Source of the DNA: Escherichia coli
Lineage (GTDB): Bacteria > Pseudomonadota > Gammaproteobacteria > Enterobacterales > Enterobacteriaceae
Length of the DNA: 64,000 nt
Assembly: GCF_003018115.1 (NCBI RefSeq)
Contig: NZ_CP027457.1
Reading direction: 5' to 3' (one strand)
This document shows positions 1 to 64,000 of the stretch, piece after piece. The position numbers were made by a program, and so were the translations under genes. The notes under the pieces were generated by a model that worked only from the letters and a program-made list of their open reading frames with translations, did not search any database and had not been told where the DNA came from. How positions within the stretch are numbered: the first letter of the stretch is position 1; each line of letters starts with the position of its first letter.

Positions 1-2796
1 ATAACCATTAGGGAAAATGCTCGTGTTCGTGCCACCAAATGCACCGGAACTCTTGTGTTGGTGCGCACCGGCACTATTTGCGGTCCCGCTAATACTATGG
101 GTATGCGCCCCGGTGTTATTCGTGGATTTGGTTCCGTAATCAAACGACGATGTGGTTTTCGTCCCCAAATCCGTACTGGATGCGCTGGCGCTGTGGGTGT
201 GCGATTTAATGCCGTCCTGTTCCTGAGATAATACGGCCCGACCACTGGCGGGCTTGCCCTTAATCGTCCAGCCACGCATATCAGGGATCACGCCTGACGG
301 ATAAGCAACTGCAAGTTTCGGGTATGCAGATTTGTCAAAAGTCTGCCCCTGCATCAGGGCATAACCAGACGGAACGGTATCTGATGGCCACGGGATTGGT
401 GCACCGACTGGATAAAACTCTGCAGGAGGATGAGCCGAGGTGTAAAGCTGCGCCCACGGCGACCAGTTTGCGTCGGTCGTATCCCGTCGTGAACGAATAA
501 ATGCCGGAGCATGAGCACCGCTTGTACCACTCCAGCCGATGAGTAACTCACCTTCGCCAACGGCTGTCATCCCTTTCAGGTGAATGATATTTCCATACGC
601 TGTTGGATATCCGTTGTTATACACCTCGTATAACTCAAGACCTGCTGCCCCCTGCGTATTGTCTGTCAGCGCGGTTACCCGACCTTTTGAAGCCAGATTA
701 ACTGATGATACTGCTGTTCCACCTGACGGTAACGCCCCGATCTCTGATGCCGTTGGCTTATTTCTGGAGTTATAGTCCCTTCGCCAGCCAGGTGAATAAT
801 CTGTTCCGTGATTAATATAGGTAAACTGGGCGTTAGTTGTTCCACCACCAGTGGAGGTGGTCGGTGTGGTAATGCGGATCGTCATCGCTGACTTTATCCC
901 CATTACTTCAATGACAGCTCCGGCGAGATGAATATTACCGCAGTCAGTATCAGTAATGATTTTATTATTGCCATAAGACCAGGAACCCTTGCACATCCAG
1001 TATGGATGGTTAAATGCTCCCTGAGAATCCAGCCACTCGATAAACTGTGCAGTCGTCCAGTTTCCTGTTGTTGTGCTTACTGACCCACCGAAGGCACGGC
1101 AGGCACCAATATTTTTCGTAAAGGTATCTTTGCCAGGGATATCCGCACCGTTCTGATCTTTCTGCAGACGTTTCTCAGCATTGTCATTGGCTGCTTTTAC
1201 TGCCTTTGGTGTCGCGGCAAGCGTTTCAGACGTGCTGTTGGTCGCGCTGCTTAGCTGGATTATCCCTTTCTGTGCTGTCGTTGCATCCTGTGCGGTGTAT
1301 TTCCCGTTAGCCAGGTCATACGCGGCCTTAACGGCTTTTGGTGTTGCCGCCAGTGACTCGGAAGTGCTGTTAGTCGCACTACTGAGCTGTACTATCCCCT
1401 TTTTCGTCGTGCTCGCATCCTCAAGCGCCACGGCGGATGCAATATCCTCTGCCCGTTTTGCTGCTGTCTCGGCGCGCGTTGCTGCGGATTCTGCCGTACT
1501 TTTGCTCTGAGCTGCCGCCGTCGCACTGCCAGCAGCCTCTGTCGCCTTCGTGGATGCCGTCGTGGCGCTGCTCTTCGCTGCTGACGCTTGTCTGGTCGCC
1601 TCATCTTTTGAAGCAGACGCCGATGATGCCGATGACGCCGCCGAACTGGCTGACGATGCGGCAGCCGTTTTTGAGGATTCTGCGCTGGTTTCCGACGCTT
1701 TCGCGTTCGTTTCGGATGTCTTCGCTGCGGAAGCAGACCTCGCTGCTGCGCTGGCCTGTTCAGTGGCTTCGCCAGCCTTCGTTGTGGCTGTTGAAGCAGA
1801 CGATGCGGCGCTTTCTGCCGATTTTCCGGCGGCGGTGGCACTGGCTGAGGCCTGCCCGGCACTTGTTGACGCTGCACTGGCAGACGACGCAGCCGCTGTT
1901 TTTGAGCCTGCCGCAGCCGAGGCGCTCTGTCCCGCTGCCGTTTCAGAAGACCTGGCGTTCGTCTCTGACGTTTTTGCCGCCTTCGCGGAATTTCCTGCCG
2001 CTGTTGCCGAGGAAGCTGCGCTACTGGCGCTCGAGGATGCGTTCGTTTCTGATGATTTTGCCGCCTCTTTTGAAGCCGACGCATCCCGGGCTGAGGTGGC
2101 AGCTTCTGACGCTTTCGTGGTCGCGGTGGATGCAGAAGTGGCTGCTGATTGTTGTGACGCTGCAGCATTCGTTTCTGACGTTTTCGCGGCACTGGCACTG
2201 GTAGCTGCCGCGCTTTTTGAGGACTCTGCAGCGGCAGCACTTTTTGATGCTTCAGTGGCCTTTGTTGATGCCGTTCCTGCGCTGGAAGACGCTGACTGAG
2301 CCGACGAAGCGGCCTGTCCGGCTGACGTGCTGGCTGCGCGTGCTGAGCCTGCAGCATCAGTCGCATGGGTTGCCGCCTCACGGGCAGATGTGCCGGCATC
2401 GCCGGCTGACTTCTTCGCGGCTGCCGTGTTCTGTGCCACCGCGGACGCGTTACGCGCCACCTCTTCCACCATCAGTTCAAAACGGCGCAGAGCCTCCGGA
2501 CGGGCATCATCCTCCGTCATGGCACCGAGAAAATCATTCAGCGTACCGGGTCGGGAATCTTCATACACGGTGATGGTCCCGGCATGTGACGGCGGGAATC
2601 CTTCCACCAACAGAATAACGCTGTACTGACCGTACTCAACGTCCATGCTGTAACGCCCGGCTTCATCCGGATTTTCTGAGGCCAGCGTGTTCACCACCAC
2701 CGCGGTGCTGTTACGTTTTGCTTTCAGCTGGATTGTGCAGTTCTGTACCGGTTTTCCTGTGCCGTCTTTCAGTACACCTGAAATCTTTACTGCCAT
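1..2796 (-). CDS. stf: Side tail fibre protein Stf, partial (C-terminal part beyond window start)
   Basis: Minus-strand frame open from ATG near 2796 to window edge; N-terminus [31 protein letters not shown] matches lambda Stf; long Ala/Ser-rich repeats; not in ORF track because no stop inside window. Confidence 0.8.
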
Positions 2797-2805
2797 ATTC
2801 ACCCC

Positions 2806-2832
2806 ACAAAAAAGCCCGCCTGAACAGGCGGG
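2806..2832 (-). terminator. Rho-independent terminator downstream of lom
   Basis: Inverted repeat GCCCGCCTG-loop-CAGGCGGGC followed by T-run on minus strand. Confidence 0.5.
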
Positions 2833-2860
2833 CTGTCATAACACTGTGTTACCTGGCTAA

Positions 2861-3460
2861 TCAGAACTTATAACCGACACCCACGATGAAACCGTCAGTG
2901 CGCCAGTCGCCACTGCCGGAGCCTTCATAAGCAATATCAATGGCCACGGATTCGGTCGGGTTAAACTGCACGCCAGCTCCCCACGCCAGAGACGTGTTGC
3001 TGTGGCGACCGTCATCACTTCCGGTCAGCACGTCGTGCGTTTTCCCCTTGTTGTCAGTTACGCGGAGATAATCCCCGGAGAAAGTCGACACACGGCTGTA
3101 AGCCATACCCGCCATCGCATACGCGCTGAACCATTCATTCACGCGCACAGACGGCCCCACCATCACGCTGAACCAGCGGTTACGCACGGAATCTTCATGC
3201 CAGCGGGTATCGCTGTAACGGGTAAGCTGGCGATTCTTGTCTCCTGCATAGCTGAATGACGTCACCAGCCCCAGTGTGTCCGTAAACTCATAACGGTATT
3301 TCACGTTAATCCCGTTAAGATCATCGCTGCCGGGAACGTTCGTCGAGGCATGAAGATACCCCGCGCTCAGCGTGGACTGATGTTCAGATGCCCATGCAGG
3401 CGCACCGGATACGGCCAGACAAATGGCTGCGGACAAAATGGCGGCATAAAGTTTACGCAT
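2861..3460 (-). CDS. lom: Outer membrane protein Lom (Ail/Lom family)
   Basis: 199 aa, signal peptide, beta-barrel-like sequence recognised as lambda Lom; position after J. Confidence 0.9.
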
Positions 3461-3482
3461 AATTACCTCTCGCTTTTCTGCA

Positions 3483-3512
3483 ATAAAAAAGGCACCATTT
3501 CTGGTGCCCTTA
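3483..3512 (-). terminator. Hairpin plus T-tract between J and lom (candidate terminator)
   Basis: GGCACC-AGAAAT-GGTGCC stem followed by TTTTTT on minus strand. Confidence 0.45.
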
Positions 3513-3529
3513 TATGGGTTATAACAATT

Positions 3530-6500
3530 TCAACGAATACTGATGCCGGAAGCGGCTTTTTTGGTCACAATCACCGTACAGTCGGTGATATTGCCTGCCC
3601 CCTGATTGCCTTTCTGGAAAATCTTAAACTCCAGAGTGACGCTACCACCACCACTAGGCATATCAATAACTGCACTGTAACTACCGGGAATGGCCCCTTT
3701 AGTTTCTCTGGATGCGATTAATACGCCGTTTTTGCGAACTTCAAAACCATAACCCGTGTATCGCGTGCCTCCTGGGTTATTTCCGCTCCCCGGATCGTCA
3801 TACGCTATACCGTTAAAAATAATGGGCGGAATAATAATCTGGCGGTCAAAGTTATGATCATCGCTGATGGTGACTGTAACCGTACCGTTTGGTGTTTCCG
3901 TGTTACCCCACGTACCGACTTTTTTCGGGAAGGCTTTTGATACAGCTTTAACGAAATCCCCTCTGACCTGGGTCGCCTCCAGCATGCCCTTAATCGTACA
4001 GTTCTGGTTAATCGTGACATTGTTGAGCGTTCCTGAGTTCGCATTCACACTACCACTGATATCCGCATTTTTAGCGGTCAGCTTTCCGTCTGATGTCAGG
4101 GAAAATACCGGAGGACTGCCACCGCTGGTAATGGTGGGGGCCGTCAGGCGTTTCAGGAACACTTCATTCATGAATATCTGATCGCCCTGACCAACAAACA
4201 TCGGCTTTGTGTTGCCATTCGCAGGATTAATCATCGCAATCCTGTCTGCTGCCAGCAGCACCTGACTCTGCATGCCGTCAGGGGTGTTCTCAATACCGGC
4301 ACCGATACCCGCAATATAAAGGCGTCCGTCCTGCATCTGCTGCAGCTTCACTGCCCACATGCTGTTCAGGTTATTATTTGTATCAACCTGAACCTTCTGT
4401 ATCTGCTGGATTGCCGCACTCTGGTCTTCCAGTTTCTTATTGACGGTCTGTGTTATTTCATTGCTGACATCCGTTATGGACGTCCTGATTTCAGTCAGGT
4501 CAGGCGCAAGCTGACCGTTATCAATCTGCGTCCACAGCTCCTGAGCCAGATGGGTTTTCCCTATCTCGCCTTTGAAAAAATCCAGATAGCCTGATGCATC
4601 ATCACTCGGCTGACCGACAGCCTCCACGAATGCCGATTTGCCAACGGTGTTCACACTGCGAACGTAAAAATAATAATCATGGCCCGGTTTGATATTGATA
4701 CTGGCGGCTATCCAGTACAGTGCCGTACCAAGATAACGCGCGCTGGTTTCAACCTGCCTGATATCCGCAATCCGTTTTTCCGAGAACCAGAACTCAAACT
4801 GTACCGTCGGGTCATAAACCGCAAGATGCGGCGTGGCGGTTATCTGAAAATAGCCCGGCGTCAGCTCAATCCGCGACGGCGCTGCCGGTGCGGCAATCCG
4901 GAACGATACCGACGCCGGATCGCCCTGCTGCCCCCACGCATTTACTGCCCGGACTGTCAGCCTGTAGTTCCCCAGAGCCAGTTGTGTGAAGCGGTAAGTG
5001 GTTTCCGTCGTCCGGGCCGTGCTGACCAGCCGCTCACGGCCGTCATCCGCTGCCACGGTCAGGCGAAGCAGGAAGCTCACGCCCTTCACCACCTTCGGCG
5101 TGTCCCAGCGCGCCAGCACCTGGTATTCCCCGCTGTCTGCGGTGACTTCTGCGGTCAGGTGCTGCACCGCTGGCGGCGTGACACCATTTACCGTGCCGCT
5201 CTGGTCGCCGTCAAAGTGCGCCCCGTTATCCACGATGGCCTCTTTTTCCGGTACATGCTGCACGGCGGTGATGGCATACGTGCCGTCGTCGTTCTCACGG
5301 ATACTCACGCAGCGGAACAGGCGCTGGCGCAACGTCGACAGCTTCAGCCCCCATACGCTGTATTCAGCAACGCCGTCAGGAACACGGCTCACTTTCACCT
5401 TCACGCCGTCGGTGACGGACTGAACCTCCACGCTGACCGGACTCCCCTGCCCGTCAACCAGGCTTATCAGCGTGGTGCCGGAAGATGGCAGCGTGATTTC
5501 ACGGTCGAGCGTCAGCGTCCGGGTCTGGCTGTTTACCGCCAGCACGCGCCCGCCGGTGCGGATACCGGCATAGTCATCATCGCAGATTTCAATGACATCG
5601 CCCGGTACATGGCGAAGCCCTTCGGCACCCACGCTGAAGTCCACGGTCTGCGTTTCCAGCAGTTCTGTTTTAATCAGCCACAGCCCGGCGCGGTGTGCCT
5701 GCCCCCGGCTGGTACAGCCAAAAGCATCCATCTTCGTGACGTTACGACCGTAACGGGCAATGGCCTGCGTGTCCTCCACAAGCTCTGTCGCCGTCTCCCA
5801 GCCGTTATTCGGGTCAATCCAGTTCACCTCAACGGCATTATGGCGGTCCTTCAGGGCGCTGAAGCTGTAGCGGAACGGCGCACCATCATCCGGCATCACC
5901 ACATTACTGCGGTTATAGGTCCACACCTTATCCGACGGTCGGTCCTGCACGAACGTCAGCGTCTGCCCGTTCCATACCGGCATACAGCGCATCGCAGAGC
6001 AGAAATCACTGAGCACATCCCACGCCTTGCGCTGTGTGGTCAGGTACGCATTACAGGTGATGCGCGGCTCTGTGCCGCCAAAACCGTCCGGCACCGACTG
6101 ATCGCAATGCTGGCCGATGACATACAGCGCCCATTTGTCCACATCCGCCGCACCAAGACGTTTCCCCATGCCGTAGCGCGGATGGGTCAGCATATCCCAC
6201 AGACACCAGGCCATGTTGTTGCTGTATGCTGGCTTAAACGTTCCGTCCCAGATACCGCTGTATTGCCGCGTCTGCGGGTTATAGTTCGACGGCACCTGCA
6301 GAATGCGCCCGCGCAGATGATAATTACGGCTCACCTGCTGGCTGCCGAACTGCTCCGAATCCACCTGCACGCCGACCAGTGCCGTGTTCGGGTAGCACTG
6401 TTTCACATCGATGATTTCGGTGTATGACGACCAGAGCGTTTTGTTCTGCAGCTGGTCTGTGGTGCTGTCCGGCGTCATCCTGCGCATCCGTATATTGAAC

Positions 6501-7027
6501 GGGCGCGGCGGCAGGTTACCCACCACCACCGAGGCCAGATACTGCGAGGTGGTTTTGCCCTTAATGGTGATGTCTTTTTCCGTCACCCAGCCACCATTAC
6601 GCTGGATCTGAACCAGCAGGCGGACTTCCGACGGATTCCGGTCCCCCTTTGAGGTGGTTTCCACCAGTGCCTGCACGCCGAAGGTAAAGCGCAGACGGTC
6701 GATGTTTGCAGACGTAATGGTGCGGGTGATCGGCGTGTCATATTTCACTTCCGTACCCAGCACCGTCTCGGAGCCGGAGGATTCAAACCCCTCCGGCGGT
6801 GTCTGCTCCTGCTCACCGGCACGGAACACCACCGTGACACCGGAGATGTTGGTATTCCCCTCAGTGTCCAGCACCGGCGTACTGTTCAGCAGCACGCTTT
6901 TTAATCCATCCACCGGACCTTCAACCGGCCCTTCGCTGATGGCATCGATCACACTCAGCAGCTGCGTGGACTTCAGGTTGTCCTTCGCTTCGCGCGGGGT
7001 ATGCCCCTTACTGCTGCCTTTACCCAT
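3530..7027 (-). CDS. J: Tail tip / host specificity protein J (central tail fibre), C-terminal domain divergent from lambda
   Basis: 1165 aa; N-terminal ~840 aa recognised as lambda J; last ~320 aa differ. Confidence 0.95.
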
Positions 7028-7087
7028 TCCTCACGCTCCATAAATGACAAAACCGCCCGCAGGCGGTTTCACATAAAACATTTTGCA

Positions 7088-7759
7088 TCAGCGACCAATC
7101 ACCACAACCTGACCACCGTCCCCTTCGTCTGCCGTGCTGATCTCCTGAGAAACCACGCGAGACCCCACGCGCATTTCCCCGTACAGAACAGGCAGAACAT
7201 TGCCCTGGGCAACCATGTTATCCAGTGAGGAGAAATAGGTGTTCTGCTTACCGTTATCCGTTGTCTGTGTACGGGGAGTTCTGGCTTTCGGTGCCAGCAT
7301 CTGCGCCACACCACCGAGCACCATACTGGCACCGAGAGAAAACAGGATGCCGGTCATACCACCGGTCCCAATGGCTGCCCCCCATGCTGCAAGGGTGGCT
7401 CCGGCGGTAAAGAATGATCCGGCAATGGCGGCAGCCCCCAGGACAATCTGGAATACGCCACCTGACTTGGCCCCGGCGACTCTGGGAACAATATGAATCA
7501 CAGCGCCATCAGGCAGAGTCTCATGTAACTGCGCCGTTAACCCGGACGTGCTGACGTCCCGCCCGGCAATCCGTACCTGATACCAGCCGTCGCTCAGTTT
7601 CTGACGAAACGCCGGGAGCTGTGTGGCCAGTGCCCGGATGGCTTCAGCCCCCGTTTTCACACGAAGGTCGATGCGGCGACCAAATCGTTGTAAATCCCCG
7701 TAAAGGCAGATGCGCGCCATGCCCGGTGACGCCAGAGGGAGTGTGTGCGTCGCTGCCAT
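7088..7759 (-). CDS. I: Tail assembly protein I
   Basis: 223 aa, lambda I sequence; overlaps K as in lambda. Confidence 0.9.
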   Translation of the reverse strand: MAATHTLPLASPGMARICLYGDLQRFGRRIDLRVKTGAEAIRALATQLPAFRQKLSDGWYQVRIAGRDVSTSGLTAQLHETLPDGAVIHIVPRVAGAKSGGVFQIVLGAAAIAGSFFTAGATLAAWGAAIGTGGMTGILFSLGASMVLGGVAQMLAPKARTPRTQTTDNGKQNTYFSSLDNMVAQGNVLPVLYGEMRVGSRVVSQEISTADEGDGGQVVVIGR

Positions 7760-8400
7760 TTGTCGGTGTACCTCTCTCGTTTGCTCAGTTGTTCAGGAAT
7801 ATGGTGCAGCAGCTCGCCGTCGCCGCAGTAAATTGCGGCGTGATTCGGCACTGATGAACCAAAACAGCACAGCAGCACATCGCCCGGCTGTGCCGCTGAC
7901 AACGGCACCTGATACAGCCCCGTCGCCTCCAGATTATCCAGATAGAGATTCTGGCCGTTACGCCACCAGTCATCCTCACGATAAAAGTCCGGCATCTCAA
8001 TCCCCGCCAGATGATAAGCATCCCGGAACAGTGTGTAACAGTCCGTCACACCGTGCTCAAAGCGCCGCCCGGTGAGATGCGGCACACAGCGGAACTTATG
8101 AATCGTCCCCCGGCAGACCAGCCACCACGGCAAATCACTCTGCACCTGCAGCCGCCGGTCGGCCTCACTCAGCCAGGGCAGACCACCGGGGTGGCTGTGG
8201 ACCAGCGCCACAATCTCACCCTGCATTTCTGCCTGCAGCCAGTCTTCCGGCGACATACGGAAATACGCCTCCGGCTCACCGGAGATATTCACGCAGGGAA
8301 AATATCTTTCCCCCTCCGGCGTGCTTACCACGAAGCCGCACGACTCCGCTGGCGCACATCGCCGGGCGTGCGCCAGAATCGCTGATTCTGTCTGTGTCAT
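7657..8400 (-). CDS. K: Tail assembly protein K (MPN/JAB plus NlpC/P60-like)
   Basis: 247 aa ORF with HSHPGG motif; lambda K sequence (lambda annotation may use internal start). Confidence 0.9.
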   Translation of the reverse strand: MTQTESAILAHARRCAPAESCGFVVSTPEGERYFPCVNISGEPEAYFRMSPEDWLQAEMQGEIVALVHSHPGGLPWLSEADRRLQVQSDLPWWLVCRGTIHKFRCVPHLTGRRFEHGVTDCYTLFRDAYHLAGIEMPDFYREDDWWRNGQNLYLDNLEATGLYQVPLSAAQPGDVLLCCFGSSVPNHAAIYCGDGELLHHIPEQLSKRERYTDKWQRRTHSLWRHRAWRASAFTGIYNDLVAASTFV

Positions 8401-8405
8401 GGGAT

Positions 8406-9104
8406 TTACTGCGAAAGTTTGTTAATGGAAAGGAAGCTGCCAAAGTTGCCGACATTATTGCGAAACTTACAGCCACTCAGGCATTTGCTGCATTTATCCT
8501 TCGTGATATCGGACGTCGGCTGGTCATATTCATCCGCGACCGCCGGACCGCTATAACCGCACTCATCGCCGCGATAGGTCCAGGTGCAGGTGTTGGCCAG
8601 CATGATACGTCCCGGAAAAACAGCGCCATCCGTTTCCGTCGGCGTGGACAGTACAAAGGAGGCACTCACCGCGCTCAGTTCGCTGCACTGCTCAATGCGC
8701 CAGCGGCTGATCACCTCCTGCTCCGGATCGGCGTAACTGTTTCCGTTGACGAAGTTCACCGCATCCAGAAAACGGGCGTAAACCTTACGCCGGACCACCG
8801 TTCCGCCGACCAGACTCTGCATATCTTCCGCCATCCCGGTGACCATACCGTACAGGTTAGAAACCGTCAGCGTGGGGCGCGTACTGGTGCCTTTGCCATT
8901 CAGTTCAAAACCGCTCCCCTGAATGGGATACGGCTGATACTGTCGCCCCTGCCAGGTGACCGGCTCACCTTTTTCGTTCTGCTCATTACAGAAAAAATAA
9001 CGTTCTCCACCGACCTCTGTCAGGTCGATTTCCCAGAGCACCACGCTGGCCGACTGCTCCGCACGGGTGCATTCATTCAGTGTTTCCTGCCGGATATCCT
9101 GCAT
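8406..9104 (-). CDS. L: Minor tail protein L
   Basis: 232 aa, lambda L sequence. Confidence 0.9.
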   Translation of the reverse strand: MQDIRQETLNECTRAEQSASVVLWEIDLTEVGGERYFFCNEQNEKGEPVTWQGRQYQPYPIQGSGFELNGKGTSTRPTLTVSNLYGMVTGMAEDMQSLVGGTVVRRKVYARFLDAVNFVNGNSYADPEQEVISRWRIEQCSELSAVSASFVLSTPTETDGAVFPGRIMLANTCTWTYRGDECGYSGPAVADEYDQPTSDITKDKCSKCLSGCKFRNNVGNFGSFLSINKLSQ

Positions 9105-9433
9105 CAGTTCACCACCTGTTCAAACTCTGCGCTGAACTCAACACGCAACATACTGACCCGCGACGACCATTTTGCGCAGGTCACCTTTATCTGCCGCCAC
9201 TCATAAGGCGGCGTCCACAGAAAGGATTTCCAGCCCCCGTGCTCTTCCAGAAACGACTCCAGTACCGTGGCCTCCTCACGGGGGACAGAAAGCGTCACGC
9301 TGTACGTTTTCAGGTTGGCATTCAGCCCGGCAGGCGCTCGCTGAGAATAGCCATCACCAAAGCGCACCTTTCTTACAGAAGGGACCGAAGCCACATCCAT
9401 ACCGGGTTTCACTTTCCAGCGGAAGGTCTTCAT
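9104..9433 (-). CDS. M: Minor tail protein M
   Basis: 109 aa, lambda M sequence. Confidence 0.9.
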   Translation of the reverse strand: MKTFRWKVKPGMDVASVPSVRKVRFGDGYSQRAPAGLNANLKTYSVTLSVPREEATVLESFLEEHGGWKSFLWTPPYEWRQIKVTCAKWSSRVSMLRVEFSAEFEQVVN

Positions 9434-11991
9434 CGTCCACCTCCGGAGAACAGGCCACCATCACGCATCTGTGTCTGAATTTCATCACGGGCACCCTTGC
9501 GGGCCATGTCATACACCGCCTTCAGAGCAGCCGGACCTATCTGCCCGTTCGTGCCGTCGTTGTTAATCACCACATGGTTATTCTGCTCAAACGTCCCGGA
9601 CGCCTGCGACCGGCTGTCTGCCATGCTGCCCGGTGTACCGACATAACCGCCGGTGGCATAGCCGCGCATCAGCCGGTAAAGATTCCCCACGCCAATCCGG
9701 CTGGTTGCCTCCTTCGTGAAGACAAATTCACCACGGTGAACAATCCCCGCTGGCTCATATTTGCCGCCGGTTCCCGTAAATCCTCCGGTTGCAAAATGGA
9801 ATTTCGCCGCAGCGGCCTGAATGGCTGTACCGCCTGACGCGGATGCGCCGCCACCAACAGCCCCGCCAATGGCGCTGCCGATACTCCCGACAATCCCCAC
9901 CATTGCCTGCTTAAGCAGAATTTCTGTCATCATGGACAGCACGGAACGGGTGAAGCTGCGCCAGTTCTGCTCACTGCCGGTCAGCATCGCCGCCATATTC
10001 TGTGCAATACCATCAAAGGTCTGCGTGGCTGCACTTTTTACCTGCGACATACTGTCCGTGGCGCTCTCTTCCCACTCACTCCAGCCGGACTTCAGGCCTG
10101 CCATCCAGCTCCCGCGAAGCTGGTCTTCAGCCGCCCAGGTCTTTTTCTGCTCTGACATGACGTTATTCAGCGCCAGCGGATTATCGCCATACTGTTCCTT
10201 CAGGCGCTGTTCCGTGGCTTCCCGTTCTGCCTGCCGGTCAGTCAGCCCCCGGCTTTTCGCATCAATGGCGGCCCGTTTTGCCCGTTGCTGCTGTGCGAAT
10301 TTATCCGCCTGCTGCGCCAGCGCGTTCAGGCGCTCCTGATACGTAACCTTGTCGCCAAGTGCAGCCAGCTGGCGTTTGTACTCCAGCGTCTCATCTTTAT
10401 GCGCCAGCAGGGATTTCTCCTGTGCAGACAGCTGGCGACGTTGCGCCGCCTCCTCCAGTACCGCGAACTGACTCTCCGCCTTCCACAAATCCCGGCGCTG
10501 CTGGCTGATTTTCTCATTTGCTCCGGCATGCTTCTCCAGCGTCCGGAGTTCTGCCTGAAGCGTCAGCAGGGCAGCATGAGCACTGTCTTCCTGACGATCG
10601 CCCGCAGACACCTTCACGCCGGACTGTTTCGGCTTTTTCAGCGTCGCTTCATAATCCTTTTTCGCCGCCGCCATCAGCGTGTTGTAATCCGCCTGCAGGA
10701 TTTTCCCGTCTTTCAGTGCCTTGTTCAGTTCTTCCTGACGGGCGGTATATTTCTCCAGCGGCGTCTGCAGGCGTTCATAAGCCTTCTGCGCCTCTTCGGT
10801 ATATTTCAGCCGTGACGCTTCGGTATCGCTCTGCTGCTGCGCATTTTTGTCCTGTTGACTCTGCTGCTCAGCCTTCTTTCGGGCGGCTTCAAGCGCAAGA
10901 CGGGCCTTTTCACGATCATCCCAGTAACGCGCCCGCGCTTCATCGTTAACAAAATAATCATCCTTGCGCAGATTCCAGATATCGTCCGCTTTCTTAAACG
11001 CGGCCTCTGCCTTAATCAGCATCTCCTGCGCGGTATCAGGACGACCAATATCCAGCACCGCATCCCACATGGATTTGAATGCCCGTGCTGTCCTGTCTGC
11101 CCAGGTTTCCAGCGTGCCCATGTTCTCTTTCAGGCGGCGGGTCTGGTCATCAAACCCTTTCGTTGCGGCCTCGTTCGCCGCCTGCAATGCCCCGGCTTCA
11201 TCGCCGGAACGCTGCAACTGAGCAACATACGCAATCTGCTCCGCCGTCACGTTATGGAACTGGCGTGCCATCGCCGTCAGCCCCGACGTCGGGTCTGTGG
11301 TCAGCTTCCCGAAGGCTTCAGCGACCTTGTCCACCTCCACGCCGGATGCAGAGGAGAAACGCGCCACACTCTGGCTGATGGACGCAATCTGAGCCTCACC
11401 GCTTACCCCCGCCTTAACCAGTGCGCTGAGTGACTCGCTGGTCTGGTTAAACGTCAGCCCTGCCGCCTGCCCGGCTCTGGACAGGACCAGCATACGATCT
11501 GCCGTCAGTCCCGCCTGATTGCCGGAAAGGACCAGCGTTTTGTTGAAATCGGACAGGGTTGAGTTGCCCTGATACCAGGCATACGCCAGCGCTCCGGTCG
11601 CCACCGCCAGCGAGGTAGCCCCCACCATCGGCAGGGTGATCGCACCGGCAAGCCCCCGGAACATGGGGATCATCCCGCCGAAGGAGTCCTTCACCTGACC
11701 CCCCTGTTGCAGCAGGATCAGCCACGGACTTTGCCCGCCTGCAAGCTGCGTGGCCACGTCGGTGAACTGTGCAGGCAGCATACGCATGGCGGCTTTATAC
11801 TGCCCGACGGAAATCCCCGCTTTCTGTGCAGCCAGCGCCTGTCGGCTCAGCGACTGTTCAACGACTGCCGCTGTTTTTTTCGCATCAGTTTCCGTACCGG
11901 AAAAATGACGCCTGACTCTGGCCATCTGCTCGTCAAATCTGGCCGCATCCAGACTTAAATCAACGACCAGATCGCCTACCGGTTCAGCCAT
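9430..11991 (-). CDS. H: Tail tape measure protein H
   Basis: 853 aa, lambda H sequence, coiled-coil rich. Confidence 0.95.
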   Translation of the reverse strand: MAEPVGDLVVDLSLDAARFDEQMARVRRHFSGTETDAKKTAAVVEQSLSRQALAAQKAGISVGQYKAAMRMLPAQFTDVATQLAGGQSPWLILLQQGGQVKDSFGGMIPMFRGLAGAITLPMVGATSLAVATGALAYAWYQGNSTLSDFNKTLVLSGNQAGLTADRMLVLSRAGQAAGLTFNQTSESLSALVKAGVSGEAQIASISQSVARFSSASGVEVDKVAEAFGKLTTDPTSGLTAMARQFHNVTAEQIAYVAQLQRSGDEAGALQAANEAATKGFDDQTRRLKENMGTLETWADRTARAFKSMWDAVLDIGRPDTAQEMLIKAEAAFKKADDIWNLRKDDYFVNDEARARYWDDREKARLALEAARKKAEQQSQQDKNAQQQSDTEASRLKYTEEAQKAYERLQTPLEKYTARQEELNKALKDGKILQADYNTLMAAAKKDYEATLKKPKQSGVKVSAGDRQEDSAHAALLTLQAELRTLEKHAGANEKISQQRRDLWKAESQFAVLEEAAQRRQLSAQEKSLLAHKDETLEYKRQLAALGDKVTYQERLNALAQQADKFAQQQRAKRAAIDAKSRGLTDRQAEREATEQRLKEQYGDNPLALNNVMSEQKKTWAAEDQLRGSWMAGLKSGWSEWEESATDSMSQVKSAATQTFDGIAQNMAAMLTGSEQNWRSFTRSVLSMMTEILLKQAMVGIVGSIGSAIGGAVGGGASASGGTAIQAAAAKFHFATGGFTGTGGKYEPAGIVHRGEFVFTKEATSRIGVGNLYRLMRGYATGGYVGTPGSMADSRSQASGTFEQNNHVVINNDGTNGQIGPAALKAVYDMARKGARDEIQTQMRDGGLFSGGGR

Positions 11992-12418
11992 ACCGGACTC
12001 CTCCTGCGATCCCTTCTGATACTGTCATCAGCATTACGTCATCCTCCGTCATGTCCGCCACATCCGGGGAAGCGGGGATAACTTCATTCCCTTCCGGGCC
12101 AAAGCGGACGCCTCCGGCAAGCCCTGCCGCTTTCTGCATCAGCACATCATCTTCAGGCTCTTCGTCAGCCTCACGCCGGTTCAGCAGACTGAAATCCAGC
12201 GGATGCATATCCGGATCGCTGAAAAACAGGCTGAGCACGGTGTACGTCAGCCCGGAAAAGTGCATATCCAGCAGAACATCATGAAAATAATGGGTACTGT
12301 AAAAGCGGTGCCAGTCGGCATACTCCGTGGATGACATCCCGGCAAGCATGGCACGCCAGTCGGGTCGCCCCATCTCTCGCGCCAGTTTCAGGGCAAAACT
12401 CAGCTCACCATCGAACAC
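11984..12418 (-). CDS. T: Tail assembly chaperone T (expressed as G-T fusion by -1 frameshift)
   Basis: 144 aa ORF in -1 frame overlapping 3' end of G; lambda T sequence. Confidence 0.8.
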   Translation of the reverse strand: MFDGELSFALKLAREMGRPDWRAMLAGMSSTEYADWHRFYSTHYFHDVLLDMHFSGLTYTVLSLFFSDPDMHPLDFSLLNRREADEEPEDDVLMQKAAGLAGGVRFGPEGNEVIPASPDVADMTEDDVMLMTVSEGIAGGVRYG

Positions 12419-12822
12419 TTTCCCGCAGAAACAGGCTCTGCAGGCCCGGCGTCCTCTGTCTGTTCAGGAGCATCATTCACCACAAACTCATACATACCGG
12501 ACAGCCGGTACACCACGTTTTCAGCATGAGAAATTGCCTCCGTGGGCCAGGTGGTAAGCACTTCCTGCTCAATCTGTTTAACGGCTTCATTCATGGAAGG
12601 CAGCTTTGTCTTCTTCGGATGGTTATGCCACAGGGACATCGCCACCAGAAACGCGCCGGTTCTGATGGCGTCTTCCACAGTAAACTTCCGGTTGCTGTCT
12701 GACTCCGCCTGTTCTGCCTGCCGTTTCATCAGGGCGAGATGCTCAATACGCTGCAGGGCTGACAGTTCAGAAAGCGTGACGGTCACACCGTTATGTTCAA
12801 ATGATTCGGTTTTCAGGAACAT
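12400..12822 (-). CDS. G: Tail assembly chaperone G
   Basis: 140 aa, lambda G sequence. Confidence 0.9.
   Translation of the reverse strand: MFLKTESFEHNGVTVTLSELSALQRIEHLALMKRQAEQAESDSNRKFTVEDAIRTGAFLVAMSLWHNHPKKTKLPSMNEAVKQIEQEVLTTWPTEAISHAENVVYRLSGMYEFVVNDAPEQTEDAGPAEPVSAGKCSMVS
12418..12424 (-). other. Programmed -1 ribosomal frameshift slippery heptamer G GGA AAG (G to G-T fusion)
   Basis: GCGGGAAAG read on minus strand 3 codons before end of G; T frame opens here. Confidence 0.7.
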
Positions 12823-12837
12823 CTCTGACTCCCCGGA

Positions 12838-13578
12838 TTAACTGGCGGTGACGGTGATTTCTGCAACCGCAGCAAACTCACCATTACCGGATACAACCGG
12901 AATGTTGACCTTGCCTGCAGCAACGCCGTTCACGGTGATGGTCATACCACTGACCGACACGGTGGCTTTTGTTTTATCCGCAGACACCGCACGAAAGCTC
13001 TTGTCGGTTACGCCCTCCGGCTGGAAGGCCACGGTCAGCGTGGTGCTCTGCCCTTTCACCACCGAGGTGCTGGCAGGCGTCACGGTCATGCCGGTTGCCG
13101 CTGTTACCGTGCTGCGATCTTCTGCCATCGACGGACGTCCCACATTGGTGACTTTCACCGTGCGGGTGATCACTTCCTTCGCCGTCACCGCCTTACCGAT
13201 ACTGCTGACCCAGCCACGGAACACATCGACCGTGCCGTTCGGGAAGCGGATTTTATAGGCACGGGTATCGCCTTCATTAAACCACGCCAGCAGCGCCTGC
13301 TGCCCCTGCTCTCCGGGCATCCACGCCAGCGTGAAGCTGGTATCTCCGGCAGATTTCTGCCCCTGCCCGGTCGCAGTCCAGTCTGCATCTTCATCATCGA
13401 GATAGCTGTCGTCATAGGACTCAGCGGTCAGTTCGCCGGGCGTCAGGTCTTTAACTTTTGCCAGACGCGACCAGTCAACGTCTGAAAGCGGATTCGCATA
13501 AGGGTCACCGCTCCCCTTATAAACCCACAGGGTGGTCCCGGCACCTTTCACCGGCATTGTAGGATTTGGTACAGGCAT
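12838..13578 (-). CDS. V: Major tail protein V (with C-terminal Ig-like domain)
   Basis: ORF track 12838-13608; start trimmed to Met11 to give the 246 aa lambda V. Confidence 0.9.
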
Positions 13579-13585
13579 AGCGTCC

Positions 13586-13981
13586 TCACATTTCATAGGT
13601 AATGACATAAGTCAGATCGGCTGAACTCCACAGGCCCGCATCATCGTCGCGCCGGTAGTCATAGCCGCTGGCCACCATACTGGTGATCAAATCTGACAGT
13701 GCCGGGATATCGCTCATCACCGGATAAATCCGGGACTCCATCCACGCATCCAGCTCTGAATCCGGCACCTGAGCAGGCAGGAAAACTTCGATATGCAGCT
13801 CCGCCTGCCAGGTATCGCTGTCCAGCTCTTCGCCCGTGTATTCAGCGCCGGTGAGATAAACGGCAACTGCCGGAAAATCCGCCTCATCAAAAACAGCGGG
13901 GCGACCATCAAAAAACGTCGCCCCGGTGTCATGCTTCTCCAGTGCATCCAGTACGGCTGCACGGAGTTCAGTATGTTTCAT
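13586..13981 (-). CDS. U: Tail terminator protein U
   Basis: 131 aa, lambda U sequence. Confidence 0.9.
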
Positions 13982-14556
13982 CGCTTTATTACCATCCTCA
14001 GTTGATGCTGCAGCGCATAGCCCAGCTCTTTCGGAAGACGTTCACGCCGTATCCGCTCAATATTCTGTTTAAACGCCGTGGTCAGCGGCACCGCCATCGG
14101 GATTTTCACCACATCAATGGGGTAACGGTTTTTCCCGGCCACACGCTGCATGACATGCCACCGGCCATTTTTCAGTTGCTGAATAAACGCGCCGGGAATA
14201 CGACGGTTACCCACCACAAGCACGCTGCCGCCACCTTTCAGGGATGAACGCTGCCCCTTTTTACGACGCCTGCGGCGCGAAAGGACAACCCGCGCATTAC
14301 CCAGCTTGATTACGGGCAAATCCCCCCGGTTAACTTTGATTCTGGCCTGCGGATTTTTGACCGTGGCCCTTTTCAGCCTGGCCCTTTCCTTTACCAGTTT
14401 CCGGCGTACCTTTGTCTCACGGGCAACTTGTGACGCCGACTGCGATATCGCGGATGAAGCAACGCGGTTAATGGCCATTGCGGCGGCACCAGGCACCGCC
14501 GTTTTGCTGATACGGCTGAGGTTTTCAACGGCCTGCTCAAGACCTTTTATGGCCAT
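13978..14556 (-). CDS. Z: Tail completion protein Z
   Basis: 192 aa, lambda Z sequence. Confidence 0.9.
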   Translation of the reverse strand: MAIKGLEQAVENLSRISKTAVPGAAAMAINRVASSAISQSASQVARETKVRRKLVKERARLKRATVKNPQARIKVNRGDLPVIKLGNARVVLSRRRRRKKGQRSSLKGGGSVLVVGNRRIPGAFIQQLKNGRWHVMQRVAGKNRYPIDVVKIPMAVPLTTAFKQNIERIRRERLPKELGYALQHQLRMVIKR

Positions 14557-14567
14557 ACATCCCCCTT

Positions 14568-14921
14568 TCAGCGGCGACGGTTAACGGCAGGCGGTACGCC
14601 CCGTCCAAGCCAGAGATGACAACTTCCGCCATCATCCGGCGAAACCCGATCTACCCAGAAATTTTCCTCACCGATGGTCAGCGTGTCTCCACGCCGCAGC
14701 TGCCGCACCTCATCAGTCCGGACAAACAGGGACGGGCTGGAGCCTTCAACGCGCACGCCCTGTCCGGCATAGCTGATATTTTCAGGGTCATCAAAAACAC
14801 CACGTATCACCGCACCTGACTGCTCACCGGATGTCATGGTGGCTGACGTTCCCATGTACCCGCGTATCGTTTCATCGGCGCGGGCAATGGCAGCATCGAA
14901 CAGGTTATCGAAATCAGCCAC
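14568..14921 (-). CDS. FII: Head-tail connector protein FII
   Basis: 117 aa, lambda FII sequence. Confidence 0.9.
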   Translation of the reverse strand: MADFDNLFDAAIARADETIRGYMGTSATMTSGEQSGAVIRGVFDDPENISYAGQGVRVEGSSPSLFVRTDEVRQLRRGDTLTIGEENFWVDRVSPDDGGSCHLWLGRGVPPAVNRRR

Positions 14922-14932
14922 AGCGCCTCCCG

Positions 14933-15331
14933 TTATTGCATTCTGGCCAGGCCGCGCTCTGTCATTTCGGCTGCCACACCGGCAGAGACACGAAACGCCG
15001 TTCCCGGCAGCACAAATGCCACAGGTTCATCCCGCGTGGCGTGAAGTGCATCAGTATGCAGCTTCACCAGTGCCACGACCGTGACCAGTTCAGACGTATC
15101 CAGAATCACGGTATCCGGCTGCGCTGATCCCACCTCATTTTCATGTCCGGTCAGCACATTTTCCCGGCTGAGAGGGGTGTCCTGACCGGCAGTTTCATCC
15201 GTGTCATCAAGCTCCTCTTCCAGCTCTGCCACACGGAGCGCCAGTTCTTCTTTCGTCCCCGTCAGGCTGACATCACGGTTCAGTTGTTCACCCAGCGAGC
15301 GGAGACGGGCAATCAGTTCATCTTTCGTCAT
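14933..15331 (-). CDS. FI: DNA packaging protein FI
   Basis: ORF track 14933-15370; trimmed to MTKDELIARL start, 132 aa as lambda FI. Confidence 0.85.
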   Translation of the reverse strand: MTKDELIARLRSLGEQLNRDVSLTGTKEELALRVAELEEELDDTDETAGQDTPLSRENVLTGHENEVGSAQPDTVILDTSELVTVVALVKLHTDALHATRDEPVAFVLPGTAFRVSAGVAAEMTERGLARMQ

Positions 15332-15372
15332 GGACTCCTCCACAGAGAAACAATGGCCCCGAAGGGCCATGA

Positions 15373-16398
15373 TTACGCCAGTTGTACGGACACGAACTCA
15401 TCAGGGTCAGCCAGCAGCATCAGCGGTGCTGACTGAATCATGGTGAACTCACGCGCCGGATCGCCGGTGGTCACCCAGTTTTTCGGGTAACGGGCAGAGG
15501 CGTTAATGCCTTCGCGCTGTGCGTCCGCATCCTGAATGCAGCCATAGGTGCGCAGACCGCGTGCCTGAGTGTTCCCCAGCACCATCGTGTTGTCCGGCAG
15601 GAAGTTCTTTTTGACGCCGTTTTCCACGTACTGTCCGGAATACACGACGATGGCCACATCGCCATACATCCCCTTATAGGACACCGCTTTGCCCAGGTCT
15701 TTCACCGCTGTCTCCAGCTCGGAATGAGAGCCACGACGGGTATCCAGCTTCTCCTTGACGGCTTTGAAGGAACGGAACAGCGCCCAGCCTTTCGGATCGA
15801 ACACGATGATATTCACCACACCGCTGGCGTTCAGCGCGTAGGCTTCGATATCGTCGGTCGGGTCATACGTGGACTTGTCACGCTTGCTCCACTCCGTGCC
15901 GCCGGACTGCGTGATGTTATTCTCCTCACTGCGGCCCATATCCACCTCAACCGGATCGAAGGCTTCACCGGTCATGGTGTATTTGCCCTTAAGCACGGCA
16001 GAAACTGCCTGCATCTCTTCGACCTGAGCAATGGCCAGCTCTTCGTCACGCATGTTCTGCATGATGATGCGACGGCGGCGGTAAGCCGGGTCCGCCAGAT
16101 TCTGCGGATCTTCATCCGGCAGGCGACGCAGGGTCATCTGCGGATTCACTTCATGCTTCGGCTTGACATATCCCGGCGTAAATTCAGAGGTGGAGCCGCC
16201 ACGGGAACGGATAACCTCACCGGAAACAATCGGCGAAACGTACAGCGCCATGTTTACCAGTCCCGGAATTTGTGAGAGATAGACTTTCTCCGTGGTGAAG
16301 GGATAGCTCTCACGGAAAAAGAGACGCAGAAACAGCGGATCAAACTTAAATTTCTGCTCATTTGCCGCCAGCAGTTGGGCGGTTGTGTACATCGACAT
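15373..16398 (-). CDS. E: Major capsid protein E
   Basis: 341 aa, lambda E sequence. Confidence 0.95.
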   Translation of the reverse strand: MSMYTTAQLLAANEQKFKFDPLFLRLFFRESYPFTTEKVYLSQIPGLVNMALYVSPIVSGEVIRSRGGSTSEFTPGYVKPKHEVNPQMTLRRLPDEDPQNLADPAYRRRRIIMQNMRDEELAIAQVEEMQAVSAVLKGKYTMTGEAFDPVEVDMGRSEENNITQSGGTEWSKRDKSTYDPTDDIEAYALNASGVVNIIVFDPKGWALFRSFKAVKEKLDTRRGSHSELETAVKDLGKAVSYKGMYGDVAIVVYSGQYVENGVKKNFLPDNTMVLGNTQARGLRTYGCIQDADAQREGINASARYPKNWVTTGDPAREFTMIQSAPLMLLADPDEFVSVQLA

Positions 16399-16454
16399 AA
16401 AAAAATCCCGTAAAAAAAAGCCGCACAGGCGGCCTTTAGTGATGAAGGGTAAAG

Positions 16455-16787
16455 TTAAACGATGCTGATTGCCGTTCCGGCAAACGCGGTCCGTTTTTTC
16501 GTCTCGTCGCTGGCAGCCTCCGGCCAGAGCACATCCTCATAACGGAACGTGCCGGACTTGTAGAACGTCAGCGTGGTGCTGGTCTGGTCAGCAGCAACCG
16601 CAAGAATGCCAACGGCAGCACCGTCGGTGGTGCCATCCCACGCAACCAGCTTACGGCTGGAGGTGTCCAGCATCAGCGGGGTCATTGCAGGCGCTTTCGC
16701 ACTCAATCCGCCGGGCGCGGTTGCGGTATGAGCCGGGTCACTGTTGCCCAGCGGCTGGTAATGGGTAAAGGTTTCTTTGCTCGTCAT
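16455..16787 (-). CDS. D: Capsid decoration protein D
   Basis: ORF track 16455-16793; trimmed to MTSKETF start, 110 aa as lambda D. Confidence 0.9.
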
Positions 16788-16796
16788 AAACATCCC

Positions 16797-17402
16797 TTAC
16801 ACTGGTGTGTTCAGCAAATCGTTAACGGCATCAGATGCCGGGTTACCTGCAGCCAGCGGTGCCGGTGCCCCCTGCATCAGACGATCCAGCGCAGTGTCAC
16901 TGCGCGCCTGTGCACTCTGTGGTGCTGCGGCCAGAATGCGGCGGGCCGTTTCCACGGTCATACCGGGGGTTTCTGCCAGCACGCGTGCCTGTTCTTCGCG
17001 TCCGTGAGCCTCCTCACAGTTGAGGATCCCCATAATGCGGCTGTTTTCTGCCGCAACCGCTGCGGTGATCTGCGCGTTCACGTCCGGCTGCGCCGCGCTG
17101 GCGTTTTCGCCCTCCGTCGCTGGCACCACGTCAGTAACGTCAGCCTGCGAAGCAGTGGCTGAAACAGTTGTTGATTGAGTCTCTTTGGTCATTCGCCCTC
17201 CTGAGAGACGGGATTTACGTGCATCCAGTGCATCACGCATGACGGTGATCGCATCGGTGCTGTTAACAAGTTCATCAGCCAGTCCGGCATCAATGGCCTC
17301 CTGACCGCTGTACACTGCAGCCTCGGTATCCAGCACAGCCTGCACGGACAGGCCGGTATATGCCGACACCTTCTGCGCAAACATCTGGCGGGTTGCGTCC
17401 AT
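16797..17402 (-). CDS. nu3: Scaffolding protein Nu3 (in-frame internal start within C)
   Basis: C-terminal 201 codons of C beginning MDATRQMFAQK, by analogy with lambda. Confidence 0.65.
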   Translation of the reverse strand: MDATRQMFAQKVSAYTGLSVQAVLDTEAAVYSGQEAIDAGLADELVNSTDAITVMRDALDARKSRLSGGRMTKETQSTTVSATASQADVTDVVPATEGENASAAQPDVNAQITAAVAAENSRIMGILNCEEAHGREEQARVLAETPGMTVETARRILAAAPQSAQARSDTALDRLMQGAPAPLAAGNPASDAVNDLLNTPV

Positions 17403-18096
17403 CCGGGACTGCAGTGTCTCCCGGACGTCATCCGGAAGATGGCTGTAGGGGTTGCCATCCACCTTATGGCTGCCGCTGTAAATCAGAGTGATTTCCACAC
17501 CCTGTTTCTCCAGCGCAGCACCGTAATTACTGTGAGCCATCATGACGCCGATGGAGCCTGTCCGGGCGGTCTGCGTGACCAGACGCCGGGAGGCGGCACT
17601 GGCAAGCAGCTGACCTGCACTGCAGTTCATGTCGTTGGCCAGCGCCCATACCGGTTTTATGTCACGCACACGGGCGATGATGTCAGCGCAGTCAAATGCC
17701 CCCGCCACCATCCCGCCGGGCGTGTCCATATCGAGCAGAATGCCGTCCACCATCGGATCGCTGGCAGCCTGTTGCAGACGGGCGATAATGCCGTTGTAAC
17801 CGGTCATCCCCGAGTACGGCTGCAGCGCCCGCGTCCGGCTGACCAGCGTGCCGGACACCGGCAGCACGGCGATGCCGTTCATGACCTGATAACTGCGGGC
17901 CTGTCGTGGTCCGTCATCATCACCGGATAATGCCAGCGTCGCGAGTGCCTCCTGGGCAGTCAGGCTGTCGCCGGACACCGCATCCATCAGGCGGCTGATC
18001 CCAAGCTGGCCTGCAAGCGCACAAAAGAAAACCCGCGCATAGGCGGGTTCAAGCATCAGCGGCTCATTAAAAGCCATGCTGGCAATATGCGGGAGA

Positions 18097-18116
<20 letters not shown>
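16797..18116 (-). CDS. C: Capsid assembly protease C
   Basis: 439 aa from GTG (CAC on plus strand at 18114-18116); 20-nt overlap with B as in lambda. Confidence 0.9.
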
Positions 18117-21797
<3,681 letters not shown>

Positions 21798-21823
<26 letters not shown>

Positions 21824-22343
21824 TCAGCAACCCCGGTATCAGTTCATCCAGCGCGGCTGCTTTGTTCATGGCTTTGATGATATCCCGTTTCAGGAAATCA
21901 ACATGTCGGTTTTCCAGTTCCGGAAAACGCCGCTGCACCGACAGGGGGATCCCGTCGAGAATACTGGCAATTTCACCTGCGATCCGCGACAGCACGAAAG
22001 TACAGAATGCGGTTTCCACCACTTCAGCGGAGTCTCTGGCATTTTTCAGCTCCTGTGCGTCGGCCTGCGCACGCGTAAGTCGATGGCGTTCGTACTCAAT
22101 AGTCCCTGGCTGGAGATCTGTCTCGCTGGCCTGCCGCAGTTCTTCAACTTCCCGGCGCAGCTTTTCGTTCTCAATTTCAGCATCCCTTTCGGCATACCAT
22201 CTTATAACGGCGGCAGAGTCATAAAGCACCTCATTACCCTTGCCACCGCCTCGCAGAACGGGCATTCCCTGTTCCTGCCAGTTCTGAATGGTACGGATAC
22301 TCGCACCGAAAATGTCAGCCAGCTGCTTTTTGTTGACTTCCAT
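21798..22343 (-). CDS. nu1: Terminase small subunit Nu1
   Basis: 181 aa, lambda Nu1 sequence with N-terminal HTH. Confidence 0.9.
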
Positions 22344-22344
22344 T

Positions 22345-22600
22345 GTTCATTCCACGGCCAAAAACAGAGAAAGGAAACGACAGAGGCCCAAAAGCTCGTT
22401 TTCAGCACCTGTCGTTTCCTTTCTTTTCAGGGGGTATTTTAAATAAAAACATTAAGTTACGACGAAGAAGAACGGAAATGCCTTAAACCGGAAAATTTTC
22501 ATAAATAGCGAAAACCCGCGAGGTCGCCGCCCCGTAACCTGTCGGATCGCCGGAAAGGACCCGCAAAATGATAATAATTATCATCTGCATGTCACAACGT
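22345..22600. other. cos packaging site (cosB / cosN / cosQ); cosN 12-nt cohesive end near 22521-22532
   Basis: Reverse complement of AGGTCGCCGCCC = GGGCGGCGACCT with lambda left-end and right-end flanking sequence on either side. Confidence 0.85.
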
Positions 22601-22731
22601 GCATCTACGCCATCAAACCACGTCAAATAATCAATTATGACGCAGGTATCATATTAATTGATCTGCATCAACTTAACGTAAAAACAACTTCAGACAATAC
22701 AAATCAGCGACACTGAATACGGGGCAACCTC

Positions 22732-22965
22732 ATGTCAACGAAGAACAGAACCCGCAGAACAACAACCCGCAACATCCGCTTTCCTAACCAAATGATTGAA
22801 CAAATTAACATCGCTCTTGAGCAAAAAGGGTCCGGGAATTTCTCAGCCTGGGTCATTGAAGCCTGCCGCCGGAGACTGTGCTCAGAAAAAAGAGTTTCTT
22901 CTGAAGCAAACAAAGAAAAGAGTGACATTACTGAATTGCTCAGAAAACAGGTCAGACCAGATTGA
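22732..22965 (+). CDS. Small prophage protein, YlcI/YnfO-like (DUF3950-type)
   Basis: 77 aa ORF just beyond cos; family assignment from memory only. Confidence 0.45.
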   Translation: MSTKNRTRRTTTRNIRFPNQMIEQINIALEQKGSGNFSAWVIEACRRRLCSEKRVSSEANKEKSDITELLRKQVRPD

Positions 22966-23007
22966 AGCAATTTAGATAATCGTGCAGACTACGCCCCCTC
23001 ATATCAC

Positions 23008-23433
23008 ATGGAAGGTTTATCTATGGATCAGGTAGTCATTTTTAAACAAATATTTGATAAAGTTCGAAACGATTTAAACTATCAATGGTTTTATTCTGAG
23101 CTAAAACGTCACAATGTCTCACATTACATTTACTATTTAGCCACAGAGAATGTTCATATTGTATTAAAAAATGATAATACAGTGTTATTAAAGGGCCTAA
23201 AAAACATTGTGTCTGTCAAATTTTCAAAGGATAGGCATCTTATAGAAACGACCTCTAATAAGCTGAAATCCAGAGAGATCACATTTCAGGAATACAGAAG
23301 AAACCTTGCTAAAGCAGGAGTTTTTCGGTGGGTTACAAATATCCACGAACAAAAAAGATATTACTATACCTTTGATAATTCATTACTATTTACTGAAAGC
23401 ATCCAGAAAACTACACAGATCTTACCACGCTAA
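23008..23433 (+). CDS. ydfO: YdfO/YbcV-like prophage protein (DUF1398-type)
   Basis: 141 aa, position between cos and gnsB as in K-12 Qin. Confidence 0.55.
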
Positions 23434-23584
23434 ACCATAACGTCCGGCTTCTCTCACTCCTGAGCCGGACTGCATTGGTTTAATAAAAACCATCAACAAT
23501 TGTGATTTAGATATTCGGAACCATTCAAATATAACAAAACCCCGTAAAAACGAGGTTTATGGATAAATTTTATTATTGAATACA

Positions 23585-23761
23585 TCAGATTAAATTAATC
23601 TTGACATCATAGCTTTCAAGACCCGTCATTTTTTCCCGTGCGGTAAACTGAATACTGGTAACTTCTTTCCCGGTCTTTTTCTTAAGTTCAATAATTTTTT
23701 TTGTTATATATTCAGAAATATCTGCTTCTGCTTTTGTTTTTAAGTTTTCAATATTCATCAT
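23585..23761 (-). CDS. gnsB: GnsB (GnsA/GnsB family)
   Basis: Hand-translated 58 aa MMNIENLKTKAEADISEYITKKIIELKKKTGKEVTSIQFTAREKMTGLESYDVKINLI; below ORF-track length cutoff. Confidence 0.7.
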   Translation of the reverse strand: MMNIENLKTKAEADISEYITKKIIELKKKTGKEVTSIQFTAREKMTGLESYDVKINLI

Positions 23762-23929
23762 TTCCTCTTTTAGTCTGTTATGACTTTCCAGTTACACAGT
23801 AAGTCGATTATATGGTGCAAACGTGTAAAAGATAAGATGAAACATCGCAATAATCAACATACGATAGTCTAAATTTTACACAAACAGACAAAGAGAATTT
23901 TCCTGAATTATCAATGCAATAGCATCAAA

Positions 23930-24202
23930 TCAACTCAAGAGCCTTATTGCTGCTTCCAGAATTTCTTCTGAAGTAACATGTCGATCCGCGGCTACATAAA
24001 TGACTTTATGATCTCCGGTCAGAGATGGAAACCCTGCGGCCATTACAGTAAGGTGTGTTTTTTCGCCATTTGGATATTCACGCATGATGGTGTTAACTCC
24101 AGTCATCGCTGGCACTACCACTGCTGGTTCAGAGTTAAAAAAAACTATGATTTTTTTCATGATGTTACCGTAGTATGTGAGTATCCATCGAATAGACACC
24201 AA
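23930..24202 (-). CDS. Hypothetical small protein at the ynfN position
   Basis: 90 aa ORF between gnsB and cspI; true start may be internal. Confidence 0.4.
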   Translation of the reverse strand: MVSIRWILTYYGNIMKKIIVFFNSEPAVVVPAMTGVNTIMREYPNGEKTHLTVMAAGFPSLTGDHKVIYVAADRHVTSEEILEAAIRLLS

Positions 24203-24431
24203 GCAAAAAAGCTCCCGAAGGAGCCTTCATTTTCACTTTTTTAAATCCAACGACAGACGGCTGGCATTTAAGTATTGTGAAATATTATCAAATGTAATCA
24301 TCATTGATTTACAAAAGATACATTTTGCCCCGAAAGGATTCATGTCAGAAACATCAAAAGATGATGTTCTATACTGGGAACCATGACAACACGGGCATCT
24401 AAAGTGAATATGGTTTGTAATATTGTCTACC

Positions 24432-24644
24432 TCAAAGCGCCACTACATGAACAGCGGCAGGACCTTTAGGTCCGTTCTCAATACCAAATTCAACTTCCTG
24501 ATTCTCAGTTAATGTTTTGAAATCGTTGCTCTGAATTGCTGAGAAATGGACAAACACATCTTTGCTGCCATCTTTCGGCGTGATGAAACCAAAACCTTTT
24601 TCAGGGTTAAACCATTTCACTAAACCAGTCATTTTGTTAGACAT
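24432..24644 (-). CDS. cspI: Cold shock protein CspI
   Basis: 70 aa CspA-family sequence [23 protein letters not shown]. Confidence 0.9.
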
Positions 24645-25006
24645 AATTATTACCTTTTGAAGAAATTAGCCCTTGGGCAGAATGGTCCGAAAAAAAATAT
24701 CAGAGAGAAAAACCAACAAGGAAATCTCAAGAGGTACAAATAATAAAATTATAACAATGACTGCTTCAGATAAATTTGTAACAAACCAGAACACCATTAA
24801 CGCATGATTAACCACCCATAGCAAGGATTACTTTTGTAAAGAAAAACACAGCAATGAAAGAATAGCTTTATTTATTAATAAAACGTGTCATTCTGATTAA
24901 GACCTTTTATCTTACCCTTAAGATTTCAGGAATTTTGGCTCATGGAAGAGTCCTTTTTATTTAAATTTTACATTCCGCGATGTAAATGTTCCGATTTAAT
25001 ATTACC

Positions 25007-26030
<1,024 letters not shown>

Positions 26031-26034
<4 letters not shown>

Positions 26035-26342
26035 AGATATTTATGATGAGGACGCTCGTGCTTATTGGCAGGATTTTCAATCTTAAAGGAGTACTGATGC
26101 TGCAGATAAGACTCAACTTTTTCTGACAATTTTTCTGCTACTTCCAGGAAGACTTGCCGGACGCTCCTTCTGGCTGCTGCCTCATAAAACTCCAGCGCAG
26201 CTCCTTCAACACGGTCCATGGCGACATCCAGGTCAAAAATTTCACCGTCAAAGCGTTCTTTGTCCTGTAAGGCTACAGTTACCGTAACTTTATTCTCAAA
26301 ATTACGGACTCCTTTCACAACCAGTTCATAGTCTTGAGTCAT
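26031..26342 (-). CDS. ydfR: YdfR-like protein of unknown function between holin and endolysin
   Basis: 103 aa, no TM segment; 4-nt overlap with endolysin start. Confidence 0.75.
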
Positions 26343-26346
26343 TGGA

Positions 26347-26562
26347 TTACTCTCCTCTCGCAGCCTTACGCCTGTCTTCTTTAATCTTGAAATAAAGATT
26401 TGTCAGATACGTCAGCAGGCCAAAAACCAGGCTACCCAGCACACCGATTGCAGCCCACTGTGACGGAGTTACTTTATCGAGTAACTGCAATGCCCAGAAA
26501 CCAGCATTACCCGCCGATGTGCCATAGGCAACACCTGTTGTTAACTTATCCATTGATTTCAT
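26347..26562 (-). CDS. essQ: Holin (S21-type pinholin family)
   Basis: ORF track 26347-26637; trimmed to [18 protein letters not shown] start with GAGGA Shine-Dalgarno, 71 aa, two TM segments. Confidence 0.85.
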
Positions 26563-26781
26563 ATCCTCACCCCGATGTACACGGATGGTGCAATATGTTT
26601 GAAAAGATCGGAGTCTACGGGGTAGTTTTGACAGCACACGTTGTTCTCAACGGCGCTAAAAAAACATACACATTAAAAATGTGGGTAATTATTTTGAAAG
26701 AAAGTCATATATAAAATAATAATACGAGAAATGTTTTCATATTTAGTGTACTGTATACGGCCATTTATACAGGAAAAGCCT

Positions 26782-26952
26782 ATGTCAGAACGTAAAAACT
26801 CAAAATCACGCCGTAATTATCTCGTTAAATGTTCCTGCCCAAACTGCACCCAAGAGTCAGAACACAGTTTTTCAAGAGTACAAAAAGGTGCCCTTTTGAT
26901 CTGCCCTCATTGCAACAAAGTATTCCAGACAAATCTTAAAGCTGTAGCCTGA
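26782..26952 (+). CDS. Small zinc-ribbon protein (C-x2-C ... C-x2-C)
   Basis: 56 aa from ATG after AGGAAAA; CPNC ... CPHC motifs. Confidence 0.5.
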   Translation: MSERKNSKSRRNYLVKCSCPNCTQESEHSFSRVQKGALLICPHCNKVFQTNLKAVA

Positions 26953-27017
26953 TTGATTTTATTAGTAACAAGTATTTTTTATATTTTAATAATATATTTA
27001 AAGCAGATAATAAAAAA

Positions 27018-27045
27018 CCCGCCTGAGCGGGTTTGAGATTGTGGT
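27018..27045 (-). terminator. Rho-independent terminator downstream of cspB
   Basis: GCGGG-loop-CCCGC stem followed by TTTTTT on minus strand. Confidence 0.5.
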
Positions 27046-27315
27046 GCTTTTTGTGGGAGTCATCCACTTACGCACTTTGTTTTGCCATGCCAGCAGTTAG
27101 CTTCTGCTGTAAAACTATTCATGCAGCAAACCTGCACTTCACCACAATGGTTAGCATACTTTTCCTGATTAAGATTTTGCCAAATATGCTAGCCATTGTT
27201 TCATGTATTGGACCTCCTTACTTTTTATTAAAGAGATCCAATATTCACTACTCTGTCCGTATCTCTACTCAGGCATCAGCCTTCTTCGTTATCGTATACA
27301 GACGAGCGATGAATT

Positions 27316-27531
27316 TTAATCAGTAATGATGACATTTGCTGCTGCAGGACCTTTAGCACCACTCTCTATAGAGAAGGTAACCTTTTGACCTTCAAATAAG
27401 GTTCGATAATTATCATTCTGAATCGCAGAAAAATGCACAAACACATCTTTACTACCATCAACAGGAGAAATAAAGCCGAAACCTTTATCAGCGTTAAACC
27501 ATTTTACTAAACCAGTCATTTTATTTGACAT
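27316..27531 (-). CDS. cspB: Cold shock protein CspB
   Basis: 71 aa CspA-family sequence [23 protein letters not shown]. Confidence 0.9.
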
Positions 27532-27831
27532 TCTACATTCCTTAACTTGAGCCTTTCGGCATAAATGGTTTGCATAACAGAAACGACTTCGTACTTAATT
27601 GGAGAGACTCAAAGAAGGAATAAGTGAATAACACCTGAAATGAGAACTGCTTTAGTAAACTACTTCGTATATCGTCTGTTCTTCAAACCGACGCAATCAT
27701 TAACGCATAGTTGAACATATGAAGCAATGTTTATTTTAGACATCCAGCCATCTTCAACCCCATCAAAAAACTATAGCTTTCTTCAGGAACGTGTGTATAG
27801 TGCGCCAAGTTATCAGTATTAAGGAATTTTT

Positions 27832-28044
27832 TTGTCCCGTAAAATGACAGGAATTGTCAAAACCTTTGACGGCAAAAGCGGCAAGGGTCTTATCACCCCA
27901 TCCGATGGTCGTATCGATGTCCAGCTTCATGTTTCAGCGCTCAATCTCCGCGATGCAGAAGAAATTACCACCGGATTACGCGTGGAATTTTGCCGGATAA
28001 ATGGTCTGCGTGGCCCTTCAGCTGCCAATGTTTACCTTTCATGA
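27832..28044 (+). CDS. cspF: Cold shock-like protein CspF
   Basis: 70 aa, [23 protein letters not shown], CspF/CspH subfamily. Confidence 0.85.
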
Positions 28045-28339
28045 GCTATATTAAAGCTTTAATTTCAGGCCCCATCGGATCACACATGGAGAGTTTTTAT
28101 GAATAACCCCGTCTGTCTTGATGACTGGTTGATTGGCTTTAAAAGCTTATGCTGTACTTTGGCCGTAATAGCTCTGCTAATAATATAATAAGCAGACTCA
28201 TTGTGTTTAGGGACATTGTACTGGAAGAAAACATTTTAAACATCAGGCAAATAACCAAGTCACCAGCTAAATAATAAGTTAACAGACATGAGTCCCGGGA
28301 TGAGATTCAACATTACCATTGCCCCATTTAAAGCACAAA

Positions 28340-28368
28340 ACCCGCTCATCAGCGGGTTTTCTACTTTT
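28340..28368. terminator. Bidirectional hairpin terminator between convergent cspF and Q gene
   Basis: CCCGCT-CATC-AGCGGG stem flanked by A-run and T-run. Confidence 0.45.
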
Positions 28369-28465
28369 TCTTAACGTCGGGTATACAAAGCCCATCGTTG
28401 AAAAAATTTTATCCATATTTTTTGAAAAATGCAAACATCATGTCGCCATCTTCAGCAAAAATCAT

Positions 28466-29248
28466 TTATCTCGTCACCTTCCTCAATTGCGCTTCCGCGT
28501 ATGCTTCTTCCTGCCAGCACTTTGTTACCAGTTTACCAATGACGTCCGCATACCCCTTATACCACTGATAATCGGTCAGGTCTGGTACCAGCTTCTGGAC
28601 ATGACGTCGTGCCAGCGTGGTCGGTAAACGACTAAACCGGTTTCCATTACAACGCCCACAAATCTTATATACCGGTACGCCATGAAACCGGGTTCTTTTT
28701 TCATCCAGAACAATCCCTTTACCCTTACACCCTCTGCACGCTGTGCTGGCTTCGCCCTTACCATGGCAATGCTGACATAGTTCCTTCACCCATTCTTCCT
28801 TGATTACAGATTCCCCGCGTCTGTAGTGTTTCACCACTTCGCGCAATACATTATAAAATCCCGTACCTGAACAATGCTCACAGCGAGCCTTACTTGCCGC
28901 AGACCTGGAGTAATCAGCAAAGGCAAAACTCACGAGGTAAGGAATAATCTGTAACCGGATTTCTTCACTCAATTTGTTCAATGTCGGGTTATCCAGTGCC
29001 ATCGCGTAATTTAGCAGGCCTTCAATCGCAAACTGAGGGTCCTGAACACCAACTTTTGCCAGAAATAAGGCCAACCCAAGTGGTGCTTTCGACTGCACCA
29101 TCCCCTGCGCTGCCATTACATCCGTAATTGTTAAACAACCGGTGCCTGTCGCTGGAGCGTCATCGCTCAATTTTGGAGATTTTGGGGAGTAATATTTTGG
29201 TAAGGCTTCAAGGTTCATGCTCGTTCTCCACTTACGCCAGTACGCCAA
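28466..29248 (-). CDS. quuQ: Late-gene antiterminator Q (phage 82/21-type Q family)
   Basis: 260 aa ORF with Cys-rich zinc-binding region; start may be internal Met at about 29218. Confidence 0.85.
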   Translation of the reverse strand: MAYWRKWRTSMNLEALPKYYSPKSPKLSDDAPATGTGCLTITDVMAAQGMVQSKAPLGLALFLAKVGVQDPQFAIEGLLNYAMALDNPTLNKLSEEIRLQIIPYLVSFAFADYSRSAASKARCEHCSGTGFYNVLREVVKHYRRGESVIKEEWVKELCQHCHGKGEASTACRGCKGKGIVLDEKRTRFHGVPVYKICGRCNGNRFSRLPTTLARRHVQKLVPDLTDYQWYKGYADVIGKLVTKCWQEEAYAEAQLRKVTR

Positions 29249-30281
29249 TTGTCAGCGCGCGATCGATAAAACGAAATATCAGCTCCAGTTGGGAGCCATA
29301 CTTATCTTCAAATGCCACTGTATCCGTATGCAGCTCGTTGTGATGCTTTCTGCACAAAGGCAACACAAAGAGATCATGTGCTTTTGTTCCCATTCCGCCC
29401 TGCCCGTGACCAATCAGATGATGCGGATCGTCGGCTGGCATACCGCAGCAAGCACACGGCTGTGTCTTAACCCAACGTGTGTATTTCTCCTTAACCCAGC
29501 GGCGACGTTTAGGCAGCTTCATGAAAGATTCCGGAGACTCTGGATCAACGGTGATGCTTACCACCGTCTTTTCCTGTGGTGATTTTTGTTGCTGGTGGGC
29601 GTAAGGCAACGGTGCAAGATTTTTTGTGCGTTGTTTCAATATGCTGGTGGCGGTCTGCTCTCCCGGTACGATGTCGCTTTCGCGGTACACCGAGCAGATT
29701 TTTTCCGCTGGTAATCCCAGCGAACGACGCGATACAGCCTCAGGTAGTGCATCCACCACCTGATTGCAGACCGCCCACCAGGATAATTCAGCCAAAGATA
29801 ATTCCCGCTCCTGCGTACCGCTTATTGCGTGACGGATGACGTCAATCACCCATGCTGTCAGATTTTGTTGAGCAAGCAGCTCCAGTGATTCCGATGTCTG
29901 GTCACGCAGTTGGTTGTCGCAGTGCCAGCACAACACCATTGCGCCGGTACCATAACGGTGAATGACTGTTTCAGTGTGATGGTAATCGCCATTAGGCCAC
30001 TGGCAGGATGTAACATGACGTAATAGCCAGTCGGACAATGCGCCAACGCCGCCAGCAGCACGAATCACCCGTTCGTTACTAAAAAACGGCAGCAATGTTT
30101 TGTCTTCCGCCAGCGGCTGGCGAACGGCAGGAACGACTCCGGATGGCAGATTACGCATGCTTTTTGGTTCCGGTTCCACCAGCACTCGAGGATTATGAAA
30201 TATCTGTATGGATTCACGGCCCGGCTTAAGGACCACCAGCCCAAGCTCAGGCACCAGAACAGGTCTAAGTAATACCCGCAC
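29232..30281 (-). CDS. ydfU: YdfU-like DUF968 protein with C-terminal HNH-like Cys/His motif
   Basis: ORF track 29232-30320; trimmed to GTG with GGAGG Shine-Dalgarno, giving 349 aa. Confidence 0.75.
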   Translation of the reverse strand: MRVLLRPVLVPELGLVVLKPGRESIQIFHNPRVLVEPEPKSMRNLPSGVVPAVRQPLAEDKTLLPFFSNERVIRAAGGVGALSDWLLRHVTSCQWPNGDYHHTETVIHRYGTGAMVLCWHCDNQLRDQTSESLELLAQQNLTAWVIDVIRHAISGTQERELSLAELSWWAVCNQVVDALPEAVSRRSLGLPAEKICSVYRESDIVPGEQTATSILKQRTKNLAPLPYAHQQQKSPQEKTVVSITVDPESPESFMKLPKRRRWVKEKYTRWVKTQPCACCGMPADDPHHLIGHGQGGMGTKAHDLFVLPLCRKHHNELHTDTVAFEDKYGSQLELIFRFIDRALTIGVLA

Positions 30282-30282
30282 G

Positions 30283-30561
30283 TTACCTCCAGATCCGTTG
30301 CTGGAAAGTGCGGGACGCACGTGGTGGGCGTTCGGAATAAGGCAGCCTGACAGAGATTATCCAGTGCCGATAGTCGAGACTGAGAGCTTTCTTAACCTCG
30401 AACCCGCGCCTGCGGTAAGAATGAATCAGCCATTCGGCCTGTTCTGCAGTGCATGGAGGGTGCTGGAACCATTCAGACTTGAATGCGTGAGAATACCGCC
30501 CGTGCGTGCAGGCAAGAACGGGCGAATTATCAGAATTGTAATATTTTGCGTTGCGTGCCAT
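30283..30561 (-). CDS. Hypothetical 92-aa protein, translationally coupled to ydfU
   Basis: ORF stop lies 1 nt from ydfU GTG start; no family recognised. Confidence 0.4.
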   Translation of the reverse strand: MARNAKYYNSDNSPVLACTHGRYSHAFKSEWFQHPPCTAEQAEWLIHSYRRRGFEVKKALSLDYRHWIISVRLPYSERPPRASRTFQQRIWR

Positions 30562-30627
30562 CGGTTTTCTCCGGTGGCACGGTGTTACTCAGCGGGAGTT
30601 CAGCCCCGCGCAAGATTGTAGATGAGT

Positions 30628-30879
30628 TTATTCTCCTGAAAAAGCAGAAAAGCCAGCTTTTATTCCGATCTCTTTCAATGCCTGTAATGAAGTGACAAAC
30701 TCACCTTCGCGCAAGATAAATCCGTCCGTGACCCGAGCATCCACAAAATTAATTAACGCAGCCCCATTCTTTCGCAAACACATAATGCGGTAATGACTAA
30801 CAAGATTTCCATTTTCAACGCACACAGCATAGAGGCCATCTTCACAAAAAATTTTACGCAGTTCTTCGATGTTCATCAT
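30628..30879 (-). CDS. Small prophage protein, possibly Rem
   Basis: 83 aa MMNIEELRKIFCEDGLYAV; position between ydfU and hokD; identity recalled with low certainty. Confidence 0.45.
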   Translation of the reverse strand: MMNIEELRKIFCEDGLYAVCVENGNLVSHYRIMCLRKNGAALINFVDARVTDGFILREGEFVTSLQALKEIGIKAGFSAFSGE

Positions 30880-31095
30880 CAGAATCCTTCCGGATAATTA
30901 GCTCTCCCCTTTAAGGGACCATCCCTCTTATCCCTGCGCGCTACTTAAGTATTTTTGATTCTATTCCGGCACCGTCCAGAACTTCAAACGCGTTGAAAAT
31001 AAAAACAAAAACCCGCCGAAGCGGGTTAAGTGCGGGTGCGTTGAGGATGCCTGCCACATCAGAGGTGGCGAGGGATTTCTCCCCCGCCGGGTCTC

Positions 31096-31251
31096 TTACT
31101 CCTCAGGTTCGTAAGCTGTGAAGACAGCGACCTCCGTCTGGCCGGTTCGGATTCGTACCTCGCAGAGGTCTTTCCTCGTTACCAGTGCCGTCACTATGAC
31201 GGTTAAACAGATGACGATCAGGGCGATTAACATCGCCTTTTGCTGCTTCAT
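31096..31251 (-). CDS. hokD: Hok-family type I toxin HokD (RelF)
   Basis: Hand-translated 51 aa MKQQKAMLIALIVICLTVIVTALVTRKDLCEVRIRTGQTEVAVFTAYEPEE; antisense Sok RNA expected just upstream on plus strand. Confidence 0.85.
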   Translation of the reverse strand: MKQQKAMLIALIVICLTVIVTALVTRKDLCEVRIRTGQTEVAVFTAYEPEE

Positions 31252-31322
31252 AGCCTGCTTCTCCTGTCAACGCAAAGCAGAAGTGTCACCTTCGGTGCGA
31301 AACAGAGATGTCATGCTTTGGT

Positions 31323-31610
31323 TCAGAGAATGCGTTTGACCGCCTCGCTATATACTTCCGAGCGTTCTCTTTTCCCAACAGAAATCACGAAAACGACAAC
31401 TTTCTCGTCTATAACCTGGTATACAAGGCGATAGCCTGAAGACCGGAGCTTAATCTTGTAACAATCAGGCATACCACGGAGCTTGTTTGCTTCAATCCGG
31501 GGTGACTCAAGTACTTCAACCAGCTTCTTTTTCAACTGTTCACGTACCGTCGAGCCCAGCTTTCGCCATTCCTTTAGTGCCCGCTCGTCAAAATCCAGAA
31601 AATACGCCAT
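31323..31610 (-). CDS. relE: RelE mRNA interferase toxin
   Basis: 95 aa, RelE sequence. Confidence 0.9.
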   Translation of the reverse strand: MAYFLDFDERALKEWRKLGSTVREQLKKKLVEVLESPRIEANKLRGMPDCYKIKLRSSGYRLVYQVIDEKVVVFVISVGKRERSEVYSEAVKRIL

Positions 31611-31849
31611 CAGAGTTCATCCAGCGTCACACGTACTGGCTTAGGATTACGAAGCCGTTCTTTCACTATCTCCACAAGTTCAGCATCTTCATCACTCAGG
31701 AGTGTCTGTTTGAACGGCAAGCGTTCATTGTCAGCGATATACTCGAGCATGAGACGAAGCGCTTCAGAAGGAGTTACACCCATTTTTTCAAGCGCGGCGT
31801 AAGAACGCGCTTTAAGTTCATCGTCAATACGCAGGTTAATGCTACCCAT
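31610..31849 (-). CDS. relB: RelB antitoxin
   Basis: 79 aa, RelB sequence; 1-nt overlap with relE. Confidence 0.9.
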   Translation of the reverse strand: MGSINLRIDDELKARSYAALEKMGVTPSEALRLMLEYIADNERLPFKQTLLSDEDAELVEIVKERLRNPKPVRVTLDEL

Positions 31850-31873
31850 GTCTTACACCTCTTGTAATTACAA

Positions 31874-32179
31874 ATGTCATTACAAGTATCGCACTACAAC
31901 ATGCTTAGGGCAAGTCACGAAGGAAGTCAGAAAGTAGTCGTAAGAACGGTGATCACTGTCCGCTTTGTGCCAGGAGCAGCCATTGCTAAGTCCATCCTGT
32001 ATTGTGCAGGTCAGCTCGTTTTTAAAGAGTCCGGCCATCATCTTACTGGTACAGACACCATATACTTTGTGACGGTCAGGCTACATATGCACAACTCAAC
32101 TTATTCATCTATTTTTTGCTTTAGCATGTCAGTGTTGCTTTCTCGTCGGCGGGTGAGCGGTGACCTGACCTGTCGATAA
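31874..32179 (+). CDS. Hypothetical protein at the ydfV position
   Basis: 101 aa ORF, low-complexity, weak coding appearance. Confidence 0.35.
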   Translation: MSLQVSHYNMLRASHEGSQKVVVRTVITVRFVPGAAIAKSILYCAGQLVFKESGHHLTGTDTIYFVTVRLHMHNSTYSSIFCFSMSVLLSRRRVSGDLTCR

Positions 32180-32381
32180 AGGAACGTAACACGTTTTATG
32201 CAACACCCGCATGCGGCAGAAAATTATTGCCGAACGTTTACCCCTGTCAACAAGCTTTACTTTCTGAGGCGCGCCAGCCCGCGAGGAAAACAATCTGAAC
32301 ATCAAACAATTAATGACACAAGAAATACGATTAAAGATTTTTTTGTGCATGCCGATAGTGCTTTTTTAAAAGGAGAAATCT

Positions 32382-32714
32382 ATGTCTGTCACAATTCAGG
32401 GAAATACCTCAACCGTTATTTCAAACAACTCCGCCCCGGAAGGAACATCAGAAATAGCCAAAATCACAAGACAAATTCAGGTGCTGACTGAAAAGCTTGG
32501 GAAAATCTCATCGGAAGAGGGGATGACGACACAGCAGAAAAAAGAAATGGCTGCATTGGTACAGAAGCAAATTGAAAGCCTCTGGGCTCAACTGGAGCAG
32601 TTGTTAAGGCAGCAGGCAGAGAAAAAGAATGAAGACGCGACAGTTCAGCCTGATAAAAAAGAAGAGAAAAAAGACGATACAAATACCGCTGGCACCATTG
32701 ATATTTACGTCTAA
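32382..32714 (+). CDS. flxA: FlxA (FliA-regulated protein)
   Basis: 110 aa MSVTIQGNTSTVISNNSAPEGTSEIAKITRQIQVLTEKL. Confidence 0.85.
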   Translation: MSVTIQGNTSTVISNNSAPEGTSEIAKITRQIQVLTEKLGKISSEEGMTTQQKKEMAALVQKQIESLWAQLEQLLRQQAEKKNEDATVQPDKKEEKKDDTNTAGTIDIYV

Positions 32715-32724
32715 GTGACAGCCG

Positions 32725-32752
32725 TATTGTGGCCCTCATCGGGCCACTTTTC
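32725..32752 (+). terminator. Rho-independent terminator after flxA
   Basis: TGGCCC-TCATC-GGGCCA stem followed by T-rich run. Confidence 0.5.
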
Positions 32753-32899
32753 GCCATCAGCCTTTTCTTTAAAGACATATTATCTTTGTATCATTTCTGA
32801 TAGTTAACATTACAAGATATAAGTAATGGACGCACTCCCAATTAGTCTATTTAAATCGCCACGAGTTTAACTGACAACCCATGATCAATTATGAATTGC

Positions 32900-34600
32900 A
32901 ACTATTTCTGTAGTCACTTTTGTGGGGACAGTCCACAAAACTGCCAACTTCCGCTTCTTGCTCTTAGCGGACATTAGCATAGGCTATTTACCATAACGCC
33001 TCATTACGCGCACCGCCCAGACTGACTCAGCGCGTTTCTGGCATATCCCCGGTAAAACAAGTAACAAACCACCCGAAAATGAACACCAGAAACGCGACTT
33101 AAGAATCTACCCTATGAATGGATATGCACTCAACCGAATCGATCTTGGTTTCAATCTTTTTTATCGGGATCAGGCTTCTTTTTAGGTAACTTCGGGGGCT
33201 TAACTTGCTGATGACTTTGCGTTCGGCGCGTAAGCCAGGGATGGTCAGCTTTAGGTTTAACATAGTATTTTGAGCGTAAATCAATACGGGCATTATCCAC
33301 TCGTTCATGGACACTCTTTTCATCATCCAGTGGTATAGGCTCCGGGCCATCAACATACTTTTCCCAGCCCAGCGCTTTCCCGTCATACAGAACGTTAATT
33401 TCACCGTCAAAGTTCTCGCATACAGTAACAACCGAATGCCTAAGTCGATATCCCCGGCCCTCACTGCGTACCTGAAACGCACTGCTTTTGTACTGGAAAG
33501 TGAGATTTTTAGACAGAACGCGCTTCGCCTGTAGGCTGAAGATATAACCCAGTTCCTCTTCAGAATGGTGCACATCAAGATGAGCATTATCAGTAGTACG
33601 AGGCGACGTAGCGAACCGGTTGTTATAGGCTTCAATAAAGGTCGGCAACCATGCATTTGCTGTTTCAATATCACTGATATTCTGAAGCCGCATTTCTTTG
33701 ACCAGCCTGTCCTGTAGTGTCTGATTGGCGCGCTCTACCCGCCCTTTTGCCTGCGGGCTGTTGGCATGGATTGGCTCGATGCCCAGTGTCTTTATCGCAC
33801 GAGTGAACTGGGTCAGCTCACCTTCCCGCTCTGGGTTATTTACCCTGAATATACTGTGTCTATCAGAGTAGAGAGCGAGCGGTACGCCATGATCATTAAG
33901 GTAACCCCGGAGGGTTTCCATGTAAGCCCGGGTTGTTTCAGCAGGCACAAAACGCAACGCCATCAACGCACTGGTGGCATCATCAATGAAAACGATCAGT
34001 GTACATCTGGGGCCTCGATTTTCAAACCAGTCATGAGGTGAGCCATCAATCTGGATCAGTTCACCGTAAGATGGTCGTCGCATGCGGCGTTGATATATAC
34101 GGGCAATTTTACGACGGCGTTCACGCCATAACCCCTCTTCTATCATCCACTTTCTGAGAGTTTCAACGGATAAAGATAAACCGTGTATCTCGCGCAATTT
34201 TTCGCACGCAAACGTAGGTCCAAAATCAGCGTAACGGCCTTTGAGGAGTGAAATTACTGTTGCTCTGAATTCAGTAGAAAAGGAATTATTAGGACGCTTT
34301 CCACGTCGGTGGGAAACCAGACCAGAAGGCCCTTCATTTCTATACCGTTGCACCAGACGTTTAACCTGCCGAATAGAAATGCCAATGCGTGCCGCAGCTT
34401 GTTCCTGAATAATCTGAAGTCGGTGGAGTTCCTTATGACTCATCGTAACAGTCTCTTTGATCATGAAAAATCCCCCAGAGAATTGTCTGGGGACATTTTA
34501 GAATGGTTCAAAGGGGACATTACAGCTTGGTGTTAACAATAGCCTGCTTCTCCGTGCCTTTCGGCACGTAAGAGGCTAACCTACATGTGTCTAGCATGAA
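32900..34600 (-). mobile_element. Insertion sequence carrying a single DDE transposase (IS481/ISNCY-type); ends not resolved
   Basis: Single 437-aa transposase ORF; terminal inverted repeats could not be assigned by eye. Confidence 0.55.
33151..34464 (-). CDS. DDE transposase with N-terminal HTH and integrase-core (rve) catalytic domain
   Basis: 437 aa; D (IQIDGS), D (YSDRHS), E (GRVERANQ) triad spacing typical of rve. Confidence 0.85.
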   Translation of the reverse strand: MIKETVTMSHKELHRLQIIQEQAAARIGISIRQVKRLVQRYRNEGPSGLVSHRRGKRPNNSFSTEFRATVISLLKGRYADFGPTFACEKLREIHGLSLSVETLRKWMIEEGLWRERRRKIARIYQRRMRRPSYGELIQIDGSPHDWFENRGPRCTLIVFIDDATSALMALRFVPAETTRAYMETLRGYLNDHGVPLALYSDRHSIFRVNNPEREGELTQFTRAIKTLGIEPIHANSPQAKGRVERANQTLQDRLVKEMRLQNISDIETANAWLPTFIEAYNNRFATSPRTTDNAHLDVHHSEEELGYIFSLQAKRVLSKNLTFQYKSSAFQVRSEGRGYRLRHSVVTVCENFDGEINVLYDGKALGWEKYVDGPEPIPLDDEKSVHERVDNARIDLRSKYYVKPKADHPWLTRRTQSHQQVKPPKLPKKKPDPDKKD

Positions 34601-34798
34601 ATTGGCCTCAGATTAATGTTAAGCGTCTTGCAGGACGCGTAATGTTAACTGGGGCTTTTCTCTATCTGCCGTTGGTGTCCATGCCCGAGGCAGATAGCCT
34701 CAAGCACCCGCAGTCATTCTACTTAACTAAGATTTCCCCGCAAACCGTTTTTGTCCAGCACAGTAAATATCCAACTAAACCAATGGAGTTCGCTGTAT

Positions 34799-34978
34799 TT
34801 ACCGCCAGTATTCAATGCACATGACCGCCATGAACACCCCTAAAAAAAGGGCATTTATATATCCAAATATTAATATCAAAACATCAACTTTTTCCATATA
34901 CCTTGCTGTGAAGATGATGGGCATACATGATGCGAACAACCAGAACGCAACAAACAAAAACTGCAATGCGTTTTTCAT
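34799..34978 (-). CDS. Candidate small two-TM membrane protein (59 aa)
   Basis: AGGAGG Shine-Dalgarno 4 nt before ATG; MKNALQFLFVAFWLFASCMPIIF...; no homolog recognised. Confidence 0.35.
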   Translation of the reverse strand: MKNALQFLFVAFWLFASCMPIIFTARYMEKVDVLILIFGYINALFLGVFMAVMCIEYWR

Positions 34979-35652
34979 TATTCCTCCTACAATCAATGTG
35001 CAATTACATTTAAACACACCTCAATTTGGCCGGACATATAAATATCTAAACCAGAAAAAATCACTTACATAGCGTTACAAACTCTTTAGTCTAAAGGTTC
35101 ATCGTAAAACATTCCCCATACTTATCAGTCCGTTCCGCGCCAGGTAGCTCATTGCCTTATCTGGCAACCTGTAATCAGGTTTCCGCTTTTTCAGTTGGCT
35201 GGTCGTTTAACCGACATAGTTAATCCATTAATCTAGTTGCCGGATGTTGGTGGATTTTCGCGTTTTAGTTGTTCATAAAAGTGCACAGCTTTAACCAGTT
35301 CTTCTGATGTAACTGGGACTGGTGAGGCAGTGAATAAGGCCTGAATTTGATAGTTCGGCCTGTCGTTACAATCCTCTTTTTTCGGTACATATTTCCAGTC
35401 ACCAGACCACTACTTCCCCTGAAAGTCCGTAACGCCTTTTTTCACGTAGCGATATCGCCATGCCACTGGTTTTGCTTGCCCCGCCGTTTCATGCCCTTCC
35501 TGATAATTAATCTCGCTCATTCATCGCCCCACTCATCACAATATGCTTCGACCGGAGTTTTTCCCGCTTCATAGTCATCACGCTAGGATTCGACATCAGC
35601 AGCACTTCCACCGCGTAACTCACCATAGTCCATTAATAGTTCATCCCGCTCT

Positions 35653-35660
35653 TCAAAACT
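35653..35660. repeat. 8-bp target site duplication TCAAAACT (left copy) of IS66-family element
   Basis: Identical 8-mer immediately outside both inverted repeats. Confidence 0.7.
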
Positions 35661-35741
35661 GTAAGCGTCGTCTCAGCACCGTCTGGCAGATCCTGAAATT
35701 CCTGAGAGAATAGTGGACACCAAATATGGTGGACGCAATCC

Positions 35742-36146
35742 ATGAAATCATTAACCGCAGTGCGTAAAAAAAGCCCTAATTATCCCGTTGAGTTCAAAAT
35801 CAAAATGGTTGAACTCTCGCATCGACCAGAGATCTCCGTAGCGCAACTCGCTCGTGAGCATGGGATCAACGATAATTTGCTGTTCAAGTGGCGCCAGTAC
35901 TGGCGCGAAGGAAAACTACGTCCTCCTTCAACAACAGAAAACAACGTGCCTGAGCTGCTCCCGATAACACTTGATGCCGAAGATGTTGTCCCTACAACCT
36001 CCCCCCGGTCACAACCTGTAGCTGCTGCGACACCTGAATCACTCAATATCAGCTGTGAAGTGACGTTCCGGCACGGATCACTCCGTCTGAATGGTGCCAT
36101 CAGCGAAAATATCCTGAACCTGCTGATACGGGAGCTCAAACGTTGA
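35742..36146 (+). CDS. IS66-family accessory protein TnpA (orf1)
   Basis: 134 aa, HTH-like N-terminus, first ORF of element. Confidence 0.85.
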   Translation: MKSLTAVRKKSPNYPVEFKIKMVELSHRPEISVAQLAREHGINDNLLFKWRQYWREGKLRPPSTTENNVPELLPITLDAEDVVPTTSPRSQPVAAATPESLNISCEVTFRHGSLRLNGAISENILNLLIRELKR

Positions 36147-36490
36147 TCCCATTACCATCAGGGACAAAGATCTGGCTGGTCGCTGGCATCACCGATATGA
36201 GAAACGGCTTCAACGGCCTGGCGGCAAAGGTGCAGACGACGCTGAAAGACGATCCGATGTCAGGTCACGTTTTTATCTTCCGTGGGCGTAATGGCAGTCA
36301 GGTAAAGCTCCTCTGGTCTACCGGCGATGGACTGTGTCTGCTGACCAAACGGCTGGAGCGCGGCCGCTTCGCCTGGCCGTCAGCCCGGGATGGCAAAGTG
36401 TTCCTCACACCGGCACAGCTGGCGATGCTGCTGGAAGGTATCGACTGGCGGCAGCCTAAAAGACTGCTTACGTCCCTGACTATGTTGTAA
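36143..36490 (+). CDS. IS66-family TnpB (orf2)
   Basis: 115 aa, 4-nt overlap with tnpA. Confidence 0.85.
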   Translation: MIPLPSGTKIWLVAGITDMRNGFNGLAAKVQTTLKDDPMSGHVFIFRGRNGSQVKLLWSTGDGLCLLTKRLERGRFAWPSARDGKVFLTPAQLAMLLEGIDWRQPKRLLTSLTML

Positions 36491-36538
36491 GCCTCTTTAT
36501 CCTGGTCGACGCTGAATGAGCCTGGTAATATACCCGGT

Positions 36539-38074
36539 ATGAGCAGCTCACTTCCTGACGATATCAATGCACTGAAACGTCTCCTTGCCGAACAGGAGGC
36601 GCTGAACCGTGCCCTGCAGGAAAAGCTGAACGAGCGTGAACGCGAAATAGACCATCTGCAGGCACAGCTGGATAAGCTGCGCCGGATGAACTTCGGCAGC
36701 CGCTCGGAAAAAGTCTCCCGTCGTATCGCACAGATGGAAGCTGACCTGAAGGCACTTCAGAAAGAAAGTGATACCCTTACCGGTCGGGTTGACGACCCGG
36801 CCGTGCAGCGCCCGCTGCGTCAAACCCGCACCCGCAAACCGTTCCCCGAATCACTCCCCCGCGATGAAAAACGGCTGCTGCCGGCAGCGTCATGCTGCCC
36901 GGAATGTGGAGGCTCGCTGAGCTATCTGGGTGAGGATGCCGCCGAACAGCTGGAGCTGATGCGCAGCGCCTTCCGGGTTATCCGGACTGTACGTGAAAAG
37001 CATGCCTGTACTCAGTGCGATGCCATCGTGCAGGCCCCCGCGCCTTCACGGCCCATCGAGCGGGGTATCGCAGGACCGGGGCTGCTGGCCCGCGTGCTGA
37101 TCTCAAAGTATGCAGAGCACACCCCGCTGTACCGCCAGTCTGAAATGTACGGCCGCCAGGGCGTGGAGCTGAGTCGTTCACTGCTGTCGGGCTGGGTGGA
37201 TGCATGCTGCCGGCTACTGTCACCGCTGGAAGAAGCGCTTCAGGACTATGTGCTGACTGACGGTAAGCTCCATGCTGATGACACGCCTGTCCCGGTGCTG
37301 TTGCCAGGCAATAAGAAAACGAAGACCGGGCGGTTATGGACCTACGTTCGTGACGACCGTAACGCCGGGTCAACGCTGGCGCCGGCGGTGTGGTTCGCTT
37401 ACAGCCCGGACAGAAAAGGCATCCATCCGCAGACCCATCTTGCGGGGTTCAGTGGTGTACTGCAGGCGGATGCATACGCCGGGTTCAACGAGCTGTACCG
37501 GGATGGCCGGATAACGGAAGCCGCCTGTTGGGCTCACGCCCGCCGTAAAATCCACGATGTGCACGTTCGCACCCCGTCAGCCCTGACGGAGGAAGCGCTG
37601 AAACGGATCGGCGAACTGTACGCCATCGAGGCAGAGATAAGGGGAATGACGGCGGAGCAGCGCCTTGCCGAACGTCAGTTGAAAACGAAACCGCTGCTGA
37701 AATCCCTGGAAAGCTGGCTGCGTGAAAAGATGAAAACCCTGTCGCGACACTCAGAACTGGCGAAAGCGTTCGCATACGCCCTGAACCAGTGGCCGGCGCT
37801 GACGTACTATGCAGATGATGGCTGGGCTGAGGCGGACAATAACATCGCTGAAAATGCGTTGCGGATGGTCAGTCTGGGCCGCAAAAACTACCTGTTCTTC
37901 GGTTCGGATCATGGAGGAGAGCGGGGAGCGCTGCTGTACAGCCTGATCGGGACGTGCAAACTGAACGGAGTGGAGCCAGAAAGCTACCTCCGCTATGTCC
38001 TTGACGTCATAGCCGACTGGCCGATAAACCGGGTCGGCGAACTGCTCCCCCTGGCGCGTAGCACTGCCGACTGA
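36539..38074 (+). CDS. IS66-family transposase TnpC (orf3)
   Basis: 511 aa, N-terminal leucine zipper, Cys-x2-C zinc motif, DDE core. Confidence 0.9.
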
Positions 38075-38115
38075 ATAACACATCCCCGTCAATACGGTTC
38101 TTGCTGCACGCTTAC

Positions 38116-38123
38116 TCAAAACT
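38116..38123. repeat. 8-bp target site duplication TCAAAACT (right copy)
   Basis: Matches left copy at 35653-35660. Confidence 0.7.
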
Positions 38124-38593
38124 GATGTTATATTTAGCTGAACAAAAATCAGCCACTTTGTTCTTCCTCATCGTCTTTTATTTCGTGGTATGAGTAATTG
38201 CAGTAGTTAAAGAAAATTTCTTATGCTCCGTCATGAATTTCCTCAGGTGTTGCGTCATCGTCCACTTCGAATACATCCTCAAAATCTCCACCAGCTATTC
38301 CCGTTTCAATAATAATTTTGAACTTTCGCATTTCACTACCGCCCTTTCGGGCGGCCTCCTGATGTTCTGAGGGTGCAGAAATCCATCCGGTTAAGGATTA
38401 AATTTTATTTACAGAACTGAATTTAATTATTCAGATATACGTATCTGTAGCCTTACGAATCTACTCACTGGATGCCTCTTTCATAAAAATAATCCAGTGG
38501 GTTTTATCGTTTTTTCCCTGTTCGTTGACAGATAACAGGTTTTCTGTCTGTCAGTGCCAGAATCTGGCTTACCGGTATTTGCGTTTCATTCCA

Positions 38594-38950
38594 TTAAAAA
38601 ATCAGAACGCCGTGCGGCCTCAACACCCGAAAGGCTTCTTTAAATCTCTGTCGCGAATCATCACGCCAGGCATCTTTATTCAGCCGTCCATATTTCTTTC
38701 CCATCCAGGCGTTATCACCAACACTCTCAAGATGCGGAGGGTCTAATACAACCATCGAAAAAGATGCGTCTGCAAATGATAATGCACGAAAATCTGCGAT
38801 AATGTCAGGGCTGATAATCAAGCGTCTCCCATTGCGTAATGTGTATCCTTCTTTTCTGATATCGCTGAATATCGCCCGTTCGTCAGACTTATCGAACCAG
38901 AACATGCGGCTGCCACAGCACATATCAAGAATGGTTGCCGGTGCACTCAC
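38594..38950 (-). pseudogene. Truncated SAM-dependent methyltransferase-like ORF (motif I then DPPH)
   Basis: 118 aa is too short for a full Rossmann MTase; in-frame TAA followed by about 32 further sense codons. Confidence 0.4.
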
Positions 38951-39369
38951 TGCGCCACGTCCTGAAAATTACCCTGATAGAAAGCCAGTATGCGCTGCAT
39001 AACTTCGCTCTTCCGGCACTCGCGACAGATTATGTTTAGGCGACTGTCGTAGCGACGTATTTCTCCGTCAGGTGATGACCAGATAAGGTCCGGATCAACC
39101 ACAGCAGGTTTCTTCACCTTTGCCCTCGAGAGTTTTTTGCGGGCGTTTTGCCAGTCCTTACGCGCCTGTTCAGAGGGGAATAACCCGTAGCCGGAGTTGT
39201 ATACATCGCCACTGGCTACCAGCTCTCTGGCAAGAACGCTCATCAGATATCTAGTCGCACCTGTTTTAGCTTCCAGTTGCCGTAACGTCTCACGGCCGCT
39301 CTGGCGCACGAGTTCCACCACCTGCCATTTAATTTTTTCCCGCTCTTCTTGTGTAAAAACTTTTGCCAC
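38947..39369 (-). CDS. Hypothetical 140-aa prophage early-operon protein
   Basis: Translationally coupled (4-nt overlap) to downstream MTase-like ORF; no family recognised. Confidence 0.45.
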   Translation of the reverse strand: MAKVFTQEEREKIKWQVVELVRQSGRETLRQLEAKTGATRYLMSVLARELVASGDVYNSGYGLFPSEQARKDWQNARKKLSRAKVKKPAVVDPDLIWSSPDGEIRRYDSRLNIICRECRKSEVMQRILAFYQGNFQDVAQ

Positions 39370-39409
39370 AAGTCCCCCTTAAAATTACCTCATGACCTGA
39401 AATCAACAC

Positions 39410-40429
39410 TTATCCTCTGAAACCAGGCGGAATTTCTGTATCCGGTTCAGAAATATGATTAACACAACGCTGTACAGGTGAACGTCCCAGGCGGATGACC
39501 AGTTCGTCCCATTTTTCGCGGAGCTTTGACGGGCTCATGATGTTTTTTACCCAGAATGGATCTCGCTGAACCCGACCAAACATTTCGCAAATTTGTCTGT
39601 GGCTTCTGCCATCCAGCATCCGCATTGTGCGCACGTCATTGGCCCAGGCAGTCCAGTTAGGCTCTTTTGGTCGCATGATCTCGCCATCATCACTGGCTGC
39701 CTGTTCGTAGAGACCCACGATCCGCCCCCAGATCCACTGCGCACACGCCAAATCCTCCCTGCTACCCCACTGGCGTTTTTTCGCACTAAACACAACCGCG
39801 TCGGAGTTCCGGGTTAAAAAATCCTGTTCAGTCGTCTGCGGGTCCGGTTGCGAAGCTTCCGGACGAAAAGTGTTTTTATTCTCTGTAGTAATCTCTGTTG
39901 TATTCTCTGTAAGATCATCAGGCCATTTTGACCCGATGACATTGGGTCGTTTTGAACCAATGGAGCGTTTCATTTTGACCTCTTCCATCGTGTCATTTTG
40001 ACCTGATGGAGCGGCGCATTTTGAACCGATGGATTCGCTCAATTTGCCACCATCTAAAAGCTCGCTCCCATAGTTGATCGTGTAGAAATTGGTCATATCG
40101 CGCTTTGATTTATTGAGCTTTTCACAACGCAAAAGCCCCAGCGTTTTCAGACTTGCAAACGCGCGCTTTAACGTTGACTCTGACCAGAATGGGAACTGTT
40201 CCAGCCATTGTTCCGTTGTGTTATAAATCCAGCGAACACCATCACATTCCATGCCGGAGTTGGTATCTCTCAACCAGTAGTGCAGTTGTTGCAAAACAAT
40301 GGCTTCGTTTAAGCCAATTTTCATTGCCAGCTGCGTGTTTATAACCAGTGGACGTTCAGCAAAAAGAAGGCTCATAATTCCATCCAGCTTTTTGTTGGTA
40401 TTGCTGTCGATACGCAAGTTTGAAAGCAA
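39410..40429 (-). CDS. Replication initiator / replisome organiser (lambda O-like), start uncertain
   Basis: N-terminal HTH-like domain; gene contains five direct iteron repeats encoding (S/V)IGSK repeats; sits in early-right operon after the cro-like dicC. Confidence 0.65.
   Translation of the reverse strand: MLSNLRIDSNTNKKLDGIMSLLFAERPLVINTQLAMKIGLNEAIVLQQLHYWLRDTNSGMECDGVRWIYNTTEQWLEQFPFWSESTLKRAFASLKTLGLLRCEKLNKSKRDMTNFYTINYGSELLDGGKLSESIGSKCAAPSGQNDTMEEVKMKRSIGSKRPNVIGSKWPDDLTENTTEITTENKNTFRPEASQPDPQTTEQDFLTRNSDAVVFSAKKRQWGSREDLACAQWIWGRIVGLYEQAASDDGEIMRPKEPNWTAWANDVRTMRMLDGRSHRQICEMFGRVQRDPFWVKNIMSPSKLREKWDELVIRLGRSPVQRCVNHISEPDTEIPPGFRG
39920..40035. repeat. Candidate replication origin iterons: five direct repeats of about 19 bp (consensus CATTTTGAMCNGATGG) at about 23-bp spacing, AT-rich region adjacent
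   Basis: Repeats read directly in sequence inside the O-like gene, as for lambda ori. Confidence 0.6.
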
Positions 40430-40877
40430 TTGCTTTTTCTATAAGTTCGTCAGTTTCACGATCCACTACGGCAGGATCAGCAAAAAGCAGTCCGGACTCC
40501 ACCACATCGCCATATTCTTTGTTTAACCCGGCGATCATGCACGTGATGCTTTTTCCGTCAGTAATTTCACGATACAACCTGAAATCATTAATCCGGATAG
40601 CCTCCATAATTGCAGGCACTAGCGCCGTGAACTTTTCACGCTTATCCCTGGTGTCGATAGCCTTCCAGCGTTCAAATATCTTCACTCGATTAACGCCAAG
40701 CGCTCGCTGATCAATCGCGCCACCTTCATATGTGACACGCTGAACATCGATGTTCGGGCGCTCTTTCAAAGCCCAGAATGCTTCAGTGATTAATATCGTC
40801 GCCTGCTCCTGTGTCATTCCTGGTCGACATATCCAGGCATCCAGAGCCTCACGAGCCTGTTCAGGAGTGATTTTCAT
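40356..40877 (-). CDS. Hypothetical 173-aa protein directly downstream of dicC (possibly YdaT-like)
   Basis: Position equivalent to ydaT/cII in lambdoid early-right operons; family call from memory only. Confidence 0.45.
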   Translation of the reverse strand: MKITPEQAREALDAWICRPGMTQEQATILITEAFWALKERPNIDVQRVTYEGGAIDQRALGVNRVKIFERWKAIDTRDKREKFTALVPAIMEAIRINDFRLYREITDGKSITCMIAGLNKEYGDVVESGLLFADPAVVDRETDELIEKAIAFKLAYRQQYQQKAGWNYEPSFC

Positions 40878-41091
40878 TGTTCAACCGCCCCGCCCGCTTC
40901 GTCTTACGATATTCATCATAAACTTTGGGATCATACTGAAGCTCCCCGCCAGATGCCTCCTGTAGACGCATCGCGCGACCTTCGGGAACTAAATCCCCTT
41001 TCCAGCTATAAAGCGAAGCCAAACGAATACCTGCTGCTTGTGCAAGTTTTGTTTTTGAACCGAAATACAAAAGAGCGTCAGTTTTAAGCAT
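40861..41091 (-). CDS. dicC: Cro-like repressor DicC
   Basis: 76 aa MLKTDALLYFGSKTKLAQAAGIRLASLYSW. Confidence 0.9.
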   Translation of the reverse strand: MLKTDALLYFGSKTKLAQAAGIRLASLYSWKGDLVPEGRAMRLQEASGGELQYDPKVYDEYRKTKRAGRLNNENHS

Positions 41092-41106
41092 TTAAAACAC
41101 CTTTAT

Positions 41107-41126
41107 TGTTAGTCATAACTAACAAG
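41107..41126. promoter_or_regulatory. Candidate DicA/DicC operator (imperfect palindrome TGTTAGTCATAACTAACA) in the dicC-dicA divergent promoter region
   Basis: Near-palindrome; related motif recurs at 41653-41670 and at the dicA start. Confidence 0.45.
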
Positions 41127-41174
41127 ATAGATGTTAACAAAAACATAGTCAATACGATTTAGCATTAGCTAACT

Positions 41175-41582
41175 ATGGAAACAAAAAATTTAACTATCGG
41201 CGAACGCATCAGGTATCGTCGGAAAAACCTCAAACACACCCAAAGGTCTCTTGCTAAAGCCCTGAAAATCTCCCATGTGTCTGTATCACAATGGGAACGG
41301 GGTGATAGTGAACCTACAGGGAAGAACCTTTTTGCCCTCAGCAAAGTATTGCAATGCTCACCAACATGGATTCTATTTGGCGATGAAGACAAGCAACCAA
41401 CACCACCTGTTGAGAAGCCAGTTGCCTTATCCCCCAAAGAACTAGAGCTCCTTGAGCTGTTTAATGCACTGCCAGAATCAGAACAGGATACCCAGCTCGC
41501 CGAAATGCGAGCTCGAGTAAAAAACTTCAATAAACTCTTTGAAGAATTACTAAAAGCCCGTCAGCGGACAAATAAAAGATAA
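41175..41582 (+). CDS. dicA: Repressor DicA (HTH_XRE, cI-like)
   Basis: 135 aa METKNLTIGERIRYRRKNLKHTQRSLAKALKISHVSVSQWERGD. Confidence 0.95.
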   Translation: METKNLTIGERIRYRRKNLKHTQRSLAKALKISHVSVSQWERGDSEPTGKNLFALSKVLQCSPTWILFGDEDKQPTPPVEKPVALSPKELELLELFNALPESEQDTQLAEMRARVKNFNKLFEELLKARQRTNKR

Positions 41583-41652
41583 CATCATCAATGAGTTATC
41601 TTTTACCACATCAATTATGTTAGCTATAGCATACAAAATCACTTGACCGATA

Positions 41653-41670
41653 TGTTAGTCATGGCTAATC
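41653..41670. promoter_or_regulatory. Second operator-like palindrome (TGTTAGTCATGGCTAATC) upstream of the ydfA-dicB operon
   Basis: Same half-site motif as 41107-41126; lies between dicA stop and ydfA. Confidence 0.4.
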
Positions 41671-41748
41671 TTGTTTGCATCAACACACCGCACGGTGTTC
41701 TCAGCAAACAGTTCCGCTACCCCAGCGTTAAGGGGAAATGAGGTCAGC

Positions 41749-41904
41749 ATGGATACTATCGATCTTGGCAACAACGAATCTCTGGTGTACGGCGTGTTTC
41801 CAAACCAGGACGGCACGTTCACCGCAATGACGTATACCAAAAGCAAAACGTTTAAAACCGAAAATGGTGCCCGTCGCTGGCTGGAAAGAAACTCAGGTGA
41901 GTGA
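41749..41904 (+). CDS. ydfA: YdfA
   Basis: ORF track 41671-41904 trimmed to MDTIDLGNNESLVYGVF, 51 aa. Confidence 0.75.
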   Translation: MDTIDLGNNESLVYGVFPNQDGTFTAMTYTKSKTFKTENGARRWLERNSGE

Positions 41905-41905
41905 T

Positions 41906-42034
41906 ATGGATTTCGACACAATCATGGAAAAGGCTTACGAAGAATACTTCGAAGGCCTTGCCGAAGGCGAAGAAGCTCTCAGCTTCAGTGAGTTTAAACA
42001 GGCGCTTTCCAGTTCGGCAAAATCTAACGGCTGA
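41906..42034 (+). CDS. ydfB: YdfB
   Basis: Hand-translated 42 aa MDFDTIMEKAYEEYFEGLAEGEEALSFSEFKQALSSSAKSNG. Confidence 0.7.
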   Translation: MDFDTIMEKAYEEYFEGLAEGEEALSFSEFKQALSSSAKSNG

Positions 42035-42063
42035 TAAGCGAAACAGCACCGCGAGGAATCAGT

Positions 42064-42282
42064 ATGCAGAAACGAGAACCCGTCATCATCGCGCCAGACT
42101 ATACCGATGATGAACTTTATGAGTGGATGCGCCAGAAAATTAATGCAGCGCAGGATCTGAAATGGGCTAATGAAGCCAGGGCTAAGCAGGCTGAAAATCT
42201 GTCCGCTCTGGAGCAGGATATCACCAATCTGGAAAAAGCAGCGGCATTAAGCATTGCCAGAATGATTACATACCCGCGTTAG
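42064..42282 (+). CDS. ydfC: YdfC
   Basis: 72 aa MQKREPVIIAPDYTDDELYEWMRQKINAAQDLKWANEARAKQAENL. Confidence 0.85.
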   Translation: MQKREPVIIAPDYTDDELYEWMRQKINAAQDLKWANEARAKQAENLSALEQDITNLEKAAALSIARMITYPR

Positions 42283-42620
42283 TAGCTAATCAACAAAGCT
42301 AAGGTTAGTAATTAAGGAGTTCTCCACGGGTGAGGTGGAGTGCGTGCGCCGGACACGGGTGCGCATCCGGAACTGACAGTTTACTGAAAGGATATTTCCC
42401 TGAAAAGTCAGACCATAACGCGAAAGCGCACGGCGAGGTAGCTGGTTCATAGATAGCCTGTCGTTAAATTTTCGTCGACCGTGCGCTTCCGGTTGTGGCA
42501 ACCCGCGAAATGGCGCGGCGGTAAGTATGGCGGGGTTATTCCTTCCCCGTTGAGGACACCGGGTTGTCAGGTTGACCATACGCTTAAGTGACAACCCCGC
42601 TGCAACGCCCTCTGTTATCA

Positions 42621-42679
42621 ATTTTCTGGTGACGTTTGGCGGTATCAGTTTTACTCCGTGACTGCTCTGCCGCCCTTTT
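42621..42679 (+). ncRNA. dicF: DicF small regulatory RNA (antisense inhibitor of ftsZ translation)
   Basis: Sequence TTTCTGGTGACGTTTGGCGGTATCAGTTTTACTCCGTGACTGCTCTGCCGCCCTTTTT with 3' terminator hairpin, between ydfC and dicB. Confidence 0.75.
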
Positions 42680-42849
42680 TAAAGTGAATTTTGTGATGTG
42701 GTGAATGCGGCTGAGCGCACGCGGAACAGTTAAAACCAAAAACAGTGTTATGGGTGGATTCTCTGTATCCGGCGTTAATTGTTAACTAGTTAACGTCACC
42801 TGGAGGCACCAGGCACTGCATCACAAAATTCATTGTTGAGGACGCGATA

Positions 42850-43038
42850 ATGAAAACGTTATTACCAAACGTTAATACGTCTGAAGGTTGTTTTGAAATT
42901 GGTGTCACTATCAGTAACCCAGTATTTACTGAAGATGCCATTAACAAGAGAAAACAAGAACGGGAGCTATTAAATAAAATATGCATTGTTTCAATGCTGG
43001 CTCGTTTACGTCTGATGCCAAAAGGATGTGCACAATGA
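42850..43038 (+). CDS. dicB: Cell division inhibitor DicB
   Basis: 62 aa MKTLLPNVNTSEGCFEIGVTISNPVFTEDAINKRKQERELLNK. Confidence 0.9.
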   Translation: MKTLLPNVNTSEGCFEIGVTISNPVFTEDAINKRKQERELLNKICIVSMLARLRLMPKGCAQ

Positions 43039-43226
43039 ATTCAGCATTTGTGCTTGTTCTGACAGTTTTTCTTGTTTCCGGAGAGCCAGTTGATATTGCA
43101 GTCAGTGTTCACAGGACAATGCAGGAGTGTATGACTGCAGCAACCGAACAGAAAATTCCCGGTAACTGTTACCCGGTCGATAAAGTTATTCACCAGGATA
43201 ATATCGAAATCCCGGCAGGTCTTTAA
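43035..43226 (+). CDS. ydfD: YdfD (small membrane-anchored lysis-type protein)
   Basis: ORF track 42981-43226 trimmed to MNSAFVLVLTVFLVSG, 63 aa; ATGA overlap with dicB stop. Confidence 0.75.
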   Translation: MNSAFVLVLTVFLVSGEPVDIAVSVHRTMQECMTAATEQKIPGNCYPVDKVIHQDNIEIPAGL

Positions 43227-43318
43227 AACAGTTCCGTAATAAATATCCGGTTTCATTCTTATATGCCAGCAATGGCAGGGATTTGTTCATCCTTAAATCT
43301 GTCATGAGGTTAAAACAA

Positions 43319-45790
43319 ATGAGTAAAGTCTTTATTTGCGCCGCTATTCCTGACGAACTGGCAACAAGGGAAGAAGGCGCTGTGGCTGTAGCCACAGCCA
43401 TTGAAGCTGGCGACGAACGCCGTGCTCGAGCAAAATTTCACTGGCAATTCCTGGAACATTATCCGGCTGCTCAGGACTGCGCTTATAAATTTATTGTCTG
43501 CGAGGATAAACCTGGCATACCCCGCCCTGCCCTCGATTCATGGGATGCTGAATATATGCAGGAAAACCGCTGGGATGAGGAGTCTGCTTCTTTTGTCCCG
43601 GTTGAGACTGAATCCGATCCGATGAACGTCACTTTTGACAAGCTGGCCCCTGAAGTACAGAACGCTGTCATGGTTAAGTTCGACACATGTGAAAACATCA
43701 CCGTTGATATGGTTATTAGCGCACAGGAATTGTTGCAGGAAGACATGGCAACATTCGACGGACATATCGTTGAAGCGTTGATGAAAATGCCAGAAGTTAA
43801 CGCCATGTATCCGGAGCTTAAGTTGCACGCCATTGGGTGGGTTAAGCATAAATGTATTCCTGGTGCTAAATGGCCCGAAATTCAGGCAGAGATGCGCATC
43901 TGGAAAAAACGTCGCGAAGGTGAACGCAAGGAAACCGGAAAATACACGTCTGTTGTTGATCTCGCCCGCGCCAGAGCCAATCAACAGTACACTGAAAATT
44001 CAACAGGAAAAATCAGCCCGGTCATTGCTGCCATTCATCGCGAATACAAGCAGACATGGAAAACACTGGATGACGAACTGGCCTACGCTCTCTGGCCTAG
44101 TGATGTGGATGCCGGAAACATTGACGGCAGCATCCATCGCTGGGCAAAAAAAGAAGTTATCGACAACGACCGCGAAGACTGGAAGCGTATCTCGGCATCA
44201 ATGCGCAAACAGCCTGATGCCCTTCGCTACGACCGCCAAACTATTTTTGGCCTTGTCCGTGAGCGTCCGATCGACATTCACAAAGATCCCGTAGCACTGA
44301 ACAAATATATCTGCGAATACCTGACGACAAAGGGCGTGTTTGAGAATGAAGAAACAGACCTGGGCACTGTTGATGTTCTCCAGTCATCAGAAACACAAAC
44401 TGATGCAGTGGAAACTGAGGTATCTGATATCCCAAAAAATGAAACCGCGCCGGAAGCTGAACCATCTGTAGAGCGTGAGGGGCCGTTCTATTTCCTCTTC
44501 GCAGATAAGGACGGAGAAAAATACGGTCGCGCAAACAAACTCTCTGGTCTGGATAAGGCACTGGCTGCTGGCGCCACTGAAATCACAAAAGAAGAATATT
44601 TTGCCCGAAAAAATGGCACATACACGGGCTTACCGCAAAATGTAGATACCGCTGAAGATTCAGAACAACCAGAGCCGATAAAAGTTACCGCTGACGAAGT
44701 AAACAAAATTATGCAGGCAGCCAATATCAGCCAGCCTGACGCCGATAAGTTGCTTGCTGCATCACGTGGTGAATTTGTTGAAGGGATTAGTGACCCGAAT
44801 GATCCGAAATGGGTTAAGGGGCTCCAGACCCGCGATTCTGTGAACCAGAACCAGCATGAATCGGAACGGAACTACCAAAAAGCGGAACAAAACAGTCCAA
44901 ATGCGTTACAAAACGAGCCAGAAACGAAACAGCCTGAACCAGTAGCGCAACAGGAAGTGGAAAAAGTCTGCACCGCCTGCGGTCAGACCGGCGGCGGCAA
45001 CTGCCCTGATTGTGGCGCGGTGATGGGCGACGCAACATACCAAGAAACATTCGATGAAGAGTATCAGGTTGAAGTTCAGGAAGATGATCCGGAGGAAATG
45101 GAAGGCGCTGAACATCCACACAAGGAGAACACTGGCGGCAATCAGCATCACAATAGCGATAATGAAACTGGCGAGACGGCAGATCACCCAATTAAGGTGA
45201 ACGGTCATCACGAAATCACATCCACCAGCAGGACGTGTGACCATCTAATGATCGACCTTGAAACCATGGGAAAAAATCCTGATGCCCCGATCATCTCAAT
45301 AGGTGCAATATTTTTCGATCCGCAAACCGGAGATATGGGACCGGAATTTAGTAAGACTATCGATCTGGAAACTGCTGGCGGAGTCATTGATCGGGACACC
45401 ATTAAATGGTGGCTTAAGCAATCACGCGAAGCGCAATCTGCCATTATGACCGATGAAATCCCGTTAGATGATGCACTGTTACAATTGCGAGAATTTATCG
45501 ACGAAAACTCCGGTGAATTTTTTGTTCAGGTTTGGGGAAATGGAGCCAACTTCGACAACACGATTTTGCGCCGTTCATACGAACGGCAGGGGATCCCCTG
45601 CCCGTGGCGTTACTACAACGATCGCGATGTACGCACAATCGTTGAGCTGGGGAAAGCCATAGACTTCGATGCCAGAACGGCTATTCCATTCGAAGGTGAG
45701 CGCCATAATGCACTTGATGACGCCCGTTACCAGGCAAAATACGTTTCAGTTATCTGGCAAAAACTGATCCCGAGTCAGGCTGATTCTTAA
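43319..45790 (+). CDS. ydfE: Full-length YdfE-type protein: large N-terminal region, acidic linker, Cys4 zinc ribbon, C-terminal DEDDh 3'-5' exonuclease domain
   Basis: ORF track 43283-45790; start chosen at MSKVFICAAIPDEL after GAGG; Exo I DLE, Exo II GNGANFD, Exo III HNALDDARY motifs in the last ~190 aa. Confidence 0.7.
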   Translation: MSKVFICAAIPDELATREEGAVAVATAIEAGDERRARAKFHWQFLEHYPAAQDCAYKFIVCEDKPGIPRPALDSWDAEYMQENRWDEESASFVPVETESDPMNVTFDKLAPEVQNAVMVKFDTCENITVDMVISAQELLQEDMATFDGHIVEALMKMPEVNAMYPELKLHAIGWVKHKCIPGAKWPEIQAEMRIWKKRREGERKETGKYTSVVDLARARANQQYTENSTGKISPVIAAIHREYKQTWKTLDDELAYALWPSDVDAGNIDGSIHRWAKKEVIDNDREDWKRISASMRKQPDALRYDRQTIFGLVRERPIDIHKDPVALNKYICEYLTTKGVFENEETDLGTVDVLQSSETQTDAVETEVSDIPKNETAPEAEPSVEREGPFYFLFADKDGEKYGRANKLSGLDKALAAGATEITKEEYFARKNGTYTGLPQNVDTAEDSEQPEPIKVTADEVNKIMQAANISQPDADKLLAASRGEFVEGISDPNDPKWVKGLQTRDSVNQNQHESERNYQKAEQNSPNALQNEPETKQPEPVAQQEVEKVCTACGQTGGGNCPDCGAVMGDATYQETFDEEYQVEVQEDDPEEMEGAEHPHKENTGGNQHHNSDNETGETADHPIKVNGHHEITSTSRTCDHLMIDLETMGKNPDAPIISIGAIFFDPQTGDMGPEFSKTIDLETAGGVIDRDTIKWWLKQSREAQSAIMTDEIPLDDALLQLREFIDENSGEFFVQVWGNGANFDNTILRRSYERQGIPCPWRYYNDRDVRTIVELGKAIDFDARTAIPFEGERHNALDDARYQAKYVSVIWQKLIPSQADS

Positions 45791-45862
45791 TGTTCAACTG
45801 TCGCCGGTTGTGACTGGTATTCTGCAACCGGCGCTCGTCTGATGTAAGAGATAAAGAAATCG

Positions 45863-46114
45863 ATGAGCGAAGTAATCATGATTGTCTCTCCCGGCAAATG
45901 GGTATCCGAAGAGCAGTTAATTGCGCTGAAAGGAATAAAAAAAGGTACGTTAAAAAAGGCCCGGGAAAAATCGTTTATGGAAGGAAGGGAATATAAGCAT
46001 GTCGCTCATGACGGTATGCCATGGGATAACAGTCCATGCTTTTACAACCTGGAAGAAATTGATCGCTGGATTGAGCGCCAGGCATCAGCGAGACCAAGAC
46101 GTCATCTTACTTGA
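45863..46114 (+). CDS. Excisionase-like protein
   Basis: 83 aa small basic protein immediately upstream of integrase. Confidence 0.55.
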   Translation: MSEVIMIVSPGKWVSEEQLIALKGIKKGTLKKAREKSFMEGREYKHVAHDGMPWDNSPCFYNLEEIDRWIERQASARPRRHLT

Positions 46115-46148
46115 CTAAAAGCCACACTAACTAATGAGAGAAGTTGAA

Positions 46149-47429
46149 ATGAAATATCCGACAGGCGTGGAAAACCATGGAGGGAAATTACGTATCTGGT
46201 TTGTTTATAAAGACGTAAGAGTCAGGGAAAATCTGGGGGTTCCTGACACAGCAAAAAACAGGCGCGTTGCAGGTGAACTACGCTCCTCTGTTTGTTACGC
46301 AATAAAAACTGGTGTTTTCGACTATGCAAAACAGTTTCCCTCCTCACGCAATCTGGAAAAATTTGGTGAGGCCCGACAAGATTTAACCATAAAAGAACTG
46401 GCTGAAAAATTTCTGGCACTGAAAGAAACTGAAGTCGCCAAAACATCACTCAACACATACCGTGCCGTCATCAAAAATATCCTGAGCATAATCGGTGAAA
46501 AAAATCTTGCCTCATCGATTAATAAAGAAAAATTACTGGAGGTTCGTAAAGAGTTACTGACTGGATACCAGATCCCCAAAAGTAACTATATTGTTACACA
46601 ACCAGGGAGATCGGCTGTAACTGTAAATAATTACATGACAAATCTTAACGCCGTGTTCCAGTTTGGTGTTGATAACGGTTACCTGGCAGATAATCCGTTT
46701 AAGGGGATCTCGCCATTAAAGGAATCAAGAACCATTCCGGATCCTCTTTCGCGGGAAGAATTTATCCGTCTTATCGATGCGTGCAGAAATCAGCAAGCAA
46801 AAAATTTATGGTGTGTTTCTGTTTATACTGGAGTTCGCCCTGGTGAGCTGTGTGCACTTGGATGGGAGGACATAGATCTGAAAAATGGAACAATGATGAT
46901 CAGGAGAAATTTAGCAAAAGACCGTTTCACGGTACCAAAAACACAGGCGGGAACCAATCGGGTCATTCATCTTATTAAGCCAGCAATCGACGCTCTCCGG
47001 AGTCAGATGACATTAACGAGACTGAGCAAAGAGCATATCATTGATGTTCACCTCAGAGAGTATGGCAGAACAGAAAAACAAAAATGCACCTTTGTTTTTC
47101 AACCTGAAGTGTCAGCGAGAGTAAAAAATTATGGTGACCATTTTACCGTTGACTCAATAAGGCAGATGTGGGACGCAGCGATAAAACGTGCCGGACTCCG
47201 CCATCGAAAATCATATCAGTCGAGACATACTTATGCCTGCTGGTCGCTGACAGCTGGTGCTAACCCGGCATTTATAGCAAACCAGATGGGCCATGCAGAT
47301 GCGCAAATGGTATTTCAGGTATACGGAAAATGGATGTCTGAAAACAATAATGCACAGGTAGCTTTGTTAAATACACAGTTAAGCGAGTTTGCCCCAACCA
47401 TGCCCCATAACGAAGCAATGAAAAATTAA
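46149..47429 (+). CDS. intQ: Tyrosine recombinase / phage integrase (full-length)
   Basis: ORF track 46134-47429; C-terminal catalytic region with R...HxxR...Y pattern (ending HTYACW). Confidence 0.85.
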   Translation: MKYPTGVENHGGKLRIWFVYKDVRVRENLGVPDTAKNRRVAGELRSSVCYAIKTGVFDYAKQFPSSRNLEKFGEARQDLTIKELAEKFLALKETEVAKTSLNTYRAVIKNILSIIGEKNLASSINKEKLLEVRKELLTGYQIPKSNYIVTQPGRSAVTVNNYMTNLNAVFQFGVDNGYLADNPFKGISPLKESRTIPDPLSREEFIRLIDACRNQQAKNLWCVSVYTGVRPGELCALGWEDIDLKNGTMMIRRNLAKDRFTVPKTQAGTNRVIHLIKPAIDALRSQMTLTRLSKEHIIDVHLREYGRTEKQKCTFVFQPEVSARVKNYGDHFTVDSIRQMWDAAIKRAGLRHRKSYQSRHTYACWSLTAGANPAFIANQMGHADAQMVFQVYGKWMSENNNAQVALLNTQLSEFAPTMPHNEAMKN

Positions 47430-47616
47430 TTTAATATTTATCAAATAGTTAACACGCATGACTCTTGAAATCCATAAATTCAAGCGCAGTGCCCAGCCAT
47501 CCCGATACCGCTGCTTTCACCAAATCCTTAGTGCTTCTTTCGTGTTTTTCTATTGTCATAATGGTTATCTCTAAAAAAGAGGTAAGATGCGTACTACTTA
47601 CTCGCCGTTATTGGTA

Positions 47617-48636
47617 TTATTCAGAAAAAGTGAGTAAGACTTTGCAGCAATGTTTTTGATCCTGTTCAAATAAACTAATGGCATCAGCAACATGCTGGAA
47701 ATCAAACGTATGGGTAATTAATTTTTCTGGTTTAATTAACCCTTTACTTAACCAGTCGATAACGACCGGAAATTTATTTGCATTTAAGCGTGAAGAGAAA
47801 ATAGAGAGTTCTTTTCCGGTAATTCCTTGCTGAATCACTTCAGACGGTTCACTGGAGAACCCCATCAATACAATACGTGCCGCTGGAGAAGCCAGCGTTA
47901 CGGCCTCTTTCAAGATAGAAGGATGACAAGCCGCATCGATAATTAATGTCGGCTTGATGCCTTTTTCAGTGAAAATCTCGCCAAGCGGTGTCTGGCTGTT
48001 ATTAATCGCCCAGTCAGCCCCGCTCTCTTTCGCTTTTTCCAGTCGTTCATCAATGCGATCGGCAACAATCACATTTTTAACGTTATAGACGCCTTTTAAT
48101 ACCTGAACGATCGTCAGGCCGATTGGACCGGCACCATAAACCAGAACGGTATCATTTTCTGTCGGTTGACCATGTCCGGTTACGTTAGCCGCAATGGTAA
48201 AAGGTTCGATCATTACCGCATATTGATCGGCCACTGCTTCAGGAATTTTCCACGCATTTTTTGCCGGAACCACGGCATATTCACTGAAACCACCGTCAGC
48301 GTGCACACCTAATACAGCCAGTGTCATACAAACGTTCGGTTTACCTATAGAGCACGGATAGCAATGCCCACAGCTGACCACCGGATCGACAGCAACACGT
48401 TCACCGACTCTGGCGCTTTCCACGCCGTCACCCACTGCATCAATGACGCCAAAGAATTCATGACCAATGACGCGCGGATATTTCGCAAAAGGATTATGCC
48501 CACGATAAATATGGCTATCTGAACCACAAATTCCGGCAAGTTTCACTTTTACTCGTACTTCACCCGCTGACGGGGTGGGTATTTCACGTTCGACAATCGC
48601 CAGTTGATTCGGTTTTTCAATTAATATGCTTTTCAT
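47617..48636 (-). CDS. rspB: Zn-dependent alcohol dehydrogenase family protein RspB
   Basis: ORF track 47617-48660 trimmed to MKSILIEKPN, 339 aa; GHEFFG and Cys zinc ligands. Confidence 0.9.
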   Translation of the reverse strand: MKSILIEKPNQLAIVEREIPTPSAGEVRVKVKLAGICGSDSHIYRGHNPFAKYPRVIGHEFFGVIDAVGDGVESARVGERVAVDPVVSCGHCYPCSIGKPNVCMTLAVLGVHADGGFSEYAVVPAKNAWKIPEAVADQYAVMIEPFTIAANVTGHGQPTENDTVLVYGAGPIGLTIVQVLKGVYNVKNVIVADRIDERLEKAKESGADWAINNSQTPLGEIFTEKGIKPTLIIDAACHPSILKEAVTLASPAARIVLMGFSSEPSEVIQQGITGKELSIFSSRLNANKFPVVIDWLSKGLIKPEKLITHTFDFQHVADAISLFEQDQKHCCKVLLTFSE

Positions 48637-48647
48637 TATCTTACTCC

Positions 48648-49862
48648 TTACCAGTTCCACAGCGTGCCATCTTCCAGACGTGCGACTGGTAGATAAGCAG
48701 GTTCATAGGGATATTTCGCCGCCAGCTTTTCATCGAATTCGATACCAAGACCCGGTTTGTCTCCCGGATGCATATAGCCGTTATCGAAAGTCCAGTTGTG
48801 CGGGAAGACTTCGAGCATTTGTTCGGAATAACCCATGTATTCCTGGACACCGAAATTGGGGACCCACAGATCAAAATGCAGCGCCGCAGCCATGCAGACT
48901 GGTGACAAATCGGAAGGACCGTGTGAGCCAGTACGTACCTGATACAGCGAAGCAAAATCGGCAATCCGGCGCATACCGGTAATTCCGCCTGTATGGGTCA
49001 GCGTGGTGCGGATATAATCGATAAGTTGCTCTTCAATCAGTTGCTTGCAGTCCCAGATGCTGTTGAAGACTTCACCCACTGCGATGGGTGTGACGGTATG
49101 TTGGCGAATGAGACGGAAGCATTCCTGGTTTTCCGCAGGCGTCGGGTCTTCCATCCAGAACATGCGATAATCTTCAATGCTTTTACCAAAGCGCGCCGCT
49201 TCAATAGGCGTTAAGCGATGGTGCATGTCATGCAGCAAATGTTCATTAAAACCAAACTTGTTACGTACCGCGTCAAACAATTTCGGCATGAAATCGAGGT
49301 ATTTCTCCGTCGACCACAGCTGCTCTTCCGGCCACTGTCCTTTGGTTGCGGGTTCATAAGCCAGACCTTTACCTTTCGACATGCCGTAGGTGGTTTTCAT
49401 ACCAGGGATTCCGCACTGCACGCGGATGGCTTTGAATCCCAGCTCCTGATGACGGGCATAATCATCCAGAGCTTCATCAATACTGTGACCGGTGGTATGG
49501 CAATAAACCATCACCCCTTCACGAGACGCGCCGCCGAGTAACTGGTAAAGCGGCATGTTGGCAGCTTTGGCTTTAATATCCCACAGCGCCATATCAACCG
49601 CTGAAATGGCCGACATCGTAACCGGACCGCGACGCCAGTAAGCACCTTTATAGAAAAACTGCCAGATATCTTCGATACGGTGCGCATCGCGACCAATAAG
49701 CTGCGGACAAAGGTGATCCTGCAAATAAGAGGCCACGGAAAGCTCACGTCCATTGAGGGTGGCATCCCCAAGGCCCGTAATACCGTCCTCAGTGGTGATT
49801 TTTAATGTGACGAAATTACGCCCCGGACAGGTAACAAAAACTTCAGCCTTTACGATCTTCAT
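48648..49862 (-). CDS. rspA: Starvation-sensing protein RspA (enolase superfamily, mannonate dehydratase-like)
   Basis: ORF track 48648-49895 trimmed to [10 protein letters not shown], 404 aa. Confidence 0.9.
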
Positions 49863-50067
49863 GTTCGATTCCTTGCATCGCTTGTCGTGATGCATGAAAT
49901 CTACGCAACTGAGCTACTACCATACAAGTATGAAGATCAAAAAAAGCCGGAGTGATCACAAAAAAAGGCGTATATTTTCGCCATGAATGGTTGACAAAAG
50001 ATGAAATAGAGTACCTTTTATCAGCTGACGCTTCCTCGTATCTTATTGATAAAATGGATTTATGTTC

Positions 50068-50394
50068 CTACGTGCGCCCCCAGCCCGCAACAATGATCAA
50101 CATGCCGCAAAGCGCAATCAACGCACCCATCCAGTCATAAAGAGTCAGTTTCACGCCATCCACAACGCGCAGCCACATCAACGCCGTGCAGACATAAACG
50201 CCACCATAAGCCGCGTAAACACGCCCACTCGCCGCAGGATGCAACGTTAACAACCAGACAAACAGCGCCAGTGAAATCCCCGCCGGAAGCAACAGCCAGA
50301 TACTGGCGTTTCGTTTTAACCACAACCAGGGCAGAAAGCATCCAATAATTTCACACAGCGCAGTAGCAAAAAATAGTAACGTTGTTTTAATCAT
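50068..50394 (-). CDS. ynfA: UPF0060 inner membrane protein YnfA
   Basis: 108 aa, four TM segments. Confidence 0.85.
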
Positions 50395-50528
50395 CTTTGT
50401 CACTTATTGACATCATGTATAGTTATAGGGCCACATAATATCATCAATATAAACACCCTCCTGGTACGTTTTGCGTTCGCAGTGGATGGTGTAGAATCAC
50501 CTTTAATCATTCATACAGGGAATGAATT

Positions 50529-50870
50529 ATGAAAATCACTCTCAGCAAACGAATCGGCCTGCTCGCTTTTCTGCTGCCTTGCGCACTGGCATTGAGCACA
50601 ACTGTTCATGCCGAAACTAACAAACTGGTGATTGAGTCTGGCGACAGTGCACAAAGCCGCCAGCACGCCGCTATGGAAAAAGAGCAATGGAATGACACGC
50701 GCAATCTGCGTCAGAAAGTGAATAAACGCACTGAAAAAGAGTGGGATAAAGCCGACGCCGCTTTTGATAACCGCGATAAATGTGAGCAAAGCGCCAACAT
50801 CAATGCCTACTGGGAGCCCAATACTTTGCGCTGCCTGGACCGTCGAACTGGCCGCGTTATTACCCCCTAA
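50529..50870 (+). CDS. ynfB: Secreted protein YnfB
   Basis: 113 aa with signal peptide. Confidence 0.85.
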
Positions 50871-50904
50871 CCTGTTATTGATTTAAGGAATGTAAGGACA
50901 CGTT

Positions 50905-51465
50905 ATGCCAAGCGCCCACAGTGTTAAGCTACGCCCGCTGGAGCGTGAAGATTTACGCTATGTACATCAACTCGACAATAACGCCAGTGTGATGCGTTAC
51001 TGGTTTGAGGAACCCTACGAAGCCTTTGTTGAACTCTCTGATCTGTATGATAAGCATATTCACGATCAGAGCGAACGGCGCTTTGTGGTGGAATGTGACG
51101 GCGAAAAAGCCGGTCTGGTGGAGCTGGTGGAAATTAACCATGTTCATCGCCGCGCAGAATTTCAGATAATTATCTCCCCGGAGTATCAGGGGAAAGGTCT
51201 GGCAACCCGTGCCGCCAAATTAGCAATGGACTATGGCTTCACCGTTCTCAATCTCTATAAGCTGTATCTGATCGTCGATAAAGAGAATGAAAAAGCGATT
51301 CACATTTACCGCAAGCTTGGCTTTACGGTTGAAGGTGAATTGATGCATGAGTTCTTTATTAATGGTCAATATCGTAATGCCATTCGCATGTGTATATTCC
51401 AGCATCAGTATCTGGCAGAGCACAAAACACCGGGTCAGACTCTCCTGAAGCCGACCGCACAATAG
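50905..51465 (+). CDS. speG: Spermidine N1-acetyltransferase SpeG (GNAT)
   Basis: 186 aa, SpeG sequence. Confidence 0.95.
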
Positions 51466-51467
51466 CA

Positions 51468-52178
51468 TTAATAATAATCGATCGTATTTTTGATGGTGTA
51501 AACCCGTTCGACGGCGGGTTTTACTCCTTCATCAACAATGATCAGCTGACAGTCCACCGGATTGGCGTGACTGTCATATTCACAGCTCTGTTTTACATTA
51601 CCAACTCGTTGATTATTCAGTAAAGTAACCGCTGTGTAATCTAATTTTTTGATCGGGTCCGTTGATGGCGTGGCGCTGACAGATAATGTTTTGTCGTTAC
51701 TTTTCGTGGTTTTACCCAGTGGATAACCCTGATCATCATAGCGATATTCCATCTGCATTTGTTTGCTGCTGGCTTTAATCACGAAGCCATTATCATCGGT
51801 TTCCCAACTCACCCCGGCGGAAGGTAATTCCGCTAGCTGGCATTTTCCCTGTAAACGTACTCTCTTCTCCAGCGTCTCGGCATCACGGTAATAATTGGCG
51901 TCCAGTACCAGAGCGACCACGGTATTATTTTCCAGATCCAGTAATTCGAGTGAATCAAAACAGCCTTCTTCCGACAAAGTCCCCGAAACACGTTTCGTCA
52001 CTTCACCTTGCTCATCCATTAATGTCTGAGTGAAATCTTTTACCGGACCACGCAGCGGATCAAAATCGAATTCATTAGAGAAACTGGCCATCTCAGGAGT
52101 AAATGAAAGTGTTACCTCTGTGCGGTCACATCCTGTGAGGAATATCGCGAGTAAGCATGGTAGTAATTTGTATTTCAC
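51468..52178 (-). CDS. ynfC: Lipoprotein YnfC
   Basis: ORF track 51468-52214; lipobox LTGC; start probably the alternative codon at V13 giving 236 aa. Confidence 0.8.
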   Translation of the reverse strand: MKYKLLPCLLAIFLTGCDRTEVTLSFTPEMASFSNEFDFDPLRGPVKDFTQTLMDEQGEVTKRVSGTLSEEGCFDSLELLDLENNTVVALVLDANYYRDAETLEKRVRLQGKCQLAELPSAGVSWETDDNGFVIKASSKQMQMEYRYDDQGYPLGKTTKSNDKTLSVSATPSTDPIKKLDYTAVTLLNNQRVGNVKQSCEYDSHANPVDCQLIIVDEGVKPAVERVYTIKNTIDYY

Positions 52179-52285
52179 AACAGTCACCAGAGAGTAGAGA
52201 TGATTCTCAATCATAGTAGCAAATACAGTACTTTACACGTTAAATGCTATGCTTAAAGAAGTTATCTTCGCGTAAGGAGCTTATG

Positions 52286-52591
52286 ATGAAACTCTCAACC
52301 TGCTGTGCCGCGCTTCTGCTCGCCCTCGCCTCACCCGCGGTACTTGCCGCGCCGGGATCCTGTGAGCGCATACAGAGCGATATATCACAGCGCATTATCA
52401 ATAATGGCGTACCCGAAAGCAGCTTCACGTTAAGTATTGTACCCAATGACCAGGTTGATCAGCCTGATTCCCAGGTCGTCGGGCATTGTGCTAATGATAC
52501 GCATAAAATTCTCTACACCCGCACCACCAGCGGTAACGTCTCTGCTCCCGCGCAGTCTACCCAGGATGGCGCGCCTGCCGAACCGCAGTAA
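52286..52591 (+). CDS. ynfD: Secreted protein YnfD
   Basis: ORF track 52244-52591 trimmed to MKLSTCCAALLLALASPAVLA, 101 aa. Confidence 0.8.
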   Translation: MKLSTCCAALLLALASPAVLAAPGSCERIQSDISQRIINNGVPESSFTLSIVPNDQVDQPDSQVVGHCANDTHKILYTRTTSGNVSAPAQSTQDGAPAEPQ

Positions 52592-52789
52592 CACATTATC
52601 GACTGAACGCCGGATATGACACATCCGGCGATTTGAACATACAACATAATCCCACCATATTACTCATACCCTTCTATTGATGTGGATTAATAATTCTTAA
52701 CCCAAAATGGGTAGACTTCCTCTATTGTTAGCGCGCTAAATATTCAATATATAAACATTTATATAACGATAAAGAACAGGGAGTGAGTT

Positions 52790-55216
52790 ATGTCAAAAAA
52801 TGACCGAATGGTGGGCATCAGCCGCAGAACACTCGTTAAATCTACCGCGATAGGTTCTCTGGCGCTGGCTGCAGGCGGTTTTTCTTTGCCGTTTACCCTG
52901 CGCAGTGCAGCAGCAGCGGTACAACAGGCCCGCGAAAAAGTGGTCTGGGGTGCCTGTTCCGTCAACTGTGGTAGCCGCTGTGCACTTCGTCTACATGTTA
53001 AAGATAATGAAGTGACCTGGGTGGAAACTGACAATACCGGCAGCGATGAGTACGGCAACCATCAGGTACGCGCCTGTTTGCGCGGTCGCTCCATCCGCCG
53101 GCGTATTAATCATCCCGATCGCTTGAATTACCCAATGAAACGCGTGGGTAAACGCGGTGAAGGCAAATTCGAACGGATTAGCTGGGATGAAGCCCTGGAT
53201 ACTATCGCCAGTAGCCTGAAGAAAACCGTCGAACAATATGGCAATGAGGCTGTATATATTCAGTACTCTTCGGGGATCGTTGGCGGCAATATGACCCGCT
53301 CTTCGCCATCAGCCTCGGCGGTCAAACGCCTGATGAACTGCTACGGCGGTTCACTCAATCAGTATGGCTCCTACAGCACCGCACAAATTTCCTGTGCCAT
53401 GCCCTACACCTACGGCAGTAATGATGGCAACAGCACCACGGATATTGAAAACAGCAAGCTGGTCGTGATGTTTGGTAACAACCCGGCAGAAACCCGCATG
53501 AGCGGCGGTGGCATCACTTATCTTCTTGAAAAAGCGCGCGAGAAATCGAACGCCAAAATGATTGTTATCGATCCGCGATATACCGATACGGCTGCTGGTC
53601 GTGAAGATGAATGGCTTCCTATTCGCCCGGGCACCGATGCCGCGCTGGTTGCGGGGATTGCCTGGGTATTGATTAACGAAAATCTCGTTGATCAACCTTT
53701 TCTCGATAAATACTGCGTCGGCTATGACGAAAATACCTTACCCGCAGATGCACCCAAAAATGGTCACTATAAAGCCTATATTCTTGGTGAAGGAAACGAT
53801 AAAACAGCGAAAACGCCGCAGTGGGCTTCGCAAATTACCGGTATCCCGGTGGACCGTATCATCAAACTGGCGCGTGAAATTGGCACAGCAAAACCCGCTT
53901 ATATCTGCCAGGGCTGGGGGCCACAACGCCAGGCAAACGGCGAGCTGACCGCACGCGCTATTGCTATGTTGCCTATTCTGACGGGCAATGTCGGCATCAG
54001 CGGCGGAAATAGTGGCGCGCGTGAATCGACCTATACCATTACCATAGAACGCCTGCCGGTGCTGGATAATCCGGTCAAAACGTCAATCTCCTGCTTCAGC
54101 TGGACAGATGCTATCGATCATGGCCCGCAAATGACGGCAATCCGCGACGGCGTCCGGGGCAAAGATAAACTGGATGTGCCCATTAAGTTCATCTGGAACT
54201 ACGCGGGAAATACCCTGGTTAATCAGCATTCTGACATCAACAAAACGCATGAAATTCTGCAGGACGAATCGAAATGCGAAATGATTGTGGTCATCGAAAA
54301 CTTTATGACCTCATCGGCAAAATATGCCGACATTCTGCTGCCAGACCTGATGACCGTTGAGCAGGAAGATATTATTCCTAACGACTACGCCGGTAACATG
54401 GGATATCTCATTTTCCTCCAGCCAGTCACCAGCGAAAAATTCGAACGTAAACCGATTTACTGGATCCTGAGTGAAGTCGCGAAACGTCTTGGACCTGACG
54501 TCTATCAAAAGTTCACTGAAGGTCGCACGCAGGAACAATGGTTACAACATCTGTACGCCAAAATGCTTGCCAAAGATCCGGCGTTACCGTCTTACGACGA
54601 ACTGAAAAAAATGGGTATCTATAAGCGTAAAGATCCCAATGGTCATTTTGTCGCCTACAAAGCATTTCGTGACGACCCCGAGGCAAATCCACTTAAAACA
54701 CCTTCCGGTAAGATTGAAATTTATTCCAGCAAGCTGGCTGAAATTGCCCGTACCTGGGAACTGGAAAAAGATGAAGTGATAAGCCCACTGCCAGTTTATG
54801 CCTCTACCTTTGAAGGCTGGGACTCACCTGAACGTAGAACCTTCCCACTGCAACTGTTTGGTTTCCATTACAAATCCCGTACTCACTCGACCTACGGCAA
54901 TATTGATCTCCTGAAGGCTGCCTGCCGTCAGGAGGTGTGGATCAACCCTATAGATGCGCAGAAACGTGGGATTGCCAACGGCGATATGGTGCGGGTGTTT
55001 AACAATCGTGGCGAAGTTCGGCTACCAGCCAAAGTGACACCACGTATTCTCCCTGGAGTTAGCGCTATGGGCCAGGGAGCCTGGCACGAGGCCAATATGT
55101 CTGGCGATAAAATCGACCATGGAGGCTGTGTGAATACGCTAACCACTCTGCGCCCTTCACCACTGGCGAAGGGAAACCCGCAGCATACGAATCTGGTCGA
55201 GATCGAAAAAATATAA
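52790..55216 (+). CDS. ynfE: Molybdopterin oxidoreductase, DMSO/selenate reductase-type catalytic subunit YnfE (Tat signal)
   Basis: 808 aa, twin-arginine motif SRRTLVK, Cys cluster CSVNCGSRC. Confidence 0.9.
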   Translation: MSKNDRMVGISRRTLVKSTAIGSLALAAGGFSLPFTLRSAAAAVQQAREKVVWGACSVNCGSRCALRLHVKDNEVTWVETDNTGSDEYGNHQVRACLRGRSIRRRINHPDRLNYPMKRVGKRGEGKFERISWDEALDTIASSLKKTVEQYGNEAVYIQYSSGIVGGNMTRSSPSASAVKRLMNCYGGSLNQYGSYSTAQISCAMPYTYGSNDGNSTTDIENSKLVVMFGNNPAETRMSGGGITYLLEKAREKSNAKMIVIDPRYTDTAAGREDEWLPIRPGTDAALVAGIAWVLINENLVDQPFLDKYCVGYDENTLPADAPKNGHYKAYILGEGNDKTAKTPQWASQITGIPVDRIIKLAREIGTAKPAYICQGWGPQRQANGELTARAIAMLPILTGNVGISGGNSGARESTYTITIERLPVLDNPVKTSISCFSWTDAIDHGPQMTAIRDGVRGKDKLDVPIKFIWNYAGNTLVNQHSDINKTHEILQDESKCEMIVVIENFMTSSAKYADILLPDLMTVEQEDIIPNDYAGNMGYLIFLQPVTSEKFERKPIYWILSEVAKRLGPDVYQKFTEGRTQEQWLQHLYAKMLAKDPALPSYDELKKMGIYKRKDPNGHFVAYKAFRDDPEANPLKTPSGKIEIYSSKLAEIARTWELEKDEVISPLPVYASTFEGWDSPERRTFPLQLFGFHYKSRTHSTYGNIDLLKAACRQEVWINPIDAQKRGIANGDMVRVFNNRGEVRLPAKVTPRILPGVSAMGQGAWHEANMSGDKIDHGGCVNTLTTLRPSPLAKGNPQHTNLVEIEKI

Positions 55217-55273
55217 CCCACTACAACCATAAATTCTGGCATGACATTTTGTTTGAAAAGCAATAAGTGAGTA

Positions 55274-57700
55274 ATGATGAAAATCCATACCACAGAGGCG
55301 CTCATGAAGGCTGAAATCAGCCGTAGAAGTCTGATGAAAACCTCCGCACTTGGCAGTCTTGCGCTGGCAAGCAGTGCTTTCACTCTGCCATTTTCCCAAA
55401 TGGTCCGAGCGGCAGAGGCACCGGTAGAAGAGAAAGCGGTCTGGAGTTCCTGCACCGTTAACTGCGGGAGCCGCTGTCTGTTACGTTTGCATGTGAAAGA
55501 TGACACCGTGTACTGGGTGGAGTCTGATACGACAGGTGACGACGTCTACGGTAATCATCAGGTTCGTGCGTGTTTACGCGGGCGCTCTATCCGCCGACGG
55601 ATGAATCATCCTGATAGGTTGAAATATCCCATGAAGCGCGTCGGCAAGCGCGGTGAAGGTAAATTTGAACGGATAAGTTGGGACGAAGCCCTGGATACCA
55701 TCAGTGATAATCTTCGGCGGATCCTGAAAGATTACGGCAATGAGGCTGTACATGTCCTGTACGGAACAGGCGTAGATGGCGGAAACATCACCAACTCAAA
55801 CGTCCCGTACCGTCTGATGAACTCATGTGGTGGTTTTCTCAGTCGCTATGGCAGCTACAGTACCGCACAGATCAGTGCCGCAATGAGTTATATGTTCGGT
55901 GCCAATGATGGCAACAGCCCGGATGATATCGCCAATACGAAACTGGTCGTTATGTTCGGAAATAACCCGGCAGAAACACGGATGAGCGGCGGTGGTGTCA
56001 CTTACTACGTCGAGCAAGCCCGCGAACGTTCAAACGCACGCATGATCGTCATCGATCCACGTTATAACGACACAGCTGCCGGGCGTGAAGATGAATGGCT
56101 GCCCATTCGCCCTGGCACCGATGGCGCACTGGCCTGTGCGATTGCCTGGGTACTGATTACTGAAAACATGGTCGATCAGCCATTTCTCGACAAATATTGT
56201 GTTGGTTACGATGAAAAAACGCTGCCCGCCAACGCACCACGTAACGCGCATTATAAAGCCTATATTCTGGGCGAAGGGCCTGACGGCATAGCTAAAACGC
56301 CGGAATGGGCAGCAAAAATCACCAGCATCCCGGCAGAAAAAATTATCCAGTTGGCACGAGAGATCGGTTCAGCAAAACCTGCTTATATTTGTCAGGGTTG
56401 GGGGCCACAACGACACTCCAACGGCGAACAAACATCCCGCGCTATTGCCATGCTTTCCGTTCTCACCGGTAACGTCGGCATAAACGGCGGCAACTCAGGC
56501 GTACGCGAAGGTAGCTGGGATCTGGGGGTAGAATGGTTCCCGATGCTCGAGAATCCTGTTAAAACGCAGATTTCCGTCTTTACATGGACAGATGCCATCG
56601 ACCATGGTACGGAAATGACCGCGACCCGTGATGGTGTTCGTGGAAAAGAAAAACTGGATGTCCCCATCAAGTTTTTATGGTGCTACGCCAGTAACACATT
56701 GATCAATCAACATGGCGACATCAATCACACCCATGAGGTGCTTCAGGATGACAGCAAGTGCGAGATGATTGTTGGCATTGACCACTTCATGACTGCCTCG
56801 GCTAAGTATTGCGATATCCTGTTGCCCGACCTGATGCCAACAGAGCAAGAAGACCTTATCTCTCATGAATCTGCAGGGAATATGGGCTATGTGATCCTCG
56901 CCCAACCCGCAACCTCAGCAAAATTTGAACGCAAACCCATCTACTGGATGCTGAGTGAAGTCGCCAAACGCTTAGGACCAGACGTTTATCAAACCTTTAC
57001 TGAAGGTCGCAGTCAGCATGAATGGATCAAATATCTCCATGCGAAAACGAAGGAACGTAACCCTGAGATGCCCGACTACGAGGAGATGAAAACGACCGGG
57101 ATCTTTAAGAAAAAATGCCCGGAAGAACACTACGTCGCTTTCCGCGCATTCCGTGAAGATCCACAGGCAAACCCGTTGAAAACACCTTCGGGGAAAATCG
57201 AAATTTATTCTGAACGACTGGCGAAGATTGCAGATACCTGGGAATTGAAAAAAGATGAAGTTATTCATCCCCTTCCAGCTTATACGCCAGGTTTTGATGG
57301 CTGGGACGATCCCCTGCGGAAAACCTATCCACTGCAGTTAACGGGCTTCCACTACAAAGCGCGTACCCACTCCAGCTACGGCAATATTGATGTGTTACAG
57401 CAGGCCTGCCCACAAGAGGTGTGGATCAACCCCATTGATGCTCAGGCACGCGGTATCCGTCATGGCGATACCGTGCGGGTATTTAACAATAATGGAGAAA
57501 TGCTGATTGCCGCAAAAGTGACTCCGCGTATTCTGCCTGGCGTTACCGCCATCGGGCAAGGTGCGTGGCTTAAAGCGGATATGTTTGGTGACCGGGTCGA
57601 TCACGGCGGCAGTATTAATATTCTGACCTCTCACCGCCCTTCACCGCTGGCAAAGGGAAACCCGTCGCACAGCAATCTTGTCCAGATCGAAAAGGTTTAA
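55274..57700 (+). CDS. ynfF: DMSO reductase-type catalytic subunit paralog YnfF (Tat signal)
   Basis: 808 aa, tandem paralog of ynfE. Confidence 0.9.
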   Translation: MMKIHTTEALMKAEISRRSLMKTSALGSLALASSAFTLPFSQMVRAAEAPVEEKAVWSSCTVNCGSRCLLRLHVKDDTVYWVESDTTGDDVYGNHQVRACLRGRSIRRRMNHPDRLKYPMKRVGKRGEGKFERISWDEALDTISDNLRRILKDYGNEAVHVLYGTGVDGGNITNSNVPYRLMNSCGGFLSRYGSYSTAQISAAMSYMFGANDGNSPDDIANTKLVVMFGNNPAETRMSGGGVTYYVEQARERSNARMIVIDPRYNDTAAGREDEWLPIRPGTDGALACAIAWVLITENMVDQPFLDKYCVGYDEKTLPANAPRNAHYKAYILGEGPDGIAKTPEWAAKITSIPAEKIIQLAREIGSAKPAYICQGWGPQRHSNGEQTSRAIAMLSVLTGNVGINGGNSGVREGSWDLGVEWFPMLENPVKTQISVFTWTDAIDHGTEMTATRDGVRGKEKLDVPIKFLWCYASNTLINQHGDINHTHEVLQDDSKCEMIVGIDHFMTASAKYCDILLPDLMPTEQEDLISHESAGNMGYVILAQPATSAKFERKPIYWMLSEVAKRLGPDVYQTFTEGRSQHEWIKYLHAKTKERNPEMPDYEEMKTTGIFKKKCPEEHYVAFRAFREDPQANPLKTPSGKIEIYSERLAKIADTWELKKDEVIHPLPAYTPGFDGWDDPLRKTYPLQLTGFHYKARTHSSYGNIDVLQQACPQEVWINPIDAQARGIRHGDTVRVFNNNGEMLIAAKVTPRILPGVTAIGQGAWLKADMFGDRVDHGGSINILTSHRPSPLAKGNPSHSNLVQIEKV

Positions 57701-57710
57701 GGAGTAGCCC

Positions 57711-58328
57711 ATGACCACACAATATGGATTTTTTATCGATTCCAGCCGCTGTACTGGCTGTAAAACCTGCGAACTGGCGTGCAAAGATTTTAAAGATCTT
57801 GGCCCGGAAGTCAGTTTCCGCCGTATTTATGAATATGCTGGCGGCGACTGGCAGGAAGATAATGGCGTCTGGCACCAGAACGTGTTCGCTTATTATCTCT
57901 CCATCTCCTGTAACCATTGCGATGACCCCGCATGTACAAAAGTCTGCCCCAGCGGCGCAATGCATAAGCGTGAAGATGGCTTTGTGGTGGTTGATGAAGA
58001 TGTTTGTATCGGCTGCCGCTACTGCCACATGGCTTGTCCGTACGGCGCGCCACAGTACAATGCTGAAAAAGGACACATGACGAAGTGCGATGGTTGTTAT
58101 TCGCGCGTCGCCGAGGGGAAACAACCCATATGTGTCGAATCCTGCCCACTGCGTGCACTTGAGTTCGGTCCAATTGAAGAGCTGCGCCAGAAGCACGGCA
58201 CTCTTGCTGCCGTCGCGCCACTGCCGCGCGCGCATTTCACAAAACCCAATATCGTTATCAAACCTAACGCCAACAGCCGCCCGACCGGCGATACCACTGG
58301 TTATCTGGCTAATCCGGAGGAAGTGTAA
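57711..58328 (+). CDS. ynfG: 4Fe-4S ferredoxin-type electron transfer subunit YnfG (DmsB-like)
   Basis: 205 aa with four CxxCxxCxxxCP clusters. Confidence 0.9.
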   Translation: MTTQYGFFIDSSRCTGCKTCELACKDFKDLGPEVSFRRIYEYAGGDWQEDNGVWHQNVFAYYLSISCNHCDDPACTKVCPSGAMHKREDGFVVVDEDVCIGCRYCHMACPYGAPQYNAEKGHMTKCDGCYSRVAEGKQPICVESCPLRALEFGPIEELRQKHGTLAAVAPLPRAHFTKPNIVIKPNANSRPTGDTTGYLANPEEV

Positions 58329-58329
58329 A

Positions 58330-59184
58330 ATGGGAAATGGATGGCATGAATGGCCACTGGTTATCTTTACCGTATTGGGTCAATGCGTAGTAGGCGCGCT
58401 GATTGTTAGCGGAATTGGCTGGTTCGCCGCCAAAAATGACGCAGACCGTCAGCGTATTGTCCGTGGCATGTTTTTCCTCTGGCTGTTGATGGGCATCGGG
58501 TTTATTGCCTCTGTCATGCACCTGGGATCGCCACTGCGAGCGTTTAACTCGCTGAATCGAATCGGAGCTTCTGGTCTGAGTAACGAGATTGCTGCCGGTT
58601 CCATATTTTTTGCCGTTGGCGGACTATGGTGGCTGGTGGCGGTCATCGGTAAAATGCCGCAAGCGTTGGGGAAACTCTGGTTACTTGTCAGCATGGCGCT
58701 CGGCGTCATTTTCGTCTGGATGATGACCTGCGTGTATCAAATCGACACCGTGCCAACCTGGCATAACGGTTACACTACGCTGGCTTTCTTCCTGACGGTA
58801 TTGTTGAGCGGTCCAATACTTGCTGCCGCAATTCTACGGGCAGCTCGCGTTACATTTAATACCACACCATTTACCATCATTAGCGTTCTGGCGCTGATCG
58901 CTTGTGCCGGGGTGATTGTGCTGCAAGGTTTGTCTCTGGCGTCTATTCACTCATCCGTGCAACAAGCCAGCGCACTGGTACCAGATTACGCCTCCTTACA
59001 GGTCTGGCGTGTGGTATTGTTATGCGCAGGTCTTGGATGCTGGCTTTGCCCGCTCATTCGTCGCCGTGAACCTCACGTTGCCGGACTTATTCTGGGGCTA
59101 ATCCTCATACTTGGCGGTGAGATGATCGGGCGTGTGCTCTTTTATGGCCTGCACATGACAGTAGGAATGGCTATTGCAGGTTAA
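58330..59184 (+). CDS. ynfH: Membrane anchor subunit YnfH (DmsC-like)
   Basis: ORF track 58090-59184 trimmed to MGNGWHEWPLVIF start 1 nt after ynfG stop, 284 aa polytopic. Confidence 0.85.
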   Translation: MGNGWHEWPLVIFTVLGQCVVGALIVSGIGWFAAKNDADRQRIVRGMFFLWLLMGIGFIASVMHLGSPLRAFNSLNRIGASGLSNEIAAGSIFFAVGGLWWLVAVIGKMPQALGKLWLLVSMALGVIFVWMMTCVYQIDTVPTWHNGYTTLAFFLTVLLSGPILAAAILRAARVTFNTTPFTIISVLALIACAGVIVLQGLSLASIHSSVQQASALVPDYASLQVWRVVLLCAGLGCWLCPLIRRREPHVAGLILGLILILGGEMIGRVLFYGLHMTVGMAIAG

Positions 59185-59226
59185 CAAATTGGTGCGGGGC
59201 AACCCGCACATTTCAGGATGTTAGGA

Positions 59227-59841
59227 ATGACCCATTTTTCACAGCAAGATAATTTTTCTGTCGCGGCGCGCGTGTTGGGCGCGCTGTTTTATTACGCTCC
59301 AGAGAGTGCGGAAGCCGCACCTCTGGTTGCGGTACTCACCCGTGACGGCTGGGAAACTCAGTGGCCTCTACCAGAAGCGTCATTAGCGCCGCTGGTGACG
59401 GCTTTTCAGACACAGTGTGAAGAGACTCACGCCCAGGCCTGGCAGCGTTTGTTTGTCGGCCCGTGGGCACTGCCGTCTCCGCCGTGGGGGTCGGTCTGGC
59501 TGGATCGCGAATCTGTGCTGTTTGGCGATTCAACATTGGCACTTCGTCAGTGGATGCGCGAGAAAGGCATTCAGTTTGAAATGAAGCAAAACGAACCGGA
59601 AGATCATTTTGGTTCACTGCTGTTGATGGCTGCGTGGTTGGCGGAGAATGGTCGCCAGACAGAATGCGAAGAATTGCTGGCATGGCACCTTTTTCCCTGG
59701 TCAACACGTTTTCTTGACGTTTTTATCGAAAAAGCAGAACACCCTTTCTACCGTGCACTGGGTGAACTGGCTCGCTTAACGCTGGCGCAATGGCAATCAC
59801 AACTGTTGATTCCTGTCGCGGTTAAACCACTCTTTCGATAG
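59227..59841 (+). CDS. dmsD: Tat proofreading chaperone DmsD
   Basis: ORF track 59218-59841 trimmed to MTHFSQQDNFS, 204 aa. Confidence 0.9.
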   Translation: MTHFSQQDNFSVAARVLGALFYYAPESAEAAPLVAVLTRDGWETQWPLPEASLAPLVTAFQTQCEETHAQAWQRLFVGPWALPSPPWGSVWLDRESVLFGDSTLALRQWMREKGIQFEMKQNEPEDHFGSLLLMAAWLAENGRQTECEELLAWHLFPWSTRFLDVFIEKAEHPFYRALGELARLTLAQWQSQLLIPVAVKPLFR

Positions 59842-60034
59842 GATGACCGTAATATTGCCGGATAGTGGCGATTACGCGCAATTCGGCAATAATAGGTTAC
59901 AGTGTCACGTTTTTTGTCTCTTAAAGCACGCACTGCTTTTGCAGCTGGCCTCTTTTGCCGCAAAATAGTCGCCCGTGTTTCATTGCCCATTTCTGCTCAT
60001 GCATCATCTACACACCTATCCGGATCTGCGCACT

Positions 60035-61291
60035 ATGTTCCGCCGTCTGCTTATCGCAACAGTCGTCGGTATTCTCGCGGCCTTTGCCGTTGCCGGGTTT
60101 CGTCATGCGATGCTGCTACTGGAGTGGTTGTTCCTCAATAATGACTCCGGCAGTCTGGTCAATGCAGCGACAAACCTTTCCCCCTGGCGACGGCTGCTAA
60201 CTCCGGCGCTCGGCGGACTGGCGGCGGGTTTGTTGCTGATGGGCTGGCAGAAATTTACCCAGCAACGCCCTCATGCGCCGACCGATTACATGGAAGCGTT
60301 GCAAACCGATGTGCAGTTTGATTACGCAGCAAGCCTGGTTAAATCGCTTGCCTCTCTGCTGGTAGTAACCAGCGGCAGTGCAATTGGTCGCGAAGGTGCG
60401 ATGATTCTTTTAGCTGCCCTTGCCGCCTCCTGTTTTGCCCAACGTTTTACGCCACGCCAGGAGTGGAAATTATGGATCGCCTGTGGGGCCGCGGCGGGAA
60501 TGGCTGCGGCCTATCGTGCCCCGCTTGCTGGCAGTTTATTTATAGCCGAAGTGCTGTTTGGCACTATGATGTTGGCCTCTCTCGGCCCGGTGATTATTTC
60601 CGCCGTCGTGGCATTGCTGGTTAGCAATCTGATTAATCATAGCGACGCGTTACTCTACAGCGTACAACTCTCAGTGACGGTTCAGGCTCGTGACTATGCG
60701 CTGATTATCAGTACAGGTGTGCTGGCAGGTCTGTGCGGACCACTGTTGTTAACGTTAATGAACGCCTGTCATCGTGGATTTGTGAGTCTCAAACTTGCGC
60801 CGCCCTGGCAACTGGCACTGGGCGGGTTGATCGTGGGTCTGCTTTCCCTGTTCACACCTGCAGTGTGGGGCAACGGCTATAGCACCGTACAATCCTTTTT
60901 AACCGCCCCGCCACTGTTAATGATCATTGCCGGGATCTTCCTTTGTAAACTGTGTGCCGTGCTGGCGAGTAGCGGTTCCGGCGCACCCGGTGGTGTCTTT
61001 ACACCGACGCTATTTATCGGTCTTGCCATTGGCATGTTGTATGGTCGTAGCCTGGGATTATGGTTCCCTGATGGCGAAGAAATTACGCTTTTACTCGGAT
61101 TGACCGGGATGGCGACACTGTTGGCGGCGACCACGCACGCGCCGATTATGTCGACGTTGATGATATGTGAAATGACCGGGGAGTATCAGCTACTCCCCGG
61201 TTTATTGATTGCCTGCGTAATTGCGTCGGTAATCTCGCGGACGTTACACCGTGAGTCTATCTACCGCCAGCACACTGCGCAGCATAGCTAA
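60035..61291 (+). CDS. clcB: Voltage-gated ClC-type chloride channel ClcB
   Basis: ORF track 59975-61291 trimmed to [14 protein letters not shown], 418 aa; GSGAPGG-type selectivity motifs. Confidence 0.9.
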
Positions 61292-61939
61292 GCGGATGTA
61301 TTGCCCCAGTTCACGCTGTTCGGCGCGCGGCAGATAAGGCAGTTCACCAATGAGCGGTGCCGGAAGTTTTTTACCGAGCACATCAATGATTTCCGCATAA
61401 TGCGCCAGTCCTGGGTTGATTCGGTTAGCCACCCAGCCAATGAGCGGCAGCCCGTCGTTGGCAATCGCCTGAGCTGTTAGCAGCGCATGGTTAATGCAAC
61501 CTTCCTGAATACCGACAACCATCAACACCGGCAGTTGTTCCTGCACCACCCATTCAGAGAGTGGACGCAAATCATTCATCAGACTGCGCCAGCCGCCAGT
61601 CCCTTCTACCACGACATGATCGACTTTATCGGTCAGGTTTGCCAGGCCGTTTGAAATGAGGGTGTAATTGATTGGGCAACTGTGCGCCACGCTACTTTCT
61701 TCTTCGCTTAACGCGATAGGATTAACTGCTTCATAAGGCAGTTCGATGGTTGAAACACTCTGCAACACCAGGGCATCTTTATTACGCAGCCCTTCGGGTG
61801 TCTCTTTGCTCCCCTTCGCTACGGGTTTATATCCCGCAACCGTTTTTCCCTGGGAGGCTAACGCTTGTAGCAATGCGCGGGAAACCACCGTTTTCCCTAC
61901 AGAAGTGTCTGTACCGGTAATAAAGAAACGCTTCAGCAT
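61244..61939 (-). CDS. ynfK: Dethiobiotin synthetase paralog YnfK (BioD-like)
   Basis: ORF track 61244-61951 trimmed to [17 protein letters not shown], 231 aa. Confidence 0.85.
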
Positions 61940-62063
61940 CACTAACTCCACCGTTATGCTTCACAAATATAAACCAGGAAAATAATTAACCTTGAAAGTC
62001 TAAGTTATGCTTTCCTGGCCCAAATTGAGATAGCGCAAATTTTGGTAGAACAGTTAAAAAATG

Positions 62064-63284
62064 TTAACCCTGCAACAGACGAATCAACAAAGAACCGTTA
62101 TACATCGCGTCTTTTACCAGCGCAGCGCCTGCCATCGTGCCCTGGTTAGAGAACTGAGTACTCTCAACGCTAATGTGCTGACTATACGCAGGAAGGGCCT
62201 GCTGACGGATGCTGTCTGAGATCACCGGGAAGAGGATATCTGCCGCTTTACTTAACGGTGAGCCAATCAGTATTTTTTGTGGGTTAAATAAATTCACCAT
62301 GATGGCAAGAATGCGCCCTACATGCGCGCCCACCCCGGTAATGATGTCTTTTGCCAGCAGATCGCCGCGCAATGCCGCCTGACACAATGAGTCCACGGTT
62401 AACGGTTGCCCATGTAACATCGAGCTCATGGATTGATTGAGACGCAGCTGTGCCAGCTCAAGAATACTGTCCACACTGGCGATGGTTTCGAGGCAGCCGT
62501 GGTTCCCGCAATAACAACGTTTCCCATACGGGTCGACCTGTGTGTGGCCTATTTCCACGAGGCTACTGCTGCCTGCGTGTAGCAGATGACCATCGGTAAT
62601 GACGCCCGCCCCCACGTTGTGATCGATAACCACCTGAATCACATCGCGCGCCCCGCGTGAGGCACCAAACAAGGCCTCTGCCATCGTCCATGCGCTGATA
62701 TCATGCTGAATATAAACCGGAACGCCGGTATGCTGCTCCAGAGCCTCGCCGAGCGGCATCTCTTTTACATCCTCGTAGAACGGCATGCGATGTACAATGC
62801 CATTTTCCGTATCAATAATTCCCGGCAGGGTTATGGCAATCGAAGTTAGACGCTCAAGTTTTTTCTGGTGGCGGATAAAAAACTGATCGATATGGGAAAT
62901 GATACGATCCAGCAATGGCGAGTCATCTTTTAACGCCAGTTCCTGCGACTCTTCCACCACCAGTTTGCTGCTCAGATCGCGCAGAGCAAGGAAAATCTCC
63001 CCGCGACTAATGCGCAGAGAAAGATAGTGCCAGGCTTCAGTTTCAACCACCAGCCCCACCGCCGGACGGCCACGGTTCCCCGCTTCTTTGATTTCCAGCT
63101 CTTGCACCAGGTGTGCTTCGAGCATCTCACGGACAATTTTAGTGATACTGGCAGGAGCCAGCTGCGCCAGACGGGAAAGATCGATACGCGAGACTGGACC
63201 AAGCTGATCAATCAGGCGATAAACCGCGCCCGCGTTGGTCTGCTTTATTTGATCAATGTGCCCAGGCTGGTTTTCAGCAACCAC
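62064..63284 (-). CDS. mlc: ROK-family global repressor Mlc (DgsA)
   Basis: 406 aa; N-terminal HTH and ROK sugar-kinase fold with Cys zinc motif; non-ATG start. Confidence 0.9.
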   Translation of the reverse strand: MVAENQPGHIDQIKQTNAGAVYRLIDQLGPVSRIDLSRLAQLAPASITKIVREMLEAHLVQELEIKEAGNRGRPAVGLVVETEAWHYLSLRISRGEIFLALRDLSSKLVVEESQELALKDDSPLLDRIISHIDQFFIRHQKKLERLTSIAITLPGIIDTENGIVHRMPFYEDVKEMPLGEALEQHTGVPVYIQHDISAWTMAEALFGASRGARDVIQVVIDHNVGAGVITDGHLLHAGSSSLVEIGHTQVDPYGKRCYCGNHGCLETIASVDSILELAQLRLNQSMSSMLHGQPLTVDSLCQAALRGDLLAKDIITGVGAHVGRILAIMVNLFNPQKILIGSPLSKAADILFPVISDSIRQQALPAYSQHISVESTQFSNQGTMAGAALVKDAMYNGSLLIRLLQG

Positions 63285-63295
63285 CGCATACTCCC

Positions 63296-63320
63296 TATAT
63301 TTTCGCGCTCCGAAATAATC
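63296..63320. promoter_or_regulatory. Mlc/NagC-type operator (TATTTT-N9-AAATAA) in the mlc promoter
   Basis: CTATATTTTCGCGCTCCGAAATAAT palindrome immediately upstream of mlc; fits known autoregulation. Confidence 0.5.
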
Positions 63321-63418
63321 TGTAGGCTATGGTGAAGCACTTCAATACGTGTCGTCAAATTTTTACTTAGGCATGTGATTAACAGCACATTTTTCGGGCT
63401 TTTTCGCTGAAATTTCCC

Positions 63419-64000
63419 TCACCTGAGAGCATTCAGCAGATGAATACGAAAGTTACGCGCAGCTGGACTTTGTTCATGATGTTTCGGCCAGACCAACCAC
63501 ATTTCAGAAACCGCATCCTCTTCAGCAATCGGCACCCAGCGCATTTCGTTGAGCTGAACACGTTTAAATGACGCAGGCAAAATTGAAACACCCAGACCGG
63601 CGGAAACCAGACCGATGATGGTCATTGCCTCGCCCACCTCCTGAGTGATGACGGGTGTCAAATGGTAACGTCGCATCAGTCCGAGAATATCGTCATACAG
63701 CCCTGTCCCGACGTGCGGATCAAAAAAGACAAAGGGTTCTTTCGCCAGTTCAGCCAGCGTTACATTCGGGTTATTTGCCAGGGGATGATCGTGCGGGATC
63801 ATCGCCATAAGCGGTTCATGGACGATGACTGCGTGTTCAAGCGTCTCCGGTAACGCTGTGTTACGCAGCAATCCCATATCCAGCGTTCCTTCAATGAGCG
63901 GAGCGATTTGCTCGCGAGTGTTCATTTCGCGGGTTTGTAAATGGACATCAGGATAATCTCGGCGAAACAGCGATAACGTATCAGACACCGCCCGAATAAA
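63419..64000 (-). CDS. ynfL: LysR-family transcriptional regulator, partial (N-terminus beyond window end)
   Basis: C-terminal substrate-binding domain sequence; ORF continues past position 64000. Confidence 0.6.
   Translation of the reverse strand, partial: FIRAVSDTLSLFRRDYPDVHLQTREMNTREQIAPLIEGTLDMGLLRNTALPETLEHAVIVHEPLMAMIPHDHPLANNPNVTLAELAKEPFVFFDPHVGTGLYDDILGLMRRYHLTPVITQEVGEAMTIIGLVSAGLGVSILPASFKRVQLNEMRWVPIAEEDAVSEMWLVWPKHHEQSPAARNFRIHLLNALR

Follow-up and report, generated by a model that had tools for sequence, protein, structure and literature searches.

At one end of a 64,000-nucleotide stretch of Escherichia coli DNA (contig NZ_CP027457.1; the whole stretch is hereafter the window), a minus-strand reading frame runs off the edge through a long tract rich in Ala, Ser and Thr. 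An initial annotation, made from the sequence alone, had described the frame as a side tail fibre gene and the tract as an unusually long low-complexity repeat, the copy number of which could alter the length of the fibre. This raises the question of what the tract is and how its length changes, and whether the gene that carries it encodes a functional fibre. Translation of the minus strand from position 2796 to position 1 yielded 932 codons without a stop, in a frame that leaves the window, as had been claimed. Many complete genomes of E. coli contain the 2796 nucleotides at 100% identity, and all 932 codons are identical to those of WP_000279080.1, which is the same protein, found in many E. 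coli strains, CFS3246 among them, in prophages at the Qin site; its RefSeq name is "prophage tail fiber N-terminal domain-containing protein" (gene of 3075 nt, 1024 codons). A search of complete E. coli genomes with stf returned 113 records whose best match reached 99% identity or more, and some stf-related sequence was found in 5128 of 5426 complete genomes, with roughly 17,600 stf-like places overall. The assignment as a side tail fibre with a lambda-Stf N-terminus was confirmed by a full-length match of residues 1–134 to PF08400, the prophage tail fibre N-terminal domain (E=2.5e-71), and by the match of the collar domain to the Ur-lambda structure 9e7m (E=6e-51).

The genomic setting was established from the identical records, where J and lom lie upstream of stf, and tfaQ, pinQ, ydfK, ynfT and a truncated ydfJ lie downstream. 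The remaining 92 codons of stf, followed by tfa, are located past window position 1, which bears out the expectation that a receptor-binding tip and a tfa chaperone gene would be found beyond the edge. The order J–lom–stf–tfa is that of a lambdoid tail module, J and lom being present in the window and tfaQ directly downstream in the identical records. The site is the Qin prophage locus, but in these records it holds a lambdoid prophage of full length, in which head, tail and lysis genes are present. The Tfa protein encoded downstream is 99.5% identical to K-12 TfaR and matches PHROG 105 (tail fibre assembly, E=6e-99); Stf itself is assigned by PHROGs to tail fibre. The gene is an ordinary, already annotated side tail fibre gene of a lambda-like E. 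coli prophage: its protein is annotated in RefSeq and has a near-identical K-12 paralogue in StfR, and a structural model has been published for the homologous part of lambda Stf. Fragments of this Stf protein have been given names such as "short-chain fatty acid transporter", which are wrong. The coordinates of the features considered are collected in Table 1.

Table 1. Features of the stf locus, with positions in the window, residues of the Stf protein where applicable, and the evidence for each
Feature	Residues	Window position	Strand	Evidence
stf, first 932 of 1024 codons	1–932	1..2796	−	open frame; 100% nt identity to the WP_000279080.1 gene (3075 nt)
N-terminal collar domain	1–94	2515..2796	−	PDB 9e7m (Ur-lambda tail fibre protein), E=6e-51
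Linker and helix start	95–111	2464..2514	−	homology to lambda Stf; AF2 helix from about residue 98
Predicted coiled-coil rod, 49 heptads x-S-A-x-x-A-x, 346 aa	112–457	1426..2463	−	periodicity, HMM, conservation, AF2
105-residue block without counterpart in lambda Stf	304–408	1573..1887	−	three-way alignment with lambda and mEp460 Stf
Phage_fiber_2 copy 1	465–508	1273..1404	−	PF03406
Phage_fiber_2 copy 2, absent from lambda Stf and K-12 StfR	509–552	1141..1272	−	PF03406; also matches Mu tail fibre S residues 97–175
Mu S-like central shaft domain	539–695	712..1182	−	PDB 8ju3 "Tail fiber protein S/S'" residues 178–334, domain E=8e-69
Connecting region	696–793	418..711	−	StfR homology from residue 766; PHROG tail-fibre families over residues 693–799
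Start of T4 gp37-like receptor-binding tip	794–932 of 794–1024	1..417	−	PDB 2xgf gp37 residues 28–242, E ~1e-83; PF07484
lom (Ail/Lom outer-membrane protein), upstream neighbour as in lambda		2861..3460	−	PF06316, E=1.4e-119; annotation in identical records
J (central tail fibre / tip attachment protein)		3530..7027	−	six GpJ-specific Pfam domains; gpJ in annotation
Spurious +1-frame ORF in the tract, 335 aa		1392..2399	−	openness equals codon-shuffle and synonymous-resample expectation; 0–3 stops in relatives
Spurious antisense ORF, 255 aa		1437..2204	+	beats codon shuffles (p ~0.001); largely CT|A junction depletion; up to 6 stops in relatives
Spurious antisense ORF, 249 aa		1550..2299	+	openness within codon-shuffle expectation; 0–3 stops in relatives

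The tract had been described as more than 400 residues of GC-rich, low-complexity repeats. Its composition is as extreme as that description implies, with 74% Ala+Ser+Thr (37% Ala, 24% Ser, 12% Thr), no Pro and four large hydrophobic residues, and its G+C content reaches 62%, versus 50.7% for the window. However, it extends over 346 residues rather than more than 400, and its order is not that of low-complexity repeats but of strict, register-perfect heptads with selected core positions. Residue autocorrelation, assessed against composition shuffles, gave z=7.3–9.9 at all multiples of 7 up to lag 119 and z of 5.5 or more at all multiples of 7 up to lag 154, with nothing comparable at other lags. 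In the heptad table, Ala occupied one core position in 47 of 48 cases and another in 35 of 49, and the position beside the latter was Ser in 37 of 49. A heptad-register HMM detected no stutter or skip across the 49 heptads. AF2, run as a monomer with a 26-sequence alignment, predicted a helix over residues 98–458 with moderate confidence (mean pLDDT 67) and a single fold-back artefact; the same artefact was observed with AlphaFold3 by the authors of the Ur-lambda study (PMC12617516). That study, which combined cryo-EM and cryo-ET with AF3, places a flexible linker at residues 92–101 of lambda Stf and a trimeric coiled coil, the proximal part of the fibre, at residues 102–393; a hinge and a distal domain come after it (PMC12617516). 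A long proximal alpha-helical coiled coil after the collar, as in lambda-type Stf proteins, is indicated here by the 49 unbroken heptads, the AF2 helix and the homology to lambda. The tract is therefore taken to be the proximal coiled-coil rod of the fibre, and its trimeric state is suggested by homology and by the literature.

The length of the tract was compared with those of lambda and of the wider family. The tract of lambda Stf, with 241 residues, is not of equal length: the one described here is longer by 105 residues, exactly 15 heptads. With the textbook coiled-coil rise of 0.1485 nm per residue, the rod is computed to measure roughly 51 nm versus about 36 nm in lambda, a surplus of about 15.6 nm. 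For length diversity, relatives were sampled with the collar domain alone, among IMG/VR loci and among representatives of 50%-identity clusters; a full-protein search was left aside, since its best 120 matches were all near-identical fragments. Tract lengths were taken from the heptad-register HMM, as regular-expression anchors missed proteins with other downstream modules. The tract was exactly 346 residues long in 49 of the 74 IMG/VR loci with a collar domain and a measurable tract (124–332 in the others), as it also is in E. coli K-12 StfR, and ranged from 0 to 346 residues among the cluster representatives with a collar domain. In these sequences, 346 residues is both the modal class among relatives and the upper limit of the family, with lambda as a short exception. 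The tract is thus unusually long by comparison with lambda, but not by comparison with its own family.

Beyond the rod, two stretches matched PF03406, Phage_fiber_2 (E=4.5e-37), a family characterized by one or more repeats of about 42 residues of the AATPKAVK type. These two stretches are the near-identical duplicated motif pointed out in the initial annotation. They recur with a period of 44 residues and share 24 of 27 amino acids over the core but just 59 of 81 nucleotides, so the duplication is old. According to a motif pattern match, complete relatives carry 0, 1, 2 or 3 copies in 23, 27, 9 and 6 loci, respectively. The second copy leads into the Mu S-like shaft, for which no Pfam family reached the cut-off over residues 539–695; in a PDB sequence search, residues 490–568 also matched the phage Mu tail fibre S structure 5yvq. 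At the tip, Pfam placed the Collar domain PF07484 at residues 798–845. The full 1024-residue protein contains seven HxH motifs, the first three inside the window, which we take to be the metal-binding motifs seen in the needle of gp37 (structure 2xgf). In its gp37-like tip, which carries HxH motifs, and in having a Tfa chaperone of its own, the protein agrees with a lambda-type Stf (2xgf; seven HxH; PHROG 105). Matches in the PDB to Mu S (8ju3, 5yvq; residues 490–695 here) and to T4 gp37 (2xgf; needle and tip with HxH, residues 794–1024 here) concern single modules; the collar domain and the heptad rod drew no match to either protein in the sequence search of the PDB. On these alignments, the protein is a mosaic, with a head and rod of lambda/StfR type, a middle of Mu S type and a tip of gp37/lambda type. 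Horizontal exchange of tail fibre modules has long been known. The mosaic make-up is in line with such exchange and with the documented recombination of lambda stf–tfa with Rac and Qin prophages (PMC3945230).

Comparison with complete fibres showed which parts are held in common. K-12 Rac StfR (NP_415890.2, 1120 aa) has the same collar domain and a 346-residue tract, with 89% identity over window residues 1–565, and its tip (StfR 876–1120) is 78% identical by blastp to residues 766–1024 here; the locus has the same order lom–stf–tfa–pin, with a Tfa 99.5% identical. StfR differs in having one Phage_fiber_2 repeat rather than two and a longer, unrelated centre (StfR 522–875 versus window residues 566–765). 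Ur-lambda Stf (774 aa; PMC12617516, PDB 9e7m) shares the collar, the proximal coiled coil of the same heptad motif, the gp37-like tip and the Tfa chaperone gene, but its tract is 15 heptads shorter, it has a single fibre repeat, and its own hinge and distal residues 390–530 stand in place of the Mu S-like domain. Among isolated phages, mEp460 (Stf VUF53340.1, 1023 aa) has a gene with 98.2% nucleotide identity, and the side tail fibre genes of PhiR42_1, PhiR26_1 and PhiR68_2 are 97–98% identical over nt 1–2707. Their fibres share the layout of the one described here, and tfa and invertase genes follow downstream as well, but the hypervariable loops of the tip, at about residues 905–960, differ; for mEp460 these loops are the main difference.

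The rod and the distal modules occur in various combinations among relatives. The 346-residue rod was found joined to at least nine distal-module clusters among 67 complete relatives, and the distal module of the window was also found with tracts of 331 and 126 residues. A rule by which rod length and distal length would compensate each other was considered and rejected: a shorter rod often comes with a longer distal part, yet in lambda-like fibres both are short. An invertase gene does adjoin the fibre genes: 98 bp separate tfaQ from pinQ, which lies downstream on the other strand. Crossover sites flanking the 3' end of stf and tfa were searched for in the reference locus between 7300 and 10500, where none were found, just imperfect inverted pairs of 14–17 nt, and the space between tfaQ and pinQ is too short to hold another tfa or an stf'. 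A Pin-invertible segment of the Mu G, P1 C or e14 P type was rejected for this lack of flanking inverted crossover repeats.

With high probability, the window holds most of the gene for the side tail fibre Stf of a lambda-like prophage, one of full length that occupies the Qin site of E. coli, and the fibre works along the following lines. By homology with lambda, the collar domain would dock the fibre on the junction between tail tube and tip; the role of this domain in docking on the tail is described for Ur-lambda (PMC12617516). After a short linker, the 346 residues would form a parallel trimeric alpha-helical coiled coil of 49 unbroken heptads with a core of small residues (Ala/Ser), that is, a thin and stiff proximal rod of about 51 nm. 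The two 44-residue Phage_fiber_2 repeats and the Mu S-like shaft domain would provide the hinge and the distal shaft. The gp37-like tip, with its Collar domain and seven HxH motifs, would fold with assistance from the Tfa chaperone encoded downstream, as its relatives suggest, and would bind a receptor in the outer membrane. By analogy with lambda Stf and T4 gp37, this receptor may be of OmpC or LPS type, a class that is given no more finely because the tip loops around residues 905–960 differ from those of lambda, mEp460 and T4. Binding of the tip would then speed adsorption before J engages its own receptor. The homotrimeric state, with four fibres on the tail tip, is established for Ur-lambda only (PMC12617516).

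A different view of the tract is that it is a hypermutable, contingency-type tandem repeat or a disordered low-complexity linker, whose copy number slips often and so varies the length of the fibre. Such a view draws on the extreme composition, on tract lengths that span 0–346 residues in the family, and on the position of StfR as an extreme low-complexity outlier of the K-12 proteome (PMC12695832). The DNA does not bear it out. Tandem Repeats Finder at low threshold found no array in the DNA but two tiny rows (scores 43 and 50), and a DNA repeat search returned only degenerate copies, 60–89% identical, nearly all at multiples of 21 nt. The absence of a tandem array indicates that length variation does not arise by slippage. 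Moreover, 47 distinct DNA variants of the 346-residue class, with a mean pairwise identity of 93.5% and a minimum of 85.5%, were all of identical length. Among these variants, amino-acid changes affected 18 of 147 sites at three conserved heptad positions versus 85 of 196 at the other four (Fisher p=1.6e-10), and synonymous-only variation was higher at the conserved positions; purifying selection thus acts on the core of the heptad, a pattern that marks a structural core. Two of the three conserved positions would make up the a/d core. Together with the perfect register and the predicted helix, these data largely refute slippage and disorder, and we regard that view of the tract as highly improbable. 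When relatives anchored at both ends were compared, length differences within the tract were 105, 112 and 14 residues, each divisible by 7; the one exception, of 220 residues (31×7+3), was in a locus with a register break in the HMM, and such breaks occurred occasionally in the more distant cluster representatives. A recent internal duplication was rejected as the source of the 105 extra residues: the block shares 57 of 105 amino acids (54%) and 159 of 315 nucleotides (50%) with the in-register block 192–296, barely above the 43% amino-acid background for in-register blocks. Changes in length are rare and mostly register-preserving block indels, not slippage. The proposal that repeat number could change the length of the fibre thus holds on an evolutionary scale, where few discrete length classes are seen, and fails for slippage within the 346-residue class.

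The coding status of the locus can be doubted in two other ways. One is that a cryptic prophage, like Qin in K-12, has left the gene behind as an inert relic, intact by chance and giving no functional fibre. The Qin locus is indeed defective in K-12, IS elements lie within the prophage in reference genomes, and alleles of this same stf gene split by IS3 occur in at least nine complete genomes, from which it follows that stf is dispensable to the host. Against this, the reading frame is intact over 1024 codons, the module of head, tail, J, lom and tfa around it is complete, the amino-acid pattern across the 47 variants is that of purifying selection, and isolated phages carry near-identical stf genes; a relic is therefore unlikely. 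The other doubt concerns the long open frames that overlap the tract in another frame or on the opposite strand, one of which might be a real gene. These frames had been noticed and called spurious in the initial annotation, and they are present at 335, 255 and 249 aa. Four of the five alternative frames over the tract are as open as codon-shuffle and synonymous-resample nulls predict. The fifth, the antisense frame of the ORF at 1437–2204(+), has 258 open codons versus about 100±35 in the nulls (p ~0.001), which would favour an overlapping gene. However, nearly all stops in this frame come from CT|A codon junctions, and such junctions, one observed in the tract versus 9.2 expected, are depleted across the long ORFs of the window as well (observed/expected 0.45); after correction for this background about four would be expected versus one observed, a difference that is not significant (Poisson p ~0.09). 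The same frame is interrupted by 0–6 stops in relatives. An overlapping gene is accordingly the least probable of the alternatives; the long alternative-frame ORFs are artefacts of composition, by-products of GCN/AGC/ACN codon usage, and annotators should be wary of them.

For the reading as a working side tail fibre, a further and tentative suggestion concerns the role of the rod. The Ala/Ser-core rod might possibly be a length-setting module, in which selection would hold discrete, register-preserving classes (346, about 233–241 and about 216 residues) that set the reach of the side fibre relative to J or to host surface layers, with 346 residues as the upper limit of the family. As a discovery, the analysis is modest; its yield is the clean re-description of an apparent low-complexity repeat as a register-perfect coiled coil of 49 heptads with a small-residue core. 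The surplus of exactly 15 heptads over lambda offers a simple handle for the engineering of Stf chimeras and for studies of fibre reach and adsorption.

Rod and distal lengths were compared among relatives of the side tail fibre Stf, the rod being the coiled-coil heptad tract and the distal part the protein beyond it. Rods of 216–233 residues tend to go with much longer distal parts, of 757–932 residues, as seen in IMG/VR loci sharing the Stf collar domain (L028, L049, L060, L061 and L074) and in others. A simple rule of compensation between the two lengths was nevertheless rejected, because in lambda-like fibres neither the rod nor the distal part is long.

The antisense strand of the heptad tract carries a long open frame, whose run of 258 codons compares with about 100 expected from codon shuffles. 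Its openness is largely due to a strong depletion of CT|A codon junctions in the tract, with 1 observed versus 9.2 expected. The frame is not conserved among relatives, where 0–6 stops fall in it.

Features discussed, in window positions unless a record is named
Feature	Position	Strand	Remarks
Antisense ORF across heptad tract	1437-2204	+	open 258 codons
IS3-split stf, example	L086 (E. coli strain 6409) 3679-5134		about codon 726 of stf, window ~620
FI-like ORF	14933-15370	-	145 aa
Chromosomal flank (rspAB, ynfA-H, dmsD, clcB, bioD, mlc)	47517-62735
pinQ, serine invertase gene	L001 (reference E. coli record) 9748-10338	opposite to tfaQ	beyond window, ~1.2 kb past window position 1

Exactly the stf allele of the window also occurs split by an IS3-family element, in nine or more complete genomes of E. 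coli, and the two halves appear there as separate proteins in RefSeq annotation. Several NCBI fragments of this fibre (P0014, P0030, P0038 and P0043) bear the name 'short-chain fatty acid transporter, partial', evidently a mis-annotation.

Megablast against strain CFS3246, whose Stf protein is identical, showed an alignment break in the gpFI region (15257-15314), where about 56 window bases were unaligned and the flanking pieces overlapped by 16 nt in CFS3246; no tandem repeat was detected at this break. FI is annotated at 109 aa in CFS3246, shorter than the FI-like ORF of the window. Identity to CFS3246 was 99.98% within the prophage versus 98.9% in the chromosomal flank. Between rspB and the prophage integrase, CFS3246 carries an IS2 copy that is absent from the window (around 47517-47521).

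In L001, pinQ lies downstream of tfaQ across a gap of 98 bp, a placing matched in the K-12 Rac prophage, where pinR adjoins stfR-tfaR. Since neither inverted crossover sites flanking the stf 3' end and tfa (search of L001 7300-10500) nor alternative stf'/tfa' genes near pinQ were found in this record, the PinQ invertase appears to be orphaned.

Follow-up and report, generated by a model that had tools for sequence, protein, structure and literature searches.

Phages 21 and 434, the prototypes of the J modules described below, have been under study since the 1960s. In lambda gpJ the shaft is defined as residues 809-861, and the rearrangement of shaft, fibre and receptor domain has been described (PMC11101478). 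The C-terminus of 434 J is the classical h434 host-range determinant, which shifts lambda from LamB to OmpC (PMC3509688, PMC11101478). Natural gpJ C-termini joined to lambda gpJ at lambda aa 964 suffice for the same retargeting and tell OmpC alleles apart (PMC11338833), and one J mutation gives phage 21 added use of OmpC (PMC11336670). Here, we describe the mosaic structure, breakpoints, domain architecture and wide distribution of a J gene from the window, a stretch of 64,000 nucleotides of Escherichia coli DNA (contig NZ_CP027457.1). With a probability of roughly 0.8, it is the intact J of a lambdoid Qin-type prophage, a three-part recombinant mosaic that acts as lambda gpJ does and for which OmpC is the likeliest porin.

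3530..7027, minus strand: J (tail-tip attachment and host-specificity protein), complete, from the open reading frame list and translation; 1165 codons plus stop

The J product has 1165 aa and lambda J 1132 aa, the lengths already given by an earlier model reading of the letters and open reading frames (the sequence-only reading). A length of 1165 aa is ordinary for J (1163 positions in the lambda_TipJ profile, 1160 aa in phage 21). The protein scores 2326.5 bits on NCBIfam NF049904 lambda_TipJ (cutoff 1950), with residues 1-1165 aligned full-length onto profile positions 1-1163, and is identical to RefSeq WP_000515714.1 (E. coli CFS3246). Its Pfam domains are, in order, FNIII-A_GpJ, Phage-tail_3, Ig_J, Ig_J_second, Phage_Tail_Tip and Ig_GpJ_C, with the matches in the backbone at aa 86-207, 330-498, 610-714 and 716-818. 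The lambda_TipJ order is thus complete: hub/FNIII-A, Phage-tail_3, two Ig/FNIII domains, helical shaft, beta-prism fibre and C-terminal Ig-like receptor-binding domain. PDB sequence matches are to lambda gpJ (8xcj/8iyk) and A8 gpJ (9wca), at E values of 1e-86 to 1e-95. By analogy with other members of lambda_TipJ, the protein is predicted to form the trimeric tail tip and central fibre of virions. G+C content within J falls from about 0.60 to about 0.48 starting near aa 741, upstream of the point of divergence described below. Two ORFs run antisense within the region on the plus strand (3867-4181 and 3350-3721); both are without Pfam matches and were set aside as chance ORFs.

3488..3511, minus strand: terminator-like hairpin between J and lom, from a consensus scan; 10-bp stem, then a T run
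2861..3460, minus strand: lom (Ail/Lom outer-membrane protein), directly downstream of J; ORF, RefSeq WP_001230375.1
1..2796, minus strand: stf side tail fibre, first ~932 of 1024 codons, running off the start of the window; mapped to CFS3246 stf WP_000279080.1

In the tail operon the order is H-M-L-K-I-J, with lom and stf coming next (ORFs and CFS3246 annotation), which fits lambda_TipJ. In the RefSeq annotation of the identical CFS3246 region the gene order is I-J-lom-stf-tfa, as in lambda, and phages 434 and 21 carry an annotated terminator at the same place between J and lom. The surrounding element is a full-length Qin-type prophage with IS elements in its early region; the CFS3246 prophage is collinear with it and 99.98% identical to window positions 15314-47521. 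Such a prophage may be so crippled by IS insertions that J is a silent passenger, never built into infectious particles, whose predicted receptor has no current role. ISEc22, a partial ISNCY element and frameshifted ORFs in the early part of the collinear CFS3246 prophage speak for this, though we hold it to be somewhat improbable: the genes for head, tail, lysis, terminase and integrase are all intact, as is J itself, and co-resident lambdoid phages could rescue the tail genes through recombination or complementation. It also concerns the use of J and not its identity, and is compatible with a mosaic J directed at OmpC.

The departure of the J C-terminus from lambda J, claimed by the sequence-only reading, is borne out by global alignment. 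Over aa 1-815, 796 of 815 residues are identical to lambda J (97.7%), as against 55.6% (133/239) over the last 250 aa, below the more than 90% set in advance as the mark of an undiverged C-terminus. That reading was right that J departs from lambda but placed the onset too late, at about residue 840: identity is lost at aa ~816-821 (window ~4568-4582), and the divergent block, which it ended at 4490, reaches ~90 nt further. Between aa 816 and 960, 63 of 117 aligned positions are identical and 28 residues have no lambda counterpart; over aa 961-1165, 102 of 194 are identical (52.6%). The divergence is uneven, with a fibre stretch (aa ~941-1000) at 85-95% nucleotide identity to lambda. In the receptor-binding domain defined by Pfam (aa 1029-1165), 48 of 126 residues match lambda (38%) and 11 positions are gapped; by sequence it is not a receptor domain of the lambda (LamB-binding) type.

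4583..7027, minus strand: shared backbone, aa 1-815 (hub domains, FNIII-A, Phage-tail_3, Ig_J, Ig_J_second), from nucleotide and amino acid identity and Pfam
4151..4582, minus strand: phage-21-type module, aa ~816-959 (alpha-helical shaft and upper beta-prism fibre), from amino acid and nucleotide identity
4028..4414, minus strand: central straight fibre (beta-prism), Pfam Phage_Tail_Tip, aa 872-1000; PF09327, E 2.5e-30
3533..4150, minus strand: phage-434-type module, aa 960-1165 (lower fibre and receptor-binding domain), from amino acid and nucleotide identity
3536..3943, minus strand: Ig-like C-terminal receptor-binding domain, Pfam Ig_GpJ_C, aa 1029-1164; PF12421, E 6.4e-25

Comparison with phages 434 and 21 resolves J into three parts. 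The backbone (aa 1-815) is common to lambda, 434 and 21, with 90-100% nucleotide identity per 60-nt bin and 97.5-97.7% amino acid identity to all three; the sites that distinguish 21 from 434 are mixed along it, 62 of them 21-like and 54 434-like. The second part (~816-959) holds the shaft and upper fibre of phage 21. Over aa 816-960, 140 of 145 residues are identical to phage 21 J and 63-64 of 117 to lambda and 434, in which 28 residues are unmatched; per bin, nucleotide identity is 90-98% to 21 and 46-62% to lambda and 434. Seventy phage records contain this module, among them those of phage 21, VT1-Sakai and Stx2 phage 1717. Informative sites are of the 21 type up to J nt 2877, and the switch to 434 falls between J nt 2877 and 2878 (window 4151/4150), in the segment [31 protein letters not shown] of the central fibre, which is conserved in all J proteins and contains invariant columns of the J alignment. 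From there (aa 960-1165) the lower fibre and receptor domain are those of 434, with 92-100% nucleotide identity per bin. Over aa 961-1165, 201 of 205 residues are identical to 434 J (differences N1047D, I1136V, Q1138H and G1143R) and all 205 to phage mEp460_ev081; for aa 1029-1165, identity is 133/137 to 434 J and 44% to phage 21 J. The three parts would have been brought together by homologous recombination among lambdoid phages, and the locus can serve as a textbook case of modular exchange at a conserved linker within a phage receptor-binding protein. The sequence-only reading had missed this two-part replacement of the C-terminus, a phage-21-type shaft followed by a 434-type receptor domain.

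That reading had also predicted a receptor other than lambda's. The last 206 residues being of the phage 434 type, and 434 J being the determinant that shifts LamB to OmpC use, the sequence speaks for this prediction. With 97-98% identity between its receptor-binding domain and that of 434, J most likely binds the porin OmpC and not LamB. In the sequenced hybrid lambda h434 imm21, J is of the 434 type from aa 711 onward, and the lambda aa 964 joint of the engineered chimeras corresponds to aa ~992 of J here, in the same conserved fibre stretch as the natural junction (aa 959/960). We infer OmpC binding and, by homology with lambda gpJ (PMC11101478), a triggering mechanism in which the trimeric C-terminal domain would dock its distal loops onto the trimeric porin; binding would twist the beta-prism fibre and flip and remodel the helical shaft, and the FNIII domains would then be released and the tail tip opened for DNA ejection. 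The prediction that particles of this prophage family would depend on OmpC and not on LamB helps in choosing indicator strains and in reading resistance mutations.

The added OmpC use gained by phage 21 through one mutation, together with the allele discrimination of natural gpJ C-termini, means that the specificity of J may be allele-restricted or shifted. The 434-type domain could, via its loop substitutions relative to 434, accept certain OmpC alleles only, or another porin such as OmpF. Of the four substitutions relative to 434, N1047 and G1143 lie in segments with indels relative to lambda and 21, which are inter-strand loops in the AlphaFold2 (AF2) model; 434-type domains vary among themselves at sites 1077/1078, 1127 and 1143 (G, R or W at 1143); single J mutations alter the porin use of phage 21 (PMC11336670); and for the gpJ chimeras A8 and 1A2 the use of OmpC depends on the allele (PMC11338833). 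We nevertheless judge such a shift distinctly unlikely, with a receptor domain 97% identical to that of 434, the identical domain in the isolated, plaque-forming phage mEp460_ev081, and near-identical domains in PhiR34_1, mEp332 and Ayreon, whose recorded host is E. coli K-12 or MG1655, although all of this would be compatible with a preference among alleles. That J has kept LamB as its receptor, as in lambda and phage 21, its C-terminus having diverged by neutral drift, is very improbable despite the shaft module shared with phage 21 (native receptor LamB) and an Ig-like fold common to all J receptor domains, as aa 1029-1165 are 38% identical to lambda, 44% to phage 21 and 97% to OmpC-using 434, and as sharp module boundaries with 92-100% nucleotide identity to a different donor type indicate recombination and rule out drift as the source of the divergence.

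To return to the mosaic J with OmpC as its likeliest porin, its C-terminal part was modelled as an AF2 monomer (aa 801-1165, 21-sequence alignment, mean pLDDT 57.7), the structure prediction that had been proposed as a check. The beta-sandwich of the receptor-binding domain (pLDDT 74-91) is the sole reliable part of the model; the shaft and fibre are poor, with pLDDT below 50 over about aa 877-1000, as expected of an intertwined trimer modelled as a monomer. The top Foldseek matches of the model are the lambda gpJ fibre (8xck/8xcj) and A8 gpJ (9wca, and 9wcb in complex with OmpC) at E values of 1e-15 to 1e-23, with a TM score, normalised to target, of 0.69 for 9wcb. Because only the receptor domain is reliable, these matches confirm the family and give no loop-level detail.

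4364..4597, minus strand: predicted alpha-helical shaft, aa 811-888, from AF2 secondary structure
4430..4522, minus strand: 28 residues extra relative to lambda and 434, aa ~836-866 (gap placement ambiguous), from BLASTP and MAFFT gaps

The predicted shaft fills the gap between Pfam Ig_J_second (ending at 818) and Phage_Tail_Tip (starting at 872), with helices at aa 811-822, 826-836 and 841-888 (pLDDT 50-68). Its lower helix has ~48 residues, as against 21 in lambda (aa 841-861), and the flanking motifs YLxFFKG and DGxxYxAGxG are 86 aa apart here and 58 aa apart in lambda. The 33-aa surplus over lambda J is mostly this 28-aa longer shaft and not a bigger receptor-binding domain. A clean heptad register was sought in the shaft and not found, the hydrophobic pattern being roughly 3-4 spaced. 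Shaft length varies among J proteins, with at least five classes between the two motifs (58, 64, 86, 136 and 159 aa). A speculative and rather doubtful extension is that the shaft is a length-variable module, made up partly of a 29-residue unit, shuffled independently of the receptor domain and serving as a second, hitherto unrecognised tuning element for host range or the ejection trigger, while the 434-type loop sites (1047, 1077/1078, 1127 and 1143) track OmpC allelic diversity. If so, shaft length might, for instance, determine how far J extends through O-antigen or capsule, or how high the energy barrier to flipping the shaft is.

The exact J protein, WP_000515714.1, is seen on 809 public contigs, and the same mosaic occurs in roughly one complete E. 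coli genome in five and, at 95-99% nucleotide identity, in the isolated phages phiSTEC1575-Stx2k, vB_EcoS-569R4, PhiR42_1, ev243, Kati, mEp332, Ayreon and cdtI. These phages, and mEp460_ev081 with its identical receptor domain, speak for viable parts. That this variant is very common and already annotated had escaped the sequence-only reading. The mosaic is already catalogued and is nothing new, and with an exact RefSeq match and hundreds of contigs its discovery value is little; the OmpC prediction is of practical use in selecting natural C-termini of gpJ with which to retarget lambda delivery vectors. In the literature, no receptor reports were found for the phages that share this mosaic J, namely phiSTEC1575-Stx2k, the PhiR phages, mEp332 and the ev phages.

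Among known systems, 434 J (UMO75286.1; h434 determinant, receptor OmpC) matches J here in its backbone (97.5% identical), its last 205 aa (98%, including the whole of Ig_GpJ_C) and its I-J-lom-stf context, but it has 1137 aa and a short lambda-type shaft, with aa 816-960 only 55% identical and 28 residues absent. Phage 21 J (UMO75436.1; native receptor LamB; 1160 aa) has the same long shaft and upper fibre, whereas its receptor-binding domain is of another type, resembling the A8 gpJ domain of PDB 9wca. Lambda gpJ (NP_040600; PDB 8IYK, 8XCK, 8XCJ) shares family, domain order and presumably trigger mechanism, but its shaft is 28 aa shorter, its receptor domain has several loop indels, and its receptor, LamB, differs from the one predicted here. 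The same three-part mosaic is found in phiSTEC1575-Stx2k, ev243, Kati, PhiR42_1, mEp332, WP_000515714.1 and WP_039023163.1; WP_000515714.1 is identical and the others have essentially only point substitutions in J (6 aa in AR435 WP_039023163.1; 7 aa, including G1127R, in phiSTEC1575-Stx2k), but the host prophage or phage genomes differ. The AR435 copy of the J C-terminus was left out of the context comparison: it belongs to another prophage, in which the tape-measure gene is longer and stf is disrupted. In the engineered lambda gpJ chimeras A8 and 1A2 (PDB 9WCA/9WCB; PMC11338833), a natural C-terminus joined in the conserved fibre stretch likewise retargets the tip to OmpC; the A8 receptor domain, however, resembles that of phage 21 and shares about 48-52% identity with the domain here, and the engineered junction lies at lambda aa 964, the natural one at lambda aa ~932.

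The tail-tip protein J of the window matches the NCBIfam profile NF049904 (lambda_TipJ) end to end over 1163 positions, scoring 2326 bits (cutoff 1950 bits), and its Pfam domain set is the full gpJ architecture. Upstream of J lie the lambda tail genes H, M, L, K and I. The gene, its domains and its downstream neighbours are as follows.

3530..7027, minus strand: J ORF, 3498 nt, 1165 aa; the divergent part is the 3' third
J aa 86-207: FNIII-A_GpJ (Pfam)
J aa 330-498: Phage-tail_3 (Pfam)
J aa 610-714: Ig_J (Pfam)
J aa 716-818: Ig_J_second (Pfam)
J aa 872-1000: Phage_Tail_Tip (Pfam)
J aa 1029-1164: Ig_GpJ_C, "C-terminal receptor binding domain" (Pfam)
3488-3511: terminator-like hairpin, downstream of J
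2861-3460: lom, downstream of J
1-2796, minus strand: long stf, downstream of J, crossing the window start with its last ~93 codons beyond it

In the identical copy carried by E. coli CFS3246, stf encodes 1024 aa. Its long Ala/Ser-rich repeat region produces spurious long ORFs in other frames (1392-2399), and GAHTHS-like motifs recur in its His-rich C-terminus.

Window J was aligned to the reference lambda J (NC_001416), with the following identities by segment.

J aa 1-815: 796/815 (97.7%)
J aa 816-960: 63/117, plus 28 residues without counterpart
J aa 961-1165: 102/194 (52.6%)
J aa 1029-1165 (Pfam receptor domain): 48/126 (38%)
J last 250 aa: 133/239 (55.6%)

The C-terminus thus departs from that of lambda as the sequence-only reading had claimed, the 55.6% over the last 250 residues being far below the >90% set against that claim. 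The divergent region, which that reading had placed at 3530-4490, is real, with its onset at residues ~816-821 (window ~4568-4582), slightly upstream of the proposed right edge. Within it, the fibre stretch at aa ~941-1000 retains 85-95% DNA identity to lambda. G+C content falls from ~0.60-0.67 to ~0.47-0.50 near J aa 741 (window 4700-4900, aa ~710-775); this drop is upstream of the divergence point, so the compositional and recombination boundaries do not coincide.

A megablast search against phage genomes returned full-length matches of 95-99% in phiSTEC1575-Stx2k, vB_EcoS-569R4, PhiR42_1, ev243, Kati, mEp332, Ayreon, phi458 and cdtI; phage 434 and its relatives matched at 91% coverage. Compared with 434 J by BLASTP, the window protein showed the 28-aa gap already seen with lambda, but was nearly identical from aa 961 through the C-terminus. 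Searched alone against phage genomes, the shaft segment (window 4148-4582) matched phage 21 (95%), VT1-Sakai and Stx2 phage 1717, with no match in 434 or lambda. The terminal segment (3533-4147) matched mEp460_ev081 (99.8%) and lambda h434 imm21 (98.5%), the lambda match being confined to its first 172 nt. Breakpoints were located from a five-way DNA alignment in 60-nt bins and from sites at which 21 and 434 differ. Residues 1-815 form a shared backbone whose informative sites are a patchwork (62 21-like, 54 434-like); the gene is 21-type throughout from ~aa 821 to J nt 2877 (window 4151), and 434-type over the remainder, J nt 2878 (window 4150) through the stop codon. Residues 816-960 are identical to phage 21 at 140 of 145 positions, and residues 961-1165 to phage 434 at 201 of 205 (differences N1047D, I1136V, Q1138H and G1143R); the last 205 residues are identical to mEp460_ev081 (205/205). 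By these alignments, the divergent region is best described as a phage-21-type long shaft followed by a 434-type receptor domain.

In an alignment of J homologues, the 434-type domain occurs with shafts of 58, 64, 86 and 159 aa, and the phage-21-type shaft with at least three receptor-domain types, which shows shaft and receptor domain reassorting freely among these proteins. Module junctions map to [31 protein letters not shown], a stretch invariant in that alignment; such placement within a conserved linker is the expected signature of homologous recombination. Shaft lengths fall into at least five classes (58, 64, 86, 136 and 159 aa), taken as the distance separating two conserved motifs, YLxFFKG and DGxxYxAGxG (J aa 811-888, window 4364-4597; homologues P0059, P0061 and P0027). 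The P0059 shaft holds three tandem 29-aa units at exact 29-residue spacing; these match a unit of window J, [29 protein letters not shown], with scores of 49, 44 and 90 (shuffle maximum 42). The length polymorphism, built partly from this unit, and the precise position of the natural breakpoint (window 4150/4151) are both descriptive and only mildly new points.

In the C-terminal part of lambda gpJ, FNIII-1/2 is followed by an alpha-helical shaft spanning residues 809-861, then by the beta-prism "central straight fibre", and last by an Ig-like receptor-binding domain that bears four distal loops; once LamB is bound, the receptor domains spread apart, the fibre twists, the shaft flips ~180 degrees with part becoming beta-sheet, the FNIII strings dissociate and the tip opens (PMC11101478). 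The 28 extra residues of window J are located in the helical shaft. The AF2 model, which spans aa 801-1165, has helices at 811-822, 826-836 and 841-888 (pLDDT only 50-68), giving a lower shaft helix of ~48 residues at that confidence versus 21 in lambda, and a beta-sandwich receptor domain (pLDDT 74-91). The top Foldseek matches were fibre structures of lambda (8xck, 8xcj) and of the engineered gpJ chimera A8 (9wca, and 9wcb with OmpC bound), and a PDB sequence search found the same entries (E 1e-86 to 1e-95).

Window J is an already known, very common variant: the exact 1165-aa sequence is public as "host specificity protein J" (RefSeq WP_000515714.1), occurs on 809 contigs and belongs to a 90%-identity cluster of 34,633 members. 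Many complete E. coli genomes carry the 1053-nt shaft and receptor segment at 100% identity, and it is covered at ≥80% in 1163 of 5426 genomes. The lambdoid prophage (window 1 to ~47500) is a full-length version of K-12 Qin, itself a remnant of this element, with dicABC, relBE, hokD, cspB/F/I, essD, rrrQ, nohA, complete head and tail genes and stf-tfaQ-pinQ, flanked by rspAB and, at the opposite end, by ydfK/ydfJ.

46134-47429, plus strand: integrase

All morphogenesis genes, including J, are intact; this copy may not be inducible, since ISEc22 and a partial ISNCY element interrupt its early region. CFS3246 and other strains have a region that matches the window at 99.98-100% identity. The only structural differences from CFS3246 are a short non-matching patch near the gpFI/major capsid boundary (15257-15314) and, at 47517-47521, the lack of the IS2 copy that adjoins the CFS3246 integrase. 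Identity drops to 98.9% in the host flank (47517-60721), which shows that the window derives from a strain other than CFS3246.

Phage 434 uses OmpC as its receptor, and lambda binds OmpC once its J is replaced by that of 434 (PMC3509688, PMC11101478). In the sequenced host-range hybrid lambda h434 imm21 (OM418627; J gene 405-3818), J is lambda to aa 705 and 434-type from aa 711. The receptor domain of this classical h434 allele carries two substitutions relative to sequenced phage 434, with N at 1078 and W at 1143 in window numbering; at 1143, 434 itself has R and window J has G. Predicted loops are among the positions that are variable within 434-type domains or unlike 434 in window J (1047, 1077/1078, 1127, 1143). 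Single J substitutions alter porin use in phage 21 (PMC11336670), and natural gpJ C-termini tell OmpC alleles apart (PMC11338833); all three points are caveats on a prediction of OmpC. Given receptor use by 434 and h434, the graft data below and a receptor domain 97-98% identical to that of 434, OmpC is the most likely receptor of window J, with a probability of roughly 0.8. The proposal that the receptor is unlike that of lambda is supported and, through the 434-type domain, becomes specific as OmpC (predicted). Lambda particles with a natural gpJ C-terminus grafted at lambda aa 964 are OmpC-dependent (PMC11338833); that graft point is equivalent to aa ~992 of window J and lies in the conserved fibre stretch that also holds the natural junction described here.

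What the first reader, a model, noticed from the sequence alone, without database searches (positions are those of the whole stretch)
22345..22600. Intact cos site retained in a chromosomal prophage
The 12-nt cohesive-end sequence plus lambda-type cosB and cosQ flanks are present next to Nu1, so the terminase recognition elements needed for packaging are intact.
Basis: partly seen in the sequence, partly recalled or inferred. Interest (0 to 1): 0.2.

Follow-up and report, generated by a model that had tools for sequence, protein, structure and literature searches.

The report
Ordinary lambda-type cos site in prophage
The stretch is a complete, textbook lambda-type DNA-packaging (cos) site sitting where every lambda-like prophage has one, identical to that of an isolated plaque-forming phage and present in about 85% of complete E. 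coli genomes, so it is real but ordinary.

Summary
On the minus strand of window 22352-22589 lies a full lambda-type cos: cosQ (22556-22562), the exact 12-nt cohesive end GGGCGGCGACCT (22521-22532), I2, R3, the IHF region I1, R2 and R1. It sits directly upstream of full-length Nu1 and A genes.

Within the subsites there is one difference from lambda: G to A at lambda bp 54 (window 22479). This lies in the nominal R3 but outside the bp 55-63 terminase contact segment.

The 561 bp around cos, and the Nu1 and A proteins, are 100% identical to phage PhiR42_1. That phage is listed as an isolated temperate phage used in a plaque-assay panel, so this allele supports packaging. The same cosB side, including A54, is found in the K-12 cryptic prophage Qin and in 43 IMG/VR contigs.

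The host element is a full-length Qin-type prophage at the ydfJ/rspB locus with a lambda head-tail module. A cos in the prophage interior follows from the permuted prophage map and is not a special retention. Lambda-type cos occurs in 4590 of 5426 complete E. coli genomes.

Verdict: real, very probably functional, already known, low interest.

The parts
22556..22562 (-). cosQ, the 7-bp packaging-termination signal GGGTCCT (lambda bp 48473-48479)
   Evidence: Exact match. The lambda coordinates of cosQ come from my recollection of Wieczorek & Feiss 2001, which I could not open. Independently of that, lambda 48472-48485 is identical in the window.
22521..22532 (-). cosN cohesive-end sequence GGGCGGCGACCT. 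The nick sites flank it, and the conserved CG flanks give 22519-22534
   Evidence: Exact and the only match in the window.
22483..22515 (-). I2 segment (lambda bp 18-50) between cosN and cosB; it sets the spacing and carries a static bend
   Evidence: Identical to lambda. Extent taken from PMC4856287.
22468..22483 (-). R3, the critical gpNu1 (TerS) binding site (lambda bp 50-65), with the natural variant G54A at window 22479
   Evidence: 15 of 16 bases match lambda, and bp 55-63 are unchanged. Extent from PMC9026076. The same allele is in PhiR42_1, K-12 Qin and 43 IMG/VR contigs.
22442..22454 (-). I1 core, the best IHF-consensus match between R3 and R2 (lambda bp 79-91)
   Evidence: Lambda bp 74-101 is identical in the window. 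In lambda this 13-mer has one mismatch to WATCAANNNNTTR. The exact extent of I1 was not verified from the literature.
22409..22424 (+). R2, a gpNu1 binding site inverted relative to R3 and R1 (lambda bp 109-124)
   Evidence: Exact 16-mer CTGTCGTTTCCTTTCT. It forms an inverted repeat with R1.
22368..22383 (-). R1, the accessory gpNu1 binding site (lambda bp 151-166)
   Evidence: Exact 16-mer. The R2-R1 spacer is 1 bp shorter than in lambda, as in all 7 other isolated phages aligned besides PhiR42_1.
21798..22343 (-). Nu1 (small terminase subunit, TerS), 181 aa
   Evidence: 98.3% identical to lambda Nu1. The differences are K48R, A75T and L132I, none in the recognition helix 17-24 or the wing 31-39. 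Identical to PhiR42_1 Nu1.
19898..21823 (-). A (large terminase subunit, TerL), 641 aa
   Evidence: 99.4% identical to lambda gpA. The differences are T151S, D185E, P231L and I459V. Identical to PhiR42_1 A.
1..47481 (-). Full-length Qin-type lambdoid prophage. It runs off the window start inside stf. The attL core is at about 47467-47481 and int at 46134-47429
   Evidence: 98.7-99.9% identical to PhiR42_1. Lambda genes Nu1 to I are all full length. The flanks are rspB/rspA on the right and, in a genome identical to window 1-7186, ydfJ' on the left.
35661..38115 (+). ISEc22 (IS66 family) insertion inside the prophage, with the 8-bp target duplication TCAAAACT. It is not part of cos but bears on the packageable length

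Best explanation
This is the functional cos site of a lambda-like temperate phage in its prophage state. The phage is a full-length Qin-type prophage carrying a lambda head-tail module.

It is inert while late genes are repressed. The steps after induction are inferred from lambda biology. [quoted passage not shown] The cosB-bearing end, held by terminase, docks on the portal. DNA is then translocated starting with Nu1, that is, towards decreasing window coordinates. At the next cos, cosQ together with cosN allows the terminating cut, which leaves 12-nt 5' cohesive ends.

Shown here: sequence and arrangement of every subsite, integrity of the terminase and head-tail genes, and identity to the cos, Nu1 and A of an isolated phage. 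Inferred: actual cleavage and packaging in this strain.
For: - Base-by-base alignment to lambda cos shows cosQ, cosN, I2, R2 and R1 identical and R3 15 of 16.
- Nu1 to I are all full length and ungapped, 96-100% identical to the lambda proteins. The Nu1 recognition helix and wing are unchanged.
- The 561 bp around cos are 100% identical to phage PhiR42_1, and the Nu1 and A proteins are identical too. PhiR42.1 is listed as an isolated temperate phage in the strain table of a study that ran a plaque-assay panel of lambda-related temperate phages.
- Every other difference from lambda in the region is shared with several isolated lambdoid phages.
- The A54 allele recurs in 43 IMG/VR contigs and in K-12 Qin.
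- The predicted excised length of about 50.35 kb is 103.8% of lambda. That is inside the roughly 78-105% packaging range, which I take from established knowledge.
Against: - No experiment was done on this strain.
- G54A changes the G of the CGTTTCC motif shared by R1, R2 and R3, and it sits next to the contact segment. A quantitative effect such as IHF dependence is not excluded.
- The prophage carries a 2455-bp ISEc22 that PhiR42_1 lacks. It lies between the replication genes and Q, so it could be polar on late-gene activation, and it pushes genome length close to the upper packaging limit.
- The stf-distal end of the prophage lies outside the window and was read only in a closely matching genome.
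Confidence: 0.9

Rival explanations
1. The cos sequence is intact but the prophage no longer produces phage, for example because ISEc22 is polar or because of a defect outside the window. In that case cos acts only as a passive target. A superinfecting or co-resident lambda-specificity terminase could cut it, which would stimulate recombination at cos, rescue the module into other phages, or start in-situ packaging of Nu1-side and then host DNA.
For: - There is an ISEc22 insertion absent from PhiR42_1.
- Many E. coli genomes keep this cos in clearly deleted Qin remnants.
- E. coli genomes that have a lambda-type cos carry a median of 2.
- Cutting of defective-prophage cos and cos-proximal recombination were proposed from lambda-DLP12 recombinant junctions (PMC3945230).
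- K-12 Qin shows a lambda-identical patch next to cosN.
Against: - Every gene checked inside the window is full length.
- From window 21 kb to 47.5 kb the prophage differs from the functional PhiR42_1 by only a handful of bases apart from the IS.
- The IS lies in a stretch that the PhiR42_1 record leaves unannotated (between CDS 10163-10273 and 10405-10524), and PhiR42_1 itself tolerates another IS in the same transcription path.
- The predicted genome length is still within the packaging limit.
Confidence: 0.2
2. G54A weakens R3, so this cos is a partly crippled allele. Packaging from it would be inefficient or IHF-dependent, like the lambda R3 bp 58 change, which makes plaque formation IHF-dependent.
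For: - Position 54 is the G of the CGTTTCC motif conserved in all three lambda R sites.
- R3 is the most mutation-sensitive R site, and the bp 58 change gives IHF dependence (PMC4669245 and PMC9026076).
- Among the 9 isolated phages aligned, only PhiR42_1 has A54.
Against: - bp 54 lies outside the NMR-defined contact segment 55-63 and outside the genetically implicated bp 56, 58 and 59.
- PhiR42.1, with this exact cos, Nu1 and A, is an isolated temperate phage in a plaque-assay panel.
- The allele is widespread.
- Phages 2H10 and Stx1_112808 carry a change at the neighbouring bp 53, so this edge of R3 varies naturally.
Confidence: 0.1
3. The resemblance to cos is a chance or degenerate match with no relation to packaging.
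For: The 12-mer alone, with up to 1 mismatch allowed, appears in 32 of 100 shuffles of the window.
Against: There is a colinear alignment of about 560 bp to lambda cos at roughly 97% identity, continuing into 18 kb of lambda structural genes at 98.6%.
Confidence: 0

Closest known systems
[quoted passage not shown]
   Same: 100% identical over the 561 bp spanning ynfO-side flank, cos and the Nu1 start. The Nu1 and A proteins are identical. The Qin-type genome organisation is the same.
   Different: The window prophage has an extra ISEc22 at 35661-38115 and diverges by about 1-6% per kb in the head-tail region, window 0-20 kb.
cos of bacteriophage lambda (J02459)
   Same: cosQ, cosN, I2, R2 and R1 are identical, with the same order, orientation and cosN-cosB spacing. 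The cognate Nu1 recognition helix and wing are identical.
   Different: R3 carries G54A. There are nine further changes: eight substitutions in spacers (lambda 48471, 48486, 73, 102, 134, 145, 176 and others further upstream of cosQ) and a 1-bp deletion at lambda bp 138 in the R2-R1 spacer. Most of these are shared with other wild lambdoid phages, so the lambda reference is the outlier. Early, immunity and lysis genes are Qin-type, not lambda-type.
cos and nohA of the cryptic prophage Qin of E. coli K-12 MG1655
   Same: Same chromosomal locus (ydfJ/rspB). 99.85% identity from nohA through the lysis and csp region. The cosN and cosB side is identical, including A54.
   Different: K-12 Qin has lost window 678-21814 (A to stf), so its cos has no cognate large terminase or heads. 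K-12 carries the lambda base at 10 positions on the cosQ side, window 22549-22608.
cos of cryptic prophage DLP12 (nohD) of E. coli K-12
   Same: A lambda-type cos between lysis genes and a Nu1 homologue in a chromosomal prophage. Recombinant junctions cluster next to it, and its adjacent R, Rz and nu1 genes function when moved into lambda (PMC3945230).
   Different: It is a different prophage at a different locus. It was not aligned here.

Membership tests
lambda-type complex cos site (cosQ-cosN-I2-cosB[R3-I1-R2-R1]) | A 12-bp cohesive-end sequence closely matching GGGCGGCGACCT, with conserved CG flanks at the nick sites | tested here: met
   Exact 12-mer at 22521-22532 on the minus strand, and the flanks are identical to lambda.
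lambda-type complex cos site (cosQ-cosN-I2-cosB[R3-I1-R2-R1]) | The 7-bp cosQ upstream of cosN, which is highly conserved among lambda-like phages | tested here: met
   GGGTCCT is exact at 22556-22562 with the same distance to cosN as in lambda. Conservation is stated in PMC4669245.
lambda-type complex cos site (cosQ-cosN-I2-cosB[R3-I1-R2-R1]) | The I2 segment and an unchanged cosN-to-cosB spacing (even a 3-bp deletion is severely defective) | tested here: met
   Lambda bp 1-53 is identical with no indel. The requirement is from PMC9026076 and PMC4856287.
lambda-type complex cos site (cosQ-cosN-I2-cosB[R3-I1-R2-R1]) | Three R sites in the order R3-I1-R2-R1, with R2 inverted | tested here: met
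   R3 is at 22468-22483 (15 of 16, G54A, contact bp 55-63 intact). R2 is at 22409-22424, inverted. R1 is at 22368-22383.
lambda-type complex cos site (cosQ-cosN-I2-cosB[R3-I1-R2-R1]) | An IHF site (I1) between R3 and R2 | tested here: met
   Lambda bp 74-101 is identical in the window. The best IHF-consensus 13-mer is the same as in lambda. IHF binding itself was not tested.
lambda-type complex cos site (cosQ-cosN-I2-cosB[R3-I1-R2-R1]) | Location immediately upstream of cognate TerS and TerL genes with a matching recognition helix | tested here: met
   Nu1 starts 25 bp after R1. Residues 17-24 and 31-39 are identical to lambda. A is full length.
lambda-type complex cos site (cosQ-cosN-I2-cosB[R3-I1-R2-R1]) | Cleavage by terminase that gives 12-nt 5' overhangs and supports packaging | not testable with these tools
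   Indirect evidence only: the identical cos, Nu1 and A occur in the isolated phage PhiR42.1.
Qin-type lambdoid prophage | Integration between ydfJ' and rspB, with DicA/DicC immunity, DicF, csp genes, and the relBE, hokD and ydfO/ynfO/gnsB cargo | tested here: met
   Colinear with K-12 Qin and the strain 26561 Qin remnant. DicF, sok and the cspA elements were found by Rfam. The att cores were compared.
Gram-negative PICI cos (Rpp-redirected packaging) | cosN followed by an island-specific cosB and an rpp gene instead of TerS, with no morphogenetic genes | tested here: not met
   cosB is lambda-type and is followed by Nu1, A and a complete head-tail module.

The most novel reading that the evidence does not exclude
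The A54 allele of R3, shared by the Qin lineage and PhiR42.1, may be a natural cosB variant that measurably shifts terminase affinity or IHF dependence. Together with the lambda-identical patch on the cosQ side of K-12 Qin, it would give natural evidence that chromosomal cos sites are cut and repaired by heterologous lambda-type terminases, making prophage cos sites recombination entry points.
Probability: 0.1. Interest if true: 0.2.

Novelty: already known. Interest (0 to 1): 0.05.

Why it matters
It matters little. It confirms that this prophage has everything needed in cis, and the terminase in trans, for lambda-style packaging. That is useful for annotating the element as probably inducible and for predicting virion DNA ends at window 22521 and 22532. 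Lambda cos is among the best-characterised DNA sites in biology. This allele already exists in an isolated phage and in K-12 Qin, and lambda-type cos is present in about 85% of complete E. coli genomes.

Tried and rejected
- Papers I could not open: Wieczorek & Feiss 2001 (cosQ definition), Cue & Feiss 1993 and Brenes & Laub 2025. The cosQ coordinates therefore rest on my recollection plus the statement in PMC4669245 that cosQ is a conserved 7-bp site. The phage status of PhiR42.1 rests on the GenBank record and the strain table of PMC13190303.
- A literature search for 'cosQ/48473' with substring matching returned only unrelated papers. A search for lambda qin111 returned only citing papers, so I could not document whether Qin's cos was tested historically.
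- Comparing N15 R3 at the position equivalent to bp 54 was uninformative, because the two cosB sequences are too divergent to align base for base.
- An exact IHF-consensus search found no perfect site in the window or in lambda. The same 1-mismatch site is present in both.
- A second cos in the window was looked for and not found.
- A PICI-type cos was considered and rejected, because lambda-type cosB and Nu1/A are present.

Full report
**What is at the coordinates**

Window 21900-23400 and its ORFs show, on the minus strand, a 181-aa Nu1 homologue (21798-22343) followed by a 641-aa A homologue (19898-21823), then W and B. Upstream of Nu1 is a 390-bp non-coding stretch, bounded on the other side by a ynfO-type ORF (22732-22965, plus strand).

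I joined the right and left ends of lambda J02459 and aligned them to the reverse complement of window 22280-22840. The alignment is colinear and gap-free except for one missing base. The coordinate mapping is:
- lambda bp n (1-137) corresponds to window 22533-n;
- lambda bp n of 139 or more corresponds to window 22534-n;
- lambda right-end bp m corresponds to window 71035-m.

**Subsites**

- The 12-nt cohesive end GGGCGGCGACCT is exact at 22521-22532 and is the only such site in the window.
- GGGTCCT is exact at 22556-22562. I recall this as the 7-bp cosQ, lambda 48473-48479, from Wieczorek & Feiss 2001; PMC4669245 confirms only that cosQ is a conserved 7-bp site.
- I2 (bp 18-50; PMC4856287) is identical.
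- R3 (bp 50-65; PMC9026076) is at 22468-22483 with one change, G54A at window 22479.
- Lambda bp 74-101, which holds the IHF region I1, is identical.
- R2 (22409-22424, inverted) and R1 (22368-22383) are exact copies of the 16-mer CTGTCGTTTCCTTTCT and form the expected inverted repeat.
- The 238-bp fragment used as a complete functional cos (lambda 48446-182) corresponds to window 22352-22589.

**Is it more than chance?**

The 12-mer alone would not be. The region, however, is 96.8% identical to lambda over 559 bp and continues into 18 kb of lambda structural genes at 98.6%.

**The base changes**

The other differences from lambda are 48471, 48486, 73, 102, 134, a deletion of 138, 145 and 176, plus several further upstream of cosQ. 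All lie in spacers, and most are shared by other isolated lambdoid phages (PhiR34_1, PhiR26_1, Turner, 2H10, PhiR30_1, mEp332 and an Stx1 phage). At several of these positions the lambda reference is the outlier.

Only G54A touches a named site. According to PMC9026076, TerS contacts bp 55-63, and packaging-relevant mutations are known at bp 56, 58 and 59. Position 54 is next to these but not among them.

Several lines of evidence show the allele is tolerated.
- The whole 561-bp query is 100% identical to phage PhiR42_1 (PV340562, propagation host ECOR13).
- The window's Nu1 and A proteins are identical to that phage's.
- The exact 70-nt cosN-to-R3 string with A54 also occurs in 43 IMG/VR contigs.
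- K-12's Qin has the same cosN and cosB side.

**The trans-acting parts**

Nu1 differs from lambda at K48R, A75T and L132I. None of these lies in the recognition helix (residues 17-24) or the wing (31-39). A differs at four positions. All lambda genes from Nu1 to I have full-length, ungapped counterparts at 96-100% identity.

**The element**

The window prophage matches PhiR42_1 at 98.7-99.9% from window 90 to 47482 in reverse orientation. It is colinear with the Qin locus of K-12 and of strain 26561. Integrase and the attL core lie at about 47467-47481, next to rspB. The window starts inside stf.

In strain CFS3246, which is 100% identical to window 1-7186, the prophage ends at a truncated ydfJ. 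It is therefore a full-length Qin-type phage with a lambda morphogenetic module.

K-12's cryptic Qin is the same element with window 678-21814 deleted.

Relative to PhiR42_1 the window carries a 2455-bp ISEc22 with an 8-bp target duplication. This gives a predicted excised genome of about 50.35 kb, or 103.8% of lambda. That is near but inside the roughly 105% upper packaging limit, which I take from established knowledge and did not verify here.

**How it works**

The mechanism is lambda's, as reviewed in PMC4669245, PMC9026076 and PMC4856287.
2. gpA nicks cosN.
3. The cosB end stays bound by terminase, docks on the portal, and is packaged Nu1-first (leftwards in the window).
4. cosQ plus cosN at the next cos in a concatemer terminates packaging.

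In the integrated single prophage the site is silent. It is used only after excision and concatemer formation, or it could be cut by another lambda-specificity terminase. These steps are inferred by homology. No cleavage was tested.

**Comparison and novelty**

Having cos in the prophage interior follows directly from integration at att of a circle closed at cos. Lambda-type cos matching this 256-bp query is found in 4590 of 5426 complete E. coli genomes, with a median of 2 places in the genomes that have it, and it persists even in deleted remnants. A functional role for cos in defective prophages is already documented for DLP12 (PMC3945230). The finding is correct and well placed, but it is already known and of low interest.

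**Rivals**

- The prophage might be non-inducible, for example through ISEc22 polarity or a defect outside the window, leaving cos as a passive target. This cannot be excluded with sequence alone. I give it about 0.2. It is about the prophage rather than about the site.
- A weakened R3 is unlikely given PhiR42.1 (about 0.1).
- A chance match is excluded.

Noticed in passing
window 1-677 and 21815-30977, compared with L016 (K-12 MG1655 1630000-1645000): The cryptic prophage Qin of K-12 is this prophage with window 678-21814 deleted (most of A through the N-terminal part of stf). This explains the nohA-stfQ junction in K-12. The two retained blocks are 99.85% identical to the window.
   Followed up: partly
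window 22549-22608 (cosQ side of cosN): Ten of the 13 mismatches between K-12 Qin and the window across 9.2 kb cluster in the 60 bp directly next to cosN on the cosQ side. At all ten, K-12 Qin carries the lambda base. This looks like a lambda-templated gene-conversion patch at a cut cos in K-12, a former lambda lysogen. It fits the view, cited in PMC3945230, that breaks at cos stimulate recombination on the side not protected by terminase.
   Followed up: partly
window 35661-38115: An ISEc22 (IS66 family; tnpA, tnpB and a 511-aa transposase) is inserted with the 8-bp target duplication TCAAAACT (35653-35660 and 38116-38123). It is absent from PhiR42_1 but is probably present at this position in about 94 complete E. 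coli genomes (those covering at least 80% of a 5-kb query across the insertion). It lies between the replication genes and Q and raises the predicted phage genome to about 50.35 kb, 103.8% of lambda.
   Followed up: partly
window about 20000-21000 (inside gene A): Divergence from PhiR42_1 is almost nil from window 21 kb to 47.5 kb but is 3 to about 60 differences per kb from 0 to 20 kb. This indicates a mosaic recombination joint inside the terminase large-subunit gene, close to cos.
   Followed up: no
L003/L004/L005 (PhiR42_1, PV340562): The GenBank record repeats about 781 bp at its two ends (positions 3-783 versus 47888-48668, 99.6% identical), probably an artefact of circular assembly. The true unit length is about 47.9 kb, not 48,668 bp.
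   Followed up: yes
window 22483-22626 (minus strand): A 47-aa ORF spans cosN and is annotated as a hypothetical protein in PhiR42_1 and several other phage records. A gene crossing the cohesive-end cut would be split in virion DNA, so the annotation is probably spurious.
   Followed up: no
window 24405-24790, 27300-27692, 34538-34709, 42624-42675: Rfam finds two cspA-type thermoregulator leaders (upstream of cspI and cspB), a sok antitoxin RNA (hokD locus) and DicF. This is the standard Qin RNA cargo, retained here in the full-length prophage.
   Followed up: no
window 47467-47481, compared with L015 about 10058-10073: The attL copy in the window reads GAATTTATGGATTTC, whereas attP of PhiR42_1 and attR in strain CFS3246 read GAATTATGGATTTC. 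That is a one-base difference in the T run within the core shared by the att sites.
   Followed up: no

Follow-up and report, generated by a model that had tools for sequence, protein, structure and literature searches.

The product analyzed here is the small protein YnfU of Escherichia coli K-12. Its gene was found by Ribo-RET, a ribosome profiling of stalled initiation complexes (Weaver et al., 2019; bioRxiv 10.1101/511675), and chromosomally SPA-tagged YnfU, detected on an immunoblot in LB at 37°C, was the most abundant among the new small proteins of that study. The same work described a pair of CPXC zinc knuckles in YnfU, and threading gave a moderate match with the PA0128 zinc domain. 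In addition, ynfU was independently recovered by PIRT-seq (PMC12350097), and exhibited full Ribo-seq coverage with a translation-initiation-site peak in a benchmarking study. Neither a function for YnfU nor ynfU expression at low temperature was found in our literature search.

The genes near ynfU in E. coli have a literature of their own. The published morons of the E. coli LF82 prophage Tritos include CspB, CspI, and YnfN (PMC9928086), cspB, cspF, cspI, and ynfN were jointly up-regulated in long-term stationary phase (PMC7406224), and ynfQ was labelled as cold-shock induced in a published gene table.

Here, "the window" denotes the whole stretch of E. coli DNA that was analyzed (64,000 nucleotides of contig NZ_CP027457.1).

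Identity, coding, and regulation of ynfU

The initial annotation, made from the sequence of the window, had pointed to a 56-aa ORF with CPNC and CPHC pairs and a reasonable Shine-Dalgarno sequence, located between a pinholin gene and cspB. This ORF and its TGA stop codon span 26782..26952 on the plus strand, with the ATG at 26782, and the product is MSERKNSKSRRNYLVKCSCPNCTQESEHSFSRVQKGALLICPHCNKVFQTNLKAVA, in which the two pairs occupy residues 19–22 and 41–44. A 501-nt query around the ORF was 100% identical to MG1655 NC_000913.3 1640623-1641123, inside the "cryptic prophage Qin", and the matching MG1655 ORF bears the RefSeq name ynfU, b4776, "putative zinc-binding protein YnfU", in its 56-aa form. 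The product scored 107.3 bits against PF23499 "YnfU" (cut-off 27; E 3.5e-31; residues 1–49 of 49) and 79.4 bits against NF038384 "YnfU family zinc-binding protein" (cut-off 36; E 1e-22; positions 1–51 of 52). These results show that the ORF is the known, annotated gene ynfU and not a new one. The remark that small proteins of this type are often missed in annotation thus describes the time up to 2019, when ynfU had escaped, and no longer applies, as RefSeq has carried it as ynfU/b4776 since the 2019 study. The features discussed below are as follows.

26782..26952, plus strand: ynfU (b4776), coding sequence of a basic, predicted zinc-ribbon protein (RefSeq NC_000913.3 1640805-1640975, HMMs, dN/dS, published translation data)
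26771..26774, plus strand: Shine-Dalgarno sequence AGGA, 7 nt 5′ of the ATG (sequence; upstream alignment)
26746..26754, plus strand: conserved upstream block GTGTACTGT (invariant columns in the alignment of upstream regions)
26694..26723, plus strand: alternative sigma-70-like match, TTGAAA, 18-nt spacer, AATAAT, 10/12 positions (consensus scan)
27015..27034, no strand assigned: G+C-rich hairpin AAACCCGC-CTGA-GCGGGTTT, 62 nt past the ynfU stop (terminator scan; fold of the downstream 110 nt)
26347..26562, minus strand: essQ, P21-type holin gene, divergent from ynfU (PF04971 "Bacteriophage P21 holin S", E 4e-34)
27316..27531, minus strand: cspB, convergent with ynfU (PF00313 CSD; annotation)
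27300–27692, minus strand: cspA-type thermoregulator 5′ UTR of cspB (Rfam RF01766, 158.8 bits)
27832..28044, plus strand: cspF, third member of the layout ynfU> <cspB cspF> (Pfam; annotation; layout in 17/62 loci)
24500–24790, minus strand: cspA-type thermoregulator leader of cspI (Rfam RF01766, 91 bits)
24233–24421, minus strand: ynfQ, YmcF-like four-Cys protein (PF23641)

The S protein of phage 21 is the prototype pinholin, and the position of the ORF between essQ and cspB agrees with the initial description. Within E. coli, ynfU is accessory: the stretch was present in 1652 of 5426 complete genomes, nearly always as a single chromosomal copy. In strain EH01-18-04-A (H1, NZ_CP063515.1 419724-420935), an IS200C lies inside the 501-nt stretch and splits the match into two pieces.

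A scan of one genome per species yielded 62 ynfU loci, all the named ones from Enterobacteriaceae. An intact ORF with its start and Shine-Dalgarno sequence was retained in 59 of these loci, with ATG at the equivalent position, or GTG in two, and nearly all 62 exhibited cAGGAa or cAGGAG 7–9 nt before the start. The pairwise dN/dS values against the window copy (Nei-Gojobori) ranged from 0.05 to 0.16; 558 pairs were usable, their median was 0.12, and comparisons between genera were saturated at synonymous sites. The column variability at codon positions 1, 2, and 3 was 0.185, 0.087, and 0.400, respectively. These results indicate that the ORF is conserved under purifying selection. Both of the checks that the initial annotation had named, conservation analysis and ribosome profiling, therefore came out positive, the latter through the published Ribo-RET, Ribo-seq, SPA-tag immunoblot, and PIRT-seq data, and the Shine-Dalgarno sequence noted there is itself conserved across the species loci.

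A 73-aa form starting from the ATG at 26731, as annotated in phage HannyBb, was rejected. An in-frame stop lay within 17 codons upstream in 30 of 61 loci, an upstream in-frame ATG was missing in 30 loci, and the Shine-Dalgarno sequence precedes the ATG at 26782 instead. Since the extension is broken by a stop or has no ATG in about half of the species, the conserved form is that of 56 aa.

About 75 nt 5′ of the ynfU ATG could be aligned across genera. Within the conserved block GTGTACTGT, the pattern G-T-A-n-n-G-T (26748–26754) was invariant across genera, and TACTGT (26749–26754) is a candidate −10 hexamer, from which the 5′ UTR would be about 20–30 nt long. For the alternative sigma-70-like match, the TTGAAA −35 element was not conserved outside Escherichia in the upstream alignment, and sigma-70 consensus matches were no more numerous in this region than in shuffled sequences. 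In the 80 nt upstream of ynfU, RNAalifold predicted no conserved pairs from 25 upstream regions, and at E ≤ 1 Rfam matched nothing upstream of ynfU, RF01766 being placed at cspB and cspI only and not at cspF. An RNA thermosensor in the ynfU leader was therefore rejected. The conserved upstream block, together with the location on the opposite strand from the nearest csp gene in the commonest layouts, suggests that ynfU is transcribed separately.

Downstream of ynfU, the hairpin at 27015–27034 is a strong intrinsic terminator on the minus strand, probably for cspB. On the plus strand, nothing but TTTGAGATT comes after it, which makes it a weak or uncertain ynfU terminator. The convergent stops of ynfU and cspB lie 363 nt apart (26953–27315), and across species the length of this spacer is between about 270 and 580 nt. 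It contains two minus-strand terminator-like hairpins, at 27121–27137 and 27015–27034, suggesting that cspB has a long 3′ UTR or two alternative ends. A 97-aa ORF with a TTG start at 27033–27326 and the matching HannyBb CDS look spurious. Judging from gene orientation, Q-dependent late transcription running from downstream of quuQ towards essQ would cross ynfU in the antisense direction.

Protein anatomy, zinc site, and family range

In an alignment of 44 diverse homologues, C19, P20, C22, L39, C41, and C44 were invariant, and S26, E27, H28, S29, R32, K35, P42, and F48 were at least 90% conserved, so that a near-invariant SEHS-x2-R-x2-K loop connects the two CPxC knuckles. At position 17, several members have V, I, T, N, or S in place of Cys. 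Because C17 is variable and the other four Cys residues are invariant, the predicted zinc ligands are C19, C22, C41, and C44, and not C17.

The protein is basic, with 10 Lys and Arg against 3 Asp and Glu residues and a net charge of about +6.6, and its pI of 9.6 equals the median for the family. The AlphaFold2 model calculated with the 44-sequence alignment had a mean pLDDT of 74.8, with 81–86 over residues 11–50 and low values at both termini. In this model, strands 14–18, 25–29, 38–40, and 47–49 flank the two knuckles, and a short helix is formed by residues 30–35. A CPxC knuckle is located at each β-hairpin turn, as in the zinc-ribbon definition of Krishna, Majumdar, and Grishin (2003; cited by Weaver et al.). 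The predicted fold of YnfU is thus a classic zinc ribbon, and the model suggests that the basic N-terminal tail is probably disordered. The family HMMs, the four invariant Cys residues, and the AlphaFold hairpins all support the earlier designation as a small zinc-ribbon protein. Taken together, there is effectively no doubt that ynfU is a real, translated gene of Qin and that its product belongs to the YnfU family; very probably it is independently expressed, its 56-aa basic product consisting of a single Cys4 zinc ribbon preceded by a disordered Arg/Lys-rich tail.

An HMM search of 1.84 billion representative proteins returned 42 hits only. The more distant members came from Mangrovibacter, Cronobacter, Jejubacter, Citrobacter/Salmonella, Erwinia, Hafnia, and the Yersinia pseudotuberculosis complex, and no relative outside Enterobacterales was found among the named short single-domain hits, a few long multi-stretch hits being left aside. 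The origins of the hits examined indicate that the YnfU family is confined to Enterobacterales.

Searches for more remote relatives were less specific. A profile search of PDB sequences gave marginal matches only, to the Tim15 DNL finger (E 0.012), archaeal L44e (E 0.028), and PA0128 (E 0.59), and with the first model as query no Foldseek match in the PDB fell below E 0.4, the list being headed by small zinc-finger proteins bound to archaeal ribosomes and by HVO_2753. These results indicate that the fold and sequence searches point to a generic zinc ribbon, and to no more than that. A defence-system role was rejected, as the PADLOC defence models gave no match for YnfU and it matched PHROGs only weakly, none of them with a known function.

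Genomic company of ynfU

A csp gene was located within 1.2 kb of ynfU in 45 of the 62 species loci, and no csp gene was found within this distance in the other 17. When the layouts were tallied, about 71 csp genes were counted in 145 kb of near flank, versus 1 in 439 kb of farther flank. The count of 45 in 62 overstates the number of independent observations, because many of the loci are orthologous. When the loci were grouped by shared large flanking genes, 24 distinct contexts resulted, and csp-linked copies were present in 19 of these 24. The most frequent neighbour across species is cspB, and the commonest layout, seen in 17 of the 62 loci, is ynfU> <cspB-like cspF-like>, exactly as in Qin. 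In addition, a 75-aa YnfN-like protein is encoded divergently upstream of ynfU in 21 loci, and a YmcF/YnfQ-like four-Cys protein (PF23641) divergently and directly upstream in 10 loci.

Outside Escherichia, the wider surroundings are those of ordinary chromosomal genes. In the representatives of the 19 contexts without lysis-gene homologues, the flanks contained SDR, MFS, response regulator, ABC, PTS, and LysR families, and phage families were absent from the 25 most frequent flanking families; for example, the bud operon lies beside ynfU in Klebsiella and Raoultella. The pinholin gene is no conserved neighbour, as EssQ homologues stood beside ynfU in only 3 of 62 loci (L005, L021, and L060), and few of the 62 loci had any homologue of the Qin lysis genes or of Q next to ynfU. 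Accordingly, the initial statement that the ORF lies opposite the late genes is true of Qin and of Escherichia, but does not extend to most other genera, in which the gene is chromosomal with csp neighbours. These results indicate that ynfU travels with csp genes, and not with phage lysis genes.

For the distant members, the association varies. The Mangrovibacter member exhibits the order YmcF < CSD < > YnfU in a non-phage context. In Hafnia and Cronobacter, a csp gene lies about 0.8–1.9 kb from ynfU, with other genes between, and for the Yersinia and Erwinia loci, no csp gene was found within 3 kb. In the Yersinia pseudotuberculosis complex, the ynfU-family gene is a core chromosomal gene in the order fadR-nhaB-dsbB-ynfU. 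Its copies at three loci of this complex (L075–L077; gene at 3001–3162) are 32% identical to K-12 YnfU, and over 750 contigs carry the gene. A partial annotation of several Y. pestis entries may reflect decay in that lineage.

In other Enterobacterales, these genes form a contiguous island, ynfN < ymcF/ynfQ < csp < > ynfU < cspB cspF >, as in Citrobacter amalonaticus (L059) and Mangrovibacter (L069). In Qin, the lysis cassette separates cspI-ynfQ-ynfR-ynfN from ynfU, and therefore sits between two halves of an island that is contiguous elsewhere. The cassette essQ-ydfR-rrrQ-rzpQ occupies 25007–26562, and the halves occupy 23586–24644 (minus strand) and 26782–28044. The history of the island may have run in either of two directions: a phage may have picked up a chromosomal island, or prophages may have decayed to leave islands behind. 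A 98%-identical ynfU copy is present in phage Tritos. Qin-type phages carry the island in the moron positions that flank the lysis cassette, and ynfU is expressed in the lysogen. Neither this placement nor the membership of ynfU in a csp island at many, mostly non-phage, chromosomal sites in Enterobacterales was found stated in the literature, and the association with csp genes is possibly new.

Two starts in the cspI half of the island deserve mention. The annotated start of ynfQ is ATT (24419–24421, minus strand), 10 nt after the cspI stop and just after GAGG, and the homologues elsewhere start with ATG. The infC gene likewise has a rare AUU start, and with such a start ynfQ translation could respond to IF3 levels. 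For ynfN, annotated as 51 aa (23931–24086, minus strand), no stop interrupts the frame upstream as far as an ATG at 24160, which gives 76 aa (MKKIIVFFNSEPAVVV...). The homologues of 21 other species start at an equivalent MKK(V/I)I(V)FFN, with 59% identity over all 75 residues in tblastn, and phrog_3425 covers residues 1–75 of the 76 (E 2e-53). From these alignments, the K-12 ynfN start is probably annotated 25 codons too far downstream.

Candidate functions and comparison with described systems

The association with csp genes and the anatomy of the protein suggest a working picture. Zn(II) held by the two CPxC knuckles would steady a small platform, and this platform, together with the basic N-terminal tail, would bind RNA, the ribosome, or another nucleic-acid-handling partner. 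YnfU would thereby take part in the stress physiology of the Csp RNA chaperones encoded beside it, in the cold and in long-term stationary phase, and would not act in phage lysis. This mechanism as a whole, a Zn-stabilized basic mini-protein with an RNA, ribosome, or nucleic-acid partner in Csp-linked physiology, is a tentative guess from the analysis.

In its favour are the csp linkage, the basicity of YnfU, the company of csp genes among the Tritos morons, and the joint up-regulation in stationary phase. Counted against a role in the cold or on RNA are the lack of a cspA-type leader on ynfU and of conserved RNA structure upstream, the 17 of 62 loci with no csp gene within 1.2 kb, the Yersinia and Erwinia members with none within 3 kb, and the non-specific structural matches. 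The abundance of YnfU at 37°C in LB also indicates that the protein is not cold-specific.

A wider reading, which we regard as possible yet doubtful, makes YnfU a dedicated partner in a mobile, previously unrecognized Enterobacterales "csp island", together with Csp paralogues, YmcF/YnfQ, and YnfN. It would be a zinc-ribbon RNA or ribosome factor working with CspB, CspF, and CspI in the cold and in long-term stationary phase, and the island, divided by the lysis cassette in lambdoid phages such as Qin and Tritos, would be fitness cargo for the lysogen.

An RNA or ribosome partner competes with a purely protein-binding role, in which the zinc ribbon would regulate or escort a larger protein, as Tim15/Zim17 does for Hsp70 or in the manner of many E. 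coli small proteins that regulate their partners, and the csp linkage would be a by-product of shared mobility. The best PDB sequence match, to the Tim15 DNL finger (E 0.012), runs over CxxC-x-S-x-H-...-KG-x-L-x-CPHC, protein partners could recognize the SEHSFSRVQKG loop, which is near-invariant and solvent-exposed, and Weaver et al. (10.1101/511675) expect most of the new small proteins to bind larger proteins. YnfU lacks the combination of a gathering-score match and a D-N-L motif following the second CxxC that defines the DNL zinc finger (PF05180; Tim15/Zim17/Hep1). We consider this role unlikely.

Still less is to be said for a moron that serves the phage. Here YnfU would directly benefit the lysogen or the Qin-type phage itself, perhaps by superinfection exclusion, anti-defence, or control of lysis timing, and the site between Q/pR′ and the holin gene would be its functional context. 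In Stx phages, stx occupies this position. As expected of a prophage moron, ynfU in E. coli lies between quuQ and essQ, opposite the late operon, and YnfU is made in the uninduced K-12 lysogen. For the promoter and terminator of its own that a moron would carry, the candidates are the conserved −10-like TACTGT and a second consensus match, and the hairpin at 27015–27034 has a good T-run on the minus strand only. Moreover, ynfU is found in the isolated temperate phages HannyBb, Tritos, 2H10, and PhiR42_1, a Klebsiella phage carries it at the same holin-adjacent position, and the gene is accessory in E. coli (1652/5426 complete genomes). However, lysis-gene homologues flank ynfU in only 3–5 of the 62 species loci, the representatives of the 19 contexts without such homologues have ordinary chromosomal neighbours, the gene is core and chromosomal beside fadR-nhaB-dsbB in the Yersinia pseudotuberculosis complex, and neither a PADLOC match nor a PHROG match of known function was obtained, which makes a phage-serving role improbable.

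A small DNA-binding transcriptional regulator of the adjacent csp or small-protein genes is improbable as well. The protein exhibits no specific similarity to any DNA-binding family, no repeated operator-like motif was seen in the region upstream of ynfU, and there are YnfU members without a neighbouring csp gene. To our knowledge, a 35-residue single zinc ribbon without a recognition helix would be an unusual stand-alone sequence-specific DNA binder. Finally, a chance non-coding ORF, in line with the small size and with promoter-like matches no commoner than in shuffled sequence, is excluded by the purifying selection, the third-position variability, the retained start and Shine-Dalgarno sequence, the curated HMMs, and the direct detection of the protein.

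The gene itself is no discovery, as its annotation, its Pfam and NCBIfam models, and the detection of its protein on immunoblots all precede this work; a real small gene was picked out from raw sequence. The present analysis adds the family range across Enterobacterales, the assignment of the predicted zinc ligands, and the csp linkage as a testable lead. The conserved company of csp genes and tiny proteins makes phenotypes in the cold, in stationary phase, or at the level of RNA or the ribosome better targets for experiments than phage biology.

Among the described systems, the PhnA/YjdM zinc ribbon (PF08274; PDB 2akl, P. aeruginosa PA0128) shares with YnfU a short Cys4 ribbon, with a Pfam E of 1.3e-4. 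The score of 22.4 bits is, however, below the gathering cut-off of 30.8, the 2akl profile match is at E 0.59, and YnfU has no PhnA C-terminal domain, so that the likeness to PhnA/YjdM is one of fold only. The zinc fingers bound to archaeal ribosomes (HVO_2753/DUF1610, PDB 6ydh; 9fhl_C, 9o17_AZ) are like YnfU in being basic proteins of 50–60 aa with a single or double CPxC, and the zinc-ribbon ribosomal proteins eL42/L44e and L37Ae resemble it in size, basicity, and CPxC, eL42 aligning over CPxC-x3-EHS.

YmcF/YnfQ (PF23641) resembles YnfU in its length of about 60 aa, its two Cys pairs, and the position of its gene beside csp. Homology between the two was rejected, with an hhalign probability of 1.9% over 7 columns and no PF23641 match for YnfU. 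The motifs differ, CPCCHGSQYRTS...CIFCK in YmcF/YnfQ versus CPNC...SEHS...CPHC in YnfU, and so does the arrangement, the YmcF/YnfQ gene being co-directional with and immediately downstream of csp, whereas ynfU lies on the opposite strand from the nearest csp gene in the commonest layouts. For the YnfU family (PF23499/NF038384) and its type member, K-12 YnfU/b4776, no difference was found: the DNA is 100% identical, and the window copy carries the same two CPxC knuckles.

What the first reader, a model, noticed from the sequence alone, without database searches (positions are those of the whole stretch)
30283..30879. Two small ORFs between ydfU and hokD, one translationally coupled to ydfU
The 92-aa ORF stops 1 nt before the SD-supported GTG start of ydfU, suggesting coupled translation. 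Neither it nor the 83-aa ORF has a function I can assign; the Rem identity of the 83-aa ORF is a weak recollection.
Basis: inference. Interest (0 to 1): 0.25.

Follow-up and report, generated by a model that had tools for sequence, protein, structure and literature searches.

The report
Two small Qin prophage genes
The interval holds two real but ordinary prophage genes, the already named rem and a conserved 92-aa gene of unknown function placed to be translated together with the downstream nuclease gene ydfU; that 92-aa gene is missing from the curated K-12 MG1655 annotation.

Summary
Window 30628..30879(-) is rem (b1561), 100% identical to WP_000980994.1. Window 30283..30561(-) is a 92-aa ORF that NCBI's automatic annotation pipeline (PGAP) calls 'hypothetical protein' WP_012304870.1, but the curated MG1655 record leaves it unannotated.

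Both ORFs are under purifying selection (dN/dS about 0.1-0.27), like ydfU.

The 92-aa protein belongs to phage family phrog_1212. It has a fast-evolving, probably disordered 26-aa leader, a basic 66-aa alpha/beta core and a very conserved C-terminal tail (LP..PR..R..QQ+xW). Relatives of about 66 aa occur in temperate phages across Enterobacterales. They always lie in the nin / early-right recombination region, usually just upstream of a nuclease gene (DUF968, YbcO, NinG, RusA, RNase_T-type).

The junction with ydfU is TGG-AGG-TAA-C-GTG. The last two codons form the GGAGG ribosome-binding (Shine-Dalgarno, SD) site of ydfU, and a predicted hairpin covers that site and the GTG start. Translational coupling is therefore plausible but untested.

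rem and the 92-aa gene occur independently of each other, so one phage record's label 'toxin to Rem' is unsupported.

No fold or family match gives either protein a function. Verdict: correct reading, already catalogued genes, low novelty, and a small annotation gap in MG1655.

The parts
30628..30879 (-). rem (b1561), 83 aa, acidic (family median pI about 4.9); function unknown
   Evidence: 100% identity to WP_000980994.1 'protein Rem' in DH1 and to b1561 in MG1655. Matches phrog_340 at E 4.4e-21. Homologs carry the precomputed Pfam family PF27490. dN/dS is 0.13-0.14.
30885..30891 (-). SD-like GGAAGGA upstream of the rem ATG
   Evidence: Read directly from the sequence.
30283..30561 (-). 92-aa CDS (stop included), a phrog_1212 family member. 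PGAP annotates it as a hypothetical protein; the curated MG1655 record does not annotate it.
30484..30561 (-). Codons 1-26: lineage-specific, fast-evolving N-terminal leader, predicted disordered
   Evidence: pLDDT below 50 for residues 1-23. pN/pS is 0.51, indels are in frame, and there is no alternative in-frame start in codons 2-30. The ~66-aa relatives lack this segment.
30346..30483 (-). Codons 27-72: conserved basic alpha/beta core (beta-alpha-beta-beta)
   Evidence: AF2 core pLDDT about 86. pN/pS is 0.16. This part aligns with the 66-aa family.
30286..30345 (-). Codons 73-92: highly conserved C-terminal tail LPYSERPPRASRTFQQRIWR
   Evidence: pN/pS is 0.07. Nine codons vary only synonymously and three vary in amino acid. 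The motif is conserved across genera.
30569..30572 (-). GGAG SD, 7 nt before the ATG of the 92-aa ORF
30286..30290 (-). GGAGG SD of ydfU, formed by the last two codons (TGG AGG) of the 92-aa ORF
30279..30281 (-). GTG start codon of ydfU, 1 nt after the TAA of the 92-aa ORF
   Evidence: The PGAP start. The phrog_96 profile begins at this residue. The N-terminus VRVLLRPV is conserved in 7 copies.
30275..30314 (-). Predicted RNA hairpin CCCGCACUUUCCAG / CUGGAGG-uaac-GUGCGGG that pairs the ydfU SD and GTG with codons 82-86 of the upstream ORF
   Evidence: -21.1 kcal/mol over 60 nt, z = -2.1, reached by 6 of 200 shuffles. It is retained in the O157 and EC958 copies and weaker in phage 689R5.
29232..30281 (-). 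ydfU, a DUF968 His-Me-finger (HNH) nuclease-family gene; the downstream cistron
   Evidence: Pfam DUF968 at E 2.9e-76. Classified as a His-Me finger in PMC5714182.

Best explanation
The interval carries two separate, genuine protein-coding genes of a Qin-type lambdoid prophage. The first is rem, an accessory gene that is present in some prophages and absent in others. It sits just downstream of the hok toxin gene, and its function is unknown. The second is an unnamed 92-aa gene, the Escherichia version of a small basic phage protein family (phrog_1212, normally about 66 aa). This family lives in the nin / early-right recombination region. The 92-aa gene is the upstream cistron of a tightly packed pair with the nuclease gene ydfU. 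Its last two codons (TGG AGG) are the ydfU SD, its stop lies 1 nt from the ydfU GTG, and a local hairpin can hide both the SD and the GTG. A ribosome finishing the 92-aa ORF would therefore most likely open the site or re-initiate there, which ties YdfU synthesis to translation of the small gene. The small protein itself is under strong selection, above all on its C-terminal tail. I infer that it is a small nucleic-acid-binding or nuclease/recombination accessory factor made together with the downstream nuclease. In a K-12 lysogen both genes are probably largely silent, because a strong Rho-dependent terminator acts upstream of ydfU. Shown here: the genes are real, the family exists, the gene neighbourhood is conserved, and the junction has this geometry. 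Inferred: coupling and the accessory role.
For: Identity and annotation. Family: phrog_1212 at E 1.7e-35 over the whole 66-position profile, 76 representatives in a library of 1.84 billion proteins, and phage homologs in Escherichia, Salmonella, Klebsiella, Cronobacter, Citrobacter, Yersinia, Edwardsiella, Hafnia, Erwinia and Pantoea phages. Selection: dN/dS is 0.11-0.27 over the whole ORF and pN/pS is 0.07 in the tail. The antisense ORF is not conserved. Neighbourhood: the next gene downstream is DUF968, NinG, YbcO, RusA followed by DUF968, or an RNase_T-type exonuclease. NinB-like DUF1367 or YbcN genes often lie upstream. Junction: TGG-(A/G)GG-stop with a start 0-4 nt away wherever a gene follows tightly. 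The PY54-type copies have a 48-nt gap and end in TGG AAA TAA, with no SD. Hairpin. Basic character: family median pI 9.7, and net charge about +9 for this copy. Silencing: PMC9160355 reports a strong Rho-dependent terminator upstream of ydfU. Its supplement shows ydfU, but not rem, raised in a table I read as expression changes in termination-defective strains.
Confidence: 0.55

Rival explanations
1. The 92-aa protein is an independent nin-region gene, for example a host-takeover or anti-defence factor. Its position next to nucleases would then reflect only the conserved gene order and tight packing of lambdoid early operons, and the SD in its last codons would be ordinary operon economy.
For: Immediate neighbours vary (DUF968, NinG, YbcO, RusA, RNase_T-Lar, Dcm, YfdP, unknown proteins). 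YbcO and DUF1367 occur without it. Close stop-start spacing is common throughout these operons.
Against: Across about 17 distinct gene arrangements the gene stays inside the recombination/nuclease block. In most of them a nuclease gene lies 0-2 genes downstream (same calls). There was no PADLOC hit, although that library holds defence proteins, not anti-defence proteins.
Confidence: 0.3
2. The small basic protein is an inhibitor or immunity-type partner that keeps the adjacent His-Me-finger nuclease in check, and coupled translation guarantees it is made first.
For: Its upstream position and tight coupling to nuclease genes. A small partner encoded next to an HNH nuclease is a known arrangement in colicin DNase-immunity pairs (my own knowledge).
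Against: Nuclease inhibitors are usually acidic DNA mimics or specific binders, whereas this family is strongly basic. The same family precedes structurally different nucleases and also non-nuclease genes. YbcO exists without it.
Confidence: 0.08
3. rem and the 92-aa gene form a toxin-antitoxin pair, as implied by the label 'toxin to Rem' in one phage record.
For: One deposited annotation, ON470583. The charges are complementary: Rem pI about 4.9 and the 92-aa protein about 10.2. The two genes are adjacent.
Against: The 92-aa gene occurs without rem in EC958, ETEC4090 and O104:H4, and in all distant phages. The very record that carries the label has no rem homolog: tblastn with Rem finds nothing in it, and the gene there lies downstream of a different 130-aa hypothetical gene. 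rem occurs without the 92-aa gene. No paper in the library uses the label. Neither protein hits a toxin or antitoxin family above threshold.
Confidence: 0.03
4. The 92-aa ORF is a chance ORF or a decayed remnant, which would explain why the curated MG1655 annotation omits it.
For: It is absent from NC_000913.3. Rho terminates in this region. Chance ORFs of this size exist here, such as the antisense 137-aa ORF.
Against: dN/dS is about 0.16, variation is dominated by third codon positions, indels are in frame, and the ATG with its SD is conserved. Homologs reach other genera at 30-48% identity.
Confidence: 0.02

Closest known systems
Protein Rem (b1561, Qin prophage; PF27490; phrog_340)
   Same: The 83-aa ORF is this protein, residue for residue.
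   Different: Nothing differs. The function remains unknown. The AF2 model is of low confidence (pLDDT 58.6) and gave no meaningful fold match.
phrog_1212: small nin-region proteins such as Gifsy-2 STM1021.1n, mEp237 gp51, PY54 ORF47 and N15 'Orf QD1'
   Same: The 92-aa ORF matches the whole 66-position profile. It shares the core and the C-terminal LP..PR..QQ+xW motif and the genomic setting. N15 Orf QD1 is the top hit among predicted viral structures.
   Different: The Escherichia Qin-type copies carry an extra, fast-evolving 26-aa N-terminal leader. They precede a DUF968 gene rather than NinG or YbcO.
Lambda/P22 NinF, the small gene immediately upstream of ninG
   Same: It occupies the same position in the nin region and is of similar size.
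   Different: There is no sequence relationship: no Pfam NinF hit. In some phages both genes are present in series.
Gifsy-1 isrK-orf45-anrP: a small upstream ORF whose translation is needed for the next prophage gene (PMC4825925)
   Same: It is a mechanistic precedent. In a lambdoid prophage, a short ORF whose stop abuts the next start is required for translation of the downstream gene.
   Different: The sequences are unrelated. In that system the nucleotide sequence of orf45 is conserved while its peptide sequence varies. Here the protein is strongly conserved. No sRNA control is known for this locus.
Type II toxin-antitoxin pairs
   Same: Two small adjacent genes of opposite charge.
   Different: The two genes are not co-inherited. 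Neither matches a toxin or antitoxin family.

Membership tests
Rem (b1561 / PF27490) | Sequence identity to the named E. coli protein, and family membership | tested here: met
   100% identity to WP_000980994.1 / NP_416079.1. All homologs carry the precomputed PF27490. That model is not in the local Pfam copy, so it was not scored directly.
phrog_1212 | Significant match over the full length of the family profile | tested here: met
   E 1.7e-35, 121.9 bits, profile positions 1-66 of 66 against residues 27-92. Supported by a reverse profile search and an alignment.
Translationally coupled gene pair | The upstream stop and the downstream start overlap or lie within a few nucleotides | tested here: met
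   TAA-C-GTG, a 1-nt gap, invariant in 7 copies.
Translationally coupled gene pair | The downstream SD lies inside the upstream coding sequence | tested here: met
   GGAGG is formed by codons 91-92 (TGG AGG). The same design appears in distant relatives. It is absent where no gene follows closely.
Translationally coupled gene pair | The downstream initiation site is masked by RNA structure that upstream translation would open | tested here: inconclusive
   The predicted hairpin pairs the SD and GTG: -21.1 kcal/mol, z = -2.1, reached by 6 of 200 shuffles. It is weaker in one copy.
Translationally coupled gene pair | Downstream translation depends on upstream translation | not testable with these tools
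   This needs reporter fusions carrying start or stop mutations in the 92-aa ORF.
Type II toxin-antitoxin pair (rem + 92-aa gene) | Obligate co-occurrence of the two genes | tested here: not met
   The 92-aa gene occurs without rem. rem occurs without the 92-aa gene.
Type II toxin-antitoxin pair (rem + 92-aa gene) | Homology to a known toxin or antitoxin family | tested here: not met
   No Pfam, NCBIfam or PADLOC hit above threshold. Rem versus SocB scored 14.9 bits against a cut-off of 210.
NinF | Match to Pfam PF05810 | tested here: not met
   No Pfam family was found at E up to 1.
Beta-clamp-binding proteins (speculative reading of the QQRIW tail) | A functional QL[SD]LF-like clamp-binding motif that binds DnaN | not tested
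   The only basis is a resemblance I recall from memory between QxxΦΦ at the extreme C-terminus and clamp-binding motifs. No computation was done.

The most novel reading that the evidence does not exclude
The phrog_1212 proteins could be a dedicated small subunit for the nin-region recombination nucleases (DUF968, YbcO, NinG and others). The basic alpha/beta core would bind branched or single-stranded DNA. The near-invariant C-terminal tail (PR..R..QQ+xW) would dock onto the nuclease or onto a host replication/repair hub such as the sliding clamp. The embedded SD and hairpin would enforce stoichiometric co-synthesis. That would define a previously unrecognised component of lambdoid phage recombination.
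Probability: 0.12. Interest if true: 0.5.

Novelty: already known. Interest (0 to 1): 0.2.

Why it matters
The practical point is small. The curated E. coli K-12 MG1655 record lacks a conserved 92-aa gene, under purifying selection, between ydfU and rem, although automatic RefSeq annotation already calls it in thousands of genomes. Biologically, it adds one more conserved component of unknown function to the lambdoid nin recombination block. It also gives a clear example of an SD built into a conserved C-terminal Trp-Arg/Gly codon pair. Nothing here changes current understanding unless the protein proves to be a nuclease partner.

Tried and rejected
Searches with no useful result:
- Pfam, NCBIfam and PADLOC gave no informative hit for either small protein.
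- PDB sequence searches with single sequences and with profiles gave only chance-level hits.
- The predicted viral structure library returned only the homolog N15 Orf QD1.

Tools that failed or were unavailable:
- The afdb50 library was not available.
I sampled gene neighbourhoods through phage records and encoding contigs instead.

Literature:
- No paper mentions the 92-aa ORF, the label 'toxin to Rem', PF27490 or phrog_1212.
- The supplement of the small-ORF ribosome-profiling preprint has no entry at these coordinates, and the supplement of the earlier stalled-initiation study (10.1101/511675) is not held.

Readings rejected:
- The 362-aa extended ydfU frame starting at 30320. The phrog_96 profile and PGAP both start at the GTG at 30281. 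The overlapped stretch evolves as the tail of the 92-aa ORF.
- The antisense 137-aa ORF, which is broken in all other copies.
- The rem/92-aa toxin-antitoxin idea, because the two genes are distributed independently.
- A sub-threshold Rfam isrK match in the hokD 3' region (25 bits against a gathering score of 50). It looks like a generic hairpin-plus-terminator architecture.

Full report
**Where this is.** The window around the finding is a Qin-type cryptic lambdoid prophage of E. coli. The 751 bases at 30200..30950 match many E. coli chromosomes at 100%, including the K-12 derivative DH1, and 4323 of 5426 complete genomes hold a related stretch. On the minus strand the gene order is relB, relE, hokD, rem, a 92-aa ORF, ydfU and ydfT (antiterminator Q).

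**Check of the observation.** The ORF listing gives a 92-aa ORF at 30283..30561(-) and an 83-aa ORF at 30628..30879(-). The minus-strand junction reads ...CAG CAA CGG ATC TGG AGG TAA C GTG CGG GTA.... The stop of the 92-aa ORF is therefore one base from the GTG at 30281..30279, and GGAGG lies 4 nt before that GTG. PGAP starts ydfU (349 aa) at this same GTG in DH1. The phrog_96 profile also begins at that residue of the longer mechanical ORF. The N-terminus VRVLLRPV is conserved in seven diverged copies.

**Are these real genes?** ORF length proves nothing here, because an antisense 137-aa ORF (30208..30621, +) covers the same DNA. Conservation settles the question.
- I extracted the 92-aa ORF from seven prophage copies that are 76-80% identical in protein: the window, O157:H7, CNREC_004-43, EC958, O104:H4, ETEC4090 and phage 689R5.
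- Pairwise dN/dS is 0.11-0.27 wherever dS is 0.3-0.7. Variable columns fall 17/20/45 by codon position.
- rem gives 0.13-0.14 and ydfU 0.09-0.25 on the same loci.
- The antisense frame is open only in the window copy and carries 1-3 stops in the other six.
- The exact 92-aa sequence is already in public databases on at least 1000 contigs as 'hypothetical protein' or 'Prophage protein'. PGAP annotates it as WP_012304870.1.
- The curated MG1655 record NC_000913.3 has no feature between ydfU (1643255..1644304) and rem (1644651..1644902). The gene would lie at 1644306..1644584 on the minus strand.

**The 92-aa ORF: family and anatomy.**
- It has no Pfam, NCBIfam, PADLOC or PDB sequence match.
- It matches phrog_1212 over the whole 66-position profile with residues 27-92 (E 1.7e-35).
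- A profile search of 1.84 billion representative proteins finds only 76 members, most about 66 aa long.
- tblastn finds relatives at 30-48% identity in temperate phages of Salmonella (Gifsy-2, SPN3UB), Escherichia (mEp237), Cronobacter, Citrobacter, Klebsiella, Yersinia (PY54), Edwardsiella, Hafnia, Erwinia and Pantoea.
- The alignment shows three zones. First comes a 26-residue leader found only in the Escherichia Qin-type lineage. Then comes a conserved core, WF.H..T.EEA..L...Y..RG....K.L..D...W.VS..LP. Last comes a tail, PR..R..QQ(R/K)xW(R/G), that ends the protein.
- Pooled pN/pS is 0.51 for the leader, 0.16 for the core and 0.07 for the tail.
- In the tail, nine codons vary only synonymously and three vary in amino acid. 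Its conservation is therefore at the protein level, not simply invariant DNA.
- The leader has in-frame indels, an invariant ATG preceded by an SD-like sequence (GGAG 7 nt upstream in the rem-containing copies, a weaker AGAGA in the rem-less copies), and no other in-frame start codon before the core. The core can therefore only be made from that ATG.
- AF2 predicts a disordered leader (pLDDT below 50) and a beta-alpha-beta-beta core (pLDDT about 86), followed by a short terminal helix of lower confidence (pLDDT about 62).
- The family is basic: median pI 9.7, and net charge about +9 for this copy.

**Genomic context.** In every locus examined the gene sits in the early-right / nin recombination block, between the replication genes and antiterminator Q. 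The arrangements seen were:

| Arrangement | Where seen |
|---|---|
| small gene, then DUF968 (then RusA and Q where the flank is held) | Escherichia prophages; one metagenomic contig next to recA and a lexA-like gene |
| NinB-like DUF1367, small gene, NinG | Gifsy-2, SPN3UB |
| small gene, NinG | Edwardsiella GF-2 |
| DUF1367 or YbcN, small gene, YbcO, RusA, Q | mEp237, phiES15, a Klebsiella phage |
| small gene, RusA, DUF968 | Citrobacter Chris1 |
| small gene, RNase_T-type exonuclease | two contigs |
| small gene, one to three small genes (or Dcm and NinF), NinG | Hafnia, Erwinia, Pantoea, one contig |
| RdgC, small gene, 175-aa unknown | PY54 type |
| small gene, YfdP or 151-aa unknown | two contigs |

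Pfam confirmed the NinG, YbcO and DUF968 assignments. DUF968, YbcO (DUF1364) and NinG are all His-Me-finger nucleases according to PMC5714182. PMC4118853 describes DUF968 proteins as an Orf/NinB-like domain fused to an HNH domain. The association with recombination and nuclease genes is strong, but it is not an exclusive pairing with one enzyme. In addition, a hok-rem-DUF1367-YbcO-Q arrangement exists without the small gene.

**Coupling to ydfU.**
- The junction ATC TGG AGG TAA C GTG is identical in all seven Escherichia copies.
- In distant relatives the last two codons are again TGG plus AGG or GGG. A stop follows, then an ATG or GTG 0-4 nt away, whenever a gene follows tightly.
- In the PY54-type copies the next gene is 48 nt away. 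There the ORF ends TGG AAA TAA, with no SD-like sequence.
- This natural comparison suggests two things. The Trp is kept for the protein. The final Arg or Gly codon also serves as the SD of the next gene.
- A local hairpin pairs codons 82-86 of the small ORF with the ydfU SD and GTG (window 30314..30275). It folds at -21.1 kcal/mol over 60 nt, with z = -2.1, and 6 of 200 shuffles fold as well. It is kept in the O157 and EC958 copies and is weaker in phage 689R5.
- Termination-reinitiation, or unmasking of the site by the upstream ribosome, is thus plausible. It is not demonstrated.
- A related precedent exists in Gifsy-1. There, translation of the short orf45 is required for translation of the next gene, anrP (PMC4825925).

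**Expression in K-12.** PMC9160355 lists the terminator upstream of ydfU among the strongest Rho-dependent terminators. A table in its supplement shows ydfU raised but not rem; I read those values as expression changes in termination-defective strains. This places Rho action between rem and ydfU. It implies that the 92-aa ORF is poorly translated in the resting lysogen. I found no ribosome-profiling or proteomic evidence for it.

**rem and the 92-aa gene are not a pair.**
- One phage record labels the 92-aa homolog 'toxin to Rem'.
- The 92-aa gene occurs without rem in EC958, ETEC4090 and O104:H4, and in all distant phages.
- Phage 689R5, the record that carries the label, itself has no rem homolog: tblastn with Rem finds nothing in its locus.
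- rem occurs without the 92-aa gene.
- No paper uses the label, and neither protein matches a toxin or antitoxin family.

**Most likely mechanism and confidence.**
- I am about 95% confident that both ORFs are real genes.
- I put about 60% on ydfU translation being coupled to the 92-aa ORF.
- I put about 30-35% on the small basic protein acting with the neighbouring nuclease or recombination proteins, whether by binding nucleic acid or as an accessory subunit.
- The main rival (about 30%) is an independent nin-region function, with adjacency reflecting only gene order.
- An inhibitor or immunity role is less likely, because the protein is basic and its neighbours are varied.
- A resemblance between the QQRIW C-terminus and clamp-binding motifs is only a recollection. 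I did not test it.

**Novelty and verdict.** Both genes are already catalogued: rem has a name, and the 92-aa gene is a RefSeq hypothetical protein and a PHROG family. This analysis adds four things:
- the three-zone anatomy of the 92-aa protein;
- the family-wide C-terminal motif that doubles as the SD of the next gene;
- the consistent placement in the recombination/nuclease block;
- the observation that the curated MG1655 annotation omits the gene.

This is ordinary prophage biology of low novelty. Interest is 0.2.

Noticed in passing
window 30592..30620 (-): Upstream of the 92-aa ORF there is an invariant TACAAT (30620..30615), which is part of a promoter-like match TTTTCA-16-TACAAT. A small stem-loop follows at 30609..30592 (GCGGGG-CUGAAC-UCCCGC). 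In 8 prophage copies the loop core CUGAAC is invariant, and the stems differ by compensatory changes (GCGGGG/UCCCGC vs GCAGGG/CCCUGU; GUCAG/CUGAC vs GCCAG/CUGGC). Predicted folds are only -7 to -10.7 kcal/mol (z -1.0 to -1.5). There is no U-tract, so it is not an intrinsic terminator. Its role is unknown.
   Followed up: partly
MG1655 NC_000913.3 1644306..1644584 (minus strand) = window 30283..30561: The curated MG1655 record has no feature for the 92-aa gene, although PGAP annotates it (WP_012304870.1) in DH1 and thousands of other genomes.
   Followed up: yes
window 30208..30621 (+): An antisense 137-aa ORF covers the whole 92-aa gene. It is open only in this copy and carries 1-3 stops in six other copies, so it is a chance ORF.
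   Followed up: yes
window 31006..31087 (-): The hokD 3' region, with its intrinsic terminator (31027..31010), gives a sub-threshold Rfam match to the Gifsy-1 sRNA isrK (25.1 bits against a gathering score of 50; E 0.002-0.012). This is probably generic hairpin-plus-terminator similarity.
   Followed up: partly
window 30958..30987 (-): A promoter-like TTGAAG-18-TAGAAT lies just after the hokD terminator and about 80 nt upstream of rem. It is a consensus match only.
   Followed up: no
window 29232..30281 (-) and flanks: In this window ydfU is followed directly by the Q-like antiterminator ydfT. Five of the six related Escherichia prophages examined have a rusA gene between the two, as does phage 689R5. 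Phage HannyBb, like this window, has none.
   Followed up: no
window 29232..30281 (-): The YdfU protein in this window differs from the DH1 copy (99.7% identity) and the MG1655 copy (99.4%), while rem and the 92-aa ORF are identical. The window is therefore probably not MG1655 itself.
   Followed up: no
window 30321..30440 (-), codons 41-80 of the 92-aa ORF: The window copy is identical at the nucleotide level to the EC958 copy over about 40 central codons. Elsewhere it differs from that copy at many positions. This mosaic pattern suggests recombination between prophages.
   Followed up: no
L022 (phage HannyBb) 3099..3171: The deposited annotation of phage HannyBb starts the DUF968/HNH gene 72 nt downstream of the conserved GTG used by PGAP. 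This is probably a wrongly called start.
   Followed up: no
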